IMG/VR virus record: IMGVR_UViG_3300020160_003718
Coordinates: 1 to 54,673 of that record
Reading direction: 5' to 3' (one strand)
DNA from: a virus
Taxonomy: Duplodnaviria > Caudoviricetes
DNA length: 54,673 bases
A model generated the notes under the pieces. That model had not been told where the DNA came from and did not search any database. It was given only the letters and a program-made list of their open reading frames with translations. Position numbers and translations under genes: made by a program. Positions 1 through 54,673 of this stretch are shown piece by piece; position 1 is the first letter of the stretch, and the number at the start of each line of letters is the position of its first letter.

Positions 1-370
1 CAAATGGCAACGTTTATTACCTCAGTGGTGTAGCAACAACTCTTCCGCAAAATGGAACGGGTTGGGATTCAAATGGCAACGTTTATTACCTCAGTGGTGT
101 AGCAACAACTCTTCCGCAAAATGGAACGGGTTGGGATTCAAATAGTAGCGTTTATTACGTCAGTGGTGTGGCAACAACTCTTCCGCAAAATGGAACGGGT
201 TGGGATTCAAATGGCAACGTTTATTACCTCCAGAACACTTCTGGCGATGTGTTCTTCGGTGGTGTAGCAACAACTCTTCCGCAAAATGGAACGGGTTGGG
301 ATTCAAATAGCAGCGTTTATTACCTCAGTGGTGGGGCAACAGATCTTCCACAAAGTGGAACGGGTTGGTG
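1..370 (+). repeat. Coding tandem repeat, 69-bp (23-aa) unit
   Basis: Units start at 1, 70, 139, 208 and 304. The fourth unit carries an in-frame 27-nt insertion. Degenerate copies continue to about 520. Confidence 0.95.
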
Positions 371-599
371 CGCTTTCTACGTCAACAACTCTTCCAGTGG
401 AACTGGTTGGAGTTACGATTTAAGCAATATTTATTACATCAGCGGTGTTGCAACACAACTTGATGAATATGGAAATGGAATCTATAATGGTCAAACCTAT
501 ATCAATGGCGTTGTCCAGGATGGCGGTGGGGGAAATTCTTCAGTCGTTGTTATTCAAGGAAATACTAAGTTCTACGGTAACGTAAAATTTAGCGTATAA
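3..599 (+). CDS. 3' part of a repeat-rich protein (putative virion fibre or decoration protein); begins upstream of the window
   Basis: Frame is open from position 3 and in frame with track ORF 168..599. It encodes repeats of NGNVYYLSGVATTLPQNGTGWDS, so the GTG at 168 is internal to a repeat. Confidence 0.75.
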   Translation, partial: NGNVYYLSGVATTLPQNGTGWDSNGNVYYLSGVATTLPQNGTGWDSNSSVYYVSGVATTLPQNGTGWDSNGNVYYLQNTSGDVFFGGVATTLPQNGTGWDSNSSVYYLSGGATDLPQSGTGWCAFYVNNSSSGTGWSYDLSNIYYISGVATQLDEYGNGIYNGQTYINGVVQDGGGGNSSVVVIQGNTKFYGNVKFSV

Positions 600-619
600 C
601 ATAAACAATTAAATTAAGA

Positions 620-653
620 CCCTGCATTGGTCCTAACCCAGTGCAGGGATTTT
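620..653 (+). terminator. Probable intrinsic terminator
   Basis: CCCTGCATTGG / CCAGTGCAGGG 11-bp stem (one G-U), 7-nt loop, then ATTTT, just after the stop at 599. Confidence 0.65.
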
Positions 654-672
654 AAAAAAAACTTAAAATATT

Positions 673-777
673 ATGGCCAAAGGAAATAACGCTCACAAAA
701 AGGAAGTTAAAAAACCTAAAAAAGAAGGCTCTAAGTCTTCTCAAAAAGGTTCCAATAAGGGTTCTGGTAAAAAATAA
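673..777 (+). CDS. 34-aa Lys-rich small protein (not in the ORF track)
   Basis: MAKGNNAHKKEVKKPKKEGSKSSQKGSNKGSGKK*, with an A-rich leader, tandem TAATAA stop and a terminator on each side. Confidence 0.7.
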   Translation: MAKGNNAHKKEVKKPKKEGSKSSQKGSNKGSGKK

Positions 778-806
778 TAAAAATCACTCTTAATTTTAAA
801 TTAAAG

Positions 807-843
807 TAGAGACGTATTTTACTATGCGTCTCTATTTTTTTTT
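807..843 (+). terminator. Intrinsic terminator
   Basis: TAGAGACGTA / TGCGTCTCTA stem followed by 9 T. Confidence 0.8.
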
Positions 844-892
844 AATAAATTCACTATTATTCAATTAGTTTTTTTTAATTTCAATTATTAAG

Positions 893-898
893 GTGTAT
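893..898 (+). promoter_or_regulatory. GTGTAW motif (putative phage late promoter)
   Basis: GTGTATAATAA in the gap before ORF 962. The same motif recurs before many structural genes. Confidence 0.5.
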
Positions 899-961
899 AA
901 TAATTGATAAACTACAGTTTTTTTGCAATGTCGAACTGGCGACCGGTGATTAAAAAGGATA

Positions 962-1363
962 ATGTCAGCTATATTTAGATCTAAATTATTTGAAAGCAAG
1001 TCGGGATATTTTTCCGATTCTATCGGCATTGGTACAAAGCAACCATTAGAAGCCTTACATATTTATAGTGGTAATTTAAATGTAGAAAATGGTTTTGGTT
1101 ATTTCGGAAGTGGAATACAGGTTGGGGAAGATGGTTCTGGCGCTAGCAATCTTTTTATTAATCAAGATAGGGTTGGCATAAATAATGAAAACCCCGTTTC
1201 TACGCTCGATGTTTCTGGGCAAATAACGTGTTCTGGAATAAATATGAAGAACACCAAAATAACTAATTTAAAGTGGCCTGCTTTTACTGGTGACGCTGTT
1301 CCTTTGGGATTTTTATTGCAGCTTAGTGGATATTTTCAAGCTCAGATTGACAGCCTCAGATAG
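962..1363 (+). CDS. Putative virion/fibre-type beta-repeat protein
   Basis: Two IGIGT..P...LHI.G / VGINN..P...LDVSG repeats typical of phage fibre shafts. Confidence 0.55.
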   Translation: MSAIFRSKLFESKSGYFSDSIGIGTKQPLEALHIYSGNLNVENGFGYFGSGIQVGEDGSGASNLFINQDRVGINNENPVSTLDVSGQITCSGINMKNTKITNLKWPAFTGDAVPLGFLLQLSGYFQAQIDSLR

Positions 1364-1426
1364 TTTTAGATTTAAGCAGGGGTAGTTTTATTATTGAAAT
1401 AAACAGGTTAACATGGTATAATTTAT

Positions 1427-1801
1427 ATGAGTAAAAATAAAAAATTACAAGAATTGAATCAGGTTGATGGCAAGGTGGCTGGGGGCTCATCTTTTAGAAC
1501 TCTTGACGCTTTAATTGGAGAGGATTCAGCCAGTCCATACAGGCAATCTTCAGAAGCCACATATGAAGAATATTTAAATCAATTAAATTCAACTGATTTG
1601 CACAGGCATGCGGAAAAAGTCGGCTTGGTTCCGAGTGTGGAAAGGCGAGTGTTAAAAGACAGACTATTGAGAGAGTTTAGAAAATTTTTAGCTTCAAGAT
1701 CTGTGGTTTCTTCTGATTTGACTTTTAATCATATGAATCAGAATTCGTCAGCGTCTAATTTGAGCACGGACGTCCAAAAAATATTGCGCGAAGGCGCATG
1801 A
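1427..1801 (+). CDS. Hypothetical protein
   Basis: 124-aa ORF co-oriented with its neighbours; no motif recognised. Confidence 0.7.
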   Translation: MSKNKKLQELNQVDGKVAGGSSFRTLDALIGEDSASPYRQSSEATYEEYLNQLNSTDLHRHAEKVGLVPSVERRVLKDRLLREFRKFLASRSVVSSDLTFNHMNQNSSASNLSTDVQKILREGA

Positions 1802-1838
1802 TTGTTATATAATATTATGTCGTAAAGGCTATTTATAG

Positions 1839-1844
1839 GTGTAA
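1839..1844 (+). promoter_or_regulatory. GTGTAA motif (putative late promoter, near-leaderless)
   Basis: GTGTAA, 8 nt, then the ATG at 1853; no SD sequence. Confidence 0.55.
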
Positions 1845-1852
1845 ATAGTTTT

Positions 1853-2404
1853 ATGAATTATTTTAATGATTTTATCAGATCTGTTCAGGAGGAAATAGGT
1901 GAAGAGGCTGGATATACCTACGAATATTTAGCCTATTGGTTTGTTGGAAATTATAATTTAGGCAGACTTAATACGCTTATTGATACTTGTTATTCTGGCT
2001 CTTATGTTACCGGTCAATATGGAGAAATGACAGGCTATACCATTACTCCAGAAATGGGTTCTGAGGAAACTGCAATTTATCAAAAAATATTTGAGTTGGA
2101 TTTTTATAGCAAGCAAGCGCGCAATACTTTAAAGAGCGCCGCTGGGTACAATGGCGGCGACTGGGTTTCTTTGCGAGAGGGAGATTCATCAATTACGAGA
2201 GCGAATAGAAATGAAGTTGCTAAAAATTATAAATCATTGGCTACTGAAACCAGATCTGAAATTGAAAAAATGGTGCAATCTTATCTTAAATTTAGAGCTA
2301 CTCCACAGCAAGTGGTTGGAGATGATACTGTTGAGGCATCTTACTACAGAGGTGTTACTTCTCTTTACGACGGCTATAGGGGAGATAGGGAAAGTTTATT
2401 ATAA
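1853..2404 (+). CDS. Putative head-tail adaptor/neck protein
   Basis: First of four tightly packed genes before the major tail gene. Helical, with a SLREGDSSITR segment resembling adaptor beta-hairpins. Mostly a positional call. Confidence 0.4.
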   Translation: MNYFNDFIRSVQEEIGEEAGYTYEYLAYWFVGNYNLGRLNTLIDTCYSGSYVTGQYGEMTGYTITPEMGSEETAIYQKIFELDFYSKQARNTLKSAAGYNGGDWVSLREGDSSITRANRNEVAKNYKSLATETRSEIEKMVQSYLKFRATPQQVVGDDTVEASYYRGVTSLYDGYRGDRESLL

Positions 2405-2410
2405 AAAATT

Positions 2411-2866
2411 ATGCAAAATTTTTTCACGCCTGAGCAAAAAGCTCAATATGAGGATGCGTTTGAATCTTTGCATGAATCCTTCGGTAGAGATGTGATTATA
2501 ATAAAAGAGTCAAAGCGCGTCATAGTTTCTACATCTGATTCTTCTTATAATTATTTTTATTCAGACGATAGTCAATCTTCAGTGCAGGAGACTATTATTC
2601 CTGTTTCTGGCGTTTTTAAAATGCGAGTGATGTGGCAGGATCCAAGTCGTGAGGCGTCTTCCTCTCAAGATGGCATGGACGCAGTTAGACCAAAAATTCA
2701 TGATAATTTATGTAGATTAAAAATGAGAAAAGATGCTTATGATTTCATAAATGGTTATAAGCAATTCATTGTTGATGAAAAAAAGTGTGACTGGGTTGGT
2801 TTTTCTAAGCCGCATGGAATAATTACTCCAAATTTTTATACCGTAATACTGAAAGAAGTAAATTGA
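2411..2866 (+). CDS. Putative head-closure (stopper) protein
   Basis: Size, beta-rich pattern and position in the canonical neck gene order. Confidence 0.35.
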   Translation: MQNFFTPEQKAQYEDAFESLHESFGRDVIIIKESKRVIVSTSDSSYNYFYSDDSQSSVQETIIPVSGVFKMRVMWQDPSREASSSQDGMDAVRPKIHDNLCRLKMRKDAYDFINGYKQFIVDEKKCDWVGFSKPHGIITPNFYTVILKEVN

Positions 2867-2869
2867 ACC

Positions 2870-3457
2870 ATGGCTGAGATTGATTATAAAAGATTAAATA
2901 TCAATATTGGGAAGTTCAAAGTTGTTAAAGATGCAGCTCTTGAGATTGCCGAAAGTAAGCTTAGCGACTCCAGAAAAGAATTCTTGCGGGAATTTTCGTC
3001 CCATCCTGTGACTGTTGAAATAGAAGCTGGAGAAAACGCTAGAAATTCGTCCGGAACACTTGGCGGTTATGGTAATCTTTTTTCTTTTATTGGTTTTCAA
3101 TCTGGCTCAAAGCCCGCCGAGGCTGTTAAATCATTAATAAATAAAATAAGGCTGATCAGGAAGTCCTATATCAAGCCCGAGGCAAATGGAACTTTGATTA
3201 AATTTAACGTCTTGTCTCCTAAAAAGTCTGATTTTGAAGATGCAACGCCTATTCCGTGGGCGGCTGGCAGAAGCTGGTTGACGGGAATAGAGAGGGGCAT
3301 TAGTGGCTTGGGGTATTTCATATCCAGAGTTGGCATTGGAAGATCTGAGGGCGGTCAGCAGTCCGATGATAAAATTAGACAATCTTCTTTTAAAAATGTT
3401 TCTTATTTTTCAAAAATGTATTCTGATTTCTTCAAGAAACTTGTAAGTAATAAATAA
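2870..3457 (+). CDS. Putative neck/tail-completion protein
   Basis: Basic 195-aa protein in the third neck position. Confidence 0.35.
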   Translation: MAEIDYKRLNINIGKFKVVKDAALEIAESKLSDSRKEFLREFSSHPVTVEIEAGENARNSSGTLGGYGNLFSFIGFQSGSKPAEAVKSLINKIRLIRKSYIKPEANGTLIKFNVLSPKKSDFEDATPIPWAAGRSWLTGIERGISGLGYFISRVGIGRSEGGQQSDDKIRQSSFKNVSYFSKMYSDFFKKLVSNK

Positions 3458-3462
3458 CTAAT

Positions 3463-4314
3463 ATGAAACCTTCCTTTATAAACGAATTATCTGCATCATT
3501 TTTAATGTTTGTTGATCATCAGGTTTGTTATAATGCCGAGGGATTTTCAAATGTTGTGAGTGGTAAGTTGTATCCATCCACCGATACTTCTTTTGGAAAT
3601 TCAACAATATATCAGTCCGAGTATAGGCAGTGGGTTTCTGACGTGAGTATTTCTGGAGTCAATGGAACTGTTGCCAATTCAATAAATTATGGAGCAACTG
3701 TAATCGACAAATTGCAGAGTGGTTTAAAAATAGACTACGGAATGGGTAGAGTTTTTTTGGATGATTCGTTTCCTAAAAATTTAACAAATTTGACAGCTTC
3801 ATTCTCTAGAAAAGAATTTAATGTATTCCTCACTTCTAAAGATGAAATGCAATTGGTGATGGGTGATCCAATTTCTTATACTCAAGCCGCAACTGGCATG
3901 AGTAAAAGCACTGAGCCATATCCATTGGTTTATATTAAAAATTTTTACAGCGAAAATAATCCTTTTGCATTTGGTGGAATGGATGAGTCGCAATATGAGT
4001 TTAGATGCACTGTGCTGTCGGACAATGCTTTCAAGCTTGATTCTATCAATTCTACATTGCAAGATTGCGCAAGAAAAGATTTTTCTGTGATACCTTCTTC
4101 TGGTATACCATTCAATGTGTTTGGAGATTTTAAAAATATAGCCGCGCCGTATAATTATTTTGATTTGTGTTCTCAGTTTTCAAACAGATCGGCCTATATA
4201 GACTCTGTTAAGATTTCAAAATTTGATGAAAAAATGAACAAGGTTATTAAGGATGGTGTTTGGGGCGGCTTTGTTGATTTTAAAGTAAAAACGCTCAGGC
4301 ACCCAAGAATTTGA
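3463..4314 (+). CDS. Putative tail terminator/completion protein
   Basis: Immediately upstream of the major tail gene; YPLVYI...FRCTVLSD pattern resembles tail-terminator folds. Confidence 0.4.
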   Translation: MKPSFINELSASFLMFVDHQVCYNAEGFSNVVSGKLYPSTDTSFGNSTIYQSEYRQWVSDVSISGVNGTVANSINYGATVIDKLQSGLKIDYGMGRVFLDDSFPKNLTNLTASFSRKEFNVFLTSKDEMQLVMGDPISYTQAATGMSKSTEPYPLVYIKNFYSENNPFAFGGMDESQYEFRCTVLSDNAFKLDSINSTLQDCARKDFSVIPSSGIPFNVFGDFKNIAAPYNYFDLCSQFSNRSAYIDSVKISKFDEKMNKVIKDGVWGGFVDFKVKTLRHPRI

Positions 4315-4398
4315 AATTAATATTCCCAACTTACGGTTTGGAATGTAATTTAGAATATATTTTCATTTAAAAACAATAAAATAAAATAAAATAAAATT

Positions 4399-5493
4399 AT
4401 GGCAAGAAATCGTATCATTTATCAAAGTTTAGCTCTTTATGCTGGACAAACTGGCGTCAGCGCAATGCATACCGGCGACGGCACAATAAAACAACTTACG
4501 CGAGTTCAAAGCTGGGACTCTGATTTTTCAAGAAATTTCACCGATATTAACCAGTATGGTCAACTTGCCGCTATCGATCGTATTGAGGTTGAAGCTCCTA
4601 CTGTGAACATGAGTGCTTCATGGTATCCAACAGACGGATCAAATGAAAAATATATTGGTCTTAGCGTGTGTGCTTCTGGCGCTGCGCCAACAGCATTATT
4701 ATCTGGTATTCTTAAGAAAGAAACAGATGAAAAGAATTATTTCTTGACAGTTGCGAACGAGGGAAGCGATGCTGTTAATTACAGCAATGTGAAAACTGGT
4801 GTTTTTGGCGTTGGTAATTGCTTTTTAACATCTTATTCTTTAGAAGCTTCAGTTGGAGATGTCCCGACGGCGAGTGCCGACTTCGAGGCTCTCAACTTTG
4901 CAGTTTATTCGCAAGCTACTGCAATAAGCCCAGTTCCGTCAATTAATGCAGCTAGTGGAACTAAGATTACAGGATCTTATTTTAAACTTCCAGTGGCTAC
5001 GCAAAATGACAACAGTAGCCAGGTTACGGTTCTTAGACCAGGTGACATTACTTTTGCTTTGACAAATAATCAAGTTAAAGGTTTCGATTCTAGCGATATA
5101 AAAATCCAAAGCTTTACTTTATCAACTGATTTGGGCAGAACTCCAATTGAAAAACTTGGAAGCCGTTTTCCGTTCAGTAGAGAAATTGATTTTCCTATTA
5201 CGGCTTCGCTTTCTGTCGAGGCTCAAATGGGGGATTTGAGTGATTTCAATTTGGCTGATCTTCTTTGCGAAACTGGGTTTTATGATATAGCAATTACTCT
5301 TAAGAAGAATGATTGTTCCGGCGCTGGTGCTCCGGCAATTTTGGCACAAATTAAGGGAGCTAAATTGTTGTCTGAAAATGTTTCTACTTCAATTGGCGAC
5401 AATGCATCTGTCACACTTGAATATGAAGCAAGTATCAGTGGTCCAGAAGACTTAACAAAGGGCGTGTTTATTTCTGGTAGCTATCCAGCGTAA
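4399..5493 (+). CDS. Major tail (tube) protein
   Basis: Beta-rich 364 aa with two tube-like halves (RVQSWDSDFSRNFTDINQYG; IQSFTLSTDLGRTPIEKLG). A-rich leader, strong terminator, located upstream of the chaperone-position genes and TMP. Confidence 0.7.
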   Translation: MARNRIIYQSLALYAGQTGVSAMHTGDGTIKQLTRVQSWDSDFSRNFTDINQYGQLAAIDRIEVEAPTVNMSASWYPTDGSNEKYIGLSVCASGAAPTALLSGILKKETDEKNYFLTVANEGSDAVNYSNVKTGVFGVGNCFLTSYSLEASVGDVPTASADFEALNFAVYSQATAISPVPSINAASGTKITGSYFKLPVATQNDNSSQVTVLRPGDITFALTNNQVKGFDSSDIKIQSFTLSTDLGRTPIEKLGSRFPFSREIDFPITASLSVEAQMGDLSDFNLADLLCETGFYDIAITLKKNDCSGAGAPAILAQIKGAKLLSENVSTSIGDNASVTLEYEASISGPEDLTKGVFISGSYPA

Positions 5494-5516
5494 ATAATAT
5501 ATTAAATTAATACAAG

Positions 5517-5547
5517 AAAAGAGCCGAGTAAAATCGGCTCTTTTTTT
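5517..5547 (+). terminator. Intrinsic terminator (potentially bidirectional)
   Basis: AAAA-GAGCCGA-gtaaaa-TCGGCTC-TTTTTTT. Confidence 0.9.
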
Positions 5548-5574
5548 ATTTATTGTTCTATTTTTTTTATATCG

Positions 5575-5580
5575 GTGTAA
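5575..5580 (+). promoter_or_regulatory. GTGTAA motif (putative late promoter)
   Basis: Directly after the terminator and before ORF 5642. Confidence 0.55.
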
Positions 5581-5641
5581 TAGTTTATAGGTAATTGTTG
5601 GTTAATGGTAATTTAATAGGTTTTAAAAGGTTATTGGTTTT

Positions 5642-5875
5642 ATGCAAAAATTTGAATTTTATTTTGATAAATTTCTTTCGCAAAAAGTTGAAAAAGAAGT
5701 GAAGTATGTTTTTATTTCTCATTTGTTATATATTGAGGAATTAATGAATAGGGGCGCTATATCTGAAGATGAATATAACTCAAAAAGAAAAGAAACTTTA
5801 GATAAGGGAAATGCGGCAATAAGAAATATTAATGAACAAATTGATTCGATTTTTTCGAATTTAGAATTAGTTTGA
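5642..5875 (+). CDS. Hypothetical protein
   Basis: 77-aa helical ORF. Confidence 0.65.
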   Translation: MQKFEFYFDKFLSQKVEKEVKYVFISHLLYIEELMNRGAISEDEYNSKRKETLDKGNAAIRNINEQIDSIFSNLELV

Positions 5876-5928
5876 CTATAATAAAATTGATTTAAAAATA
5901 AAACAATAAAAAGGTAAAAAGGAAAATT

Positions 5929-6759
5929 ATGACAAACAAGCAAGGCAAATATTTATATTCATTCAATTCAACTGACGCGCAGGGGAAGGATAGAAAATTC
6001 TGCATTCTTAAACCAACTAGAAAAATGAAGGAAGATGGCGAGCTTTATTATGCTTCAAAACTTTCTCAGTTTATTTCTTCTGGAATCCTCCCAAAAATTG
6101 TTTGGGATAAGATTTTTAAGGATAATGGCGGCATTATTTCAGAAACTGATAAAAAAGAATATTCGGATTTGTTCATTCAGCTTTCCGAGTTGAGAAACTC
6201 CATCAATTCTCTTTCTGTTAAATTAGAAAAAGATAGAACCGAGCAGGAGCAATTTAAGATAGAGGTATTGGAGGGTCAAGCTATCGAAGCTAGAAAAAGA
6301 ATGCAGGAACTTGAAATGTCTCAGATTAATGCATTTGAAAATACGGCAGAAGCAAAGGCCAGAAATCGCACAATTGTTTGGTGGGCTGCTACATTAGCCA
6401 CTGAAGAGCTAGAAGATGGGGTTAATAACTCAATTCTTGGTTCTGGATCCGTCGATGAAAAATTGGATAATTATGAACTAATTGTTGAAAATGATGAATT
6501 TTTAACAGATGTTTTTTCTAGAATTAACTACCTTGTCACTGTATGGTACCTTGGAAGCGCTTCATCTGCTGAAGATTTCAAGTCACTTGACGAGGAATAC
6601 GTAAACCGAATCAAGTCGGAGCAGGAAGCTCTTGCGGAACCTGAAAAATTAGAAGATAAAGTTGAAACTGTTGAGGATGTAAAGCTTGAAGCTGAAGCTC
6701 CTTCATCGGTTTTTGTCGATGAGATTCAAGTTGTTAATTTTACCGAAGCAAGTTTGTAA
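5929..6759 (+). CDS. Putative tail assembly chaperone
   Basis: Acidic coiled-coil protein between the tail tube gene and the TMP; positional call. Confidence 0.4.
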   Translation: MTNKQGKYLYSFNSTDAQGKDRKFCILKPTRKMKEDGELYYASKLSQFISSGILPKIVWDKIFKDNGGIISETDKKEYSDLFIQLSELRNSINSLSVKLEKDRTEQEQFKIEVLEGQAIEARKRMQELEMSQINAFENTAEAKARNRTIVWWAATLATEELEDGVNNSILGSGSVDEKLDNYELIVENDEFLTDVFSRINYLVTVWYLGSASSAEDFKSLDEEYVNRIKSEQEALAEPEKLEDKVETVEDVKLEAEAPSSVFVDEIQVVNFTEASL

Positions 6760-6788
6760 TTAATTTAGCGCTACTTGCGCTATAAATT

Positions 6789-7838
6789 ATGGAATTTGAT
6801 GAAATACAACGACTCTATTCCAAAATATGCGCTGGATATGAGAAACTTATTATAGACAATAAGGAATGTTATTTTAAACATCACCTTTATCTTGATAGGG
6901 TCAAATTAAAAGATAAATACAATCTTGGCATATCTGTCGCAAGAGATAACGGCATCAAAACAGAAAAAGAGTATCTAGAGTTTTATATTGACAAGGGGTG
7001 GTGGTCTAAGTCAAAAGAGGATGAAATTAGAACCCTGTCGTCCTTTGTTGAAAGTTTAAAGAAAAGCAAGGAAAAACTTATTCTGCCATCTCAAAAAGAG
7101 CAGATTGCCAGAACAATTATAGAAGAGCAAGAGAAGCTTAATTCTGTTTTGGCAGAAAGAAGAACCATTATACCAATGACAGCTGAGGAATATGCAGATA
7201 AATATTATAATAAGTTTTATTTATATTGCTCTTTGTTTGAAGATCGGGACTTTTTAAATCCATTTGTTGAAAATCCAGATTATTTTCTTGAGATAGATGA
7301 AGATTTATATAATGATATTTGGAATAAGGTGTTGGGCGTTATTTCTTTTTTAAAATTAGAAAATATAAAATATCTCGCAGCTACTGGTTTTTTTCAAAAT
7401 TTGTTGATGTTGTGCGGCAAGGAAATGTCCGCTTTTGATTTTTATGGAAAGCCTGTTGTTTCTTTAACTGTTAATCAATCAGATTTATTTTCATACGCAT
7501 CCAATTACAGAAGATCTATTAATAATGCCACTGAGCAAATTCCAGATTATATACTGAGCAACCCAGAGAGTTTAATAGAGTGGTGCGAGGGCGGAAGCGG
7601 ATCAACCGCAAGAGCAAAGCAAATTTTAGATAGAACGCCAAATAAAAATAAAACCAAGGGTGAGAGGAGCGGTAGAATAAGTTCTATTGTTGGGGCAAGT
7701 GCCTCGGATTATAAAAAATTAGGAATTGGCGGTGTTGCAACCGAGGGTTCGGATTTACTTTCAGATGCTAAAAATTCTGGTGGAGAAATGGATATAAATC
7801 AAGTTGTTAGAAAAACAGATAATCTTAAAATAAAATAG
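6789..7838 (+). CDS. Putative tail assembly chaperone (pre-TMP)
   Basis: Helical 349 aa directly upstream of the TMP; positional call. Confidence 0.4.
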   Translation: MEFDEIQRLYSKICAGYEKLIIDNKECYFKHHLYLDRVKLKDKYNLGISVARDNGIKTEKEYLEFYIDKGWWSKSKEDEIRTLSSFVESLKKSKEKLILPSQKEQIARTIIEEQEKLNSVLAERRTIIPMTAEEYADKYYNKFYLYCSLFEDRDFLNPFVENPDYFLEIDEDLYNDIWNKVLGVISFLKLENIKYLAATGFFQNLLMLCGKEMSAFDFYGKPVVSLTVNQSDLFSYASNYRRSINNATEQIPDYILSNPESLIEWCEGGSGSTARAKQILDRTPNKNKTKGERSGRISSIVGASASDYKKLGIGGVATEGSDLLSDAKNSGGEMDINQVVRKTDNLKIK

Positions 7839-7857
7839 AGAATGAATATATGATTAT

Positions 7858-7863
7858 GTGTAA
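7858..7863 (+). promoter_or_regulatory. GTGTAA motif (putative late promoter) for the TMP gene
   Basis: In the 64-nt gap before the ATG at 7903. Confidence 0.55.
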
Positions 7864-7902
7864 AATTATTAATACAAGGTAACTTTTCGGAATTAAAAGG
7901 AT

Positions 7903-10900
7903 ATGGCTGACAATTTAACTACGGCAACTATTGATGTAAGAGCAAATACAAGGGGTATGGAGAGAGATATCCTGAAGGCTCTTCAAACTGTTGAACTTTC
8001 ACAAATCAATACAAAGAAGAGTTCTCAGGCTTTGGGTAGGATTACGGGTCAAGTTTCTGAATTCAATAAGAGTTTAGAAGCGTCTAATGCTCGCGTTGTT
8101 GCTTTCGGGGCATCTGCTGGAGCTATTTTTGCGGTAGAAAAGGCTCTTTCGTCCTTGATATCCTCGACAATAAATGTTCAAAAGCAACTGGCTGACGTGA
8201 ACGTGTTGCTGAATCTTTCTTCTTCTAGTTTGGAAAAATTTGGAAGTAGTCTTTTTGATATAGCTAGAAACACAGCTCAATCTTTTTCGGAGGTTGCTAC
8301 GGCGGCAACAGAACTTTCACGTCAAGGCTTAGGGGTTGAAGAAACATTAAAAAGAACTAATGCCGCTCTTATTTTAACCAGGTTGAGTGGTTTAGATGCA
8401 AAATCTAGCGTTGAGGCGTTAACAGCTACTCTGAATTCATTTTCTGGGTCGGCTTTAGACGCGGTTGAGGTTGTTAATAAGCTGGCAAATGTGGACGCGG
8501 CTTTTGCTGTTAGTTCCGCTGATTTGGCTAACGCTATTAGTAGAGTTGGTTCTACCGCTGTTGACGCTGGCGTTTCATTAGATGAATTAATTGCTTTAGT
8601 TACTTCTGCTCAACAAACAACTGCTCGTGGTGGCGCTGTTATCGGTAACTCATTTAAAACAATTTTTACACGTTTGCAACGTGGAAAGGTTCAGGATTTG
8701 CTTGGTAGTCTTGGGGTTGATACTACTGAGGGACAAAGCGCAATTAGTTTGCTTCAGCAGCTGGCTTCTACTTATGATACTCTGGGAGCGTCTCAAAAAT
8801 CTTATGTAGCGGAACAAGTTGGTGGTGTTTTCCAAATTAACATTTTAAAAGCTGCACTTTCTGACCTCGGTAAAGAGTACAGTATATATGGTAGAGCGCT
8901 TGATACTTCTTTGTCATCTACTGATGAGGCGATAAGAAGAAATGAACTTTTAAATAAAACTGTATCAGCTCTTTCCAGTCAAACTGTTGCAAGTTTAGAA
9001 GAAGCAGCAAATAAAATTGGAACAATCGTTTTTGAGCCAAATGCTAAAGGATTTTTATCTGGATTTAATAATTTGTTAGAATCTTTTAATAATATAGATT
9101 CAGAAAGTGCCGGTGGGAAATTAATGGAGGGATTTTTCAAAGGTGTTAGTAATTTTATAGGTGGACCTGGTGCGGTTTTGGCAACAGCAGTTTTGGTAAA
9201 ACTGTTTGCTAGACTTGGGCAATTCGCCGCTGGTTCAGCCAAGGAGTTGCTTGGGACAAATAAGGCTGCTCAGCAACAGGCAGCAATAGAGCAAAGTATA
9301 CTGAGTATCTTGCAGAAGAACAGTCAATTTACTAGTCAAATATTGGCTGGTAAAATGACAACCGTTCAAGCTGAAAAGCAGATGTTAGATTACTTGACCG
9401 CTCAATCAAATATTTTAAGAGAACAAGAGAGATTGAGTAAAGTTATAGGTGCCAATTTGGCAATGAAGGGCGTTTCCGTTGGAGCTTCTGGCATACCAAT
9501 GACTGCGCCCGCTAAAAAAACAAAAGCGGCTGCTTCTGGATATATTCCAAATTTTGCCACAGATATGGCAGTTGGTCAGGCAATGGAAAGTGCTGGAGCC
9601 AGAGAACATGGTTATAAGGCTGGAAAAGCGAGAAAAACAACCATCCACGATGGTAATGGAAAATCATTTAAATCTTTTGTTAATAATAAAGAAGATGTAA
9701 AGACCTTTACTAATGCTGCTGGTAAAAAGGCTACAGTAGTTCGTCCGCCAAATGGATTTGGTGAAAATACTCAATATGCGGCTGGTGGATTTGTTCCCAA
9801 TTTTGCTGAAAAAAGAATAGCATCTGTTTTCAAGTCTGGATCGTCTTTGAGGGGGCTTTATGATACTGGTCCAGTCTTTGATATGTATAATGATTCGGCT
9901 GTGCTGAAATATGAAAGCTTGCCTAAAAAATACGAAGAATATAGAAAAGAAGGTAGATTTATCTTTGAGGAAGCTAGAAAAATTTATAATAATTCGGGCA
10001 ATGATATAGGAAAAGCAAATTCATATATATCAAAAAGAATTCCTGGCGGTTTTTCAAAAAAATTAAGCAAAGAGTATTTTGATAAACCATTTTCTGAAAA
10101 CGCTATAAATCCAATAGTTGGAGCGTTAGGCGAAAAAGATTTTTTTTCTAATAATCCTGAATTTTCTAAATTGGAAGATTATGTTGGTCCAGATTTTAAA
10201 AAGGGAGATTTGTTTGCAGAGGTAAAAATTCTTAGAAAAAAAATTTCAGAAAAAAAACTTTTAGAAAAGGCGTTAAGGGGGGCGGCGTATTCTTCTCCTA
10301 AAAAAACATTTAAAAATGAAGATAGGGATGTTATCTCGCCAAATTTAATTTTTGCTTCCGCTATAAAAGAATCCATGTCTTCTGGATTTGTCCCAAATTT
10401 TGCTTCGATGGGTAGCAAATTCAAGGCTATGTATGGTGGTGGAACCACAATGCGCGCTGTTGATAAAGAAAAAACCGCAAAGAAGAAAAACCTTGATGTA
10501 AAAAAACTTGATTTATCAGATAGATATACAATGGTTCATGGCGGCAATCAGGGTCTTGAATCGGCTAATGTTTCGCTAGAGGCTGGCAATAAGTTATTTG
10601 ATGCTAAAATAGCAACGGCTGGACTGAACACCGCCGGAACCAATTTGCAAAGATATGGAATTAAGGGATTGGTGGGAGACGCTTTGGTTGGTGCTACTAA
10701 TAACATAATTAAAACTTTTGGCGGCACGGAGCAGATAACCGACGCTTCTTCGTTGGACAACGCTGGCTCTGTTGGCTCTGCCGCTGGAACAGTTTTCGAA
10801 ACTGCTTTAAGAAAAGCGTTCAATGCTCCTGCTGTAAGTCAAACTCAAAGAATAGATTTTCCAGCTCCAACTCCTGAACTTAAAAAGTTTTTCCACAATG

Positions 10901-13900
10901 CTCCAGGGCAATATGAGGCTAAAATATCAAGAACTCCAGATAATTTAAAAAGCGCATTGAAAAAGTGGGTGGATGTTAATGGTCTTGCGTCTTCGGCTTC
11001 TGGTTTTGTTCCTAATTTTGCAAAATCTGGATTGTCATTTTCTCATAAAGATAAGGATGAATTTGGTTTTAGTGAAATTCAAGCCATAATGAGCGGAAAA
11101 AAGGTTGGATCATTTAGTTATGCTGAAGATAAAAAAGGATTGGTAGATGTTGGCGACTTTTCTGTTAACAAGAGTGAAAGAGGCAAGGGTATAGGCACTG
11201 AACTTTATAAAGAAGCAATAAGAAGAAATAGGGGCAAAAAAATGAAGGGGCAATTGCTGCCTCAAATGAATAGGTTATTGCAAAAGATAAAAAATGGCGA
11301 ACCCGTCTCTGCTGAAACTTTATACCCGCAAATTAAAAGAGCGGATTTAGCGAAAAGTTCCATGTTTGAAGTATATGGTCATAAGGGCATGACTGTTGAA
11401 AAAATGACGAGAGATCAATTCTCTTCTTTTGTTAATGCTAAAATTTCAGAACTTAAAAAAGACCCAAAAAAATTACAAAGCTATTTCGGAAATGTGGAGG
11501 CTGACGAATATGGCGGTCTTGGGGTCGATTTACAAACCCAACATGCTTCTGGCTTTGTGCCAAATTTCTTAGATATAAAAAGGGATGGCAGTTTGCCATT
11601 TGGAGTTAGAGGAAGAGCTAATTTTTCAAAACCAGGCTCGAAATCAAGTATCCAATTGGGAGTTGGAGCAACTCCAGACACGTTATTTCATGAGGCTTCT
11701 CATTTGGCTTATTCAAAAGCCACAATGTCAAAAGCTAATTCCAATGAGGGAATTGGTAGGTTCATTTCAGATCCTAAAAAATACGCTGGTGTTTCGTCCA
11801 TAATGGCTTCTTCTATATTTAAGAATGTAAATCAAAATGAATTGTTCAAATCATTAGGCTTGAATCCTGTTCAGTTGGATTTTGATGGTAGAAACCCGGG
11901 AGCTACATATTCTGGTGCTAAAGCAGTTGATGAAATTACTACAAGAATACAGGAAAAAATATTTAAAAATAAGGGGGACTTAGCTTCTCTTTCCGCGAAT
12001 GAAAATGCTTTTATTAAAAATGTTGAAGGTCTTGGTATTATAAGTAATAAGCGCATGTCGAATGTGTCCAGAAGATCTGCTGAGGGTTCGAAATTTAGAT
12101 CTCTAATTGAGGGTCGTTTTTCTTCTGCCATGGGCGGTGCGGCTGGTGGCTTTGTTCCTAATTTAGCCGATCAGGTTAGGAAAAATATGTATGATTGGGA
12201 CGGTACTATTATCCCAACAATACGAGGCGGCGCGGATGAGTATATAAAGCAATTGGGCTCATTAAAAGAAAAAGATCTTCTTCCGATAGGCAAAAAATTA
12301 AAAGCTGGCAAGAAAAAGTTTGATATATTAACGAGTCGCCCGCCGCTTTTTGAAAAAGCTATAAGCGAAACATCTTCAAGGCTCGGACTTCCTGTTAATA
12401 AGATTAATTTTGGTGTTAAACCAAAGGATAAGATTGCTGAAGCTGGAAGACGTGGCTCTAAAATTGTTGACGATAATCTTGATTTAATAGGAAAACCTGG
12501 TTTTTTAAACGCTAGGGTAGTTAATAAAAGATTAAGCTCTGGTTTTGTTCCTAATTTTTCAAGTGCTCTTAATGACGCAATCGCAAGAGAACAATCATCC
12601 GGATTGTCCAAGAGCCAAATATATGTTGATAGCCATAGCTCTTTAAAGAATAAAAATAACCCAATGGGGTTAATGGTGGCAAATAGGCGCGATGAGCCAG
12701 GTGGCGGAATTCAGGGAATTAAAAGAGCTAAAAAAGAGGGCAGGAATCCGAAAACTTATGGCGCGGGGATGTCGTCTGGTTTTGTACCAAATTTCGCTTT
12801 CTTGGGTCGCAGTGAAGCTGAAACTTCCGAAATAAATTCTTTGCAAGGTGAACTAAAAAAAATAGATTCTGAAATAGCGAATAGAAAAGCTGAAATAAAA
12901 AGTCGGCAGAAGGAATTGGCGGCTCTTAGAAATGATTTGAAGAAGGGCGCGGGAAACGCGGAGGCAGTCAAGCAGACTACGGATTTAGAAAACGAAAATA
13001 AGGGATATGAGCAGGCTAAATTAAAAAATCCTCAACTAAGTGCCGGGATGGATTTTAAAATTGCTGAAAATAATAAAAAAATAGCAGATATAAGAAATCA
13101 GCAAGCTGAAGCTATAAAAAAAGAAATTGAATCTACATTAGATATTAATAGGCAAAATCGTGACTTATTAACTGAAAAAATTAAAGAATCCGAGGTTGTG
13201 AATCAAAATCTTTCTACCAAGAAAAAAGAAACAAGTAAACTTGGTAAGGTGAAAAATTTTGTTGGTGGTAATGCCATGACTTTGGGTTTTGGACTACAGT
13301 CCGTTGCCTCTATTGCTGGAGAATTTGCGGGGAATGATGACACTCAAGCTGGCAGAACAACAAAGGCAGTGTCTGGGGGAATTGGGGACATAGCTAGTTT
13401 TGCTGGAACTGGAGCAATGATTGCTGGTCCTTGGGGGGCTGCTGCTGGTGCATTAGTTGGATTAGGCAAAGCGGCAATAGATGTTACGAAGGCTTTTAAT
13501 ACAAAAGTTCCAGATTTAGAAAAAGCGCTTCGAACCTCTTCTGATTCAATGGGTAGATTTAGCGAATCTGGTCAAAAATTATTGACTTTGAATGAGCAAT
13601 ATGGAGACGCTTTGATGTCTGGAAATCCAGCTCAAGCAGCGGACATAATGGTTAAAACTCAGCAGGCTTATGCAGAAGAATTGAGTAAGCTCACTGAGGT
13701 TCAAAGAAGCTCAATGATCTCTGCAATAGCTCAGGGCAAGGGGCAGGAAGAATATGCTAAAATACTTGGCGAGATGCAAAATTCCGTCAAGGCTCAAGAA
13801 ACTGCCACTCAATTGACTAAATTTTCTGAAAGTGGCAGTATATTTTCAGCGCCAGATAAAAAACTTTTAGCGGGCATGGACAAAGGATTGGCTTTGGATT

Positions 13901-16900
13901 TTACAAAAGGTATGGATACTGCCTCCATAACGGCGGCTTTGGAAAAATCAGCGCCATCTCTTTCTGACGCAAATCGTGGCACTGAAAATCAAGCACTAGA
14001 CTTGATGAAAAATTTAGCCAGCTCAGATTCTCTTACTGGAGATCAAAAAGAAAATTTGAATAAAATGATAGAGGCTTTTTCAAATGCTGCAGAAAATACT
14101 GATTTGAGCGCCGTTGCTGAAGGTTTTATAAAAAGTATAAAAGACAAGCCGAAATCTGACGCGGATGTTAAAAAGGCTCAGCAAGCTGCTAAGGTTGAAC
14201 TTGAGGCTAGAGCAGCGAAGGTGAAAAAAGAAATAGAAATAAGAGAGAAGACAAATGCGATGTTGATAAAGCTTCAATCGGATACTGAAGCTGTATACCA
14301 AAGATACAATAACTCAATGGAGGATTTTATTTCGTCCATACAGACCGCTTCCGAGATGATGGGCGCTGCTGGTCAGTTTAGGGAGGAATATTTGGCTCAA
14401 TCTGGGGCTAATAAGAATATTACAGACCCTATTAAAGAAAAAAATATAGTAAATAAAAGTAATGCTGATTTAAAGGTTGGGGTATATAAATCTCAACTAG
14501 ATACTAGTAAAAATTTCAACGAGGGAGTTAAAAGTTTATTATCTGGATTAGAAGCTGATTCGGCAAAAGCTGCAGTTGGGCAATCTGCAAGCGATCAATC
14601 AAGTCAATTTTTAGAGATGAAATCAAAACTTGAGCAGGCTCTTCTGCCTGTTGAAGAAATGATCACTAGCGGAAATTATGAAGGTGCCAAATCTAAAACT
14701 CAAGAGGTATTTGATCAGTTAAAACCGGAGGAAAGGACTGCAATTGGCGAAGATAAGATTGTTGGGGCGGTTAAGCAGCTGAATTCTGGAATTGATAAAG
14801 GTTCAAGAAGTCAAGATTTACTTGCTAAAAACTCGCAAAAAGATTTAGCTATCCAAGCCCAGCAGCTTGTATTTCAAAAAGCGATGACTAAGCTTACTCA
14901 GGCTCAAAATTTTGGAGGAACTTCTAATCAAATATTGGGCAATACTGAAGATTCACCATTTAATAAGGCTATTGAGGCTGTTACCAATGCTAAAATAATG
15001 GGATATAATCAAGCTGGATTGAAGCAAGGTAAAGAAAGCGCAGTTGAGGGCGGAGATAGGGAATCTTGGGGGGTGGATGGTAAAAAACCAAGTAATGCAA
15101 CGGCTGAGCAGATAGTGAATTTTTATAAGGCTGCTGGGGAGATTGGTGGGCAGTCAGTAATGTCAACCGAATCAAAAGATTTTGCAGCATTGATTCAGGC
15201 GCTAAGAGAGGAAAAGAGAAAAAAACTTGACGAACTTAAAGGAGCTGGTGAGGGAGTTGTAGATCAATCGGTATTTACAAGATTGGAAACGATCTTAGCC
15301 ACACTTGGCGGAGGTGATCAAGTTGCCAAAATGAAGCTAACAAACGAGTTGGGAGTTGCTAATTTTACTGGTAAACAAATACAAGATGAAGCATTGAAGG
15401 GATATACTGGCAGCGCTTTCCAGGGTTTAAATCCAGATCTTAAAAAAGCATTTGTAAATACCAGCGATGAAGGCGCGTCGGCTACATTTTTATTGCTTGC
15501 TGACCAGAAAAACCAAACGGCATCAATTCTTACTGGTCAAACTGCTCAAACAGATTCGCTTAATCAGGGGTTACAAGCTATAGTGAGCGCAGGCTTGGAT
15601 CAAAATGGTATATTGGCAGAACAACCTTCCGCTATAGCTCAAGCAATTGGAGCAATATTAGAAAAAGGTAGAGCCGAGCAAAAACAGGATCAATCGGTTC
15701 AAAAAGTTGCAGACTTAGTTGGCCAGGGGGAGAAGGTTGGTGCAACTATAGCGCAGAATGAGCAGTTGATATCGGAAGCAAGAACTAAATATGACGAAAT
15801 TGTTAAAAGTACAGGTTTTTCAGAAGAAGATTTAAAAGATGGAGAAAAATTAAAACAGGCTCAATCGTTTTTTCAGGGAAGAGGCAGGACAGAGTATATA
15901 GCGGAAGAATCAAAAAAAACAGGTAGGGCGCTTTCTCAATCTGATTATCAAAATAAATACGGAAAAACGGGATCTCTTGAAGAAAGAAGAAAAGGATATG
16001 TTGCGCAGCAATGGGATGAGCAAGCTAAACCTAATCAAGATTTTATAAATGCGGTAGAGGCTTTTAAGATGGCTCAAGAGCAATCAAAAATTATTAAAGA
16101 AAAAACAGGCGAAAATCAGGGTCTTACTAGTACAAAGCAGGAACTCAAAGCAAAGGAGATGACTGAAAGAAGTGCTCTGACTAAAATTATAAATGAAGAA
16201 GTAAACCCAAAAAGAAAACTTGCGGAAGTAGCTCAAAATACAATTTTAAATGAGCGTAGAACTGGGGGTCAAACTTACCTTGATAAGAACGAAGCTGCAA
16301 GGCAAGAAGCTGCCAAAAAGAAAGCTCTTGCGGAAAATCTTGGAATGCAGGATGGGGGAGATCTTACAACTGAACAACAAAAGAAAAATAAAGCCAGAAG
16401 TCAAGGACGTGGATTGGCAACCCCATCAGAACTTACTTTTAATAAGTTCAGTGGCAAAATGGATACATTCGAAAATGCTGCTATGCTTGAATTTGGTGGA
16501 GCTAATAACAAGTCTTTTGATAAGTTAATAAGTCAACAGGCTTTGCCAAGTTTTGAAAATTTTGCATCAGTATATGAAAAATTGGGAGGTGAAGGTAAGG
16601 GGCGAGAGTTTTACCAACAAACGAGGGCGGAATTGTTTGGAGCTGAAAAAACTGTGACTAAGCCAGCTGCTCCAGCTGCTCCAACTGCAACTACTCCTGA
16701 AAGCGTAAGTCAGGGAACTGCTGCCGCTATGGATCTTGAAAAGCGCAAGAAGAGCGAAATTGACAGTTTGATGCAGAAATATACAAAATATGGACAAGAT
16801 GGTAAAATGACATTTAATCCAAGAAATGGATTTGAATCTCAAGTAGAGCAAGAAGCATTCAATACAGAACTTGCAAATTTAAAGAAACAGCAAAGAGGAT

Positions 16901-17340
16901 ATACTTTAGAAAATGTTGGTGCCACTGGTCCAAATGTACAAGGAGCAACAACAAAAACTCAAGAACCTGCGGCAGCTCAAAAAACCAAACAAGAAGAGCA
17001 AAAGAAGCCTGAAACTGAAAAAGCGCAAGATCCTTCTCAATTAATTTCTAATATTTTAACAACTGTTAATCAAATAGCGGCGCAACTGCAAAAACAAGTT
17101 GCTCCAGCCGCAGCTGCTAATGGACAAGCTGGTGCTGTGGGACCAGTTAGCGTGAGTACGCCAGTAAACCTTTCAATAAACTCTACAGCTGGTGAAAATA
17201 AAACTGAAGTAGCAAGTGTTGCTGATCAAATAAAAAATGGCATATCTCAATTCTTTTCATCTCCAGAATTTCTGGAAAGAGTTACTACAATTGCAAAAAC
17301 TGCAGCTGGTAATCCTCCCCCTCCAAAGTCAATAGTGTAA
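7903..17340 (+). CDS. Tail tape measure protein with an internal array of enzyme-like modules
   Basis: N-terminal TP901-type TMP core (LFDIARNTAQSFSEVATAATELSRQG; RGGAVIGNSFKTIFTRL), long Ala/Gln/Lys helical regions, a Gly-zipper hydrophobic segment (GAMIAGPWGAAAGALVG) and canonical position. Confidence 0.92.
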   Translation: MADNLTTATIDVRANTRGMERDILKALQTVELSQINTKKSSQALGRITGQVSEFNKSLEASNARVVAFGASAGAIFAVEKALSSLISSTINVQKQLADVNVLLNLSSSSLEKFGSSLFDIARNTAQSFSEVATAATELSRQGLGVEETLKRTNAALILTRLSGLDAKSSVEALTATLNSFSGSALDAVEVVNKLANVDAAFAVSSADLANAISRVGSTAVDAGVSLDELIALVTSAQQTTARGGAVIGNSFKTIFTRLQRGKVQDLLGSLGVDTTEGQSAISLLQQLASTYDTLGASQKSYVAEQVGGVFQINILKAALSDLGKEYSIYGRALDTSLSSTDEAIRRNELLNKTVSALSSQTVASLEEAANKIGTIVFEPNAKGFLSGFNNLLESFNNIDSESAGGKLMEGFFKGVSNFIGGPGAVLATAVLVKLFARLGQFAAGSAKELLGTNKAAQQQAAIEQSILSILQKNSQFTSQILAGKMTTVQAEKQMLDYLTAQSNILREQERLSKVIGANLAMKGVSVGASGIPMTAPAKKTKAAASGYIPNFATDMAVGQAMESAGAREHGYKAGKARKTTIHDGNGKSFKSFVNNKEDVKTFTNAAGKKATVVRPPNGFGENTQYAAGGFVPNFAEKRIASVFKSGSSLRGLYDTGPVFDMYNDSAVLKYESLPKKYEEYRKEGRFIFEEARKIYNNSGNDIGKANSYISKRIPGGFSKKLSKEYFDKPFSENAINPIVGALGEKDFFSNNPEFSKLEDYVGPDFKKGDLFAEVKILRKKISEKKLLEKALRGAAYSSPKKTFKNEDRDVISPNLIFASAIKESMSSGFVPNFASMGSKFKAMYGGGTTMRAVDKEKTAKKKNLDVKKLDLSDRYTMVHGGNQGLESANVSLEAGNKLFDAKIATAGLNTAGTNLQRYGIKGLVGDALVGATNNIIKTFGGTEQITDASSLDNAGSVGSAAGTVFETALRKAFNAPAVSQTQRIDFPAPTPELKKFFHNAPGQYEAKISRTPDNLKSALKKWVDVNGLASSASGFVPNFAKSGLSFSHKDKDEFGFSEIQAIMSGKKVGSFSYAEDKKGLVDVGDFSVNKSERGKGIGTELYKEAIRRNRGKKMKGQLLPQMNRLLQKIKNGEPVSAETLYPQIKRADLAKSSMFEVYGHKGMTVEKMTRDQFSSFVNAKISELKKDPKKLQSYFGNVEADEYGGLGVDLQTQHASGFVPNFLDIKRDGSLPFGVRGRANFSKPGSKSSIQLGVGATPDTLFHEASHLAYSKATMSKANSNEGIGRFISDPKKYAGVSSIMASSIFKNVNQNELFKSLGLNPVQLDFDGRNPGATYSGAKAVDEITTRIQEKIFKNKGDLASLSANENAFIKNVEGLGIISNKRMSNVSRRSAEGSKFRSLIEGRFSSAMGGAAGGFVPNLADQVRKNMYDWDGTIIPTIRGGADEYIKQLGSLKEKDLLPIGKKLKAGKKKFDILTSRPPLFEKAISETSSRLGLPVNKINFGVKPKDKIAEAGRRGSKIVDDNLDLIGKPGFLNARVVNKRLSSGFVPNFSSALNDAIAREQSSGLSKSQIYVDSHSSLKNKNNPMGLMVANRRDEPGGGIQGIKRAKKEGRNPKTYGAGMSSGFVPNFAFLGRSEAETSEINSLQGELKKIDSEIANRKAEIKSRQKELAALRNDLKKGAGNAEAVKQTTDLENENKGYEQAKLKNPQLSAGMDFKIAENNKKIADIRNQQAEAIKKEIESTLDINRQNRDLLTEKIKESEVVNQNLSTKKKETSKLGKVKNFVGGNAMTLGFGLQSVASIAGEFAGNDDTQAGRTTKAVSGGIGDIASFAGTGAMIAGPWGAAAGALVGLGKAAIDVTKAFNTKVPDLEKALRTSSDSMGRFSESGQKLLTLNEQYGDALMSGNPAQAADIMVKTQQAYAEELSKLTEVQRSSMISAIAQGKGQEEYAKILGEMQNSVKAQETATQLTKFSESGSIFSAPDKKLLAGMDKGLALDFTKGMDTASITAALEKSAPSLSDANRGTENQALDLMKNLASSDSLTGDQKENLNKMIEAFSNAAENTDLSAVAEGFIKSIKDKPKSDADVKKAQQAAKVELEARAAKVKKEIEIREKTNAMLIKLQSDTEAVYQRYNNSMEDFISSIQTASEMMGAAGQFREEYLAQSGANKNITDPIKEKNIVNKSNADLKVGVYKSQLDTSKNFNEGVKSLLSGLEADSAKAAVGQSASDQSSQFLEMKSKLEQALLPVEEMITSGNYEGAKSKTQEVFDQLKPEERTAIGEDKIVGAVKQLNSGIDKGSRSQDLLAKNSQKDLAIQAQQLVFQKAMTKLTQAQNFGGTSNQILGNTEDSPFNKAIEAVTNAKIMGYNQAGLKQGKESAVEGGDRESWGVDGKKPSNATAEQIVNFYKAAGEIGGQSVMSTESKDFAALIQALREEKRKKLDELKGAGEGVVDQSVFTRLETILATLGGGDQVAKMKLTNELGVANFTGKQIQDEALKGYTGSAFQGLNPDLKKAFVNTSDEGASATFLLLADQKNQTASILTGQTAQTDSLNQGLQAIVSAGLDQNGILAEQPSAIAQAIGAILEKGRAEQKQDQSVQKVADLVGQGEKVGATIAQNEQLISEARTKYDEIVKSTGFSEEDLKDGEKLKQAQSFFQGRGRTEYIAEESKKTGRALSQSDYQNKYGKTGSLEERRKGYVAQQWDEQAKPNQDFINAVEAFKMAQEQSKIIKEKTGENQGLTSTKQELKAKEMTERSALTKIINEEVNPKRKLAEVAQNTILNERRTGGQTYLDKNEAARQEAAKKKALAENLGMQDGGDLTTEQQKKNKARSQGRGLATPSELTFNKFSGKMDTFENAAMLEFGGANNKSFDKLISQQALPSFENFASVYEKLGGEGKGREFYQQTRAELFGAEKTVTKPAAPAAPTATTPESVSQGTAAAMDLEKRKKSEIDSLMQKYTKYGQDGKMTFNPRNGFESQVEQEAFNTELANLKKQQRGYTLENVGATGPNVQGATTKTQEPAAAQKTKQEEQKKPETEKAQDPSQLISNILTTVNQIAAQLQKQVAPAAAANGQAGAVGPVSVSTPVNLSINSTAGENKTEVASVADQIKNGISQFFSSPEFLERVTTIAKTAAGNPPPPKSIV
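9538..12795 (+). repeat. Eight dispersed in-frame copies of peptide G[FY][VI]PN[FL] inside the TMP
   Basis: Copies at 9538, 9787, 10384, 11002, 11551, 12148, 12541 and 12778 (aa 546, 629, 828, 1034, 1217, 1416, 1547, 1626), each preceded by AS, SS or AG. Confidence 0.95.
17335..17340 (+). promoter_or_regulatory. GTGTAA motif overlapping the TMP stop codon
   Basis: GTGTAATAGTTTA, identical over 13 nt to the copy at 5575; ATG follows at 17347. Confidence 0.5.
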
Positions 17341-17346
17341 TAGTTT

Positions 17347-18987
17347 ATGAATTTTCAAGATGTAAAATTGCTGACTTACGACCACAAAAATAATTTTTGG
17401 GGCAATAATGCTTTTAAATATGGTTCTACAGTTTCATTTTCAATCAATGGATATATTCTTGATTTGTCAAATACTTCTGGAGTTAATGATATTTTTCAAG
17501 CTTGTAAAAGTTTGTCAGATTCACTGGGTTCTTATCAAGAAATAATTGTAAATAGTGTCAATTATGGAATAGGGAAAATTACTGATGTTTCTTTTGATTC
17601 TGGAAATTGGGTAAAGGTAACTGAGTATAATGTTTCAATACAAATAGTTCAAGAGGGTGATTTGGTTTCTTTTACTGGAGATGAGTTTGATGGGGGCATA
17701 ATATCAAGTATTAAGTCTTCTGCGGAGTATTTGGAGGAATTCACTGAGTCTTATTCATGCGATTATTCTTCTAATGATAATTCCGTATCTGGAACTCACT
17801 CTATTGATGTTAGGTTATCAACTCTTTTTTCTGGAGACAAGATTGATTTTGCAAAAAACTTGGCGGCTGTTCTTTTTTCAAAAACATTTCTTGAAAAATT
17901 ATCTGAAATAACTTATTCAAAACCACCAGAATCAACTAGAAAAGATTATTATTCTGAAAATTATGATTTAATCAGCGGGGCGTGTGGATTTAAAAGAAGT
18001 TTTTCATTTGTAAATTCAACTGATTGTTTTTCGAAAAAACGTTCAATAAATTTGAGTTTTGGCGAAGATGGCATAACCAATGTGACTGAATCAAATTCAA
18101 TCAAGGGTGAGTGCTTGAGTCCAACGCTGTTTGACTCTGCCGAAGCAGGATTTCAATCTGAAATTTCTGGTGTTTTTTCTAGATGTTTGGCAGTTTTTAA
18201 TACATACAAAGCATCCTTTGGCATACAGAATGATCTTATAAATAAAGAATTAGATAGGGGCATCAAAAGAAATAAATTTTCTGGAGAGATTGAATACAAT
18301 GTTTCTTTTACGAATGATAAAAGAAGAAAAAATGATTATACTTTTGAATATACTTTGGATTTATCTAGGTCAGAGGATGGAATTTGGGAGGCTGTTGAAG
18401 CTGGCTCAGTTAGGGGTAATGATGTGATTGGCTCAGCGGCTAAATTTAATAAAGCAATTGCTGGTTACAATACTGAAAAAACTGGAATTTTGAGCAGATT
18501 GGACGCCTTTTATGCTGGAGCAAGTCCGAAACCAGTTGGCGCAACTTTAAAATTAATAACTAAAAATTTAGGATATCAGCCATATGAAGGCGTTGTATCA
18601 TACAGTTGGTCAACTACAGATGACTTGACACTGGATATGTCTAGCGATATTAGAAGAAAAATAATAGAAATAACTGATTCTAAGGCTACTAGAATTCATA
18701 ATGATTTTCTTATTCCAGGCGGTGTTACGACTTATGCGATTGCTCAAGTTGCAAATCAGTCAAAGCAGGGCGAAAGGGATATCAAGGGCGATTTAGAAAT
18801 ATCTAGTTCGCAGCTTCCATTTGTTGGAAATACTTATTTTCAAAATTGCGTTACCCTGGCAAATGATAATAAAGGCACTGGAACTGACATGTATTTAGAG
18901 TCTTTTTCTTTTTCGTCCGATGAAATTGAGCAAAATGTTAATTTTAATGCCAAGTATAAATATTCTGAAGCTGCATCTGTCAGTTAG
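17347..18987 (+). CDS. Putative tail-tip/distal tail protein
   Basis: First gene after the TMP; repeated beta modules with N.FSGEIEY..SFTND-type segments. Confidence 0.55.
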   Translation: MNFQDVKLLTYDHKNNFWGNNAFKYGSTVSFSINGYILDLSNTSGVNDIFQACKSLSDSLGSYQEIIVNSVNYGIGKITDVSFDSGNWVKVTEYNVSIQIVQEGDLVSFTGDEFDGGIISSIKSSAEYLEEFTESYSCDYSSNDNSVSGTHSIDVRLSTLFSGDKIDFAKNLAAVLFSKTFLEKLSEITYSKPPESTRKDYYSENYDLISGACGFKRSFSFVNSTDCFSKKRSINLSFGEDGITNVTESNSIKGECLSPTLFDSAEAGFQSEISGVFSRCLAVFNTYKASFGIQNDLINKELDRGIKRNKFSGEIEYNVSFTNDKRRKNDYTFEYTLDLSRSEDGIWEAVEAGSVRGNDVIGSAAKFNKAIAGYNTEKTGILSRLDAFYAGASPKPVGATLKLITKNLGYQPYEGVVSYSWSTTDDLTLDMSSDIRRKIIEITDSKATRIHNDFLIPGGVTTYAIAQVANQSKQGERDIKGDLEISSSQLPFVGNTYFQNCVTLANDNKGTGTDMYLESFSFSSDEIEQNVNFNAKYKYSEAASVS

Positions 18988-18993
18988 GTGTAA
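18988..18993 (+). promoter_or_regulatory. GTGTAA motif (putative late promoter)
   Basis: Immediately after the stop at 18987 and before ORF 19024. Confidence 0.5.
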
Positions 18994-19023
18994 TTTTATA
19001 CAGGTAGTAAAAGGTTTAAAAGG

Positions 19024-20646
19024 ATGCAAGGAAATGTTAAAATATTATATGGTGGAAGTGATGTATTCGCTGGAATATGTCCCACTCCTTTTTTGTATTT
19101 TGATAAAGAATATATTGAATATGGCTCGAGTTGGGGGTCAAAATATAACTTTTCTATAGAGGGTCAAATTACTGGAAAACTTGGACCTGATTCTTTCTAT
19201 GATCTTGAAAAGAAAAAAAATCAGTTAATACTTAATTTTAAAAAAGATAACCTACCAATAAAAGTTACTGAGGATTCTTCAGAAATTTTTCTTTCGGATA
19301 TTTGCTCTATTGATTCTATATCATTCGATCAATCAAAATATTATGCATTATTGCCTTTCAGTATTAAAGCTTCTTGTTATGATAGCGGAACTTTTGGCGA
19401 AAATTATGGAGTTTTAGAACCCCAAGATTCTTGGGATTATTCTGAATCGGAGGATGGAATAGTTTCTTTGCGGCATTCTGTTTCTGCCGCTGGGTTCAAT
19501 TCCTCTGGAATTTCTGCTATTGCGAATGTTAAAAAATGGGCAGCTACAAAAACTGGAATTAGTAAGAAAATAGATTCTTTAAAAATTAAAAATTTATCAT
19601 CTGATGATTTTGTTTTAGAGTCTTTTTCCGAACAAGTAGATAGATTCAATGGGAAGTACTCAATTGAAGAAGTTTATAGAGGAGATTTGTTGAGTTCTAA
19701 TAGTGCTGGAGGGGGAATTTTAAGATATAGCGCCGATATTTCAAAAAATATAGACGATGGTATAACTAAAGTTGTAATAGATGGATCAGTGGCTGGAAAA
19801 AAGAATATTGGCGAGGCTGATATGGCTTTGTTGAGAGCGAAAATAAATGCGGAAGATTTCTTTCAATATGCGGCTAATTGCGCAAGTACTTCGACTGGTT
19901 CTAGCAAACTTAATTCAACTCCATTTTCAAGGACTATAACAGAAAATAAAGAAAATTCTGAGATAACTTTTTCTTTGAGTTATGATGATAATCCAGTTGC
20001 GCCGGGTCAGGCGAAATGTGTTTACAAGGTTGATTTATCTGAAAATTTAATAAAAAATATAGTTGATGTAAAACTAGATGCAGAAATTTTATGTGACCGT
20101 GGCGATGCTTCTATTAGATGGATTGCTGTAAAAAATTATTACGAAACTAAGTTCAATGGATATGATATAGCATTGAAAGAATATAAAAGAGCTGGATATA
20201 CTAAAAGTTTTAATTCAACGCCAAGAACTGAATCAATAAATTACGACGAATTTAACAGTAAGATTACTTATTCGGCAAGTTGGAGTGATAGGTATATGCC
20301 TTATTCTGATATTTTAACTTCAATAACCGAACAAGTAGAAGTTACGCCTTCTTTGAAAACTTATACTATACAACCATCTTTATATAATAATGCTGCTCAC
20401 AATATTCAGGATTTTGGGTGCTCTTCTAGATCTTCAGTTTCAATATCAATTAGCGCCACCGCAAAGCCAGATAAGACAATGGAGCAATTGAAGTCTTGTG
20501 TTTTTGCTGAGCTTTCTAGGTTGAGAGGCTTGTATGTAGCATTGAATAATATGATAGTTGATCAAAAAACTGAAACAGTTAATGAGAAATATAAAAAAAT
20601 GTCAATTAATTATTCTTACTCTTTTGATGGAACAATTGTAACTTAA
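19024..20646 (+). CDS. Putative tail-tip protein, likely paralogue of 17347..18987
   Basis: Nearly the same length (540 vs 546 aa) with similar motifs (SIEGQI vs SINGYI; EDGI; DRFNGKYS; NSKITYSASWSD). Confidence 0.55.
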   Translation: MQGNVKILYGGSDVFAGICPTPFLYFDKEYIEYGSSWGSKYNFSIEGQITGKLGPDSFYDLEKKKNQLILNFKKDNLPIKVTEDSSEIFLSDICSIDSISFDQSKYYALLPFSIKASCYDSGTFGENYGVLEPQDSWDYSESEDGIVSLRHSVSAAGFNSSGISAIANVKKWAATKTGISKKIDSLKIKNLSSDDFVLESFSEQVDRFNGKYSIEEVYRGDLLSSNSAGGGILRYSADISKNIDDGITKVVIDGSVAGKKNIGEADMALLRAKINAEDFFQYAANCASTSTGSSKLNSTPFSRTITENKENSEITFSLSYDDNPVAPGQAKCVYKVDLSENLIKNIVDVKLDAEILCDRGDASIRWIAVKNYYETKFNGYDIALKEYKRAGYTKSFNSTPRTESINYDEFNSKITYSASWSDRYMPYSDILTSITEQVEVTPSLKTYTIQPSLYNNAAHNIQDFGCSSRSSVSISISATAKPDKTMEQLKSCVFAELSRLRGLYVALNNMIVDQKTETVNEKYKKMSINYSYSFDGTIVT

Positions 20647-20647
20647 T

Positions 20648-22606
20648 ATGTCTTTAGTAAATTCTTCTGGTTTTAAATATTATTTGGAAAATTTGGGGAT
20701 GAGTCATTCTTCAATTTTTGCAGCATATGACTTTGTGTCTGGTTCTAGTTTTACAAATTCATATTTGGATAATCCTTCATGGGTAACTGGATCAGTTAAT
20801 AGTGGAAAGATAAATGGAAATTCTTCCAATTTTTATCAAGTTAATGGCAGTGGGTTTTTTAATGGGTCTAATTCTGTTTCAATTTCTGGAAAGGTTCCGG
20901 AAGATGATTTTTCTTTTCTTTTTTGTTATGAAAAAATAAGAAGTGGGCAAGAGGTTCTTTTAAGCTCTGCCGCTGGTAATGGTTTTTCAACTGCATCTGG
21001 ACTAATGGTTGGAATAAATGATGCTAATAAACTATACATGGAATACTGGAATCCGGTACAGGGTAAGTTTTCTCTGAATTATGAAAAAGCTATTCCTTCA
21101 AAAAATTTAGTATTTTTTCAAAAAAGCTTTGGGGAATTTAAATTAGGTATTTTTGATCCGGTTGAAAATTCTTTAGATTTCTCTTCTACGGCATATTCTC
21201 AATTGACATATCAACATTCTGATATGTTTAAAATAGCCTCTGGATCTGATTCATACTGGTCAAAGGGAAGTACTTTTAGTGGATATTTTGATGATTTTTA
21301 TTGTTTGACGGGGAAAATACCTAATGATTATTTTTTAAATTTATATAGTGGCTTTTATTCAAAACTAATTTCCGGTGGAATAAGCGGAACTGGTTATTTT
21401 TGTGAAAATATTTCTACAATAACTGGTAGTGGAGTTATTTTGGGAACAGGAGTTACGGGTTATACAACAGACTTATCTTATTCTACTGGATATGTGCCAA
21501 CTGGATATTATGAAAGTGGTTATGTTTATTTTGTTGGAACAGGAGTTACTGGATATGAAAACAAATTTATTGGAAATGTTCAAGATGCGTGCGGATTTAA
21601 TAATCCAGTTTATGTTAGATCGCCGCTTACCGGAAATATTTACGCATCTGGCACAACTGGAATATATACTGGACTATCTGAAGTTGTTACAACAATCTAT
21701 ACAAATAGAGACTTGACGGGCATATTAACTGGTGAAGTTTTTATTCCTATTGACGTTTCTGTTTGCTCTTTGTCCACTGGATATTATCCAAATTCGTTAT
21801 ATGTGGATTCTGGATTTATTTCGTCGCTTGGCTTTGATGGGGTTTATTCTTTTAATAATTATTCTTCTGGCGATTATTTTGAGGCATATTTTAATACTGG
21901 GTCTTTTTACAATAATATTAATTTAAAACCTACTTATGATTCTATGGTTTTTGACTATAAAATACCACAATCAGATATTGGAAGTGGAGTAAACACATTT
22001 TTTAATAATGGTCAGTTATTACTTGAGAGTGGATGGTCCTCATATCAAAATGGATATGAAACTTTATACAATATAACTGGTGACATATTTTTAGAAAATA
22101 ATATAATTAGATCAAATGGATATAATGAAGCAAGTGATAGTTTGATTTACGATCATAATTTTTCGAATTATACTCCAATAATTAATTTTTTATCAACCGG
22201 TTGGGGAAGCGGGGTTGCGTATACTTCATTTGGAACGCAAATAAAACCAGATTTATACTTTTTAAATGGAATAAAATTACTTAGCGGCGAAGACTATAAT
22301 AATACCACGCTTTCTGGTCTAAGATTTAAATTTGACATTCCGGCTTCTTCTGTGTTAACGAAAGTAAATGATTATTTTATATCTAGTGATAGCGTTTATA
22401 TTTCGGGTTTAAATAATTTAATTAAATTAAATAGTGGTAATTTTTGTAATAATTCTTCTCAATTTTATGTAAATGGTTTGAGACAATTGATAGATTATGA
22501 TTATGTCGAGGTTTCCAAATTCAATATTTTAACGGGGTCTCCGGTCAAAGAAAACTTGAATTATCAACTTTGCTATTCCAAGTCAACGGATTTTTGGAAC
22601 ATGTGA
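20648..22606 (+). CDS. Putative tail/virion protein with LamG-like N-terminal domain and TG/SG-rich region
   Basis: FNGSNSVSI...FSFLF...FSGYFDDF resembles a LamG/concanavalin beta-sandwich. Repeated FxNG.LL / YVNGLRQ..DY motifs occur in the C-terminal half. Confidence 0.55.
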   Translation: MSLVNSSGFKYYLENLGMSHSSIFAAYDFVSGSSFTNSYLDNPSWVTGSVNSGKINGNSSNFYQVNGSGFFNGSNSVSISGKVPEDDFSFLFCYEKIRSGQEVLLSSAAGNGFSTASGLMVGINDANKLYMEYWNPVQGKFSLNYEKAIPSKNLVFFQKSFGEFKLGIFDPVENSLDFSSTAYSQLTYQHSDMFKIASGSDSYWSKGSTFSGYFDDFYCLTGKIPNDYFLNLYSGFYSKLISGGISGTGYFCENISTITGSGVILGTGVTGYTTDLSYSTGYVPTGYYESGYVYFVGTGVTGYENKFIGNVQDACGFNNPVYVRSPLTGNIYASGTTGIYTGLSEVVTTIYTNRDLTGILTGEVFIPIDVSVCSLSTGYYPNSLYVDSGFISSLGFDGVYSFNNYSSGDYFEAYFNTGSFYNNINLKPTYDSMVFDYKIPQSDIGSGVNTFFNNGQLLLESGWSSYQNGYETLYNITGDIFLENNIIRSNGYNEASDSLIYDHNFSNYTPIINFLSTGWGSGVAYTSFGTQIKPDLYFLNGIKLLSGEDYNNTTLSGLRFKFDIPASSVLTKVNDYFISSDSVYISGLNNLIKLNSGNFCNNSSQFYVNGLRQLIDYDYVEVSKFNILTGSPVKENLNYQLCYSKSTDFWNM

Positions 22607-22645
22607 TTAATTTGATATTGAATATGAAAATTTTAAAATAAGTTT

Positions 22646-25078
22646 ATGGCTATAGAACAAATTCCACAAATTACCGCTTCATTTTCTTCAAATGGATTTG
22701 TTTATTCTATTGATTTTCAAAAATCTTTTTCGAGTGAACCATCTAAGGTTACTTATAAGGTAATTAACAAGACTGGAAGCTATACTGCGCCGACTATAGA
22801 AGCTGACGCCTCAATAAGTTTTTCTGGTTTTACTTTTAATGGCTATGTTTATTCTTACGAAATAGAGGAATCTAACTCTGGAAATATCTTGACTGTGACC
22901 TTGATAGATAAAAGCGTAATTTTAGACAAACTTTATGTAACTGTTTTTAGACCAGGAATTTTCGGTAAAAATGGAACAAGTAAAACAACAAATTTGAATG
23001 TCGTATTTGATCCAGAGGATGAGTTCTATACAATAGCAAATAATGGAGATGGTTATAAAATTGTTAAAAACAAATATACAAATGGAACTGTCCAAAGAAA
23101 GGTAAGAAGTTTTAGTGGTAAAAGTGGGGATATTCTTATTGTTGGTTCAGAAGAACCGCCGGAAACAAATTGTGAACTACCGGCTTGTTCTTATACATTT
23201 GATGATTTAAAAGGCATTACTGGCGTATCTGGCTTTAGCAGTTGCCCAATAAGTGACGCAACAATTAGGCAAACATACGAGGGTACTTTGAGGTCTGTTT
23301 TGAACAGTTGGTGTCAAGATTTTGGATACTCTTTCTACTGGAATTATTCAACTAATTCATTGGTTTTTTTTGATGTTAAAAATAGCGTATTTACAATTCC
23401 GGCAAGTGCGACAGACAGCAAAATTATTTCTAAAAGATATTCAAAATCGGCTGAAGGTAAATATAATCAAATTTCTGCAAATTATTTTGCAAAGCCATAT
23501 ACGCCAAAAAGCGCATCTGCAGATACTGGGTCGACTTATTATGGAACATATAATTTAAACCCATATAATCTTGAATATTTTATAGATAAATCTTTTGTAG
23601 AAAATCAGACTACTATATACGGCGGGGGTAGGACTCGAAATGAGTTTATTACTAGTGCAGCATTGGGCTACGTGTCTCCGCCATTGAGGAAAATATATAA
23701 CTATTCCTGGATAACCGCGTGGGGTAGTCAGGTTGGCTTTTCTGGACAAACTTTGAAATATCTTGCTGTTAATAAGCTTGCTGTGGCAATGAATAGTTAT
23801 GGACTGAAGGATGATGTTAATGATTTAATAAAATTTTCTGGACAGACAATTGAAAATTTAGACTCTTCATATGTTGCTATTATGGCAAATTATGATGCCG
23901 GATTAGAGGACAGATGGACAAATATGGAACAGGATATATTTACATCTAAAATAGGTAATTTTTATAGGTGTCCACCAACAAAATCTGGAAGTTCTGTTTT
24001 TTGTAGTAAAAATATGATAGTTAATACTTCTATTTCTTTTGAACCGGAAGGTTCTATAATGGAAGATATGGACAATAAAGACAATTCTTCTAAGAATTTT
24101 AATGGAAGACCTGTTTTTTCTAGAGGTGCGCCGGGTCCAGAAGTTACAAGCATGCAAGCATTAGAGAAGCTTGGAATAAAAGAAGATGCAAATAAAAATT
24201 TAGAAAAATTGCTTCCATTGCAGATACCAGTGCTGCTGGATTCTAAATTTGCAAAGGGCTTGGTGTCAAGTCAATTGGTTACTAATGAAGATTTATTAAA
24301 ATATAACACTATATTGATAATTCCAAGAACAGAATTGGTTACATCAAAAATGAACTTTTCAGCAAATTATACAACTGGATCAAATAATAGGGAGGTTACT
24401 TATATTGATATTGAAAATAATCAGGACCCCGACCCTCCAAAATGCTCACTTGAAGATCAAAATGCTAAAAAATGCCTTTCTGGAAAAGAAGAGCTTTCAA
24501 AAAAACAAGAGGATGCTAAAAAACCAACAGGATTCGAGCCAAAAAAACCAACTTCCGGTTTGCTTGCTAAAACGCCCTGTATTGGCGCAAATATTTCTAT
24601 AAATGGAAAATCTGTTAAAATTCTTTCGTCTTCTTATGCCCAACATAGAGGCGTAGTGCAATATGATACTTCAGTGAATGTGATTCAGGATGCAACAATT
24701 CAAGAAAGTATTGTTTTTAATCTGGATGGAAATTCATCTTCATCTGATAAAATCATAGAAACTAGACTCATAGTGGAAAATAGAACAACATCTGAAAATT
24801 TATCAAAACAAAAACCAACGCCAAAAGAATTGGCTACAAGAAAGGGCTACTTACAAAATAATAATATTGAAAAAGTGTCTTATACCTGTGCTGGATTTGT
24901 TAATTCACTTCCTCTGGACATAAGTTCTGGTCTTGAAAATTTGGATATGTCAATTTCAGATTCCGGATTTTCTGCGTCTTATTCTTATTCTACTCGCCCA
25001 CCAGTTTTTCCAGCTCAAGATTCTTCGGTGATAAAAAATTCTTCAAACCCGTCTATGCCAGCTAACCAATCAAGATAA
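22646..25078 (+). CDS. Putative baseplate hub/central tail-tip protein
   Basis: LTVTLID...YEGTLRSVLNSWCQDFGYSFYW resembles hub/Tal-type proteins; position agrees. Confidence 0.5.
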   Translation: MAIEQIPQITASFSSNGFVYSIDFQKSFSSEPSKVTYKVINKTGSYTAPTIEADASISFSGFTFNGYVYSYEIEESNSGNILTVTLIDKSVILDKLYVTVFRPGIFGKNGTSKTTNLNVVFDPEDEFYTIANNGDGYKIVKNKYTNGTVQRKVRSFSGKSGDILIVGSEEPPETNCELPACSYTFDDLKGITGVSGFSSCPISDATIRQTYEGTLRSVLNSWCQDFGYSFYWNYSTNSLVFFDVKNSVFTIPASATDSKIISKRYSKSAEGKYNQISANYFAKPYTPKSASADTGSTYYGTYNLNPYNLEYFIDKSFVENQTTIYGGGRTRNEFITSAALGYVSPPLRKIYNYSWITAWGSQVGFSGQTLKYLAVNKLAVAMNSYGLKDDVNDLIKFSGQTIENLDSSYVAIMANYDAGLEDRWTNMEQDIFTSKIGNFYRCPPTKSGSSVFCSKNMIVNTSISFEPEGSIMEDMDNKDNSSKNFNGRPVFSRGAPGPEVTSMQALEKLGIKEDANKNLEKLLPLQIPVLLDSKFAKGLVSSQLVTNEDLLKYNTILIIPRTELVTSKMNFSANYTTGSNNREVTYIDIENNQDPDPPKCSLEDQNAKKCLSGKEELSKKQEDAKKPTGFEPKKPTSGLLAKTPCIGANISINGKSVKILSSSYAQHRGVVQYDTSVNVIQDATIQESIVFNLDGNSSSSDKIIETRLIVENRTTSENLSKQKPTPKELATRKGYLQNNNIEKVSYTCAGFVNSLPLDISSGLENLDMSISDSGFSASYSYSTRPPVFPAQDSSVIKNSSNPSMPANQSR

Positions 25079-25080
25079 CT

Positions 25081-26202
25081 ATGTTTTTAACAAGCGGATC
25101 AATATTTAAAAGTTTTGCGGAGCAATCTTGCTTTTCTTTTTCTTCGGATGTTCAGATTTCAAACTCTTCTGGAGTCTCTGCAATTGGCGTATCTGGAGCC
25201 TCTGGTTCGTTTAATTTATTTAGTTTTAATAGTGGAAAAGTGCTTGATTGTAAAAATAAGTTTGTAAATTGTTATTCTCCGAATGAGACGTTTAATATTT
25301 CTGGAAATCTTTGCAGTGGCAATTTTGGTTATTTTATAAATGACGAGGCGGTTGCTTTAAATTCTAATTTGTGTCCTTCTGGTTTTTCTTTTGAGAATTT
25401 ATTTTTTTCAACAACTGGCGCGGCGATAGATTTTTCTACTGACGTTTGGGGAAGTACAATTCCTTCTTGCGCTCTTTATTTTAATGATAGATTTCTTACG
25501 GGATCCAATGTAACCGGCTATTTGAAAAACAATTCTGAGTCTTCTTATCAGAGTTTTAAAATTTTTTCTAGTCGAGTGTCTTTTCCTAATAATGAAGATT
25601 ATTATTTATCTTCTAACCTTACTGGATTAAAAATTAAGCCAAATAATTCTGGTCAGGTTGTTTTGAGCTTCGGGGGCAATTCCAGCTTTAAGACGGACGA
25701 AAGCAAACAAGCTCTTCCGGTCAGCGGAGACTTGTTACTGGAAACAAGTTTTGGCGCAGCGTCATTGCCGCTTTATATTGATTTAAAAAGCTCTCCTGAA
25801 TATAATATTAATTTTGATTTGATTGCTTCTGGCGACCTCTTAACTGGAAATTTTTGGATATATTCTCTAAAAAGGCAAGCGTGTAGCGGAACAAGATTTG
25901 AATTTCAATTGGCGGAACAGACATGGTACGATCCGAATTCAGCTTTTTCTGAAAGTTTTATAATTAATAGTGGATATGATAACGGTAATTATTCGCCGTC
26001 TTTAATATCTTACAACGTGGCTAAATCTGCATATCTTGGGACTGGTTACTTATCTGGTGCAGGTTGTTCTGGCTCTGATGTTTTTAATACTAAATTCAAC
26101 ATTTTATATGATAATAAAAATGGAATTCATTACAATAGTGTAAAATATACAATTAGCGGAATAGATGAAACTTTCTTATTTTCTGGAATATTAACAAACT
26201 AA
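25081..26202 (+). CDS. Putative tail-tip/virion protein (SG/TG-rich)
   Basis: Beta-rich 373 aa, translationally coupled within the tail operon. Confidence 0.5.
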   Translation: MFLTSGSIFKSFAEQSCFSFSSDVQISNSSGVSAIGVSGASGSFNLFSFNSGKVLDCKNKFVNCYSPNETFNISGNLCSGNFGYFINDEAVALNSNLCPSGFSFENLFFSTTGAAIDFSTDVWGSTIPSCALYFNDRFLTGSNVTGYLKNNSESSYQSFKIFSSRVSFPNNEDYYLSSNLTGLKIKPNNSGQVVLSFGGNSSFKTDESKQALPVSGDLLLETSFGAASLPLYIDLKSSPEYNINFDLIASGDLLTGNFWIYSLKRQACSGTRFEFQLAEQTWYDPNSAFSESFIINSGYDNGNYSPSLISYNVAKSAYLGTGYLSGAGCSGSDVFNTKFNILYDNKNGIHYNSVKYTISGIDETFLFSGILTN

Positions 26203-26206
26203 TTTT

Positions 26207-26716
26207 ATGTCTTTAAAATTTTCAAGCGGCGGTTCAAGTATAACGAATAGATTCGCAAGAAGCGCATCAGTAGAAAACGAGCTAAGGCATCCTTGGGCAA
26301 TATTTTTATCCCCAGATGGAAAAAAGTTTGGAGTAGAATATAAGAGTGACGTTTATGATGGTTATGGTTATGATAAAATTACTGTTAGTGGCTTGGTTGA
26401 AAAGGCGGATGATGAAAGTGATCCAGGTTGGACGATTCCTACGGAGGGTTATATATTTTTATGGGGCACGCTAACTGACGGAGAGATCGAATCTATAACC
26501 GTTAAAAATGATCAAAATAGTTTGGACAATATTTATCGGGCATATTTTGATTCAGAAGGAAAACAAATTAATTTTGCTCATGTTCTTGGATATATTTGGA
26601 ACTCTGGTACGGCGGACTCTCCAGATTGGCAGATAAGACAATCTGCGTGGAGAGATATTACATTGCTATATGTTGTGGCAAATGGTGCGCTTGCTAAGGC
26701 GACATTTGAAATGTAA
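26207..26716 (+). CDS. Hypothetical protein (end of tail operon)
   Basis: 169-aa ORF converging on the - strand gene that ends at 26722. Confidence 0.65.
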   Translation: MSLKFSSGGSSITNRFARSASVENELRHPWAIFLSPDGKKFGVEYKSDVYDGYGYDKITVSGLVEKADDESDPGWTIPTEGYIFLWGTLTDGEIESITVKNDQNSLDNIYRAYFDSEGKQINFAHVLGYIWNSGTADSPDWQIRQSAWRDITLLYVVANGALAKATFEM

Positions 26717-26721
26717 TTTTT

Positions 26722-27960
26722 TTATAAATTTCTTTGTATTTTGTCGCACCAGCCTTTGGATTCCGAGTGAGGCCAAACAACCCAATATAAGGGTTTTTCT
26801 TCAGTATTGAATTCTCTCCAAATTTTACAATACTTATCTGGATCATTCATTAGTCTACCTATTTCTTCTTTATGGGCGTCTTTTCTATAAAGCTCTTTTC
26901 CATCTGATCCGTGAAATGCAACTACCCAAAAATCATAATCTTTTTCTGGCACATCTTTGTATGCAACATCTATACAATGCTTAAAGATCCTTAAGAAGGA
27001 ATTTTGAAACTTTTCTTCTGAGTCGTATTGGGGGTTGGGCGGATTTTTGCGATCTATGGTTTCTTTTTGAACAGCTCTTTTTTTGAAAGATATTCCTGCA
27101 TATTTTTCATAATCCAGAAGGCTTCTTTCTTTACCGAATCCATAAATTCCAAAATCTATGTCCTGAATTTCCCCATCCATTCCGAATAATTTTCGGTTGC
27201 GCCTGTGGCAATTTTCGTTTTTTTGCCCCCAGGTTCTATCGTCATCCCAGTGTTTTGTTCTACCTTTTCTGGTATATTCGTGCCATGCAATTATTTTGTG
27301 AGGATGAAACAAGTCATATCCCCAAGTGAAGGCTCTTACAGCAATTGAAATTTCTTCTCCGTGAAAGTAATATTCTGGATCGTGAGGCACTTCTTTGCAA
27401 AAGACTCCATCAGTAAAACAAAAATGGGCAGAGTAAAAGCGGGCGGGAATTGGTTTTTGTAAATTTTTAAAATCTGGAATTGACGCTGGTAAAAAGAAAA
27501 TAGCCCCCTCTGGTATGAATCTATCAAAATCCATTTTCCACGGTACGCCTCCTCTGCCAGCCGGATCGTTATCTGGATCAAAACTAGAAATATAACTTGT
27601 GAGCAATGGCTTTTTGTATCCTTCCTCTCTAAGCCCTTCCAGCATGTTTATCAATTCTTCATCCCAATTTTTGATAAATCTATGGTGGCTATCTAGTTGA
27701 AGGGTGTATTTTTCTCCATTGTATTCTTGTTGAATCTTGTGTCTTGCCCAACATGCGCCCTTGGATTCTTGGTACGGAATATCAATTATCCTGAATCTAG
27801 GGTCATCTTTATATTTTTCAAGATTTTCTTCTTCCCCATGCTGCCAAGCGATTCCGAACCTTAAATTTTCTGGATATTTTGCGTTTTTAATGCAGTCGTC
27901 CAGAGTGGGAATCAGTTGAGGATCTCTGTATGAAGCAATTTGAATATAAATTGTTGACAT
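26722..27960 (-). CDS. GlcNAc-transferase-like glycosyltransferase (GT60 / Skp1-hydroxyproline GlcNAc-transferase-like)
   Basis: TIYIQIASYRD, SKGACWAR, LQLDSHHRF..NWD, FHGEEI..AVRAFTWGYD and FG.ERSL.DYE.YAGI motifs. Confidence 0.85.
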   Translation of the reverse strand: MSTIYIQIASYRDPQLIPTLDDCIKNAKYPENLRFGIAWQHGEEENLEKYKDDPRFRIIDIPYQESKGACWARHKIQQEYNGEKYTLQLDSHHRFIKNWDEELINMLEGLREEGYKKPLLTSYISSFDPDNDPAGRGGVPWKMDFDRFIPEGAIFFLPASIPDFKNLQKPIPARFYSAHFCFTDGVFCKEVPHDPEYYFHGEEISIAVRAFTWGYDLFHPHKIIAWHEYTRKGRTKHWDDDRTWGQKNENCHRRNRKLFGMDGEIQDIDFGIYGFGKERSLLDYEKYAGISFKKRAVQKETIDRKNPPNPQYDSEEKFQNSFLRIFKHCIDVAYKDVPEKDYDFWVVAFHGSDGKELYRKDAHKEEIGRLMNDPDKYCKIWREFNTEEKPLYWVVWPHSESKGWCDKIQRNL

Positions 27961-27995
27961 GTTTTATAATAAAAACACGCCTATATTTTTCCAAT

Positions 27996-28469
27996 TTATT
28001 CTTGTGCCTTTTTCCAGGATTGGGCGTCTGGTCTGTCTGGTGACCCAGCTGGTGCTGGCTTATAATTTTTGCCCATTCTTTTCTTTTTATCTCTTATATT
28101 GTCCCACAAACCTCTTCTTTTTGCTGCCTCAGCCTCTTCCATTTCTTCTGGTGGTTCAGAGCTAAACATAACATAATTATGAATTGTAGAGACGTAATCC
28201 TCAGCTAAAGCTGCCATTTGCTGCAAGAAAGGTTCGGATAAATTTTCTACAACTGACTGATTTGACAAATTATTTAAAATATTTTCGGAGTGTGTTTTTA
28301 TGGCGTTTATTGAGCCAATAACCATTTCTGATAAGTCTTCCTTCAGATCCATCAATTCCATTTCTGGAGTTTCATCTTCTGAAGATTTTACCACATTTTC
28401 TTTTTTATTGAAAGACACTATAAATGTATCAATTCCGTTTTCTTTTGTTTTTGAGAAGTTCTTGTTCAT
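27996..28469 (-). CDS. Hypothetical protein, acidic body with a basic C-terminal module
   Basis: Ends in RRGLWDNIRDKKKR...PDRP...WKKAQ, a short module I recall from many aquatic phage proteins. Confidence 0.7.
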   Translation of the reverse strand: MNKNFSKTKENGIDTFIVSFNKKENVVKSSEDETPEMELMDLKEDLSEMVIGSINAIKTHSENILNNLSNQSVVENLSEPFLQQMAALAEDYVSTIHNYVMFSSEPPEEMEEAEAAKRRGLWDNIRDKKKRMGKNYKPAPAGSPDRPDAQSWKKAQE

Positions 28470-28489
28470 AATTTTATTACGTTTTAATT

Positions 28490-29107
28490 TTACCAGCTTT
28501 TGCAGGCCCAGTAACGCGGGGTTGTTTTGTCTGTAGCTTGGTCACATTTATGACGAGCGCGAAAACTTTTTCTTCTAGCTGGGATGTTTTTCTTGATAGA
28601 CATATTTTTGTCACCAAATCTTACAATAACAACTTTTCCGCTTTGATTTTTTACATATACGGCAGATTTTTTGGGACCATCTGGGGTTCTGAATGGTTTG
28701 TTTAATGTTACTTTTCTGCCTTGGTATTCTGCGGCGCTTACGACTTCAATATTAAAATATTCATCTACGTTGACTTCAGCAAATTCGGACTGATCAATTT
28801 CGATTTCTTCAGCGCTAAGATATTCCTCGACGGTTGGGATGTGTAAATTTTGTAATGTAAGCGCTTCTTCGGCTGCTTCAACCGTCTCGTCACATTCAAA
28901 ACAATCTGACTCAGAAAAAACCAAAAATTCATCATTATTTAATTCCACAGAAGCTGCGGCTTCTTTTTTTGCCTTATCCCACTGGGAGTAACAAACGGCA
29001 ATTCTTTGTTTTTGATCTGGAAAATCCTTGCCGCTTTGAGTATCGCCAATACAGCGCGATACGAATTCGCTCTTTTTCTCTTTGTTTTTTGGTTTTGTAA
29101 GTGGCAT
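28490..29107 (-). CDS. Two-module hypothetical phage protein
   Basis: N-terminal PKNKEKKSEFVSRC...QRIAVCYSQW module, acidic linker, then basic AEYQGRKVTLNKPFR...RRKSFRARHKC...YWACKSW module. Confidence 0.75.
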   Translation of the reverse strand: MPLTKPKNKEKKSEFVSRCIGDTQSGKDFPDQKQRIAVCYSQWDKAKKEAAASVELNNDEFLVFSESDCFECDETVEAAEEALTLQNLHIPTVEEYLSAEEIEIDQSEFAEVNVDEYFNIEVVSAAEYQGRKVTLNKPFRTPDGPKKSAVYVKNQSGKVVIVRFGDKNMSIKKNIPARRKSFRARHKCDQATDKTTPRYWACKSW

Positions 29108-29137
29108 AATTTTTCTTTTTTTATCTATTTCAATATA

Positions 29138-29143
29138 TTACAC
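29138..29143 (-). promoter_or_regulatory. GTGTAA motif on the - strand
   Basis: TTACAC on + in the gap upstream of ORF 28490..29107; orientation follows the gene. Confidence 0.55.
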
Positions 29144-29146
29144 TTT

Positions 29147-29545
29147 TTATTTAAAAACTGATCTTTTAATCAGGAAAAGAGTATAGAATACTATAACTGA
29201 AATTAAAAAACTCGGCATGATAAGCATTATGTTTTTTGTAACCAAAAGTCCAGCTAAAAATGAAAGAAAGCAATTCAGGCATAGAAAACAGGTGACAAGT
29301 CTTGAAGCGAACCCTACTATATTTTTTTTGACACCGCAAACTGCGCCGATAAACATTATGTAGTTTTCAAAGCTGTTTGAATTTTCATACTGGTCAAATT
29401 TCAAAAATGCTGAAACTTTTTTTAGATTGAGGATTCTAAGAAGCATTGAGGCGTATTCATACACAAAATCAGTTTGCTGTATTAAAAACACTATGCACCC
29501 TATTGATATCGATAAAAGCAACTGTGAAATATAAAATTCTTGCAT
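29147..29545 (-). CDS. Small membrane protein (DUF1360-like CxxC)
   Basis: Three to four hydrophobic segments and LVTCFLCLNCF. Confidence 0.55.
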   Translation of the reverse strand: MQEFYISQLLLSISIGCIVFLIQQTDFVYEYASMLLRILNLKKVSAFLKFDQYENSNSFENYIMFIGAVCGVKKNIVGFASRLVTCFLCLNCFLSFLAGLLVTKNIMLIMPSFLISVIVFYTLFLIKRSVFK

Positions 29546-29596
29546 ATGTATTGTATAATATTATACTGCCAATTTTCTATTTATTAAAAAAATATC

Positions 29597-29625
29597 TTGA
29601 CTCTGGCCCCAAAATCAAGTAGAAT
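29597..29625 (+). promoter_or_regulatory. Sigma70-type promoter
   Basis: TTGACT, 17 nt, TAGAAT. Confidence 0.65.
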
Positions 29626-29839
29626 AACGTCATTCCCCGTGCCTAACGGCTACCATTTAAAATTATTTTTTAAAAAGTAAACTAGCAAGCGCAGCGCAGC
29701 TCGGATTTTTAGTATGCGAAGTTTTCTCACTGGCTAGAACAAAAATACGAACGCTAGTTTCCCTCATGTGCCAATTGGAAACGCAAGAAACAAGTATACG
29801 CCCAAGTATGGCCCTTAATAAAATAATGTCAGTATTGAA

Positions 29840-29868
29840 TTGACAAAATCTTAAAAAGATGATTTAAT
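29840..29868 (+). promoter_or_regulatory. Sigma70-type promoter for ORF 29883
   Basis: TTGACA, 17 nt, TTTAAT. Confidence 0.55.
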
Positions 29869-29882
29869 CTGTTTTACGCTGT

Positions 29883-30491
29883 ATGATAAATTTAAAAACT
29901 AAAAAAACAGTTATAGGAATTTCAGGATATGCAAGATCAGGCAAGGACACTCTTGCGAATATATTGCGTTCTTCATTTCTTGAAAATGAGATAAACGCGA
30001 AAATTTTTTCCTTCGCCTTCGCCTTGAAAAATGATATCGATGATTTTTGCCTGTCGAAAATAGGGGTCTCAGCGTTTACCGAGGACACGAGTCTAAAGTC
30101 GAAAATTAGACCGATGTTAATTTCTTATGGACAAGTTCAAAGAAGTGCGTCAAATGGAACCTATTGGTTTAATAAACTGAAGCCGGAAATTGATCAATTT
30201 TTACAAAACGGAGGGGATGTAGCAATAATTTCTGACCTAAGATTTAAAGAATACGAGTTCGACGAAACTGATTTCATAAAATCTTATGAAAATAATGCTA
30301 TTGTGACAATTTCTAGAATTATGGAAAACGGCATCTTGAACACGGCGGCGCACGAATCGGAACTGGAAAACTTGCCAAGAATTTCTAAAATTGCAGACTT
30401 TGAACTCACCTGGACGACCAACAACAATAAAAATGAATTGAATTTGCAAAGCCAAAAGTGTTTGGACTTTTTATATTCTAAATTTAGATAA
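29883..30491 (+). CDS. Deoxynucleoside monophosphate kinase-like P-loop protein
   Basis: IGISGYARSGKDT, SFAFALK, IISDLRF..E and HESE motifs. Confidence 0.8.
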   Translation: MINLKTKKTVIGISGYARSGKDTLANILRSSFLENEINAKIFSFAFALKNDIDDFCLSKIGVSAFTEDTSLKSKIRPMLISYGQVQRSASNGTYWFNKLKPEIDQFLQNGGDVAIISDLRFKEYEFDETDFIKSYENNAIVTISRIMENGILNTAAHESELENLPRISKIADFELTWTTNNNKNELNLQSQKCLDFLYSKFR

Positions 30492-30494
30492 AAT

Positions 30495-31115
30495 ATGCAA
30501 GACCTAAATCAACTTGAAGAGATAAATATTATCAACTTGGCAAAAAACGGGGATAATGAATCAATCAAAACACTGATTGAAAAACATAGCGGCATATGCG
30601 TTGACGTTTATAAAAAATATATAAATATGCCCAATGTTTCAGGATTCATATCTGACGACATTATTTCCAGCAAAGATTATATCATTTACAATTCTGCAAA
30701 AACTTACGACCCTAGTCGCGGCAGTAAGTTTTCTACCTGGCTGGCAAATCAAACCAGATACTTTTGTTTGAACTGCATAAATAAAACCGGAAAGCTTATA
30801 CCGGTTGAAACCGAGGCGCTGAATTCCATGATTGAAACAAAAAATCAAGAATCGAAAAACGAAGAAAAAAGAATCGAAAAATCAAACGAAGTCCTTGAAA
30901 TTGTAAAGGAGACATTGAATTCACTATCAGACAAAAAAATCAAACAATGCATAGAAACAAAATACTTCTCCGAAGACGGAAATCACAAAAGCTACACTGA
31001 TATTGCTGAAAAAATGAACGTAACAGTTCAAACAGTCATAAATTGGCATAATAAATTTATTAAAATAATAAAGCAAAAATGCAGAAATAGAAAAATAATA
31101 TTTGACTTGAATTAA
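30495..31115 (+). CDS. Phage sigma70-family sigma factor
   Basis: AKNGD..SIK.LIEKH, YDPSRGSKFSTW (region 2) and SYTDIAEKMNVTVQTV (region 4 HTH). Confidence 0.85.
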   Translation: MQDLNQLEEINIINLAKNGDNESIKTLIEKHSGICVDVYKKYINMPNVSGFISDDIISSKDYIIYNSAKTYDPSRGSKFSTWLANQTRYFCLNCINKTGKLIPVETEALNSMIETKNQESKNEEKRIEKSNEVLEIVKETLNSLSDKKIKQCIETKYFSEDGNHKSYTDIAEKMNVTVQTVINWHNKFIKIIKQKCRNRKIIFDLN

Positions 31116-31134
31116 AAAAACATTATATTAAAAT
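31102..31134 (+). promoter_or_regulatory. Possible sigma70-type promoter(s)
   Basis: TTGACT-16-TATATT overlapping TTGAAT-16-TAAAAT. Confidence 0.4.
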
Positions 31135-31150
31135 TCTAACAAACACAAAA

Positions 31151-31462
31151 ATGAACACAGATACACAAACGAGCAACACGCAATCAGTAAAAAATTCACG
31201 AGATTCCGAAAGGGGGGCGCTTTGGATTAAAAAGTCAAAGGCTGGCGCTAATTTCCTTTCAGGTTATGTTCTCGACGAGAATAAGAATAAAATTAACGTA
31301 GTGGTCTTTAAAAACAACTACAAGAAGCCGGGCGAAAGTTCCCCAGATTATCGGATTTACTTGTCTGAATCTCCAGCTTCAACAGCGCAGCCATCGGAAA
31401 AAAATACGAAAAACACCGAGGTAGATACTCAGGAATCGGAATCTGACGATATTCCATTTTAA
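31151..31462 (+). CDS. Putative ssDNA-binding protein (DUF736-like)
   Basis: GALWIKKSKAG..FLSG, PDYRIY and an acidic tail ending DDIPF. Confidence 0.65.
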   Translation: MNTDTQTSNTQSVKNSRDSERGALWIKKSKAGANFLSGYVLDENKNKINVVVFKNNYKKPGESSPDYRIYLSESPASTAQPSEKNTKNTEVDTQESESDDIPF

Positions 31463-31465
31463 TAT

Positions 31466-32560
31466 ATGCAAGAAATCAGTCTAGAAATTCCGGTAAATAA
31501 TTTATCTTTCGGTAATTGCTCCGTTAATATTCTAAAGGAGCTTTTCAAAAAAGAAATAAATCCAACTATCTTCCTCATCGGGGATAGGGCAGATCTTTCT
31601 TCTTTTGAGGGAAACCTGCAGCCGGAATTTTTAGATTGGTTTAAAAACTGCTTTTCCCAATCTTACAAAAAGCACAAAAGGGACAATCCCACACTTAAGT
31701 TGTGGCACTTAAACGGTTCTTTAAATTCATATTCTAAAGATCAGTATCTTTTTACATTTTATGAGTTGGACAACCCGACCGAAACAGAGCTAAATATTGC
31801 TAATAATCAAAAAAAAGTAATACTTTCATCTAAGTACGCGAAGAGTGTTTTTGAGCAATTTGGATGTAAAAATGTAGAGCATTGCCCGCTTGGTTTTGAT
31901 TCCTCAAGTTTTTTTAAAAAAGAAAGAACCGGAGAGCACGATAAAATTATTTTTGGATTAGCTGGCAAATTAGAAAGAAGAAAACAGCATCATAGGGTTC
32001 TTTCAGCTTGGGCAAAGAAATATGGCAACAATCCAAAGTATCTTCTCAATTGTGCTATTAAAAACGCATTCTTAACACCGGAACAACAAGCCTCCGCCAT
32101 AAATGGCGTGCTGGAGGGCAAAAGTTATTTTAATATTAATTTCTTGGACTTCATGCCAACAAACGCCCTATATAATGATTACTTAAATAGTAATGATATA
32201 ATTATAGGTATGTCCGCTGGAGAAGGCTGGGGGCTTCCAGAGTTTCAGAGTTTGTGCCTTGGAAAGCATGGCGTGATATTAAACGCCCACTCTTACAAGG
32301 ATTGGGCTAATGAAGAGAATTCTGTTTTAGTAAACCCATCCGCGAAAATTCCATGTTATGACGGAGTATTCTTCAAGGAAGGCGCAGATTTCAATCAGGG
32401 TAGTTATTTTGACTGGAATGACGATGAATTTATTTCCGCTTGCGAAGAGGCTGAAAAAAGATTTGAAAAAAATAAAAACAACGAAGCTGGGGTAAACTTG
32501 TCTAAAATTTTCACATGGGAAAAAACTACAGATAAATTATTAGAGATTTTATCTAATTAA
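31466..32560 (+). CDS. GT-B (GT4-like) glycosyltransferase
   Basis: GKLERRK, EGWGLPEFQ and FTWEKT motifs. Confidence 0.85.
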   Translation: MQEISLEIPVNNLSFGNCSVNILKELFKKEINPTIFLIGDRADLSSFEGNLQPEFLDWFKNCFSQSYKKHKRDNPTLKLWHLNGSLNSYSKDQYLFTFYELDNPTETELNIANNQKKVILSSKYAKSVFEQFGCKNVEHCPLGFDSSSFFKKERTGEHDKIIFGLAGKLERRKQHHRVLSAWAKKYGNNPKYLLNCAIKNAFLTPEQQASAINGVLEGKSYFNINFLDFMPTNALYNDYLNSNDIIIGMSAGEGWGLPEFQSLCLGKHGVILNAHSYKDWANEENSVLVNPSAKIPCYDGVFFKEGADFNQGSYFDWNDDEFISACEEAEKRFEKNKNNEAGVNLSKIFTWEKTTDKLLEILSN

Positions 32561-32561
32561 A

Positions 32562-32960
32562 ATGCCAATATACACCTTTGAAAATCCAAATACCGGAAAG
32601 ACAATCGATATTGTTCAATCAATGAATGACGACCATGTCTACATTGATGAAGATGGTATAAAATATACAAGGGTTTACTATTCCCCTAACACAGCCATTG
32701 ATTCGCAATTTGACGCCTTTTCGTCAAGGGATTTTGCAGAAAAAACAAGAAATAAAAAGGGCACAATAGGCGATCTAATAAACAAGAGTAAGGAATTGAG
32801 CGAAAAAAGGGGCGGCGCTGGAAATGATCCAGTACTGAAAAGCTTTTACTCATCCTATGAAAAAGAGAATAAAGTCAAACATTCTGCCGAAATTAAAACA
32901 GAAAAACTAGAAAAAGCCAATAATAAATTAAAAAAATACGGCATATCCCTTTCTAGCTGA
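32562..32960 (+). CDS. FmdB-like ribbon protein lacking cysteines
   Basis: MPIYTF..P.TG...DIVQSM matches the FmdB MP.Y.Y.C..CG pattern without the Cys residues. Confidence 0.55.
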   Translation: MPIYTFENPNTGKTIDIVQSMNDDHVYIDEDGIKYTRVYYSPNTAIDSQFDAFSSRDFAEKTRNKKGTIGDLINKSKELSEKRGGAGNDPVLKSFYSSYEKENKVKHSAEIKTEKLEKANNKLKKYGISLSS

Positions 32961-33019
32961 TCTTGCGTACACTTATTTTTTTGTTTAAATCTTATTTGGT
33001 AAAGTATAATATTTTTTCT

Positions 33020-33048
33020 TTGACGCATTAGAAAAATTGTTGTAAATT
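33020..33048 (+). promoter_or_regulatory. Sigma70-type promoter for nrdB
   Basis: TTGACG, 17 nt, TAAATT. Confidence 0.5.
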
Positions 33049-33070
33049 TATATTCAACAATAACACTATT

Positions 33071-34042
33071 ATGCTTTTTGAAGAACAAATCCCGCTCAAG
33101 CCAAATCATTACCCATGGACGAAGAATTTTATTCTTGCCATGCATAATGGCTTCTGGACTGATGCGGAATTCAATTTTCAATCGGATCTCCAAGATTTTA
33201 AAGTAAAATTGTCTGAAAAAGAAAAAGAAATCATAGTCAGGTCTCTCTCCACTATTGGACAGCTTGAGATTTCTGTTAAGAAGTTCTGGGCAAAACTTGG
33301 CGACAACCTTCCGCACCCATCCTTAAATGACCTTGGATACGTCATGGCAAACATTGAAGTTATTCACGGAGAAGCGTATTCTCGTCTTTTAGAAGTACTT
33401 GGCATTGAAGACTCTTTTGATAAAATTTTAGAGGAGCCGATTATAAAAGGAAGGGTTAATTATTTGCGCAAACATCTTCGCAAATTTCACGAAGACAATA
33501 AAAAACAATTTGTCTATTCGTTGATTCTTTTTACCTTGTTTGTTGAAAATATAGCTTTATTTTCACAATTTTATATAATTAATTGGTTTGGAAGATTTCA
33601 AAATTCATTAAAAGATACCAATAAGCAAGTCGAATACACCTCAAGAGAAGAGGATCTTCATGCTAAAATAGGCATTAAAATTATCAATACAATTAGATCC
33701 GAGTATCCAGATCTTTTCGACGAACATCTCGAAGAAAAAATCCGCTCAGAAGCAGAAGAGGCAATTGAGCATGAATGCAAAATAATTGAATGGATCGTAA
33801 ATGGTTACGATCATGAAAACCTCAACTCGCCACTTCTTAAAGAATTTATTAAAAATAGAATGAATGAGGCGCTTTTAGAGATTGGATTTGCAAAATTATT
33901 CAATATAGATAATGAAGCTATTTTGAAAACAAAATGGTTTGACGAACAGCTTTTAGGAAATGGAAAAACTGATTTTTTCAATTCTCGGCCGACAGAGTAT
34001 TCAAAAAATTCACAATCCTTCTCCGAGGACGAACTTTTTTAA
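33071..34042 (+). CDS. nrdB: Ribonucleotide reductase class I beta subunit
   Basis: EVIH..AY, VENIALFSQF, REEDLH and DFF..RPTEY motifs. Confidence 0.95.
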   Translation: MLFEEQIPLKPNHYPWTKNFILAMHNGFWTDAEFNFQSDLQDFKVKLSEKEKEIIVRSLSTIGQLEISVKKFWAKLGDNLPHPSLNDLGYVMANIEVIHGEAYSRLLEVLGIEDSFDKILEEPIIKGRVNYLRKHLRKFHEDNKKQFVYSLILFTLFVENIALFSQFYIINWFGRFQNSLKDTNKQVEYTSREEDLHAKIGIKIINTIRSEYPDLFDEHLEEKIRSEAEEAIEHECKIIEWIVNGYDHENLNSPLLKEFIKNRMNEALLEIGFAKLFNIDNEAILKTKWFDEQLLGNGKTDFFNSRPTEYSKNSQSFSEDELF

Positions 34043-34113
34043 AGTTTGTTAATTTTATTTATTTGATAATAGTTAAAATATCTATTATTGTATAATCACA
34101 TTTAATTATAAAC

Positions 34114-35769
34114 ATGAATATAGAAGAAAAGTATTATTGGCTAAATGAAGATTCTATTCAATTTCTAAAAGCTGGATATTTAGAAGATGGAACTTCGCCA
34201 GAGCAAAGAGTAAGACAAATTTCCGATAATGCGGAAAAAATTTTAGGAATCGAAGGGTTTTCGTCTAAATTTGAAAACTATATGTCAATGGGATTCTACT
34301 CGTTGGCAACTCCGGTTTGGACGAACTTTGGAAACAAGAGAGGTTTGCCAGTAAGCTGCTTTGGGTCTATTCTATCTGACAAAATGGAGTCCATTCTGGA
34401 AAAGGCTTCAGAAGTTGGAATGATGTCAAAGCTGGGGGGCGGAACATCTGGTTTTTTTGGAGATCTTAGACCAAGAGGCGCAAAAATAAGCGTTGGTGGA
34501 GAATCAAGCGGCCCAGTCCACTTCATGGAGCTTTTTAGCACTATCTCAGACGTTGTTTCGCAAGGATCTGCGCGAAGAGGGTCTTTTGCCGCTTACCTTC
34601 CAGTAGAGCATCCAGACATTGAAGAATTTTTACAAATTCGCTCTGTAGGACATCCAATTCAAAACATGAGCATTGGCGTGACCATTACTGATAAATGGAT
34701 GAGCGAGATGGTAGATGGAGACAAAGGCAAGAGAAAAATATGGGCTAACATTATCAAAAAAAGGTTTGAAACTGGATATCCATATATACAATTTACTGAT
34801 ACTGTGAACAATAATGCTCCACAGGTTTATAAAGATAAAAATTTAAAAATTAATCATAGCAACCTCTGCTCTGAAATCGAACTCTCCAATTCTGAAAATG
34901 AATCTTTTGTTTGCGTTCTGTCTTCTCTTAATTTGCTTCATTGGGACAAAATTAAAGAAACTGACGCGATCGAAACTTTAATTTATTTTCTAGACGCTGT
35001 TAATGAAGAATTTGTAGTAAAATCAGATTCAATAAAATTTATGGAAGCTCCTCGTAATTTTGCCAAAAATCAAAGGGCACTTGGTATGGGGGTGCTGGGA
35101 TGGCATTCATTACTTCAAGATAAAATGGTAGCATTTGAATCGATGGAGGCGAAAATGCTAAACAATCAAATCTGGAAAACTATCAAAGAAAAATCTGACA
35201 AAGCAACTGAAGAACTTGCGGTAAAATTTGGCGAACCAGAATTATTGAAGGGATATGGTCGCAGAAATGTTACCACATTAGCCGTGGCTCCCACAACTTC
35301 TTCAAGCTTTATCCTTGGTCAGGTATCGCCATCTATTGAGCCTCTTAATAGCAATTATTTTGTCAATAAGCTTGCAAAAGGGAACTTTACATACAGAAAC
35401 CCCTATCTTGAAAGGCTACTTGAAACAAAAGATCAAAATAATGAAGAGGCATGGAAATCGATTTTGGTAAAAGGTGGCAGTGTTCAGCATTTGAGTTTTC
35501 TTTCTCAAGAAGAAAAAGATGTATTTAAAACATTTGGCGAAATTTCGCAAAAAGAAATCGTTATTCAAGCCTCTCAAAGACAAAAATATATTGACCAAAG
35601 CCAATCATTGAATATAATGATTCCACCATCAACCCCCGCCAAAGACGTTAGCACATTGCTAATTGATGGTTGGAAAATGGGAATTAAAACATTTTATTAT
35701 CAAAGATCGGCATCCCCAAGTCAAGAACTTTCAAGAAATATACTTGTCTGTAAAAACTGTGAATCATAA
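34114..35769 (+). CDS. nrdA: Ribonucleotide reductase class I alpha subunit (short, no ATP cone evident)
   Basis: PVSCF, GGGTS, SNLCSEI, APTTSSS, KTFYY and C-terminal CKNCES. Confidence 0.95.
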   Translation: MNIEEKYYWLNEDSIQFLKAGYLEDGTSPEQRVRQISDNAEKILGIEGFSSKFENYMSMGFYSLATPVWTNFGNKRGLPVSCFGSILSDKMESILEKASEVGMMSKLGGGTSGFFGDLRPRGAKISVGGESSGPVHFMELFSTISDVVSQGSARRGSFAAYLPVEHPDIEEFLQIRSVGHPIQNMSIGVTITDKWMSEMVDGDKGKRKIWANIIKKRFETGYPYIQFTDTVNNNAPQVYKDKNLKINHSNLCSEIELSNSENESFVCVLSSLNLLHWDKIKETDAIETLIYFLDAVNEEFVVKSDSIKFMEAPRNFAKNQRALGMGVLGWHSLLQDKMVAFESMEAKMLNNQIWKTIKEKSDKATEELAVKFGEPELLKGYGRRNVTTLAVAPTTSSSFILGQVSPSIEPLNSNYFVNKLAKGNFTYRNPYLERLLETKDQNNEEAWKSILVKGGSVQHLSFLSQEEKDVFKTFGEISQKEIVIQASQRQKYIDQSQSLNIMIPPSTPAKDVSTLLIDGWKMGIKTFYYQRSASPSQELSRNILVCKNCES

Positions 35770-35785
35770 TTTAAATTAATTAAAA

Positions 35786-36211
35786 ATGAATATAAATATC
35801 AAATTACTTAATGCGAATTCAAAAATTCCATCTAAAACATCAGCAGATGATGCAGGATATGACCTTTATTCTTCTGAAGAAGTAATCATAAAACCAATGG
35901 AGAGAAAATTGGTTAAAACTGGTGTTGCAATGAGTATTCCATCGGGATATTATGGTCATATTTCAGACCGAAGCGGAATGGCTTTTAAAAAAGGCGCGCA
36001 CTGTCTTGGTAAGATCGTTGATTCTTCTTATAGGGGTGATATAGGAGTTATTATTTTAAATACAGACATGTATGAATCAATTAAAATTTATAGCGGAGAT
36101 AGGATCGCGCAAATGATATTTAAAAAATATGAAAATGTAAACTTCATCAACGATGGAGAGCTTGACGAAACAAATAGAGGTTCAGCTGGCTATGGAAGTT
36201 CTGGCGATTAA
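35786..36211 (+). CDS. dut: dUTPase (trimeric)
   Basis: AGYDL, RSG, VDSSYRG, RIAQ and RGSAGYGSSG motifs. Confidence 0.95.
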   Translation: MNINIKLLNANSKIPSKTSADDAGYDLYSSEEVIIKPMERKLVKTGVAMSIPSGYYGHISDRSGMAFKKGAHCLGKIVDSSYRGDIGVIILNTDMYESIKIYSGDRIAQMIFKKYENVNFINDGELDETNRGSAGYGSSGD

Positions 36212-36234
36212 CTTTAATCAAGTAAATAAATTAC

Positions 36235-36672
36235 ATGAATTTTGACGAAGAAAATTTTGATTTTACTCCGAATGATCTCTCAATAGAAAATTTAAAAAAA
36301 AGCCTCATCCAGAATAATGAATTGCTGCTTGAAAATTTAAAAGGCAGATTTACTCAAGAGCTATTAGCGAGCATGGTATTTTTTGTCTTTAACGAAATAT
36401 GCAAAAATAAAGACGAATATTTAAATAGAGGAGACGCTCAAGAAGAGAAAAAAACAACGGCACAAATATTTTTTTCAACTTGGCACAAGCATACAAAAAA
36501 GCAATCTAAAAAAGAGCTATTGGACATAAATGAGCAATTGAAAGACGAAAAAATGTATTTTTTAAGTGCCATTTCAAATTTTTCACTACCAAGTACTGAA
36601 GACTATCAACGCATTTACGACACTGCTTTAAATGAGATTCAAAGAATCTTTGAAAAAAATACATCATTTTAA
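36235..36672 (+). CDS. Hypothetical protein
   Basis: 145-aa helical ORF. Confidence 0.65.
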   Translation: MNFDEENFDFTPNDLSIENLKKSLIQNNELLLENLKGRFTQELLASMVFFVFNEICKNKDEYLNRGDAQEEKKTTAQIFFSTWHKHTKKQSKKELLDINEQLKDEKMYFLSAISNFSLPSTEDYQRIYDTALNEIQRIFEKNTSF

Positions 36673-36725
36673 GTGAATCGCCTTAATAATTTTTGATTTA
36701 TATCTTATACATAATATAATCTTCT

Positions 36726-36968
36726 ATGTTAAAGGTAAAAGTTTCCAGTTTTTCTATAGATGAAAGCGCTATCGGCGCCTCTGCAGAGCTTGAATTAAAA
36801 TCTTTTATTGTAAAAAATAGCAAAGACGACCAAACTTTTTCAGAGAATTCCATAAAAAATGACTATATAGTCATCATGTCCGAGTCAGAATATAAAGAGA
36901 AACTGTTTGCAAAATCTGGAAGAAAATCCAACCCGCTTATGATTAATTTTGAGGAATATAGCGACTAA
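36726..36968 (+). CDS. Hypothetical protein
   Basis: 80-aa ORF preceded by TATAAT. Confidence 0.55.
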   Translation: MLKVKVSSFSIDESAIGASAELELKSFIVKNSKDDQTFSENSIKNDYIVIMSESEYKEKLFAKSGRKSNPLMINFEEYSD

Positions 36969-36988
36969 ATCAAGCAGAAGTTCCTCAT

Positions 36989-37735
36989 ATGAATTCGGTT
37001 ATTTTAACATCTTACTTTTCAGTTAAAAAACATCCAAATGATCCAAATGACAAATGCGTTATTGGTCGTGGTTCTGACGGTAGAGTTTTACAAAATGATT
37101 TTCAATATATAAAGCCGTGGTATAATTCCGTAAATAAATTAAACTTAGAGGGAAGAATTTTTTACGATAATTTATCAGACGACTTCTTAAATGAATACAC
37201 TACGGATAAAATAAAATTTATAAAAGTTACCCCATCAGATTACTCCAATAATGATTGGAGATTTTTTTGTTACAGGAACTTTTTAGAGGAAAATAAATTT
37301 AATTCTGTATTTTTAACCGATGGGTCTGATGTAACTGTAGTTAAAGATCCAGGCAGAATCATAAAGGATAATCCGCTGATAGACTTGTTTGTCTGCAAGG
37401 ACAGCATCATGCTTAATGAATTTCCATATTTACAAATTCACAAACAGGCAAGATGGGATAATTATACTTGGTTCCACAATCATCAACAAATGCTTAATTT
37501 AATTAATATGGGAGTTATTGGCGGCGGTTATGATAATATCATGTTATTTTTAAATAATTTCTGCGAAACAAGAATTAAACTTGGTCATCCAGATTTTAAT
37601 TCCGATATGTGGACTGGTCAATATGTTTTCAGAAATCTTCTGTCATATAAAAATATGTTAATTGGAGAACCGTTCACTAGTAATTTTAAAAAATACGAAA
37701 TCGACAGGGGAGACGTTTATTTTATTCATAAATAA
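36989..37735 (+). CDS. Putative GT-A glycosyltransferase
   Basis: RFFCY..FL, VFLTDGSDV, INMGVIGG and NSDM motifs; lies in the glycan cluster. Confidence 0.6.
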   Translation: MNSVILTSYFSVKKHPNDPNDKCVIGRGSDGRVLQNDFQYIKPWYNSVNKLNLEGRIFYDNLSDDFLNEYTTDKIKFIKVTPSDYSNNDWRFFCYRNFLEENKFNSVFLTDGSDVTVVKDPGRIIKDNPLIDLFVCKDSIMLNEFPYLQIHKQARWDNYTWFHNHQQMLNLINMGVIGGGYDNIMLFLNNFCETRIKLGHPDFNSDMWTGQYVFRNLLSYKNMLIGEPFTSNFKKYEIDRGDVYFIHK

Positions 37736-37736
37736 T

Positions 37737-38657
37737 ATGAAAATTTGCTTTATAGCTCCAGGAGAGATCAGCGTTCCACCATCTGGATGGGGGGCTCTTG
37801 AAACCGTAATATGGAATCAGTATTCTGTTTTTAAAAAAAATGGTTACGATGTTTTTATTGTTAACGAGCTGGACTCTCAATTAACTTTAGATAAAATTAA
37901 TGAGATAAATCCAGATATAGCCCATCTCCATTATGGATCCCATTACGAAATAATGCCATATATAAAATGTAGAAAAATTATAACCAATCATGATGGAAGT
38001 TTTTTATCTTCAAAAAATTTTCACGAATCAGTCGTAAGAAACTTTTTATATGATTGTGAGTTTTTTATTCTCACCACATGGGAGAGGGAGTTTCTTTTAA
38101 AAATTGGAATCTCTCCACGAAAAGTCAAAATATTACCAAACGGGGTAGATTTTGGCAGTTTTAATTTTAAAATAAAGCCAAAATTTCCAAATTCAAGTAT
38201 TTGCTTGGGGAAAATAGATAGAAGAAAAAATCAAGCATTTCTTCAGTCACTAGACCGTGGCATTTATTTTGTTGGTCAAAATACCATTCCTGAATTCAAT
38301 CCGCTAGATGATAAATATCTTGGCTCATGGAGCAGGGATCAGGTATATGAAAATTTGACAGACTACACTAATTTAGTTTTAATTTCAGATTTAGAACTTC
38401 AACCGCTAGTATGTCTTGAGGCATTGAGCGCAGGCTTGGGCTTGGTAGTATCAGAAGCAGCCTCCCAAAATTTAGACGTATCTCTGCCTTTTATTACGGT
38501 AATAAAACAGGATTCAATACACGATGCAGGAATAGTTTCCTCGTCAATATCCGATAATCGAAATACTTGTAATAACATTGGTCGTGAAAAAATTAGAGAA
38601 TACGCTGAACAATTTGACTGGGGAAATATCATAAAAAAATACACAAATTACTTATGA
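37737..38657 (+). CDS. GT-B (GT4-like) glycosyltransferase
   Basis: Start reassigned to MKICFIAPG...PP.GWGALE. Also PNGVD, LGKIDRRKNQ and ELQPLVCLEALSAG. Confidence 0.85.
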   Translation: MKICFIAPGEISVPPSGWGALETVIWNQYSVFKKNGYDVFIVNELDSQLTLDKINEINPDIAHLHYGSHYEIMPYIKCRKIITNHDGSFLSSKNFHESVVRNFLYDCEFFILTTWEREFLLKIGISPRKVKILPNGVDFGSFNFKIKPKFPNSSICLGKIDRRKNQAFLQSLDRGIYFVGQNTIPEFNPLDDKYLGSWSRDQVYENLTDYTNLVLISDLELQPLVCLEALSAGLGLVVSEAASQNLDVSLPFITVIKQDSIHDAGIVSSSISDNRNTCNNIGREKIREYAEQFDWGNIIKKYTNYL

Positions 38658-39328
38658 AAATTCAAGCAATATTATTTATGTGTAATGACTTTGCAAGAGC
38701 AAAGTTCACATTAGAAAATTTTAACAAGTGGAATCCAGAAGTCCCCATTAGAGTAATTAATTCCGGCGGTGATTGCCCTAAACCGTACCTGGAACACATA
38801 TCAAATATTGAATTCATCAACGCTCCTAATTTATGGCACAAAAAAACCTTATGCGGCATTGGATCATTTGGTCCTCAATATTATGACTATCTTTTTGATT
38901 TTGGTTTAAATGAAAATTTTTCCCATACTCTGTTTTTGGAAACAGACGTCCTCACGAATAGAAAAATTACAATTGAGCCTGAATATGATATTAGTGGACC
39001 CAATAATCCATGCGGCTCAAACGAACACATTTTATATGATTATTTGAATATTCCAGGCAGCAGAATACATACCGGCTGCGGGGGCACGATGTTCAGTTTA
39101 AATTATTTCAAAACATTAAAAAATAAAGACTATGGGTTTTTTCAAGAAATATTTGAAAAATTTCCTCAAAATTATTTTATGGATCTTATTTCTACCTTGG
39201 CGGCAAGAAAGAATGAATTATCATTCGGTCACTGGGAAGAAGTTTCAAACGTTCCAATCCATGTAGTAGATGGAAGCTTTGTCTCAGTCAACTATGACGC
39301 AACTTTAGTACATAATTATAAAATATGA
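38654..39328 (+). CDS. Putative GT-A glycosyltransferase
   Basis: LFLETDVL (ExD), GCGGTMFS and C-terminal VH.YK; overlaps both neighbours by 4 nt. Confidence 0.55.
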   Translation: MKIQAILFMCNDFARAKFTLENFNKWNPEVPIRVINSGGDCPKPYLEHISNIEFINAPNLWHKKTLCGIGSFGPQYYDYLFDFGLNENFSHTLFLETDVLTNRKITIEPEYDISGPNNPCGSNEHILYDYLNIPGSRIHTGCGGTMFSLNYFKTLKNKDYGFFQEIFEKFPQNYFMDLISTLAARKNELSFGHWEEVSNVPIHVVDGSFVSVNYDATLVHNYKI

Positions 39329-39873
39329 AAAAAAAATTACAAACAAGTTATGAAAAATTTAAAGGACCGTGTGGCGATGGAGACAAGGGAACCTTCCATT
39401 CTTATATAGATATATACAATGATATTTTTTCTCAATTCCAAGACGCGGAATTTAATTTTCTTGAAATAGGGATATTGAATGGCAAGAGCGTACATTTATG
39501 GAACGATTATTTTGAAAAAGCTAATATTTTTGCAGTTGATATAAATAATAAAGATCACTTAAATTTACAAAATTCAAGAACGTTTATTTTTCACGATGAT
39601 GCAACCAAGTCCACTTTTTTAGAAAAAATAAAAAATAAAAAATTTAAAATCATTATTGACGATGGATCTCACCAATTGAACGATCAAATATCTTCATTTT
39701 ATCTTTTAAAAGATTTTATTGAAGATGGCGGCATATATATTATAGAAGACGTATTTCCCTCTCATGTAGATCCAATTCAAAATAAATTTGAAAACTGTTT
39801 TAAGACTTTAAATTTAATTCATGAAAGACCTGATTGTCCAGATAATATATTAATGATATATGAAAAAAAGTGA
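39325..39873 (+). CDS. Class I SAM-dependent (sugar O-) methyltransferase
   Basis: DKGTFHSY, LEIGI..GKS, IIIDDGSH and GGIYIIED. Confidence 0.85.
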   Translation: MKKKLQTSYEKFKGPCGDGDKGTFHSYIDIYNDIFSQFQDAEFNFLEIGILNGKSVHLWNDYFEKANIFAVDINNKDHLNLQNSRTFIFHDDATKSTFLEKIKNKKFKIIIDDGSHQLNDQISSFYLLKDFIEDGGIYIIEDVFPSHVDPIQNKFENCFKTLNLIHERPDCPDNILMIYEKK

Positions 39874-40681
39874 GTCTTATCTCTTTTTATGTTTTGGCAG
39901 ATCTTATATTTTAGACTGCCAGGATACAATTAAGACATTACGCTCTTGCGGCGATTCAAGATCAATAAATATTGTTACATTACCCGAGGATTACTTGTTT
40001 GCAAAAACGCTTGATATTTTCAATGAAATCTACACCTTTGACATAAAAAATCATAAATTATTTGATTTCTGCAAAACTAATTTTGAGAAATTCTGTCTTT
40101 TGCCAAGACTTGAGCTGTACAAGTTTTTAAACACGGATTATACAATAGTATTAGACACTGACATATTATGCTCACATAATGCTGACGAAGCTTGGAATTT
40201 TTTAATCAATAAAAATCAAGATCTAATAATGCTTGGCTCAAAAAATAATCCTTCATGGCACTGGGGATATTGGGGCGAAATTTGTTCTAAAATTAATATA
40301 AAGCCGCAAGAAACGCATGGCGGACTTTTTTTCTTAAAGAAAACAGATAATCTAGAAAAAATTTTTAACGATGCTAAAAAATGTTTTTTAAACTATGACA
40401 ACCTCGGAATGCTGAGATTTTATCAAAATGGCGCTGTGGACGAGCCATGTTTTTCTTACGCTTTTTCAAAGAATAATTTACAGCCAGTTGAGTTTTCAGA
40501 ATTTCCAATCATGACATTCAATTTAGGTTCAGAGGACGAAATTCCAACAAAAAAAATGACTGAAGAAAGACAGGCAAGCATAATGGAAGACTATATCCCA
40601 TTTATTCACATGTTTGAAAAAAATCATGGTAAAAACTTTTTAACAATAAAAGAAAAAATTATTCAAAATGCAAAAAATTAA
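39860..40681 (+). CDS. Putative GT-A (GT8-like) glycosyltransferase
   Basis: VLDTDIL (DxD), HGGLFF, DEPCFS and FIH motifs. Confidence 0.65.
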   Translation: MKKSESYLFLCFGRSYILDCQDTIKTLRSCGDSRSINIVTLPEDYLFAKTLDIFNEIYTFDIKNHKLFDFCKTNFEKFCLLPRLELYKFLNTDYTIVLDTDILCSHNADEAWNFLINKNQDLIMLGSKNNPSWHWGYWGEICSKINIKPQETHGGLFFLKKTDNLEKIFNDAKKCFLNYDNLGMLRFYQNGAVDEPCFSYAFSKNNLQPVEFSEFPIMTFNLGSEDEIPTKKMTEERQASIMEDYIPFIHMFEKNHGKNFLTIKEKIIQNAKN

Positions 40682-41660
40682 AATAGTGGGCTGCGGCTTA
40701 TCTGGCGCAACGGCGGCAAGAATTCTAAAGGATCGAGGCTATGATGTGACAGTCTTTGAAACAAGAAATCACATAGGCGGCAATTGTTATGATTCTAATG
40801 TTTGCGGAACCTTAATGCACAATTATGGACCGCATATATTTCACACTGACGATGAAGAAGTTTTTGAATTTTTAAGCAGATTCACTGAATGGATCAATTT
40901 TGAATTAAGACCAGTTGGAAACACTGTATTGGGAAAAATACCATTGCCATATCATGATACGGGTTGCGAAAAAGCCATTGGTAAAAAATTTACACAAGAA
41001 GATGTAATTAATTATATTTTCAAAGATTACTCAGAAAAGCAGTGGGGGGTTGAATTTGAAACTATTCCAAAAACAATCACCAATCGAATTCCGAAAACCA
41101 AAGACTGCGAAAACCCAACCTGGTTCGAGGGACAAAAATATCAATGTATTCCCAAACTCGGCTATACAAAAATGTTTGAAAAAATGCTGAGCGGAATAGA
41201 AGTAAAATTAAACTGTGGCGAAGATGAATGGAAAAACTCAGAATCTGATTTGATTATTTATACTGGACCAATTGATAAGTATTTTAATTATCATTATGGT
41301 AAGCTTCCATACAGATCCCTAAATTTCGAGCATACAACAACTTCTAAAAAAATGCCATTCTTTATTCAAAATGAAAATAATCGGATGGTAGAATACACTA
41401 GAATGTATGATCATAGTTTTTTTTCAGAAAATCACAAAGGATTAACTATAATAACTAAAGAATACCCTAAAAAATTTGAAGATGGAGACATTCCATATTA
41501 TCCAATACCATGGGGAGATTCACAAGAAACATATGAAAAATATAAAAAACTTGCAGAAAAAGAAAATAATGTTATCTTTTTGGGTAGACTTTCAACTTAT
41601 AAATACTTAGATATGTGGATGGCTGTTAAGCATGTAATGTTAAAATTAAAAAATATATGA
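40668..41660 (+). CDS. glf: UDP-galactopyranose mutase
   Basis: VGCGLSG, R.HIGGNCYD, YGPHIFHT, PYYP and GRL.TYKYLDM. Confidence 0.93.
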   Translation: MQKIKIVGCGLSGATAARILKDRGYDVTVFETRNHIGGNCYDSNVCGTLMHNYGPHIFHTDDEEVFEFLSRFTEWINFELRPVGNTVLGKIPLPYHDTGCEKAIGKKFTQEDVINYIFKDYSEKQWGVEFETIPKTITNRIPKTKDCENPTWFEGQKYQCIPKLGYTKMFEKMLSGIEVKLNCGEDEWKNSESDLIIYTGPIDKYFNYHYGKLPYRSLNFEHTTTSKKMPFFIQNENNRMVEYTRMYDHSFFSENHKGLTIITKEYPKKFEDGDIPYYPIPWGDSQETYEKYKKLAEKENNVIFLGRLSTYKYLDMWMAVKHVMLKLKNI

Positions 41661-42736
41661 AAAAAGTAATTATCACGGGCGTAACCGGAATGGACGGTAG
41701 TCACATGGCTGACTTTTTAATTAATCATACCGACCATTTAATAGTCGCCGGAATAAGAAGGCTAAGCAACGACAATCACAAAAACATAAAGCATCTAAAA
41801 GATAACCCAAGATTTAAACTAATAGATCTAGACATTACTGATTCGTCAAATGTAGAGGCTGTAATAAGAGAAGAGAAGCCAGATTACTTTATTAATTTTG
41901 CCGCCAATTCTTTTGTTGGCAACAGCTGGACAATGCCTATCAATCATATGCAAACTAACTGCATGGCGGTTTTATATCAATTGGAAGCCATCAGAAAGTT
42001 TGCGCCTAATTGCAGATATTATCAGGCTGGCTCAAGTGAAGAATTCGGCGATGTTGTGACGGTTCCACAAGATGAAACTCATCCTATTAGACCAAGAAGT
42101 CCATATGGGGCATCAAAAGCTGCCGCAAGAATGCTTGTTAAGGTATACAGAGAATCTTATAATCTTTACGCAATTCAGGGGTGGCTCTTTAACCACGAAG
42201 GCCTACGCAGAGGGGTCGAATTCGTTACGCGAAAAATCACAAAAGCCGTAGCAAGAATTAAAAATGCAATAGATAATGGCGAAGAATTTGAACCACTTGA
42301 ACTTGGAAATTTAGATTCCAAAAGAGACTGGAGTGACGCTGAAGATTTTGTAGAAGGCATATGGAAAATGATAAATCAAGAAAAATATTGGGGCAGTGCT
42401 ACTTTAAGTATTTTTCCAGAATCAGAATACCCCAAACATATTAAAGAATATGTCCTTTCTTCCAATGAAACTCACACAATCCGCGAATTTGTTGAACTTG
42501 CATTTCAAGCGGCTGGAATTTTCGGCGAATGGATAGGTTCTGGCATCAGCGAAATTTTTAAAGAAAAAGAAAGTGGCAGAATTCTAATGGTGGTCAATGA
42601 AAAATTCTACAGGCCAGCCGAAGTTGATACTTTGCTTGGAGATTCATCGCTAGCAAGGGCAGATTTGGGATGGAAGCCGAAAACCTCTTTCGACCAACTT
42701 GTAAAAAAAATGGTAGAAAATGATTTGAAAAATTAA
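41657..42736 (+). CDS. gmd: GDP-mannose 4,6-dehydratase
   Basis: ITGVTGMDGS, SSEEFG, PRSPYGASK, LFNHE, FVTRKIT, LGNLDSKRDW and RPAEVD.LLGD. Confidence 0.95.
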   Translation: MKKVIITGVTGMDGSHMADFLINHTDHLIVAGIRRLSNDNHKNIKHLKDNPRFKLIDLDITDSSNVEAVIREEKPDYFINFAANSFVGNSWTMPINHMQTNCMAVLYQLEAIRKFAPNCRYYQAGSSEEFGDVVTVPQDETHPIRPRSPYGASKAAARMLVKVYRESYNLYAIQGWLFNHEGLRRGVEFVTRKITKAVARIKNAIDNGEEFEPLELGNLDSKRDWSDAEDFVEGIWKMINQEKYWGSATLSIFPESEYPKHIKEYVLSSNETHTIREFVELAFQAAGIFGEWIGSGISEIFKEKESGRILMVVNEKFYRPAEVDTLLGDSSLARADLGWKPKTSFDQLVKKMVENDLKN

Positions 42737-42743
42737 TTATTAA

Positions 42744-42749
42744 GTGTAA
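42744..42749 (+). promoter_or_regulatory. GTGTAA motif (putative late promoter)
   Basis: GTGTAA, 8 nt, then the ATG at 42758; same spacing as 1839/1853. Confidence 0.55.
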
Positions 42750-42757
42750 TATACTGT

Positions 42758-42934
42758 ATGAGTGGACAAGAAAAATTTGATTCATGCAAGCATAGACCAG
42801 ATGATCAAATAGAAATATTTGACGGTTGCCCCTGCAAAAAAATAAAAAAACTTGTTTATAAATGCGACAAGCGCAATATAGTAGATCTTAGACCAGAAGT
42901 TTGTGAAGGTTGCGACTTATACGAGCAGAAATAG
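42758..42934 (+). CDS. 58-aa Cys-rich small protein (not in the ORF track)
   Basis: MSGQEKFDSCKHRPDDQIEIFDGCPCKKIKKLVYKCDKRNIVDLRPEVCEGCDLYEQK*; fills the gap between gmd and ORF 42977. Confidence 0.75.
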   Translation: MSGQEKFDSCKHRPDDQIEIFDGCPCKKIKKLVYKCDKRNIVDLRPEVCEGCDLYEQK

Positions 42935-42976
42935 CTTGATTTATTTTTAAAAATAATCCAACATGCCCCATTAGGC

Positions 42977-43357
42977 ATGGCTAAGTTCAAATATAAAAAA
43001 GAGTATACTGAAAAAAATTTCAGGTCGGAATTCATAATTTCTTGTCTTCAGGTTGCCCCTTCCCAGCATAGAAATATCGCATGGGCTAAAGAGATGAAGA
43101 TTATGAACGATCTTGTTAAAAAATGCGAAGATCCCGTATTCTGGTTTCATGCTAGAACAGATTTCGCAATACCGTCTCTAGCCTGGTTTTTAACAGAAAG
43201 CGGTAGAAAATACTTAAATGATAAATATCACAAGTTCAAGCTGGAGCTAAAAAACCAACCGCAAATTTTTGAAATTTTAGATGAAAAACAAGGGGAAGAT
43301 CAAGTCCATATTCCCAAAAAAATAAAAACAGTCATGGACTTTATTAAAAAAAAATAA
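42977..43357 (+). CDS. Hypothetical protein
   Basis: 126-aa ORF upstream of the recA-like gene. Confidence 0.7.
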   Translation: MAKFKYKKEYTEKNFRSEFIISCLQVAPSQHRNIAWAKEMKIMNDLVKKCEDPVFWFHARTDFAIPSLAWFLTESGRKYLNDKYHKFKLELKNQPQIFEILDEKQGEDQVHIPKKIKTVMDFIKKK

Positions 43358-43372
43358 TACAGTATTACAAGT

Positions 43373-44455
43373 ATGAAATCAAAAGAACTATTGTCAAGCT
43401 ATCTTAAAAGCAATAAAGACGAACATTATAATTATGTCCAAGATAAAGATTATCTTATCTCTACAGGGAGTTTGATTTTTGATATTGAAGTTGGCGGCGG
43501 ATTGCATCCTTCTATTTTGAGATTTAGTGGCGTCTCAGGTGGTGGCAAAACAAGTTGCAGTCTTTCTATTATGAAAAGCTTTCTCTCTACGGCAAAGGGT
43601 AGAAAAGCTCTATATATAAAAGCTGAGGGTAGGCTTTCTAAAAATGTAGTTGATAGGTCTGGTATTAAATTTGTAGAGGATCCAGAGCAGTGGGAAGACG
43701 GAAGTTGTTTTATATTCAAAACAAATATTTACGAAACCGCCGCCAATCTAATCCATAAGCTCGTTCAAAACAACGAAGAGGAAACCGCTTACTTTTTTGT
43801 CATTGATAGTATGGACGCTCTTATTCCTAAAGGAGACAAAGATAAAACTTTTGAAGACGCGGTAAAAGTCAGCGGCGGCGCAGCGATTTCGTCCCACTTC
43901 TTGAAAAAGATGGCGTTGCCATTTTCAGTTGGCGGACATATATGCGCTATGATTAGCCAAGTTAGAAGTGAGGTCAAAATAAATCAATATGCCAAAACCG
44001 ACCCGCGACTGACAAATGCTTCTGGAGGATCAGCACTACTTCACTATTCTGATTGGATTTTTGAATTCGCTCCAAGATACAAATCTGATTATATTACTGC
44101 AACTATAAACGGAAAAGAGGAGAACATCGGTCATTGGGCTAAAATTACATTTAAAAAATCTACAAACGAGAAGGATGGAAAAGAAATTAGATACCCAATC
44201 AAGCATAGTCAAAACGGCGGCAACTCGGTTTGGGTCGAGTATGAGATTGCTGACCTCATGATCATGTGGGAATTTGCCAAAAAAGCAGGCGCATGGATTA
44301 AAATTGAGCCCTCTTTGGTTGAAGAATTAAAATCAAATAATATTATGTTCCCCGAAACTATTCAGGGAATTGACAATCTTAGACTTGCTCTTTCAAATAA
44401 TGAAGAGGCTACAAAATACCTTTTTAATAAATTTAAAGAAATCTGCATAAGCTAA
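43373..44455 (+). CDS. recA: RecA/UvsX-like recombinase
   Basis: ISTGSL.FD...GGGL, Walker A GVSGGGKT, VIDS, ISQVR and SGGSAL.HYS. Confidence 0.85.
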   Translation: MKSKELLSSYLKSNKDEHYNYVQDKDYLISTGSLIFDIEVGGGLHPSILRFSGVSGGGKTSCSLSIMKSFLSTAKGRKALYIKAEGRLSKNVVDRSGIKFVEDPEQWEDGSCFIFKTNIYETAANLIHKLVQNNEEETAYFFVIDSMDALIPKGDKDKTFEDAVKVSGGAAISSHFLKKMALPFSVGGHICAMISQVRSEVKINQYAKTDPRLTNASGGSALLHYSDWIFEFAPRYKSDYITATINGKEENIGHWAKITFKKSTNEKDGKEIRYPIKHSQNGGNSVWVEYEIADLMIMWEFAKKAGAWIKIEPSLVEELKSNNIMFPETIQGIDNLRLALSNNEEATKYLFNKFKEICIS

Positions 44456-44868
44456 TGATCTTATTAGATATAAGAGGCAGAGAAAGAAAAATATCTGCCT
44501 CAAAATATAGAATAGAATGGGACAAAGAGAGGGCTAGCGTCCCACAGTATAGGGCAAAACAATTTTTGAAAGAATTTTGGATTGGGGACACCGTATGTGA
44601 AGAGTTTATTATTCCTGGAAGTAGACTGCGGATAGATTTAATAAATTTTTCTAAAATGATTGCCGTTGAAGTTTCCGGACAACAGCACGAATCCTTTAGC
44701 AAGTTTTTTCATAAAACTAGAATAGGTTTCATCAAGTCAATAAAAAGAGATTTTCAAAAAATTAAATGGCTTGAGATTAATAATATTAAATTAGTAGAGA
44801 TTTATGATTACGAAACCCTAGGTTTGAATAAAAAAGAAATAGAAAAAAAATTTGATATTACATTATGA
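44455..44868 (+). CDS. Vsr/DUF559-like endonuclease
   Basis: RIDL...AVEVSGQQH...RD.QK..W..IN.IKLVEI. Confidence 0.65.
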   Translation: MILLDIRGRERKISASKYRIEWDKERASVPQYRAKQFLKEFWIGDTVCEEFIIPGSRLRIDLINFSKMIAVEVSGQQHESFSKFFHKTRIGFIKSIKRDFQKIKWLEINNIKLVEIYDYETLGLNKKEIEKKFDITL

Positions 44869-45152
44869 AGGATAAATACAATCACATGTTTGAACTTCCA
44901 GAGTCTATTTTATCCCAAATAGACGAAATGAGCGGGGGCGGATATATTATTTTTATTTTAGACGAAAACAATAGACCCTCAGTATACGAGAGCTTTGATG
45001 GAATTGGTCAAGAATCTCAAGTAAAAGGATTTGCCCTTGATTGGCTTGACGCCGAAAGAGAAGTTAGAAAAGAAAAATTTAAACACGACATTTGGAATGC
45101 ATATAGCGTTCAAAATGAAAACGACGATACAAATGAAGATGAGGAAGAGTAG
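44865..45152 (+). CDS. Hypothetical acidic protein
   Basis: 95-aa coupled ORF. Confidence 0.65.
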   Translation: MKDKYNHMFELPESILSQIDEMSGGGYIIFILDENNRPSVYESFDGIGQESQVKGFALDWLDAEREVRKEKFKHDIWNAYSVQNENDDTNEDEEE

Positions 45153-45190
45153 TTGACATGTTTATAAAAAAACAATACTCTGCATGAGCA

Positions 45191-46693
45191 ATGATTTATT
45201 CACTACCCGTAGAAAAACACGTTATAGCTGGCTGCTTAAAATATCCTAAGCAATTTTTTGAAATCGATATCTTTGTAAGTGAAAAAGACTTTTATCACGA
45301 TGTTCACTCTGTTATTTTCTCTGTTATAAAATCCTCCATCGGTCAAAATGAGGATGTTGATAATGTTCTCATAAGCGAAAAAATTAAAAATTTAGGTATT
45401 ACATTTAAAAATACTGTAAATATCTTTGAATATCTGCAAAGTCTCAGCTTGATCAACCTTTCTGAAAAGGCTCTTATTGAGTCGGCGAAAACGCTCAAAA
45501 CCCTAACTATTCGTAGGGAAATTTTTGAAACGGCTGAAAAACTCAAAAGCAAAATGTCTGCAAAAGAAGAGATGAGTGCAGATCAAATTATTTCTGCTGC
45601 CGATGCCATTTATAATGAAAAAATTAGCGCTTATGATCTTTTCGAAGAACCTGTAAATATTTTTGAAGATGCTCAGTTCCAAATTGAGGAAATTGGAAAC
45701 AATCCAGTAGATGACTCAGGATTCCTGACTCCATTTAGTGATTTTAACAGACTTTATGGCGGACTTAGACCAAAAAATCTTTATGCATTTGTAGCAAGAC
45801 CAAAATCTGGAAAAACTACAATGCTTTGTGATTTGAATTATAAAATTTGTAATAATGTTTATAACGGTCAAGTTTCATGCTTGTATCTTGATACAGAAAT
45901 GGAAACATTGGATGTTCAAAAAAGACTTATTGCGTCAATTTCTGGAATACCATTTTGGTATATCGATACTGGAAACTGGAGAAAAAATCCAGAAATGACT
46001 CAAAAAATTCGACAAACATGGGTCAAAATCAAGAATTTTAAATTTCACCATCTGAAAGTTGGAAATAAAACTACTAGCGAAATACTTTCCATTGCCCGAA
46101 GGTGGTATTATTCTAAAGTTGGAAGGGGCGAAAAAGCAATTATTACTTATGATTATTTGAAAATGACCGGAGAAGGAGTTTCAGAATCTTGGAAAGAATA
46201 TCAAGTAATTGGTGACAAAACAGATAAGCTTAAAAAACTTGGAGAAGAGTTGAATTGCGTAGTATTGACATCTACTCAAATGAATAGAAGTGGAGAAAGT
46301 CAAAACAAGAAAGCTGGTAGCTTCTCAGATGACTCTTCTGCGATTGCTCTCTCAGATCGACTGCAATGGTTCGCTTCTTATGTTGGCATCTTTCGTAGAA
46401 AGACAATTGAGGAAATCGCTGAAGATGGAGAAGACTGGGGTACTCATAAACTTGTTACTACAGCAAGCCGCTTCCAGGGTAAGGAAGCCGCTGGACATGT
46501 CGATTTAGTAGAAAGAAATATAGACGGAGAAAAAAGATTTGTTAGCAACTACATATCTTTTGATGTTAAAAACTTCAATGTTGAAGAAAAGGGAAGCCTT
46601 GACTCGCTCGTGAAAAAAGGCGGATTAAAATATCAAATTTTTGATAAAAATGGAAAAGCCGTTGACAAAAACGAAAATGACGACCTCTTATAA
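45191..46693 (+). CDS. dnaB: Replicative DnaB-like helicase
   Basis: N-terminal E..VI...DFY...H..IF domain, ARPKSGKT, DTEM, DYLK and QMNR. Confidence 0.92.
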   Translation: MIYSLPVEKHVIAGCLKYPKQFFEIDIFVSEKDFYHDVHSVIFSVIKSSIGQNEDVDNVLISEKIKNLGITFKNTVNIFEYLQSLSLINLSEKALIESAKTLKTLTIRREIFETAEKLKSKMSAKEEMSADQIISAADAIYNEKISAYDLFEEPVNIFEDAQFQIEEIGNNPVDDSGFLTPFSDFNRLYGGLRPKNLYAFVARPKSGKTTMLCDLNYKICNNVYNGQVSCLYLDTEMETLDVQKRLIASISGIPFWYIDTGNWRKNPEMTQKIRQTWVKIKNFKFHHLKVGNKTTSEILSIARRWYYSKVGRGEKAIITYDYLKMTGEGVSESWKEYQVIGDKTDKLKKLGEELNCVVLTSTQMNRSGESQNKKAGSFSDDSSAIALSDRLQWFASYVGIFRRKTIEEIAEDGEDWGTHKLVTTASRFQGKEAAGHVDLVERNIDGEKRFVSNYISFDVKNFNVEEKGSLDSLVKKGGLKYQIFDKNGKAVDKNENDDLL

Positions 46694-47600
46694 TCAAGAA
46701 GACGTAAAGCAAATACTGGAGCAGTTAGGATATAAACTAAATGATAGAGGTAGAGAATGGAGATCCAAGCCCCTCTATAGAGACTCTGGAAATGACACCT
46801 CTTTAAAAATTAATAAAAAAGATGGTAGATGGATTGATTTTGCAAGAAATGAGTTTGGAAATATTGAACAGCTTATAGAAAAAACTCTCGGTATTAATTT
46901 CATTGCTGCAAAAAAATGGATAAAAAAGAACGGAATAGAACTTACAAACTCAACAGAAAATAAGGAGGAAATAAATTTGGACTATATAAAATTCTTTGAT
47001 CCAGAGTTGCTAAAGAAGCTTGTTAAAAATTATAAATATTGGAACGACAGGGGGATAAAAAGCGAAACGCTTGATTACTTCGAAGGAGGATCGTGCTCTA
47101 CTGGTAAAATGGCGGGCAGATATGTTTTTCCTATTTTCGATGAGGATAAAAAAATAAGAGGTTTTGCCGGAAGATCAGTATATTCCAATAATGATATAAA
47201 ATGGAAACTAATAGGCAAAAGAAGCGACTGGAATTATCCGCTCTTCCTGACTAAAGAATACATCGAGAAGGAAAATGAGTGTATCATTGTTGAAAGTATT
47301 GGCGACGCGCTGAGTCTATGGCAAGCAGGTATTAAAAATTTTATTATTTCATTTGGATTAAATTCGCTGGAACATATTTGCTATACTTTAGTAAAATTGG
47401 ATCCAGCTAAAATTATAATAGCATTCAATAACGACGTGGTTGACAATAAAAAAACAGGAGCAGGAAATATTGCCGCTGTAAATTTTAAAAAAAACTTAGA
47501 GACTTTCTTTTCAAAAGATCAGATAATGATTAAGCTTCCAGAATATAATGATTTTGGATCAATGACAGAAGAACAAATAATAAAATGGAAGAACAACTAG
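46677..47600 (+). CDS. dnaG: DnaG-like primase (TOPRIM)
   Basis: GRYVFPI...GFAGR, IIVESIGDAL, IAFNND and LP..NDFG. Start placed at the ATG at 46677 (uncertain). Confidence 0.8.
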   Translation: MTTSYNQEDVKQILEQLGYKLNDRGREWRSKPLYRDSGNDTSLKINKKDGRWIDFARNEFGNIEQLIEKTLGINFIAAKKWIKKNGIELTNSTENKEEINLDYIKFFDPELLKKLVKNYKYWNDRGIKSETLDYFEGGSCSTGKMAGRYVFPIFDEDKKIRGFAGRSVYSNNDIKWKLIGKRSDWNYPLFLTKEYIEKENECIIVESIGDALSLWQAGIKNFIISFGLNSLEHICYTLVKLDPAKIIIAFNNDVVDNKKTGAGNIAAVNFKKNLETFFSKDQIMIKLPEYNDFGSMTEEQIIKWKNN

Positions 47601-48607
47601 AAGAAAAACCGCTCTATTTGAGCGCATCAAAAATCAAAACATTTACCTCATGCTCATGGCAGTATTTCGCATCGTATAATTTAAAAATTCCACAAAGTGG
47701 CAATAGTGGAGCCTCAAGGGGGACAGTTGTTCATAACTTGTTTGAACTTATCGCAAAGCCAAAGCACAATCATTATATCAAAAAAATATGGCTGGCGGGC
47801 AGTCCCGAAAAAATTCCAGCAATTAAAAAGTTTCTTGAAAAACAGTTCTCGTATGAGAAGTTGAATAAGTCTGAAGAAGTAAAGCCCATCAAAGTTAAAT
47901 ATGGCGTTAAAAATAATTGGGAGAGCGTGTGCGAAATGGTGATGGTCACGCTTAAATTTGAATTTATTGACACCAGTAATCATAAGGTAATTCATTCGGA
48001 GTATGAATTTGACATAGTGAACGATAGCCCGAAATACGCAGTTAGAGGTTTTATCGACAGGCTCTCTGAAGAGAATGATGGAAAAACCCTTAAAATCCTA
48101 GACTATAAAAGCTCTTCAAAGAAATTCAAAGGAGAAGACGAAGATTCAAATATTCAAGCAATGATTTATTCATTAGTTGCTAGAAAAATTTGGAAAAATT
48201 ATGATCAGTACAAGGCTAGTTTTTTCTTCATGAGATTTCCAGAGGATCCATATCAACATAGCGAATTCTCAGAAAACGAATTGGATGGACTTGAGCATTA
48301 TTTAGAATATATCACAGATATTCTTAAAAATTTAAATGAAGAAACCGCTAAAAACAATATGGCTTCAAAAGATAGAGAGAAGTCCTGGCTTTGCGGAAGG
48401 GGAAAATGGGTCTGTCCATATAGGGATAAATTAAAATTCTTTAAAATTAAAGATCCAACCAAGGAAGGAAAAGACTCGGAAATATCCTCGCATTTAAAAA
48501 AAGAAGACGCGGAAGAAAAAATCAAAAAAAATAAAAACTGGATTATCGAAGAAGCCTATTACGATGGATGCCCATCGTTCAAAGCCAACGACTCATTCTT
48601 CCCTTGA
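47585..48607 (+). CDS. PD-(D/E)XK RecB/AddB/Cas4-like exonuclease
   Basis: LSASKI..F..C, GTVVH, RGFIDRL, ILDYKS, Q..IY and a C-terminal Cys cluster (LCG..CPY..C). Confidence 0.85.
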   Translation: MEEQLEEKPLYLSASKIKTFTSCSWQYFASYNLKIPQSGNSGASRGTVVHNLFELIAKPKHNHYIKKIWLAGSPEKIPAIKKFLEKQFSYEKLNKSEEVKPIKVKYGVKNNWESVCEMVMVTLKFEFIDTSNHKVIHSEYEFDIVNDSPKYAVRGFIDRLSEENDGKTLKILDYKSSSKKFKGEDEDSNIQAMIYSLVARKIWKNYDQYKASFFFMRFPEDPYQHSEFSENELDGLEHYLEYITDILKNLNEETAKNNMASKDREKSWLCGRGKWVCPYRDKLKFFKIKDPTKEGKDSEISSHLKKEDAEEKIKKNKNWIIEEAYYDGCPSFKANDSFFP

Positions 48608-48641
48608 AAAGGTATTAAAAAAAATATATTGTTACCATACG

Positions 48642-49400
48642 ATGATTATTCCAGCTTTCAAGTCTCACTATTCTCTAAATAAGAGCATACTCACTTTAGA
48701 AAAAGATCATGGCGCTTCTGGTCCAAAGTCAATTTTAAAATTGATAAAGGATCATAGTCTAGAAAACTCTTTTCTTATTGAAGACAATATGAGTAGCTTT
48801 TTAGAGGCTTATTACAACTCTAAAGATTGCGGTGTTAAATTAAACTTTGGACTAAGGTTGACTTTTTGTGCCGATATAGACGATAAAAGTGAAGCTTCTA
48901 TAAAAACTGAATCAAAATATATAATTTTTTTAACCGAGTCGGGCGGGTACGAGGCTTTAAGCAAAATTTTTTCCATAGCGGCGTCTCGCGGCTTTTATTA
49001 CTTGCCAAGAATGGATTTTAAAACCCTCAAGCAGGAATGGAATGACTCGCTAGATATCGGCGTTCCATTTTATGACAGTTTTCTTTTCAATAATCATATG
49101 AAAATGTACAACTGTCTTCCTCCTGATTTTTGGAGCTGTCCAACATTTTTTTGGGAAGATAATTCAACGCCTTTCGACAAAATTTATAAATCGGCTCTGT
49201 CAAAACATATGGATAAAAATTATCCAGAGTGCGAGTTGATTAGAACCCAATCTATTTACTATGAAATGAAAGACGATTTTCTTGCCTATTTGACAATGAG
49301 ATGCATTGGTAAAAAATCAACATTGCAAAAACCCAATCTGGACCATATGTGTAGTGATGAATTTTGTTTGGAATCTTATCTTGAAAAAATTGAGGAATAA
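48642..49400 (+). CDS. Stand-alone PHP-like domain of DNA polymerase III alpha
   Basis: Start reassigned to MIIPAFKSHYSL..SIL. Also ED, K..FGLRL, GYEAL.KI.S and GFYYLPRMDF. Confidence 0.8.
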   Translation: MIIPAFKSHYSLNKSILTLEKDHGASGPKSILKLIKDHSLENSFLIEDNMSSFLEAYYNSKDCGVKLNFGLRLTFCADIDDKSEASIKTESKYIIFLTESGGYEALSKIFSIAASRGFYYLPRMDFKTLKQEWNDSLDIGVPFYDSFLFNNHMKMYNCLPPDFWSCPTFFWEDNSTPFDKIYKSALSKHMDKNYPECELIRTQSIYYEMKDDFLAYLTMRCIGKKSTLQKPNLDHMCSDEFCLESYLEKIEE

Positions 49401-49402
49401 AA

Positions 49403-50053
49403 ATGGAAGAAAATCTTATTAGATTCAACAAGAAGGTAAAACTTCTTTTTATTGACTTTGAAACTGCAAATCTATGCCTTAATTATAGATTTAATTTGCC
49501 GTGGCAAATGGCTTTAATAAATACCGTTGGCGGAGAACCAGTTGACGCAGGAAAAGATATTCTTATTAATTGGGGCGATGATTTTAAATTTTCTAAAGGT
49601 GCCGAAGCAATGGCTTATTCCTACTCTCAAGAGAGGATGGACAAGGAAGGGCTTAAACCAATAGATGCTCTAAAAATTTTATCTGAAAATTTAAATAATT
49701 GCGATGGAATTGTTGGTCATAACATTCTTGGCTTTGATATTTATTTAATTAAATGCATGTACAATAAACTTGGAAGACCGTATCCGGATATTCTTTCAAA
49801 GAAGCCAATATTTGATACTTTCGCTATGGCTAAAGGCTATTTTAACAATATACCATATCAAAAAGGGAATGATTTTGCTTTTTATCAATACAAAGTATTA
49901 AATCAAATCATTAAAGGATCAAAAAACTCACTATCAAAGGTTGCATCTAATTTCAACATAGCTTATGATGAATCAAAGCTGCACGATGCACTTTACGATC
50001 TTCATCTAAACGTGCAAGTCTGGAATAAATTAAAGTTTCAAGTAGATATTTAA
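49403..50053 (+). CDS. dnaQ: DEDDh 3'-5' exonuclease (Pol III epsilon-like)
   Basis: FIDFET, VGHNILGFD, FDT and HDALYD. Confidence 0.85.
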   Translation: MEENLIRFNKKVKLLFIDFETANLCLNYRFNLPWQMALINTVGGEPVDAGKDILINWGDDFKFSKGAEAMAYSYSQERMDKEGLKPIDALKILSENLNNCDGIVGHNILGFDIYLIKCMYNKLGRPYPDILSKKPIFDTFAMAKGYFNNIPYQKGNDFAFYQYKVLNQIIKGSKNSLSKVASNFNIAYDESKLHDALYDLHLNVQVWNKLKFQVDI

Positions 50054-50056
50054 ATT

Positions 50057-51844
50057 ATGTTTTTAGAAAAATTCAAACCAATTACCTTGCCGTTGCATGG
50101 CGTAAGATGTCCATCAATCACCCTTGACCCAAGAGACAGGGTAGAATATGGAATTAAAAATGATGCTACAAACCTTGAAATTTTGCAAACATTATGCAAT
50201 CAAGGATTTAAGAAAATGCTCCCCGCTTGGAAGGAGCAGGGCGGTAATATAGAAGAGTACAAAAGCCGAGTCAAATTTGAAGTTGAAACACTGTCAAAAT
50301 TAGATTTTGTTGACTATATATTGATTATATGGGACGTATTTAATTTTTGTAACAAGAACAATATTCCAACTGGACTTGGAAGAGGAAGTGCGGCGGGAAG
50401 TCTTGTATTGTATCTACTTGGGGTAACAGGAATTGATCCAGTTAAATATGGTTTATTTTTTCAAAGATTTGTTTCGGAGGTTAGGGCTAAAAAGCAAATT
50501 GTTGACGGCGTAACTTACCTAGATGGCAAAATGATTGCCGATATCGATAGCGACATTTGCTATTATCGACGCAAAGAGGTGGTGAAGTATTTGGAAGAAA
50601 AGTATCCAAACAGAACTTCCAAAATGTTGACGGTATCGACCTTATCTGGAAAGGCTCTTATCAAAGATGCTGGTAAAATTATCGGAGAAAAAGAAGAAAC
50701 CGAGATGAATAAAATAACATCTCTCTTTACATCTAAATATGGCAAAGTTGCAGAGCCAGAAGAAATGTATGAAACAAGTGAAGAGTTTAAAGATTGGTGC
50801 GATGAAAATAAATTAATTTATGATACCGCTCTAAAACTAAAAAACCTTATTAGGAATAAGGGCGTTCACGCTTCTGGAATTGTTGTCAGCTATGAAGATT
50901 TAAATAAAACAACACCAACCGAACTTACAGCAGACAAAGAAACCGTTTCATCTTTTACGATGGATTGGGCGACAAAGATTAATATCAAGCTAGATTTGCT
51001 TGGCTTGAAAAGCGTCTCTGTCATTCATGAAGTGTCCAAGTTGGTTGGGGTTGATTATAAAAGTATCGACTTGGAAAGTTATGAAAATATTTACGCGCAC
51101 CTTCAGGAGCTTAAAAATCCTAAAGGATTGTTTCAAATTGAAGCTGATACTAATTACAAAGTTTGTAAAAAAGTTCAGCCCAAAAATTTGGACCAGCTTA
51201 GCGCTGTTGTAGCGCTGGCAAGACCCGGGGCCTTAGCGTTTGTGGATCAGTATGCGGCATATGCTCAAACCGGCGTTTTTCCAGAGAATGGGGAGCAAAT
51301 TGACGCAATTTTAAAGGAAACGGGCGGGGCGGTTCTTTATCAGGAAAGCTTGATGGCTATCGGTCATAAGGTTTTTGGCTTAACGCTTTCCGAAGCAGAA
51401 GTTTTAAGGAAAATAGTTGGCAAAAAGAAATCAGATGAAATGCCCGAGTGGGAGAGCAAAATTTACGACAAAGCGAAAGAACTTGGAATCTCCAAAGAGA
51501 TTGCTGATTTTTACTGGAATGCTCTTAGCGACAGTGCAAATTATTCTTTTTGCAAGTGCCTTTCTCCAGAGACGATTGTTCAGAAAACGGGCGGTGAATA
51601 TATTCCAATGATAGATGCAAAAATTGGAGATAAAATATTTTCATTTAATCCGGACACGAATCAAACAGAAGAAGCCGAAATATTAGACATTATGCTCTCA
51701 GAGGCGGAAATGTTCGAATTCGAGATGGAAGATGGCAGACTAATCACATGCTCTATGGATCATAAGTTTATGTGTGAAGATAAAAAGATGAGAAAAATTT
51801 CAGAAATTTTATCGAACAATCACAAGATTGTGTGTATAGAATAG
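50057..51844 (+). CDS. dnaE: DNA polymerase III alpha, N-part (palm/thumb/fingers) fused to a split intein N-half
   Basis: GRGSAAGSLV, ADIDSD, GVHASG, KLDLLGL, LYQE, then NYSFCK|CLSPET. Confidence 0.93.
   Translation: MFLEKFKPITLPLHGVRCPSITLDPRDRVEYGIKNDATNLEILQTLCNQGFKKMLPAWKEQGGNIEEYKSRVKFEVETLSKLDFVDYILIIWDVFNFCNKNNIPTGLGRGSAAGSLVLYLLGVTGIDPVKYGLFFQRFVSEVRAKKQIVDGVTYLDGKMIADIDSDICYYRRKEVVKYLEEKYPNRTSKMLTVSTLSGKALIKDAGKIIGEKEETEMNKITSLFTSKYGKVAEPEEMYETSEEFKDWCDENKLIYDTALKLKNLIRNKGVHASGIVVSYEDLNKTTPTELTADKETVSSFTMDWATKINIKLDLLGLKSVSVIHEVSKLVGVDYKSIDLESYENIYAHLQELKNPKGLFQIEADTNYKVCKKVQPKNLDQLSAVVALARPGALAFVDQYAAYAQTGVFPENGEQIDAILKETGGAVLYQESLMAIGHKVFGLTLSEAEVLRKIVGKKKSDEMPEWESKIYDKAKELGISKEIADFYWNALSDSANYSFCKCLSPETIVQKTGGEYIPMIDAKIGDKIFSFNPDTNQTEEAEILDIMLSEAEMFEFEMEDGRLITCSMDHKFMCEDKKMRKISEILSNNHKIVCIE
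51557..51841 (+). mobile_element. Split intein N-half (95 aa)
   Basis: Block A CLSPETIV, I.D.KIGDKIFS and block B ITCSMDHKF, ending at a stop codon. Confidence 0.9.
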
Positions 51845-51845
51845 C

Positions 51846-52784
51846 ATGAGCTTATTAAAACTAGATTCACACTATCTCATACCAAAGAGCAATTTCAAAA
51901 TCTGCCTAATTGACAATAAAACAGATAAAGACATCATATCTATATATAATAAAAGGTCAGACGGCCCATACTACTTAGATAAATTTTGTAAGTATATCGA
52001 AAAATTTCATAATATTTCTATTATCGAGTATTGTGAAAAATATTTAAATATAAAATGGCCTAAATGCCCAAGCAAAAATACAAAAGTAGGATTCAGATGC
52101 AGGGGGAACGGCTTAATTTTAAGCATTTATTCAAGAGGGGGGGTGAATAAATCCACTTGTGAAAACTTTAAAAAAGGGTGTGAAAAGTTGTCGAAAGATA
52201 GAATTGGTAACAAAAATCCAATGCACGGCAAAAAACCCTGGAATCTCGGAAGATCTTATGAGAGCCCAAAGATGAAAGGTAGAAAGCTTTCCGCCGAACA
52301 TATAAATAAATTAAAACAAGCAAGAGCAAATAGTCCAATCAAAGCAAGGCATACTCAAAAACACTCCGAAGAAACAAAGCAAATATTAAAAATAAGACAA
52401 GCTGAAAAATGGAAAAATGGCGTTTTCAATAGAAAAACCTCAATAGAGTTCAAGGTAGAAGAGTTTTTAAAAGAAATTAATTTATCAGGCGATTTTAAAT
52501 TCCAGGAGCAGGTTGAGTACTTTACGCTTGACTTTGGTGACAATAAGCGTAAAATAGGAATAGAGTGTCAGGGGACGTTTTTTCATGTTGATCCTAGATT
52601 TTATCCAGATGGAGCAGTCTACCCAATTCAAAAAAGAAACCTGAGCAGGGATACAAGCAAAAGAAAATTTTTTAAAAAATTAAAATGGACAATAATAGAA
52701 TTGTGGGAAACGGAGATAAACAACGGGAGCTTCAAGGAAATACTAATGTCAAAATTGTTGGAATTAGGAGTTCTAGAAGCCTAG
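51846..52784 (+). CDS. Free-standing homing endonuclease (NUMOD3-like repeats plus Vsr/EDxHD-type nuclease)
   Basis: GNKNPMHGKKPWN, GRKLSAEH..KL and KHSEETK motifs; C-terminal LDF...IECQGTFFH...RD..K......W.IIELWETEI. Confidence 0.85.
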   Translation: MSLLKLDSHYLIPKSNFKICLIDNKTDKDIISIYNKRSDGPYYLDKFCKYIEKFHNISIIEYCEKYLNIKWPKCPSKNTKVGFRCRGNGLILSIYSRGGVNKSTCENFKKGCEKLSKDRIGNKNPMHGKKPWNLGRSYESPKMKGRKLSAEHINKLKQARANSPIKARHTQKHSEETKQILKIRQAEKWKNGVFNRKTSIEFKVEEFLKEINLSGDFKFQEQVEYFTLDFGDNKRKIGIECQGTFFHVDPRFYPDGAVYPIQKRNLSRDTSKRKFFKKLKWTIIELWETEINNGSFKEILMSKLLELGVLEA

Positions 52785-52861
52785 GCATTAAAAAAAGTAT
52801 AGATTTTGAAGTAAAAAATAGATTTCATAATTTTTTTGCTGAGGGTATGGTCACATCCAAT
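52685..52861 (+). mobile_element. Split intein C-half
   Basis: VKIVGIRSSRSLGIKKSIDFEVKNRFHNFFAEGMVTSN|S, with blocks F/G, terminal Asn and +1 Ser. Confidence 0.9.
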
Positions 52862-53965
52862 AGTCATGCCTTTTCCTATTCAGCAATGGCGGCTTTGACA
52901 ATTTATTTTAAATTCAACCACTCTAAAGAATTCTTTTTAGCTTTGCTTAGAATGGCTAAGAACGAACAAGATAGTCTTGGTGAAATTAGTACAATTAGTC
53001 AAGAAATGAAACATTTTGGAATCAAATTGCTTCCACCAGATTTGGCTAAAAGCCAAGAGGACTTTGAAATTGAGGGCAATAATATTAGATACGGACTGTC
53101 TGCCATTAAAGGCATTAGCAAAAAAGTAATTGAAAAAATGATCAATTTTAGAGGAGTTTATAATTCTAAAATAGATTTATTTGTTGCGGCAAAACAGGCA
53201 AAAATTTCTATTGGGGTTCTTTCTGCTCTAATACAAGCTGGCGCATTGGAAAGTTTAAATACCAAAACTCGTAGCCGATTAGTTTTAGAAGCTCAAACAT
53301 GGAATATCCTAAAAGATAAGGAAAAAATTCTAGTTAAACAACTAATTGAGCAAAATAAGTTCGAAGACGTGCTGACGGCTATCAAAGCCTTAAATACAGA
53401 AATCAAGGATGATAAAGGGAAATTGATTATTAAAGATTCAAGATTCTCCACCATCAAAAGGGATTATGAAAGATTTAAAACTATTTATTTGTTGAATAGT
53501 CGAAATGAGAATTTAGCAAATTTCTTTTACGAGAAGGAATTGCTTGGAATGCCATACAGCCAAAGCCTTAGTAAAATTTTTCAACAAAAAAATGAAAATA
53601 TTCAAAGCATTGAGCAATGCAACAATGCAAAAGAAAAAAGCTCTTTGTTTTTTGCTGGAATAGTTACCGATGTAACAAAAAGAACATCTAAAAATGGCAA
53701 TCCATATGTGAAATACGAACTATCCGATGAAGGTGGCAAAATAGAATGCTTTGTTTTCAGTAGCGAAAAAAGGGACAAGCTGGAGGAGGTAAAACAGAAT
53801 AATGCTGGAAAACTTCCCGAAGAAGGCGACGTGCTTATAGTTAAAGCGAATAAGAAAGATGGCAATGCCTGTTATGCTGAAAAAATAGGGATACAAAGTG
53901 CTAAAATATATATGGCTCTAAGAGATCTAAAAGATCAAGATTTAATTGAAGAAGAAGTGGTCTAA
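52685..53965 (+). CDS. dnaE: Split intein C-half plus DNA polymerase III alpha C-part (HhH, OB fold)
   Basis: SHAFSY, LLPPD, IRYGLSAIKGI, LIQAGAL, YEKELLG and SKNGNPY. Overlaps the endonuclease by 100 nt; exact start uncertain. Confidence 0.9.
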   Translation: MDNNRIVGNGDKQRELQGNTNVKIVGIRSSRSLGIKKSIDFEVKNRFHNFFAEGMVTSNSHAFSYSAMAALTIYFKFNHSKEFFLALLRMAKNEQDSLGEISTISQEMKHFGIKLLPPDLAKSQEDFEIEGNNIRYGLSAIKGISKKVIEKMINFRGVYNSKIDLFVAAKQAKISIGVLSALIQAGALESLNTKTRSRLVLEAQTWNILKDKEKILVKQLIEQNKFEDVLTAIKALNTEIKDDKGKLIIKDSRFSTIKRDYERFKTIYLLNSRNENLANFFYEKELLGMPYSQSLSKIFQQKNENIQSIEQCNNAKEKSSLFFAGIVTDVTKRTSKNGNPYVKYELSDEGGKIECFVFSSEKRDKLEEVKQNNAGKLPEEGDVLIVKANKKDGNACYAEKIGIQSAKIYMALRDLKDQDLIEEEVV

Positions 53966-53998
53966 ATTATAATATTAAGATTTAAAAAAAAACAAACT

Positions 53999-54478
53999 AT
54001 GAGTCTTAATAATATTCAATTTTATAAACCTAATTCTTCGAATAAGGGTGTCGCAGTTTCCGTGTCATTTAATCCTGCCGATAGTGGGATTTACGTATCG
54101 TTTATAAGGCAATTCAGCTGGGATGCCGGAAAGAAAATTGGATCCTTTAAAGGAAATAAAGATAATCCAAGGGCTAAGAAAAATATAAAATTCAACGACA
54201 TCGAGGTGTCTGGAATTATTAGAGCAATAGAAAAGGAAGAGAAGTGGTCTACCTTTCATAAGTTCAATAATGATTCCGGTGTGTCTATTTCTTTTGCCCC
54301 ATACATTAAAGACAATATAATGGCCGGATTTGGATTAAGAGTTTCTGATTCAAAAGATAAAGAAAATGTATTTTCAGTTGGCTTTACAAATGATGAAGCT
54401 GTAAAATTAAGAGAATGGTTGAAACTCAGCCTAGAGGAGTCGTTTAAAGTTGCAACTTCATCAAGTTCGGAAGAATAA
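53999..54478 (+). CDS. Hypothetical protein (possible Whirly/PC4-like ssDNA-binding fold)
   Basis: Two repeats of a beta-strands-plus-helix pattern (IKFNDIEV..II; VGFTNDEA..L); fold guess only. Confidence 0.5.
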   Translation: MSLNNIQFYKPNSSNKGVAVSVSFNPADSGIYVSFIRQFSWDAGKKIGSFKGNKDNPRAKKNIKFNDIEVSGIIRAIEKEEKWSTFHKFNNDSGVSISFAPYIKDNIMAGFGLRVSDSKDKENVFSVGFTNDEAVKLREWLKLSLEESFKVATSSSSEE

Positions 54479-54482
54479 TAAA

Positions 54483-54673
54483 ATGAGAAAAAAAAGAGTT
54501 CTTTTCCATTCCGATTTTGCCCTTGTGAAAACCGGATTCGGCAGAGTGATGAAAACCCTTCTGTCGCATTTATATAAAACTGGCAAATATGATATTCATC
54601 ACGTTTGTTGTGGTATAACTCAAAATACTCCAGAGCTTCAGCAGACGCCATGGAAAAGTTACGGGGCAATAAC
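54483..54673 (+). CDS. 5' part of a GT-B glycosyltransferase (runs off the window)
   Basis: MRKKRVLFHSDFALVKTGFGRVMK.LL..L..., a typical GT4 N-terminus; open to the window end. Confidence 0.65.
   Translation, partial: MRKKRVLFHSDFALVKTGFGRVMKTLLSHLYKTGKYDIHHVCCGITQNTPELQQTPWKSYGAI

What the first reader, a model, noticed from the sequence alone, without database searches (positions are those of the whole stretch)
9538..12795. GFVPNF delimiter is conserved as peptide, not as DNA
Seen: the copies use different synonymous codons (G: gga/ggt/ggc; V: gtt/gtc/gtg/gta; P: cca/ccc/cct) while the peptide is almost invariant. I found the motif nowhere else in the window's + strand proteins. Copies such as YAAGGFVPNF and HASGFVPNF resemble the [YFH]A[ST]GG motif common in TMPs. 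Inference: selection acts on a protease site, an Asn-dependent autocleavage site or a chaperone-binding site. The residual ~20-nt similarity could secondarily give microhomology for module gain and loss via the phage RecA-like protein.
Basis: partly seen in the sequence, partly recalled or inferred. Interest (0 to 1): 0.7.

Follow-up and report, generated by a model that had tools for sequence, protein, structure and literature searches.

The report
Peptide fence between tape-measure cargo modules
A giant phage tail "ruler" protein carries seven swappable protein modules, each fenced by the same ten-residue peptide, which is kept by selection on the protein and resembles the place where phage T5 cuts its own ruler protein.

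Summary
ORF 7903-17340 (+) is a 3145-aa TP901-type tape measure protein (TMP). It carries 8 copies of G[FY][VI]PN[FL] at exactly 9538-12795, where 0.00 are expected by chance.

The family logo is A-[AS]-[SG]-G-[FY]-[VI]-P-N-[FY]-A. All 120 listed homologues and all 135 further cluster representatives carry 2 or more copies. In five related phage genomes of 134-178 kb, four of them complete, all 20 copies lie in the TMP.

Codon use at the motif equals the background synonymous use. DNA identity between the copies is what the peptide alone predicts. Selection therefore acts on the peptide.

The motif fences exchangeable modules: 126 sequence clusters, including GNAT, an HExxH module and, in a relative, ART-PolyVal. 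Two homologous ~75-aa "cap" modules stand at the ends of the array. Homology blocks between relatives break at the motif.

AlphaFold places every modelled motif in low-confidence linkers.

The best functional clue is phage T5. The N-terminal half of the motif has its single best match in T5 pb2 directly before the cut site mapped after R1127.

My best reading, at about 0.5, is a processing site that frees tail-carried cargo. The cutting agent is unknown, and the HExxH module cannot be the general one. Cutting and delivery are untested.

This scan has met the same family before on other DNA.

The parts
7903..17340 (+). Giant tape measure protein gene (3145 aa, P0001)
   Evidence: ORF. N-terminal part matches PF10145 at 5.9e-25, TIGR01760 at 4.1e-28 and PHROG TMP families down to 6.5e-44.
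7903..9537 (+). N-terminal TP901-type TMP domain (aa 1-545), before the first motif
   Evidence: At most 26% identical to TMPs of Bacillus phages.
9538..9555 (+). Motif copy 1, GYIPNF (context AASGYIPNFAT)
9556..9786 (+). Module 1: first 'cap', 77 aa, homologous to module 7
   Evidence: Clusters with the last cap when the flanks are included; alignment A2. No Pfam, PHROG or NCBIfam match.
9787..9804 (+). Motif copy 2, GFVPNF (YAAGGFVPNFAE)
9805..10383 (+). Module 2, 193 aa, family unknown (cluster 12; in 9 of 120 homologues)
   Evidence: No family match.
10384..10401 (+). Motif copy 3, GFVPNF (MSSGFVPNFAS)
10402..11001 (+). Module 3: the widespread 'core' module, 200 aa (cluster 1; in 66 of 120 homologues). 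Invariant E, D and K residues in an E...D...[DE]xK-like pattern; fold not established.
   Evidence: alignment A3. PDB profile search found only weak lectin hits at E 0.02 or worse. ESM Atlas best score 0.79 to unnamed viral clusters.
11002..11019 (+). Motif copy 4, GFVPNF (SASGFVPNFAK)
11020..11550 (+). Module 4: GNAT acetyltransferase-like, 177 aa (cluster 3; in 41 of 120 homologues)
   Evidence: PF00583 at E 4.9e-5, 24.0 bits against a cut-off of 20.7. The same family is found in relatives.
11551..11568 (+). Motif copy 5, GFVPNF (HASGFVPNFLD)
11569..12147 (+). Module 5: HExxH module, 193 aa (cluster 6; in 21 of 120 homologues)
   Evidence: HExxH is invariant in 21 of 21 members. No Pfam or NCBIfam match. 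The nearest named ESM Atlas clusters carry LPD23, LPD1 or ART-PolyVal, score 0.91; this is a lead only.
12148..12165 (+). Motif copy 6, GFVPNL (AAGGFVPNLAD)
12166..12540 (+). Module 6, 125 aa, with a DWDGT string that looks like HAD motif I (my reading of the sequence; no family match)
   Evidence: Sequence; cluster 11, in 12 of 120 homologues. No family match.
12541..12558 (+). Motif copy 7, GFVPNF (LSSGFVPNFSS)
12559..12777 (+). Module 7: last 'cap', 73 aa, the most widespread module (cluster 0; in 105 of 120 homologues)
   Evidence: AF2 gives a helix-strand-strand-helix core at pLDDT 70-78. No fold match: VIA best Z 3.2, BFVD best E 0.85.
12778..12795 (+). Motif copy 8, GFVPNF (MSSGFVPNFAF)
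12796..17337 (+). C-terminal part of the TMP, 1514 aa, without motif copies
   Evidence: No family match.
43373..44455 (+). UvsX/RecA-like recombinase gene.
   Evidence: phrog_97 at E 1.4e-29. No link to module exchange was tested.

Best explanation
The decapeptide A-[AS]-[SG]-G-[FY]-[VI]-P-N-[FY]-A is a linear signal that does not depend on the module beside it. It sits in flexible linkers of a tape measure protein that doubles as a carrier of exchangeable cargo domains.

Most likely it is a processing site. After the tail has been measured, or after the protein is ejected, the chain is cut at or next to each copy. By alignment with T5, the cut would fall after the Asn. The caps and enzyme-like modules (GNAT, HExxH and others) would then be freed from the N- and C-terminal ruler parts and from each other.

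Shown here:
- The motif and its peptide-level conservation.
- Its restriction to the TMP.
- The mosaic of modules, with breakpoints at the motif.
- The likeness to the T5 cut site.

Inferred: the cutting itself, the position of the scissile bond, the catalyst (unknown: host protease, another phage protein, the cap, or self-cleavage) and delivery into the host.
For: 1. The signal does not depend on the module. The same motif bounds 702 modules that fall into 126 sequence clusters in 120 proteins. There is one more motif than there are modules, as in a polyprotein.

2. Conservation is strong and acts on the peptide. G is kept in 1086 of 1090 copies, P in 1086 of 1087 and N in 1086 of 1110. Synonymous codon use equals the background.

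3. The motif is specific to the TMP. All 20 pattern matches in five related genomes of 134-178 kb (four 100% complete) lie in the TMP array, and reversed-pattern controls give 0. The strict motif is absent from 648,567 aa of other frames in 84 loci.

4. The motif lies in linkers. All four motifs of a cap-core-cap array and both motifs around the window's last cap fall in stretches with pLDDT below 50, beside domains at 70-80.

5. There is a precedent with a sequence likeness.
- T5 pb2 is cut after R1127, which separates an enzymatic domain from the rest (PMC10038345, passages).
- The T5 sequence there reads NANSFVPR|AEGG.
- A scoring matrix built from this family's motif ranks that window 2nd of 1210 as a 10-mer. 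Its N-terminal half (positions -3 to +3) ranks 1st of 1210, and 49 of 1000 shuffles reach that score anywhere.
- Of six alignable Demerecviridae relatives, four keep F-[VIT]-P-R|A at the aligned place, including GFIPR|A in a Klebsiella phage. Two Vibrio phages have [FV]YGR|A instead.

6. The cargo fits injected enzymes. The array holds a GNAT module, and ART-PolyVal plus DUF7178 occupy array modules of relative P0119. These are families of 'polyvalent proteins', for which processing into units has been proposed (PMC5512222, passages).

7. A TMP-fused enzyme that acts in the host has been shown for Thermus phage P23-45 (PMC10770324, abstract as shown in the listing).
Against: No cleavage product has been seen, and no isolate of this clade exists in the phage collection searched.

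The likeness to T5 covers only about 4 residues:
- The full 10-mer score at the T5 site is negative, at -11.7.
- P1 is Arg in T5 and Asn here.
- The cap profile finds nothing in pb2 (hhalign probability 0.06%).
- I chose the half-motif after seeing the match.

No protease common to the family was found:
- HExxH occurs in the array of only 26 of 120 proteins.
- PF04586 is found in 0 of 5 related genomes and ClpP-like PF00574 in 2 of 5.

Low pLDDT is weak evidence. The models are poor overall, with mean pLDDT of 55.8 and 63.5.

The substitutions at Asn (S in 19 copies, A in 3, D in 1, G in 1) are residues that a type-I turn tolerates (recalled knowledge). That fits a recognition or structural turn at least as well as a scissile residue.

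Some relatives carry motif-cap-motif units far down the helical part (P0125, P0126 and others). A structural 'node' would explain this equally well.
Confidence: 0.5

Rival explanations
1. The motif is an uncut docking or assembly motif. It forms a tight turn with two aromatic side chains that binds a common partner: the tail-tube lumen, a tail assembly chaperone, the cap domain, or the same motif of the other TMP chains. This would keep the chains in register between bulky modules.
For: The motif occurs only in the TMP.

It is a hydrophobic island, GF[VI]PNFA, in polar flanks.

Asn is replaced mainly by Ser (19 of 24 variant copies), which a turn would tolerate.

Motif-cap-motif units recur along the helical part of some relatives.

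No common protease was found.
Against: No partner has been identified.

AF2 does not pack the motifs against the caps or against each other.

This reading does not explain the likeness to the T5 cut site.

Eight motifs per chain against two caps argues against simple cap-motif pairing.
Confidence: 0.3
2. This is a specific version of the cleavage reading. The motif cuts itself through cyclisation of its Asn, in the manner of an asparagine peptide lyase, alone or helped by the cap. No protease is needed.
For: Asn is kept in 1086 of 1110 copies.

Aligned with T5, the Asn takes the place of P1 Arg.

No common protease was found.

The cap is the only near-universal module, in 105 of 120 proteins, and keeps invariant acidic residues.

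Asn-Phe self-cleavage of tetravirus coat proteins is recalled from memory and was not checked here.
Against: The 24 copies with S, A, D or G in place of Asn have otherwise intact motifs and are spread over the arrays.

Known Asn lyases need a folded catalytic setting (recalled), whereas the motif lies in predicted linkers.

The cap has no recognised fold.
Confidence: 0.12
3. The motif exists mainly as a recombination joint. It would be a DNA-level homology patch for cassette exchange, and the peptide would be a harmless linker.
For: Homology blocks end at the motif. Of 40,207 HSP ends, 53% lie within 10 aa of a motif, against 13% for random points.

DNA blocks between the window and its nearest relatives start and stop within about 10-25 nt of motif centres. 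One relative (L006) lacks modules 5 and 6 by a clean motif-to-motif join.

Across 76 genes, DNA identity between copies is slightly above expectation (15.39 against 15.01 of 18 nt; 56 of 76 genes above).
Against: Codon use at the motif equals the background.

In the window, copy-to-copy DNA identity is as expected from the peptide (14.86 against 14.71 +/- 0.41).

Exact shared runs average 8.7 nt.

Invariant G, P and N with free third codon positions is the signature of protein-level selection.

Selection for in-frame, motif-bounded junctions would also put breakpoints there.
Confidence: 0.05

Closest known systems
Phage T5 tape measure protein pb2 and its maturation cut after R1127 (PMC10038345, passages read)
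   Same: Both are TMPs. The cut separates an enzyme domain from the ruler part. The residues just before the cut, [GS]-F-[VI]-P, match the first half of this motif and are kept in four of six alignable Demerecviridae relatives. The catalyst is unknown in both.
   Different: T5 has one site, not 3-13. P1 is Arg, not Asn, and is followed by AEGG, not [FY]A. There is no cap domain. The freed domain is a cell-wall enzyme, not an array of exchangeable modules.
Polyvalent proteins of phages and conjugative elements (Iyer et al. 2017, PMC5512222; passages read)
   Same: Both have many unrelated enzyme-type domains in one polypeptide encoded among virion genes. They share domain families: GNAT here, ART-PolyVal and DUF7178 in a relative, and an ESM Atlas lead to LPD domains. 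Release by processing is proposed for both.
   Different: The paper never uses the words 'tape measure' or 'linker' (0 occurrences each). Its carriers are MuF, portal or N4 vRNAP-type proteins, and its proposed processing agent is a zincin-like MPTase domain. Here the carrier is the TMP, a conserved delimiter peptide fences every module, and most arrays have no HExxH.
Thermus phage P23-45 gp96, a 5,002-residue TMP whose N-terminal part is a virion RNA polymerase (PMC10770324; abstract in the listing, methods passages)
   Same: Both are giant TMPs that carry an enzyme. In P23-45 the enzyme is shown to work in the host early in infection.
   Different: P23-45 has one fixed enzyme at the N-terminus. 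The passages found mention no delimiter motif, no cassette exchange and no processing ('proteoly' 0 occurrences).
Phage lambda gpH maturation to gpH* and gpHC (PMC12617516, passages read)
   Same: The TMP is cut after tail assembly in a glycine-rich region, and the paper states that the catalyst and the exact site are unknown.
   Different: The cap-plus-motif profile does not match gpH (hhalign probability 0.14%). The best motif-like string, SFGGMIPMFR at aa 103-112, lies far from the cut near residue 690.
Delimiter motifs of polymorphic toxins (VENN in CdiA, DPxGL in Rhs) and recognition sequences around cyanobactin core cassettes. All are recalled from memory; none was checked here.
   Same: A short conserved peptide marks the border between a constant carrier and variable cassettes, and exchange happens at that border.
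   Different: Those systems usually carry one C-terminal toxin with an immunity gene, or small peptides. Here several folded modules sit in tandem inside a phage tail protein.

Membership tests
TP901-type phage tail tape measure protein | N-terminal core domain (PF10145 / TIGR01760) | tested here: met
   PF10145 at E 5.9e-25, 88.8 bits against a cut-off of 33.2. TIGR01760 at E 4.1e-28, 98.4 bits against a cut-off of 28.8.
TP901-type phage tail tape measure protein | Gene lies between the tube/chaperone genes and the distal tail genes | tested here: inconclusive
   The upstream ORF 4399-5493 gives only a weak Phage_tube_2 hit (E 0.005, below the cut-off). The neighbouring ORFs have no family match. 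The order is consistent but not shown.
Polyvalent proteins (Iyer et al. 2017) | Two or more unrelated effector-type domains in one polypeptide encoded among virion genes | tested here: met
   Seven modules of six different sequence clusters in the window. GNAT by Pfam. The carrier is a virion protein.
Polyvalent proteins (Iyer et al. 2017) | Hallmark domain families (ART-PolyVal, MPTase-PolyVal, LPDs) | tested here: inconclusive
   The window's modules match none of them in Pfam at E <= 0.1. Relative P0119 has ART-PolyVal (6.7e-25) and DUF7178 (8.6e-20) inside its array. The ESM Atlas lead for the HExxH module points to LPD23/LPD1 clusters, score 0.91.
Polyvalent proteins (Iyer et al. 2017) | Processing by an in-chain zincin-like metallopeptidase | not testable with these tools
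   HExxH is invariant in its module (21 of 21), but only 26 of 120 arrays contain any HExxH.
T5 pb2-type TMP maturation site | [GS]-F-[VI]-P directly N-terminal of the scissile bond | tested here: met
   The half-motif matrix ranks the T5 site 1st of 1210. T5 reads NSFVPR|A, the Klebsiella phage reads NGFIPR|A, and the family motif here is SGF[VI]PN[FY]A.
T5 pb2-type TMP maturation site | Arg at P1 and AxGG after the cut; homologous surrounding domain | tested here: not met
   Here Asn and [FY]A take those places. The cap profile against pb2 gives hhalign probability 0.06%.
T5 pb2-type TMP maturation site | Cleavage shown in virions | not testable with these tools
   No isolate or proteome of this clade was available. 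The array has no tblastn match in 50,697 phage records.
Asparagine peptide lyases (self-cleaving at Asn; definition recalled) | Asn indispensable at the scissile bond | tested here: inconclusive
   Asn in 1086 of 1110 copies; S in 19, A in 3, D in 1, G in 1. The variant copies are spread over array positions.
Asparagine peptide lyases (self-cleaving at Asn; definition recalled) | Autocatalytic cleavage without a protease | not testable with these tools
   This needs a purified fusion protein.
Lambda gpH-type joint next to the gpH*/gpHC cut (lead from earlier notes of this scan) | The same module or motif is present in lambda gpH near the cut | tested here: not met
   hhalign of the cap-plus-motif profile against gpH gives probability 0.14%. 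The only motif-like string lies at aa 103-112, whereas the cut lies near residue 690 (PMC12617516).

The most novel reading that the evidence does not exclude
The decapeptide is a portable cutting signal that works the same way beside any neighbouring domain, and it is cut after its Asn without a dedicated protease (by itself or with help from the cap). The tail tube would then be a magazine of separately released enzymes.

Each released piece would begin with Phe, Tyr or Leu. These are the residues that the bacterial ClpS N-degron pathway recognises (recalled knowledge). The injected enzymes would therefore carry a built-in timer for their own destruction.
Probability: 0.12. Interest if true: 0.9.

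Novelty: new variant of a known kind. Interest (0 to 1): 0.7.

Why it matters
If the motif is a processing signal, this large uncultured phage clade has turned its tail ruler into a plug-in carrier. The clade is large: 1115 cluster representatives at 50% identity match the cap-plus-motif profile at E <= 0.001. Any domain placed between two copies of one peptide would be loaded into the tail, carried into the host and freed.

That would give a defined, testable handle on three things:
- How TMPs of T5 and lambda are cut, which the literature read here calls unknown.
- A catalogue of more than 100 unannotated candidate host-takeover or anti-defence modules.
- Possibly a short, context-independent cleavage or docking tag for protein engineering.

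If the motif is not cut, it is still a new, strongly conserved assembly signal of long phage tails.

Tried and rejected
- Complex prediction (three copies of the cap with its motifs, to test a trimer-node idea) was not available. That idea is untested.
- Fold searches gave nothing usable. For the basal-array model the VIA wide search gave a best Z of 4.9, on helical hairpins only. For the cap model the best VIA Z was 3.2 and the best BFVD Foldseek E was 0.85.
- Profile searches against PDB sequences: the cap gave 0 hits at E <= 10. The core module gave only lectin hits at E 0.02 or worse.
- ESM Atlas for the core module: best score 0.79, to unnamed viral clusters.
- A search for stand-alone modules (lengths 'shorter') found 4 hits, all on contigs under 1.5 kb, so they are fragments and not split genes.
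- The array has no match in the isolate phage collection by blastn or tblastn.
- Motif strings in papers: one unrelated proteomics paper.
- 'Tape measure' together with 'polyvalent protein': 6 papers, none with either term in its title or abstract. I read passages of one of them (PMC7824862), which mentions the two terms separately.
- The three motif-like hits outside TMPs in the loci were GLAPN[FL], allowed only by my loosest pattern. I rejected them as chance.
- Bacillus phage FADO TMP (3081 aa) has neither the motif nor [YFH]A[ST]GG.
- The genome-contig scan for host clues was badly designed. In the 80 loci fetched, none has two motifs in one open frame, so all look like chance. The host remains unknown.
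- The search for related loci with the cap alignment on genome contigs could not run.
- A search for T5-like F[VI]P strings elsewhere in the family proteins gave nothing clear.
- My reading of the core module as a PD-(D/E)xK nuclease rests only on invariant E, D and K residues. The AF2 secondary structure does not show the expected sheet, so I do not claim it.

Full report
**Observation**

The window is a 54.7-kb fragment of an IMG/VR virus record. ORF 7903-17340 on the + strand encodes 3145 aa.

A regular-expression scan finds eight copies of G[FY][VI]PN[FL] at aa 546, 629, 828, 1034, 1217, 1416, 1547 and 1626.

The back-translated pattern hits these eight places and nothing else on either strand. 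The mean over 100 dinucleotide-preserving shuffles is 0.00. Amino-acid composition predicts 0.005 copies per protein.

No other frame of 60 aa or more in the window holds the motif.

**What the protein is**

Residues 1-545 match PF10145 (E 5.9e-25), TIGR01760 tape_meas_TP901 (E 4.1e-28) and many PHROG tape-measure families. The protein is therefore a tape measure protein (TMP).

The eight motifs fence seven modules of 77, 193, 200, 177, 193, 125 and 73 aa (these lengths exclude the 6-aa motif).

- Module 4 is a GNAT by Pfam (E 4.9e-5, above the cut-off).
- Module 5 has an HExxH that is invariant in all 21 members of its cluster.
- Module 6 has a DWDGT string that looks like HAD motif I. This is my reading only; no family matches.
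- The other modules match nothing.
- The 1514-aa C-terminal part has no motif copy.

**The family**

A word-indexed search with aa 530-1650 gave 389 proteins at E <= 0.001 among 8000 scored candidates. All of the 120 listed proteins carry 3-13 copies.

A profile of the cap with both flanking motifs, run over 1.84 billion cluster representatives, gave 1115 hits at E <= 0.001 and 611 at E <= 1e-10. The 150 listed are 785-5198 aa long.

The logo from 724 unique 30-mers is A-[AS]-[SG]-G-[FY]-[VI]-P-N-[FY]-A, with uninformative polar flanks. Across 199 distinct proteins, G is kept in 1086 of 1090 copies, P in 1086 of 1087 and N in 1086 of 1110. The replacements at N are S in 19 copies, A in 3, D in 1 and G in 1.

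The motif belongs to the TMP alone.

- In 84 loci, 648,567 aa of other frames contain only three hits to my loosest pattern. All three are GLAPN[FL], which I take as chance.
- In five related phage genomes of 134-178 kb (four estimated 100% complete), all 20 pattern matches lie in the TMP array. The reversed-pattern control gives 0.

No isolate phage in the collection searched has a similar array. The N-terminal domain is at most 26% identical to Bacillus phage TMPs.

**Peptide, not DNA**

I compared codons in 297 unique motif copies from 79 distinct TMP genes with the synonymous usage of the same genes. The codon frequencies agree:

| Residue | Entropy at the motif (bits) | Background entropy (bits) |
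|---|---|---|
| Gly | 1.64 | 1.74 |
| Val | 1.49 | 1.51 |
| Pro | 1.33 | 1.43 |
| Asn | 0.48 | 0.57 |

The window's seven strict copies share on average 14.86 of 18 nt. Drawing codons at random from the gene's own usage for the same peptides gives 14.71 +/- 0.41, and 35% of simulations reach the observed value.

Over 76 genes there is a small excess, 15.39 against 15.01 nt, and 56 of 76 genes lie above expectation. Five genes reach the 5% level, where about 4 are expected.

There may be a faint DNA-level component.

**Modules and breakpoints**

The 702 inter-motif modules of the 120 proteins fall into 126 clusters, arranged as a mosaic. Median module length is 171 aa, and 79% are 220 aa or shorter.

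The last module is a ~71-aa 'cap' found in 105 of 120 proteins. The first module is homologous to it.

The commonest architecture among 79 IMG/VR genes is cap-core-cap, seen in 44. The window has four further modules inserted into that arrangement.

Homology breaks at the motif:

- Of 40,207 BLASTP HSP ends, 53% lie within 10 aa of a motif, against 13% for random points. These ends are not independent events.
- At the DNA level, blocks shared with the nearest relatives start and stop within about 10-25 nt of motif centres.
- One relative (L006) lacks modules 5 and 6 through a join that overlaps one motif.

However, exact shared runs between the window's copies average only 8.7 nt, with a maximum of 21. 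Selection for in-frame, motif-bounded junctions would give the same picture.

The window does encode a UvsX-like recombinase. Nothing links it to these events.

**Structure**

AlphaFold2 on a cap-core-cap array from a relative (43 sequences) gave a poor model, with mean pLDDT 55.8. All four motifs lie in stretches below 50 and the caps at 70-80.

The window's last cap with both motifs (72 sequences) gave mean pLDDT 63.5. It has a helix-strand-strand-helix core at 70-78, and both motifs lie below 50.

No fold search gave a credible match. The motifs are thus predicted to lie outside the folded units. This fits their independence from module type, but low confidence is weak evidence.

**Cargo**

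I scanned 29 further family members with Pfam.

- Inside the arrays, the only families found are GNAT and, in P0119, ART-PolyVal plus DUF7178.
- The cell-wall enzymes VanY (P0061) and NlpC/P60 (P0052) lie in the C-terminal part, outside the arrays.

ART-PolyVal and the ESM Atlas lead for the HExxH module (LPD23/LPD1 clusters, score 0.91) tie the arrays to the 'polyvalent proteins' of Iyer et al. 2017. In the passages I read, those authors propose processing by zincin-like peptidases. They never mention tape measure proteins (PMC5512222).

**Mechanism**

Two published cases show TMP cutting.

- T5 pb2 is cut after R1127, between a hydrophobic stretch and its muralytic domain (PMC10038345, passages).
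- Lambda gpH is cut into gpH* and gpHC. [quoted passage not shown]

pb2 reads ...GIGNANSFVPR|AEGG....

A scoring matrix built from 1015 motif instances ranks this window 2nd of 1210 as a 10-mer, although the score is negative. The N-terminal half ranks 1st of 1210, and 49 of 1000 shuffles reach that score anywhere in the protein.

Of six alignable Demerecviridae relatives, four keep F-[VIT]-P-R|A at the aligned place: Salmonella SFVPR, Klebsiella GFIPR, Proteus NFIPR and Vibrio Quinn SFTPR. Two Vibrio phages have [FV]YGR|A, and the Aeromonas sequence did not align.

The likeness is short. I chose the half-motif after seeing the match, P1 differs (Arg against Asn), and the cap profile finds nothing in pb2 or gpH. 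Even so, the best match in a 1219-aa protein sits exactly at the one mapped cut. This is the strongest functional clue obtained.

I therefore favour a processing site, at 0.5.

The HExxH module cannot be the general catalyst, since only 26 of 120 arrays contain HExxH. A head-maturation protease is unlikely to be the general catalyst either. No other gene in the four complete genomes has the motif, and no common protease family was detected.

**Rivals**

- An uncut docking or register-keeping turn (0.3) explains the TMP-only distribution, the Ser-for-Asn replacements and the extra motif-cap-motif units far down some relatives.
- Asn-driven self-cleavage (0.12) is a sub-case of cleavage.
- A DNA-first recombination joint (0.05) is contradicted by the codon data.

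**Known, new, and earlier notes**

The closest known things are the T5 and lambda TMP cuts, polyvalent proteins, and the P23-45 TMP-fused RNA polymerase (PMC10770324, abstract as listed).

No paper in the library holds the motif strings. None of the 6 papers that contain both 'tape measure' and 'polyvalent protein' carries either term in its title or abstract. I read passages of only one of them.

This scan has noted the same GF[IV]PNFA family on other DNA several times. My results agree with those notes, and I tested three of their leads. T5 is supported as a resemblance, lambda is not met for this family, and for P23-45 I read only the abstract.

The supplements of the papers were not opened. 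Figure S5G of the T5 paper, which maps the cut, was not seen.

Noticed in passing
L088 (phage lambda) gpH aa 103-112: The best match of this family's motif matrix in lambda gpH is SFGGMIPMFR (score 5.9). It lies just before the stretch 116-140 that PMC12617516 calls the favoured transmembrane prediction, and far from the gpH cut. It may be chance.
   Followed up: partly
P0125, P0126, P0127, P0141, P0147, P0153, P0161 (relatives): Some family members carry extra motif-cap-motif units 800-1400 aa apart in the C-terminal helical part, for example at about aa 3537-3627 of 4113. Long ruler segments are therefore also fenced by the motif.
   Followed up: partly
window 48564-53965 (+): The DnaE-like DNA polymerase appears in several ORFs. 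48564-49400, 50057-51844 and 52685-53965 hit different parts of phrog_405, with an unannotated ORF 51846-52784 between them. This may be a split or interrupted polymerase gene.
   Followed up: no
window 26722-27960 (-), 31466-32560, 36989-38657, 39325-39873, 41657-42736 (+): The window holds a cluster of four glycosyltransferase-like genes, a methyltransferase and a nucleotide-sugar epimerase next to nucleotide-metabolism genes. This could point to virion or DNA glycosylation.
   Followed up: no
family motif, position after Asn: The residue after the invariant Asn is F (91%), Y (9%) or L (1%). If the cut falls after Asn, every released piece would start with a residue that the bacterial ClpS N-degron pathway recognises (recalled knowledge).
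   Followed up: no
relatives P0052, P0053, P0088, P0090, P0110, P0120, P0126, P0127, around aa 536-560: At the boundary between the N-terminal TMP domain and the first cap, some clades have degenerate copies such as GGYVPA, SGFVPM or GFVPF, with the Asn lost.
   Followed up: no
P0061 aa 3280-3362; P0052 aa 3636-3709 (relatives): The cell-wall hydrolase domains VanY and NlpC/P60 sit in the C-terminal part and are not fenced by the motif. Cytoplasm-type enzymes (GNAT, ART) sit inside the fenced array.
   Followed up: partly
G001 and G004 (related complete genomes): A ClpP-like protease gene (PF00574, E 2e-26 and 1e-28) is present in 2 of 5 related genomes. PF04586 is present in none.
   Followed up: no

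Follow-up and report, generated by a model that had tools for sequence, protein, structure and literature searches.

A tape measure protein (TMP) encoded in the window, the whole 54,673-nt stretch of Caudoviricetes virus DNA analysed here (IMG/VR record IMGVR_UViG_3300020160_003718), carries between its conserved flanks an array of mutually unrelated modules, with a copy of one short motif at every joint (Table 1). On balance, the sequence evidence leads us to favour a reading in which the array would be exchangeable cargo that leaves the tail before the DNA, the motif acting as a junction signal and perhaps a processing site. The source is an uncultured, large (~150-190 kb) siphophage, probably lytic.

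Table 1. Features of the tape measure gene and its upstream neighbours in the window.
Feature	Position (nt)	Strand	Details
Candidate tail tube protein, upstream of TMP	4399..5493	+	PF18906 Phage_tube_2, E 0.005
Two ORFs in tail assembly chaperone position	5929..7838	+	5929-6759 and 6789-7838; position only
TMP gene	7903..17340	+	single open frame, 3145 aa, TP901-type
N-terminal TP901-type core (N-core)	7903..9531	+	aa 1-543; PF10145 at aa 122-308 (nt 8266-8826)
Junction motif copy 1	9532..9555	+	ASGYIPNF
seg1, 'A' unit, framework module	9556..9780	+	75 aa; cluster in 83/231 relatives
Junction motif copy 2	9781..9804	+	AGGFVPNF
seg2, accessory module	9805..10377	+	191 aa; PD-(D/E)xK-like signature GALGEKD ... 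GPDF ... AEVK
Junction motif copy 3	10378..10401	+	SSGFVPNF
seg3, 'C' module, near-universal	10402..10995	+	198 aa; PD-(D/E)xK-like signature GTVFE ... IDF ... YEAK
Junction motif copy 4	10996..11019	+	ASGFVPNF
seg4, GNAT acetyltransferase-like accessory module	11020..11544	+	175 aa; PF00583
Junction motif copy 5	11545..11568	+	ASGFVPNF
seg5, accessory module with HExxH	11569..12141	+	191 aa; HEASH; conserved HExxH residues
Junction motif copy 6	12142..12165	+	AGGFVPNL
seg6, small HAD-phosphatase-like accessory module	12166..12534	+	123 aa; YDWDGT ... TSRP ... K ... VDDN
Junction motif copy 7	12535..12558	+	SSGFVPNF
seg7, 'Z' unit	12559..12771	+	71 aa; RE ... SQIYVD ... NPMGLMVANRRDEP ... GGxQGIxRA
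Junction motif copy 8	12772..12795	+	SSGFVPNF
C-terminal half	12796..17337	+	aa 1632-3145; long helical region

The tape measure gene and its flanks

The assignment as a TMP is borne out by three lines of evidence. PF10145 matches the core domain (E 8e-24), the product matches the PHROG TMP families phrog_4211 (E 1.7e-42) and phrog_14917 (E 3e-34), and it shares 26-30% identity with proteins annotated as TMPs in large siphophages of Bacillus, Lactococcus and Mammaliicoccus. The N-core is matched by 135 cultured-phage records, each at less than 60% identity; of the 25 cultured-phage rows listed for it, 24 are annotated as TMP or minor tail protein. The array sits between the PF10145 core and a Gly-rich hydrophobic region (aa 1789-1810 and 1825-1859; nt 13267-13479), followed by the long C-terminal half, to which the coiled-coil chains matched by the family profile (SMC, E 7.7e-8; chemoreceptor, E 1.1e-5) are confined. 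Between the window and the related loci L002-L005 the N-core is 82-97% identical (dN/dS 0.04-0.09); the C-terminal half is only 36-45% identical in L002, L004 and L005, whereas the N-core there reaches 90-97%. Upstream, the product of 4399..5493 is a weak candidate for the tail tube protein, its PF18906 score of 16.9 bits lying under the cut-off of 27; gene order agrees. A family search with the two ORFs that follow returned no match.

A shared motif between unrelated segments

The eight copies of [AS][SG]G[FY][VI]PN[FL] claimed by a sequence-only reading were reproduced exactly, with starts at aa 544, 627, 826, 1032, 1215, 1414, 1545 and 1624 and spacings of 83, 199, 206, 183, 199, 131 and 79 aa; the interval it gave, 9538-12795, runs from the Gly of copy 1 to the end of copy 8. 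Given the composition of the TMP, chance alone would yield 0.00033 copies of G[FY][VI]PN[FL]. Synonymous codons differ among the eight copies, and the motif is therefore conserved at the protein level. Its family form spans ten residues, A-[AS]-[SG]-G-[FY]-[IV]-P-N-[FY]-A, and in 1165 copies from 240 relatives G, P and N are invariant under the pattern used. Motif position 5, tallied in 323 proteins (~1716 copies), is N in 1669, S in 38, A in five and another residue in three, and the joints with Asn-to-Ser copies look otherwise normal. Only one copy occurs outside TMP ORFs in six-frame translations of 814,737 nt of flanks, and none in the N-core or the 1500-aa C-terminal half of the window TMP. 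In both AlphaFold models of modules the motif stretches lack secondary structure, and their pLDDT stays under 50. As proposed, every module boundary carries a motif copy; no other feature is shared by all of the joints.

The seven segments between the copies are indeed mutually unrelated, with no similarity by BLASTP (E<=1e-3) and all 21 pairs below 1% probability in profile-profile hhalign comparisons. Proline makes up 4.1% of the array, against 0.7% and 2.3% of the flanks, and aromatic residues are likewise more frequent in the array. Catalytic signatures had been proposed for five segments. That of seg4 is backed by a family match (PF00583 with the segment alone, E 5.2e-5, 23.9 bits, cut-off 20.7), and R54-G55-x-G57 is at least 95% conserved in 42 sequences; the two PD-(D/E)xK-like, the HExxH and the HAD-like identities show conserved signature residues only, and are thus only partly supported. 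In seg2, E110, D112, D130, E139 and K141 are at least 95% conserved across 13 sequences with identity down to 21%. In seg3, conservation over 193 sequences is 100% for G129, 97% for F132, 93% for E133, 96% for D152, 100% for K174 and 91% for K188. H41, E42 and H45 of seg5 are kept in 21/21 homologues, which says little because all of these are at least 60% identical; the stretch with HExxH has pLDDT 29-44, and family and structure searches with seg5 gave no match. The HExxH module was ruled out as a general processing enzyme, since L002, L004 and L005 lack seg5 and only 21/231 relatives have it.

Family searches with seg1 and seg7 gave no match, and seg2, seg3, seg5, seg6 and seg7 had none better than E 0.05 in Pfam, NCBIfam, PDB sequences or PHROG. 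The two AlphaFold models had mean pLDDT of 56 and 52, and confidence was low for most of seg2, seg3, seg5 and seg6; seg1 was modelled as a helix and four strands at pLDDT 65-86. Fold searches with models of array modules returned no significant match, seg6 giving weak HAD-phosphatase rows.

Framework and exchange across the family

The TMP family comprises 499 clusters at 50% identity (E<=1e-3). Among these, nearly all of the 150 representatives listed are 1400-4500 aa long, and the best 150 carry 0-12 motif copies each. A relative of Z is encoded by 298 of the 329 IMG/VR stretches with the pattern, and the motif-joined architecture had no match in cultured phages; by this measure, array-bearing TMPs are a large uncultured family. 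The 973 inter-motif segments of 231 proteins fell into 146 clusters, and 406 segments of 88 locus TMPs into 109.

The order A,B,C,D,E,F,Z of the window (seg1-seg7) becomes A,B,C,D,Z in L002 and A,X,C,X(485 aa),D,E,F,Z in L003. L004 and L005 carry other modules, and one module type was found at differing slots among relatives. Thus, the number, order and identity of modules vary between conserved flanks, and no invariant region was found in related phages. This variation upholds the idea of exchangeable cargo for the other modules (seg2 occurs in 14/231 relatives, the GNAT module in 43/231 and twice in P0154) but not for seg1, seg3 and seg7. The seg3 cluster is present in 116/231 relatives by BLAST, and an iterated HMM extends it to 166/231 proteins and 58/88 locus TMPs; seg7 is the most conserved, in 196/231 relatives and 84/87 locus TMPs. 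Judged by this distribution, A, C and Z are a conserved framework rather than variable cargo, and their role may lie in the tail and not in attack on the host.

Among module types, 101/104 had no Pfam match (E<=1e-3). In relatives, one type matched a staphylococcal nuclease (SNase) family (E 3.2e-6) and others matched PNK and endonuclease PHROGs. Relative P0066 contains an ART-PolyVal ADP-ribosyltransferase (E 6.7e-25, aa 877-1037) and DUF7178 (aa 1064-1260), each bounded by motifs at 849, 1049 and 1335. Module dN/dS of 0.02-0.18, comparable to the N-core, indicates strong purifying selection; between the window and L005, seg6 shows dS 0.53 with 98% amino-acid identity, and seg4 dS 1.9 with 78%.

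These data bear on an unlikely alternative, that the modules serve the virion as lumen filler, plug, length adjustment, assembly or DNA-end-holding parts, their catalytic-looking residues being binding residues or relics. The presence of A, C and Z in most relatives would suit such a role, as would the scarcity of enzyme family matches, the lack of confident globular folds and a head-proximal position that might favour contact with the DNA end. A structural need is nevertheless hard to reconcile with accessory modules gained and lost among relatives whose N-cores are 90-97% identical. Furthermore, ART-PolyVal, GNAT and SNase are conflict-system enzyme families, full signature sets persist in homologues only 21-25% identical, and selection acts on sequence beyond length alone.

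Proposed delivery and release, and comparison with known systems

We propose a TMP with a built-in framework (N-core, A unit, C module with its PD-(D/E)xK-type signature, Z unit and helical C-terminal half), whose joints, each with the same ten-residue motif, would be sites where further modules are inserted or exchanged. In the window the inserts would be seg2 as a second PD-(D/E)xK-like module, seg4 as a GNAT, seg5 with its HExxH and seg6, which resembles a small HAD-type phosphatase; those of relatives would include ART-PolyVal, a staphylococcal-nuclease homologue, PNK-like modules and dozens of unknowns. The T5 TMP, pb2, is described in PMC10038345 as a trimer that fills the tail lumen and is expelled upon receptor binding. 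Because TMPs behave in this way, the modules may be read as cargo borne by the virion that would exit before the DNA. Against this reading, a tail lumen of ~4 nm would be too narrow for three folded domains of 20 kDa at each level.

Once delivered, the modules would target nucleic acids and proteins, whether those of the host or incoming ones. GNAT, ART, nuclease and HAD/PNK-like families use cytoplasmic cofactors or substrates, and the cofactors implied here (acetyl-CoA, NAD+, metal-dependent nucleic-acid chemistry) point to the cytoplasm as the site of action. Both this need and the position of the wall-degrading domains make an envelope or periplasmic site of action during penetration very improbable: TMPs classically carry embedded domains that degrade the cell wall, and relatives do have Phage_lysozyme (P0208, aa 2448-2572) and NlpC/P60 (P0094, aa 1677-1757), but these lie in the C-terminal half, outside the motif array.

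Lying in unstructured linkers, the motif would be a short linear signal, and we tentatively suggest that it is a processing site at which modules are freed as from a viral polyprotein. No protease common to the TMP family was identified, and a Prp-type protease is absent from 5/5 related, incomplete records. The Asn-to-Ser change in 38 of ~1716 copies counts against cleavage. That the same cargo stays uncut, its modules tethered as beads on the TMP entry channel and acting where DNA enters, seems rather doubtful. The motif would then be a docking, packing or threading element, engaging the tube wall, a chaperone or a host factor, or aiding passage of unfolded modules. Its place in low-confidence linkers, its tolerance of serine, the lack of a family-wide protease (including the restricted HExxH module) and its near-restriction to TMPs, as for a tail-specific partner, fit tethering. 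Conversely, seven near-invariant positions exceed the needs of a mere hinge, and the motif's absence from the N-core and C-terminal half argues against a general tube-contact or chaperone site. [quoted passage not shown]

With T5 pb2 and lambda gpH the present protein would share the form of a lumen-filling TMP that is expelled at infection and carries an enzyme. Known cases, however, show a single cleavage and one or two wall-degrading domains close to the C terminus, in contrast to a mid-protein array in which up to 11 or more non-muralytic modules are joined by a universal motif and exchanged as cassettes. The TMP of mycobacteriophage TM4, with its motifs, is another case of embedded domains. 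Conserved cleavage junctions are also known in viral polyproteins, for example at picornavirus 3C sites. As there, unrelated units share one frame with a short conserved joint as their sole common feature; here, however, the chain would be a virion component rather than a translation product made in the host, and cleavage at the motif is only proposed.

Iyer et al. 2017 (PMC5512222) describe the polyvalent proteins that phages and conjugative elements encode as having 2-15 unrelated conflict-type domains per polypeptide, among them ARTs, zincin-like peptidases, nucleases and GNATs. These proteins are presumed to accompany the DNA into the host, by predicted capsid packing or type IV secretion transfer, and autoproteolytic domain release has been proposed; the main text never uses the word 'tape'. 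The same source cites T4 Alt and internal proteins, P1 Dar and N4 vRNAP as capsid-packed injected proteins. Many unrelated domains on one chain, and the family-defining ART-PolyVal in P0066, recall polyvalent proteins, but the carrier here is a TMP, one conserved motif joins the domains, and most modules match no described polyvalent domain family. MuF-fused polymorphic toxins likewise place variable toxin domains on a conserved virion-targeting part. With these and the capsid-packed proteins the array would share pre-made effectors that arrive with the genome and act before phage transcription, and variable effector domains on a conserved virion-targeting part; theirs reside in the head, whereas here the tail length ruler carries many modules together. 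Overall, the exchangeable modules and their shared motif suggest that a variable set of enzymes may be brought by the tail into the host ahead of the DNA.

Identity of the tape measure gene and its surroundings

The assignment of the module-bearing protein as a tape measure protein (TMP), first made from sequence alone, is borne out by a match to PF10145 at aa 122-308 (E 8e-24; score 85.1 bits, cut-off 33.2). Four TMP PHROGs also match its first 350-800 residues, phrog_4211 at E 1.7e-42, and a search with the N-terminal TP901-type part (the N-core) returned 135 cultured-phage records at below 60% identity. Among the 25 N-core matches listed, 24 are annotated as TMP or minor tail protein, with 23-30% identity, and the matches come mostly from large siphophages of Bacillus, Lactococcus and Mammaliicoccus. 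C-terminal to the motif-jointed array lie Gly-rich hydrophobic stretches (aa 1789-1859); when the profile of the family is searched, the long C-terminal region is its only part to match coiled-coil chains (SMC, chemoreceptor), and it matches nothing else. A Gly-zipper Pfam match is present in the relative P0066 and absent from the window protein.

Upstream of the TMP gene, the ORF at 4399-5493 is a weak tail-tube candidate (PF18906 Phage_tube_2, E 0.005, below cut-off), and two ORFs at the chaperone position have no family match. All ten tail-region neighbours (962-7838 and 17347-26716) lack a PHROG match, and nearly all lack a Pfam match too. Judged by these comparisons, the structural module of the window is very remote from described phages. 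The IMG/VR viral contig (54,673 bp) is rated 37% complete. The records of four close viral contigs, with CheckV completeness of 43-70% at 64-134 kb, point to genomes of ~150-190 kb, which for a siphophage comes close to jumbo size. The window holds no tRNA gene, and its arrangement of DNA polymerase III alpha could be a split gene or the result of an inserted element.

The TMP gene and other genes of the window
Feature	Position (nt)	Strand	Remarks
TMP gene	7903-17340	+	single open frame, 3145 aa
GlcNAc-type glycosyltransferase	26722-27960	-	opposite strand, directly after tail genes
Ribonucleotide reductase small and large chains, RecA-like protein, DnaB helicase, PDDEXK_1 nuclease	33071-35769, 43373-48607	+	own replication/recombination set
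UDP-galactopyranose mutase, GDP-mannose 4,6-dehydratase	40668-42736	+	sugar-nucleotide genes
DNA polymerase III alpha, in pieces	50057-53965	+	
DNA polymerase III alpha piece	50057-51844	+	NTPase and finger domains
312-aa ORF between polymerase pieces	51846-52784	+	overlaps 52685-53965
DNA polymerase III alpha piece	52685-53965	+	HHH_6 and OB domains

A short linear motif at every joint

All eight copies of [AS][SG]G[FY][VI]PN[FL] reported by the sequence-only reading are present, at aa 544, 627, 826, 1032, 1215, 1414, 1545 and 1624, with exactly the spacings claimed (83, 199, 206, 183, 199, 131 and 79 aa); the TMP's own composition would yield 0.00033 copies of the six-residue core. Synonymous codons vary among the copies, so it is the protein sequence that is conserved, and a recent DNA repeat is not the source. 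The consensus drawn from 1165 copies is A-[AS]-[SG]-G-[FY]-[IV]-P-N-[FY]-A, and this one conserved short motif is present at every joint, as a polyprotein would require. Position 5 of the motif, counted across 323 proteins, is Asn in 1669 copies, Ser in 38, Ala in 5 and another residue in 3. We had considered some neighbouring modules to be fused without a motif (C+D at locus L004, H+F at L005 and core+A at L002; letters denote module types, A to F and Z being seg1 to seg7 of the window), and rejected this when the Asn-to-Ser variant was found at these joints.

Outside the array the motif is all but missing: six-frame translation of 814,737 nt of flanking DNA yields a single copy, in an ORF adjoining a TMP. 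Both AlphaFold models leave the motif stretches without secondary structure and at pLDDT below 50. From this restriction to the array and this unstructured, low-pLDDT state, the motif would seem to be a short linear signal within a linker, recognised by some partner. A three-copy complex prediction of motif-Z-motif scored 0.00, which is evidence neither way.

Of the possible roles of the signal, a processing site is the most probable, though we give it somewhat less than an even chance. Processing by Asn side-chain chemistry at every joint is argued against by the replacement of Asn by Ser at 2% of joints. A Prp-type protease was considered for the known end of its site, F|A; its family, PF04327, is absent from all five related records (37-70% complete). 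The HExxH module, seg5, was rejected as a general processing enzyme, being found in only 21 of 231 relatives and lacking from most. The same short signal could also serve as a docking or threading element of a module string that is never cut, which we regard as rather unlikely.

Framework and accessory modules

The 1107-aa array region served as query in a full HMMER scan; counted as cluster representatives, the hits number 499 at E<=1e-3, 321 at 1e-10 and 45 at 1e-30. The best 150 of the 499 are nearly always 1400-4500 aa long and carry 0 to 12 motif copies (mode 3; zero in 3 proteins). A word-indexed search returned 152 proteins, named at source only as TP901 family TMP, 'hypothetical' or 'predicted GNAT family acetyltransferase'; the metagenome scan returned only 4 loci. 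Among 50,697 cultured-phage records there was no match to the array by blastn or tblastn, or to the Z unit by tblastn at E<=1. The GTDB species genomes gave none in the first scan and one matching locus in all, on a MAG contig, and thus no sign of prophages. The MAG contig of L014 bears the label Candidatus Neomarinimicrobiota. Its 5940-aa open frame carries the motif, and the sole non-TMP motif copy lies in a 680-aa ORF directly upstream; the TMP may be split here, or binning may have placed a phage contig in the MAG.

Variation of the modules between relatives, which the sequence-only reading had put forward as a check, is readily seen. The arrays at L002-L005, TMP loci on close viral contigs, differ though their N-cores are 82-97% identical, with other modules again in L004 and L005. 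Cutting at the motif splits 231 relatives into 973 segments, with a median of 160 aa and 5% and 95% limits of 69 and 352 aa, that fall into 146 clusters, 71 of them singletons; 88 locus-derived TMPs cut likewise give 406 segments in 109 clusters. One and the same module can occupy widely separated positions: the GNAT module starts anywhere between aa 957 and 1766, and is present twice in the relative P0154. Between the window and L005, seg6 is 98% identical with dS 0.53 and seg4 78% identical with dS 1.9, a contrast that is consistent with the exchange of single cassettes. Mosaicism extends beyond the array to the C-terminal half of the gene (window 12796-17337), which is 36-45% identical to L002, L004 and L005 against 90-97% for the N-core in the same pairs (36% against 97% for L002).

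The proposal that the whole array is variable cargo has to be narrowed: the variable segments are seg2, seg4, seg5 and seg6, accessory modules found in 14, 43, 21 and 13 of the 231 relatives, respectively, and three of the seven, seg1, seg3 and seg7, are not variable. Seg7 (Z) occurs in 196/231 relatives and 84/87 locus TMPs, with many near-invariant positions (RE, SQIYVD, NPMGLMVANRRDEP, GGxQGIxRA). Seg3 (C) forms a BLAST cluster in 116/231 relatives, rising to 166/231 proteins and 58/88 locus TMPs with an HMM iterated four times, and seg1 (A) is in 83/231. Many relatives have a plain core-A-C-Z-tail or core-C-Z-tail layout. At L010, L014, L051, L057, L071, L072, L075 and L085 the Z unit is present two or three times, separated by other modules, so the array is able to extend past the first Z. 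A purely structural role for the modules fits these framework units better and the accessory units more poorly, and we consider it very unlikely. Every window module is under purifying selection as strong as that of the N-core (dN/dS 0.02-0.18, unsaturated pairs). The seven modules are mutually unrelated, as claimed, with all 21 profile pairs below 1% probability in hhalign; repetition of one unit was rejected for A and Z and for seg2 and seg3, each at 0.2% probability.

Enzyme signatures had been claimed for five segments. The GNAT claim stands on both Pfam and motif, and the PD-(D/E)xK and HAD residues are conserved; the HExxH claim for seg5 is weak, and Pfam gave no match for the four other than GNAT. 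Seg4 scores 23.9 bits against PF00583 as a segment alone (cut-off 20.7) and 19.1 bits, below cut-off, within the whole protein, the match covering model positions 38-89 of 116. Its acetyl-CoA loop R-G-x-G is at least 95% conserved at R54, G55 and G57 (n=42), and its identification as a GNAT acetyltransferase is supported by these features. In the seg3 family (n=193), G129 and K174 are conserved at 100%, F132 at 97%, D152 at 96%, E133 at 93% and K188 at 91%, with Glu or Asp two residues N-terminal to the Lys in the rows shown. The seg2 family (n=13) retains E110, D112, D130, E139 and K141 in at least 95% of members, down to 21% identity. On this signature argument both families show a putative PD-(D/E)xK pattern. 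Seg6 (n=13, down to 25% identity) keeps D10, D12, T14, T56, K89 and D102, spanning all four HAD motifs, at 95% or above, which argues by signature for a HAD phosphatase pattern with weak fold support. The HExxH of seg5 is present in 21/21 homologues, all at least 60% identical; the surrounding pLDDT is 29-44, family and PDB searches gave no match, and a zincin-like metallopeptidase is only weakly suggested. An Atlas lead for seg5, LPD23, is likewise weak (score 0.91; LPD23 on 18% of cluster members).

Searches with the seven window segments found GNAT alone in Pfam, nothing below E 0.009 in NCBIfam and nothing below E 0.03 in PHROGs. Of three profiles compared with PDB sequences, two had no meaningful match and the third matched coiled coils only, and the Atlas returned unnamed clusters, with no usable match for seg3. 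The AlphaFold check comprised two models (mean pLDDT 56 and 52), in which values above 60-70 are reached only in seg1 (65-86), in the latter half of seg5 and in portions of seg2, seg6 and seg7; Foldseek and VIA-align fold searches on the models found nothing significant.

Family-wide, the Pfam scan covered representatives of 104 of the 109 module types, with five segments of great length omitted. At E<=1e-3 it matched three of them, namely two GNATs and a homologue of staphylococcal nuclease, and none of the other 101. PHROG matches among the module types are to polynucleotide kinase (2), phosphoheptose isomerase (2) and an endonuclease (1). In the relative P0066, motif copies at aa 849, 1049 and 1335 exactly bound an ART-PolyVal domain (aa 877-1037, E 6.7e-25) and DUF7178 (aa 1064-1260); the latter could act as a partner of the adjacent ART or as an immunity-like module to it. 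Two relatives bear a lysozyme or an NlpC/P60 domain, in each case within the C-terminal half and beyond the array.

Proposed delivery, precedents and implications

TMPs are known as length rulers, some of them bearing a wall-degrading domain. In PMC10038345, they are described as filling the tube lumen as trimers, as being expelled upon receptor binding and as proteolytically processed, with processing in T5 splitting an enzymatic part from the remainder. By analogy, we infer cargo and cleavage here: the array would be carried within the tail and leave it ahead of the DNA, and the recognisable kinds of module would act on cytoplasmic substrates. By size, three folded 20-kDa domains per level would not be expected to fit the ~4 nm lumen. 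At an assumed rise of 0.15 nm per residue, the full 3145 aa would correspond to a tail of 472 nm, and the protein minus the array to one of 309 nm.

The nearest concept is that of the polyvalent protein (PMC5512222), with which the array shares the presence of several unrelated conflict-type domains in one phage polypeptide, here GNAT by Pfam and three or four signature-bearing modules. According to that paper, the context of polyvalent proteins is capsid packing or conjugation, whereas the carrier here is a TMP, and tape measure proteins go unmentioned in its main text (the word 'tape' is absent). Polyvalent marker domains (ART-PolyVal, MPTase and LPD domains) are absent from the window protein at E<=1; the relative P0066 does carry ART-PolyVal. 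The nearest structural precedent (PMC10038345) is a TMP that bears one muralytic domain and is cut once. Neither the motif nor TMP-borne module arrays were found described in the literature covered, which takes in a minority of subscription journals.

Taken as a whole, the reading we put forward is a tentative one, possible but short of probable. In a large uncultured siphophage family, the TMP would be a polyprotein that is cut at the motif, either once the tail is assembled or during ejection. The products, as many as a dozen or so free effectors (nucleases, acetyltransferase, ADP-ribosyltransferase, phosphatases and many unknown folds), would enter the cell ahead of the genome, and the motif would also provide the in-frame joint for cassette exchange between phages.

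More than 100 module types are under purifying selection, almost all of them without a known family, and current gene labels read 'tape measure' only or, misleadingly, 'GNAT acetyltransferase'. The motif-marked boundaries make each module directly clonable and screenable for anti-defence, toxicity or nucleic-acid activity. As a short linear signal the motif itself is sharply defined, and its partner could be a protease, a host factor or the tube. If the array is delivered cargo, pre-made effectors would have the tail lumen as a compartment in addition to the capsid, and one with built-in swapping. Should the polyprotein reading prove true, this family would hold a protein-delivery scaffold that is both natural and programmable, together with a store of anti-defence or takeover enzymes that are as yet undescribed.
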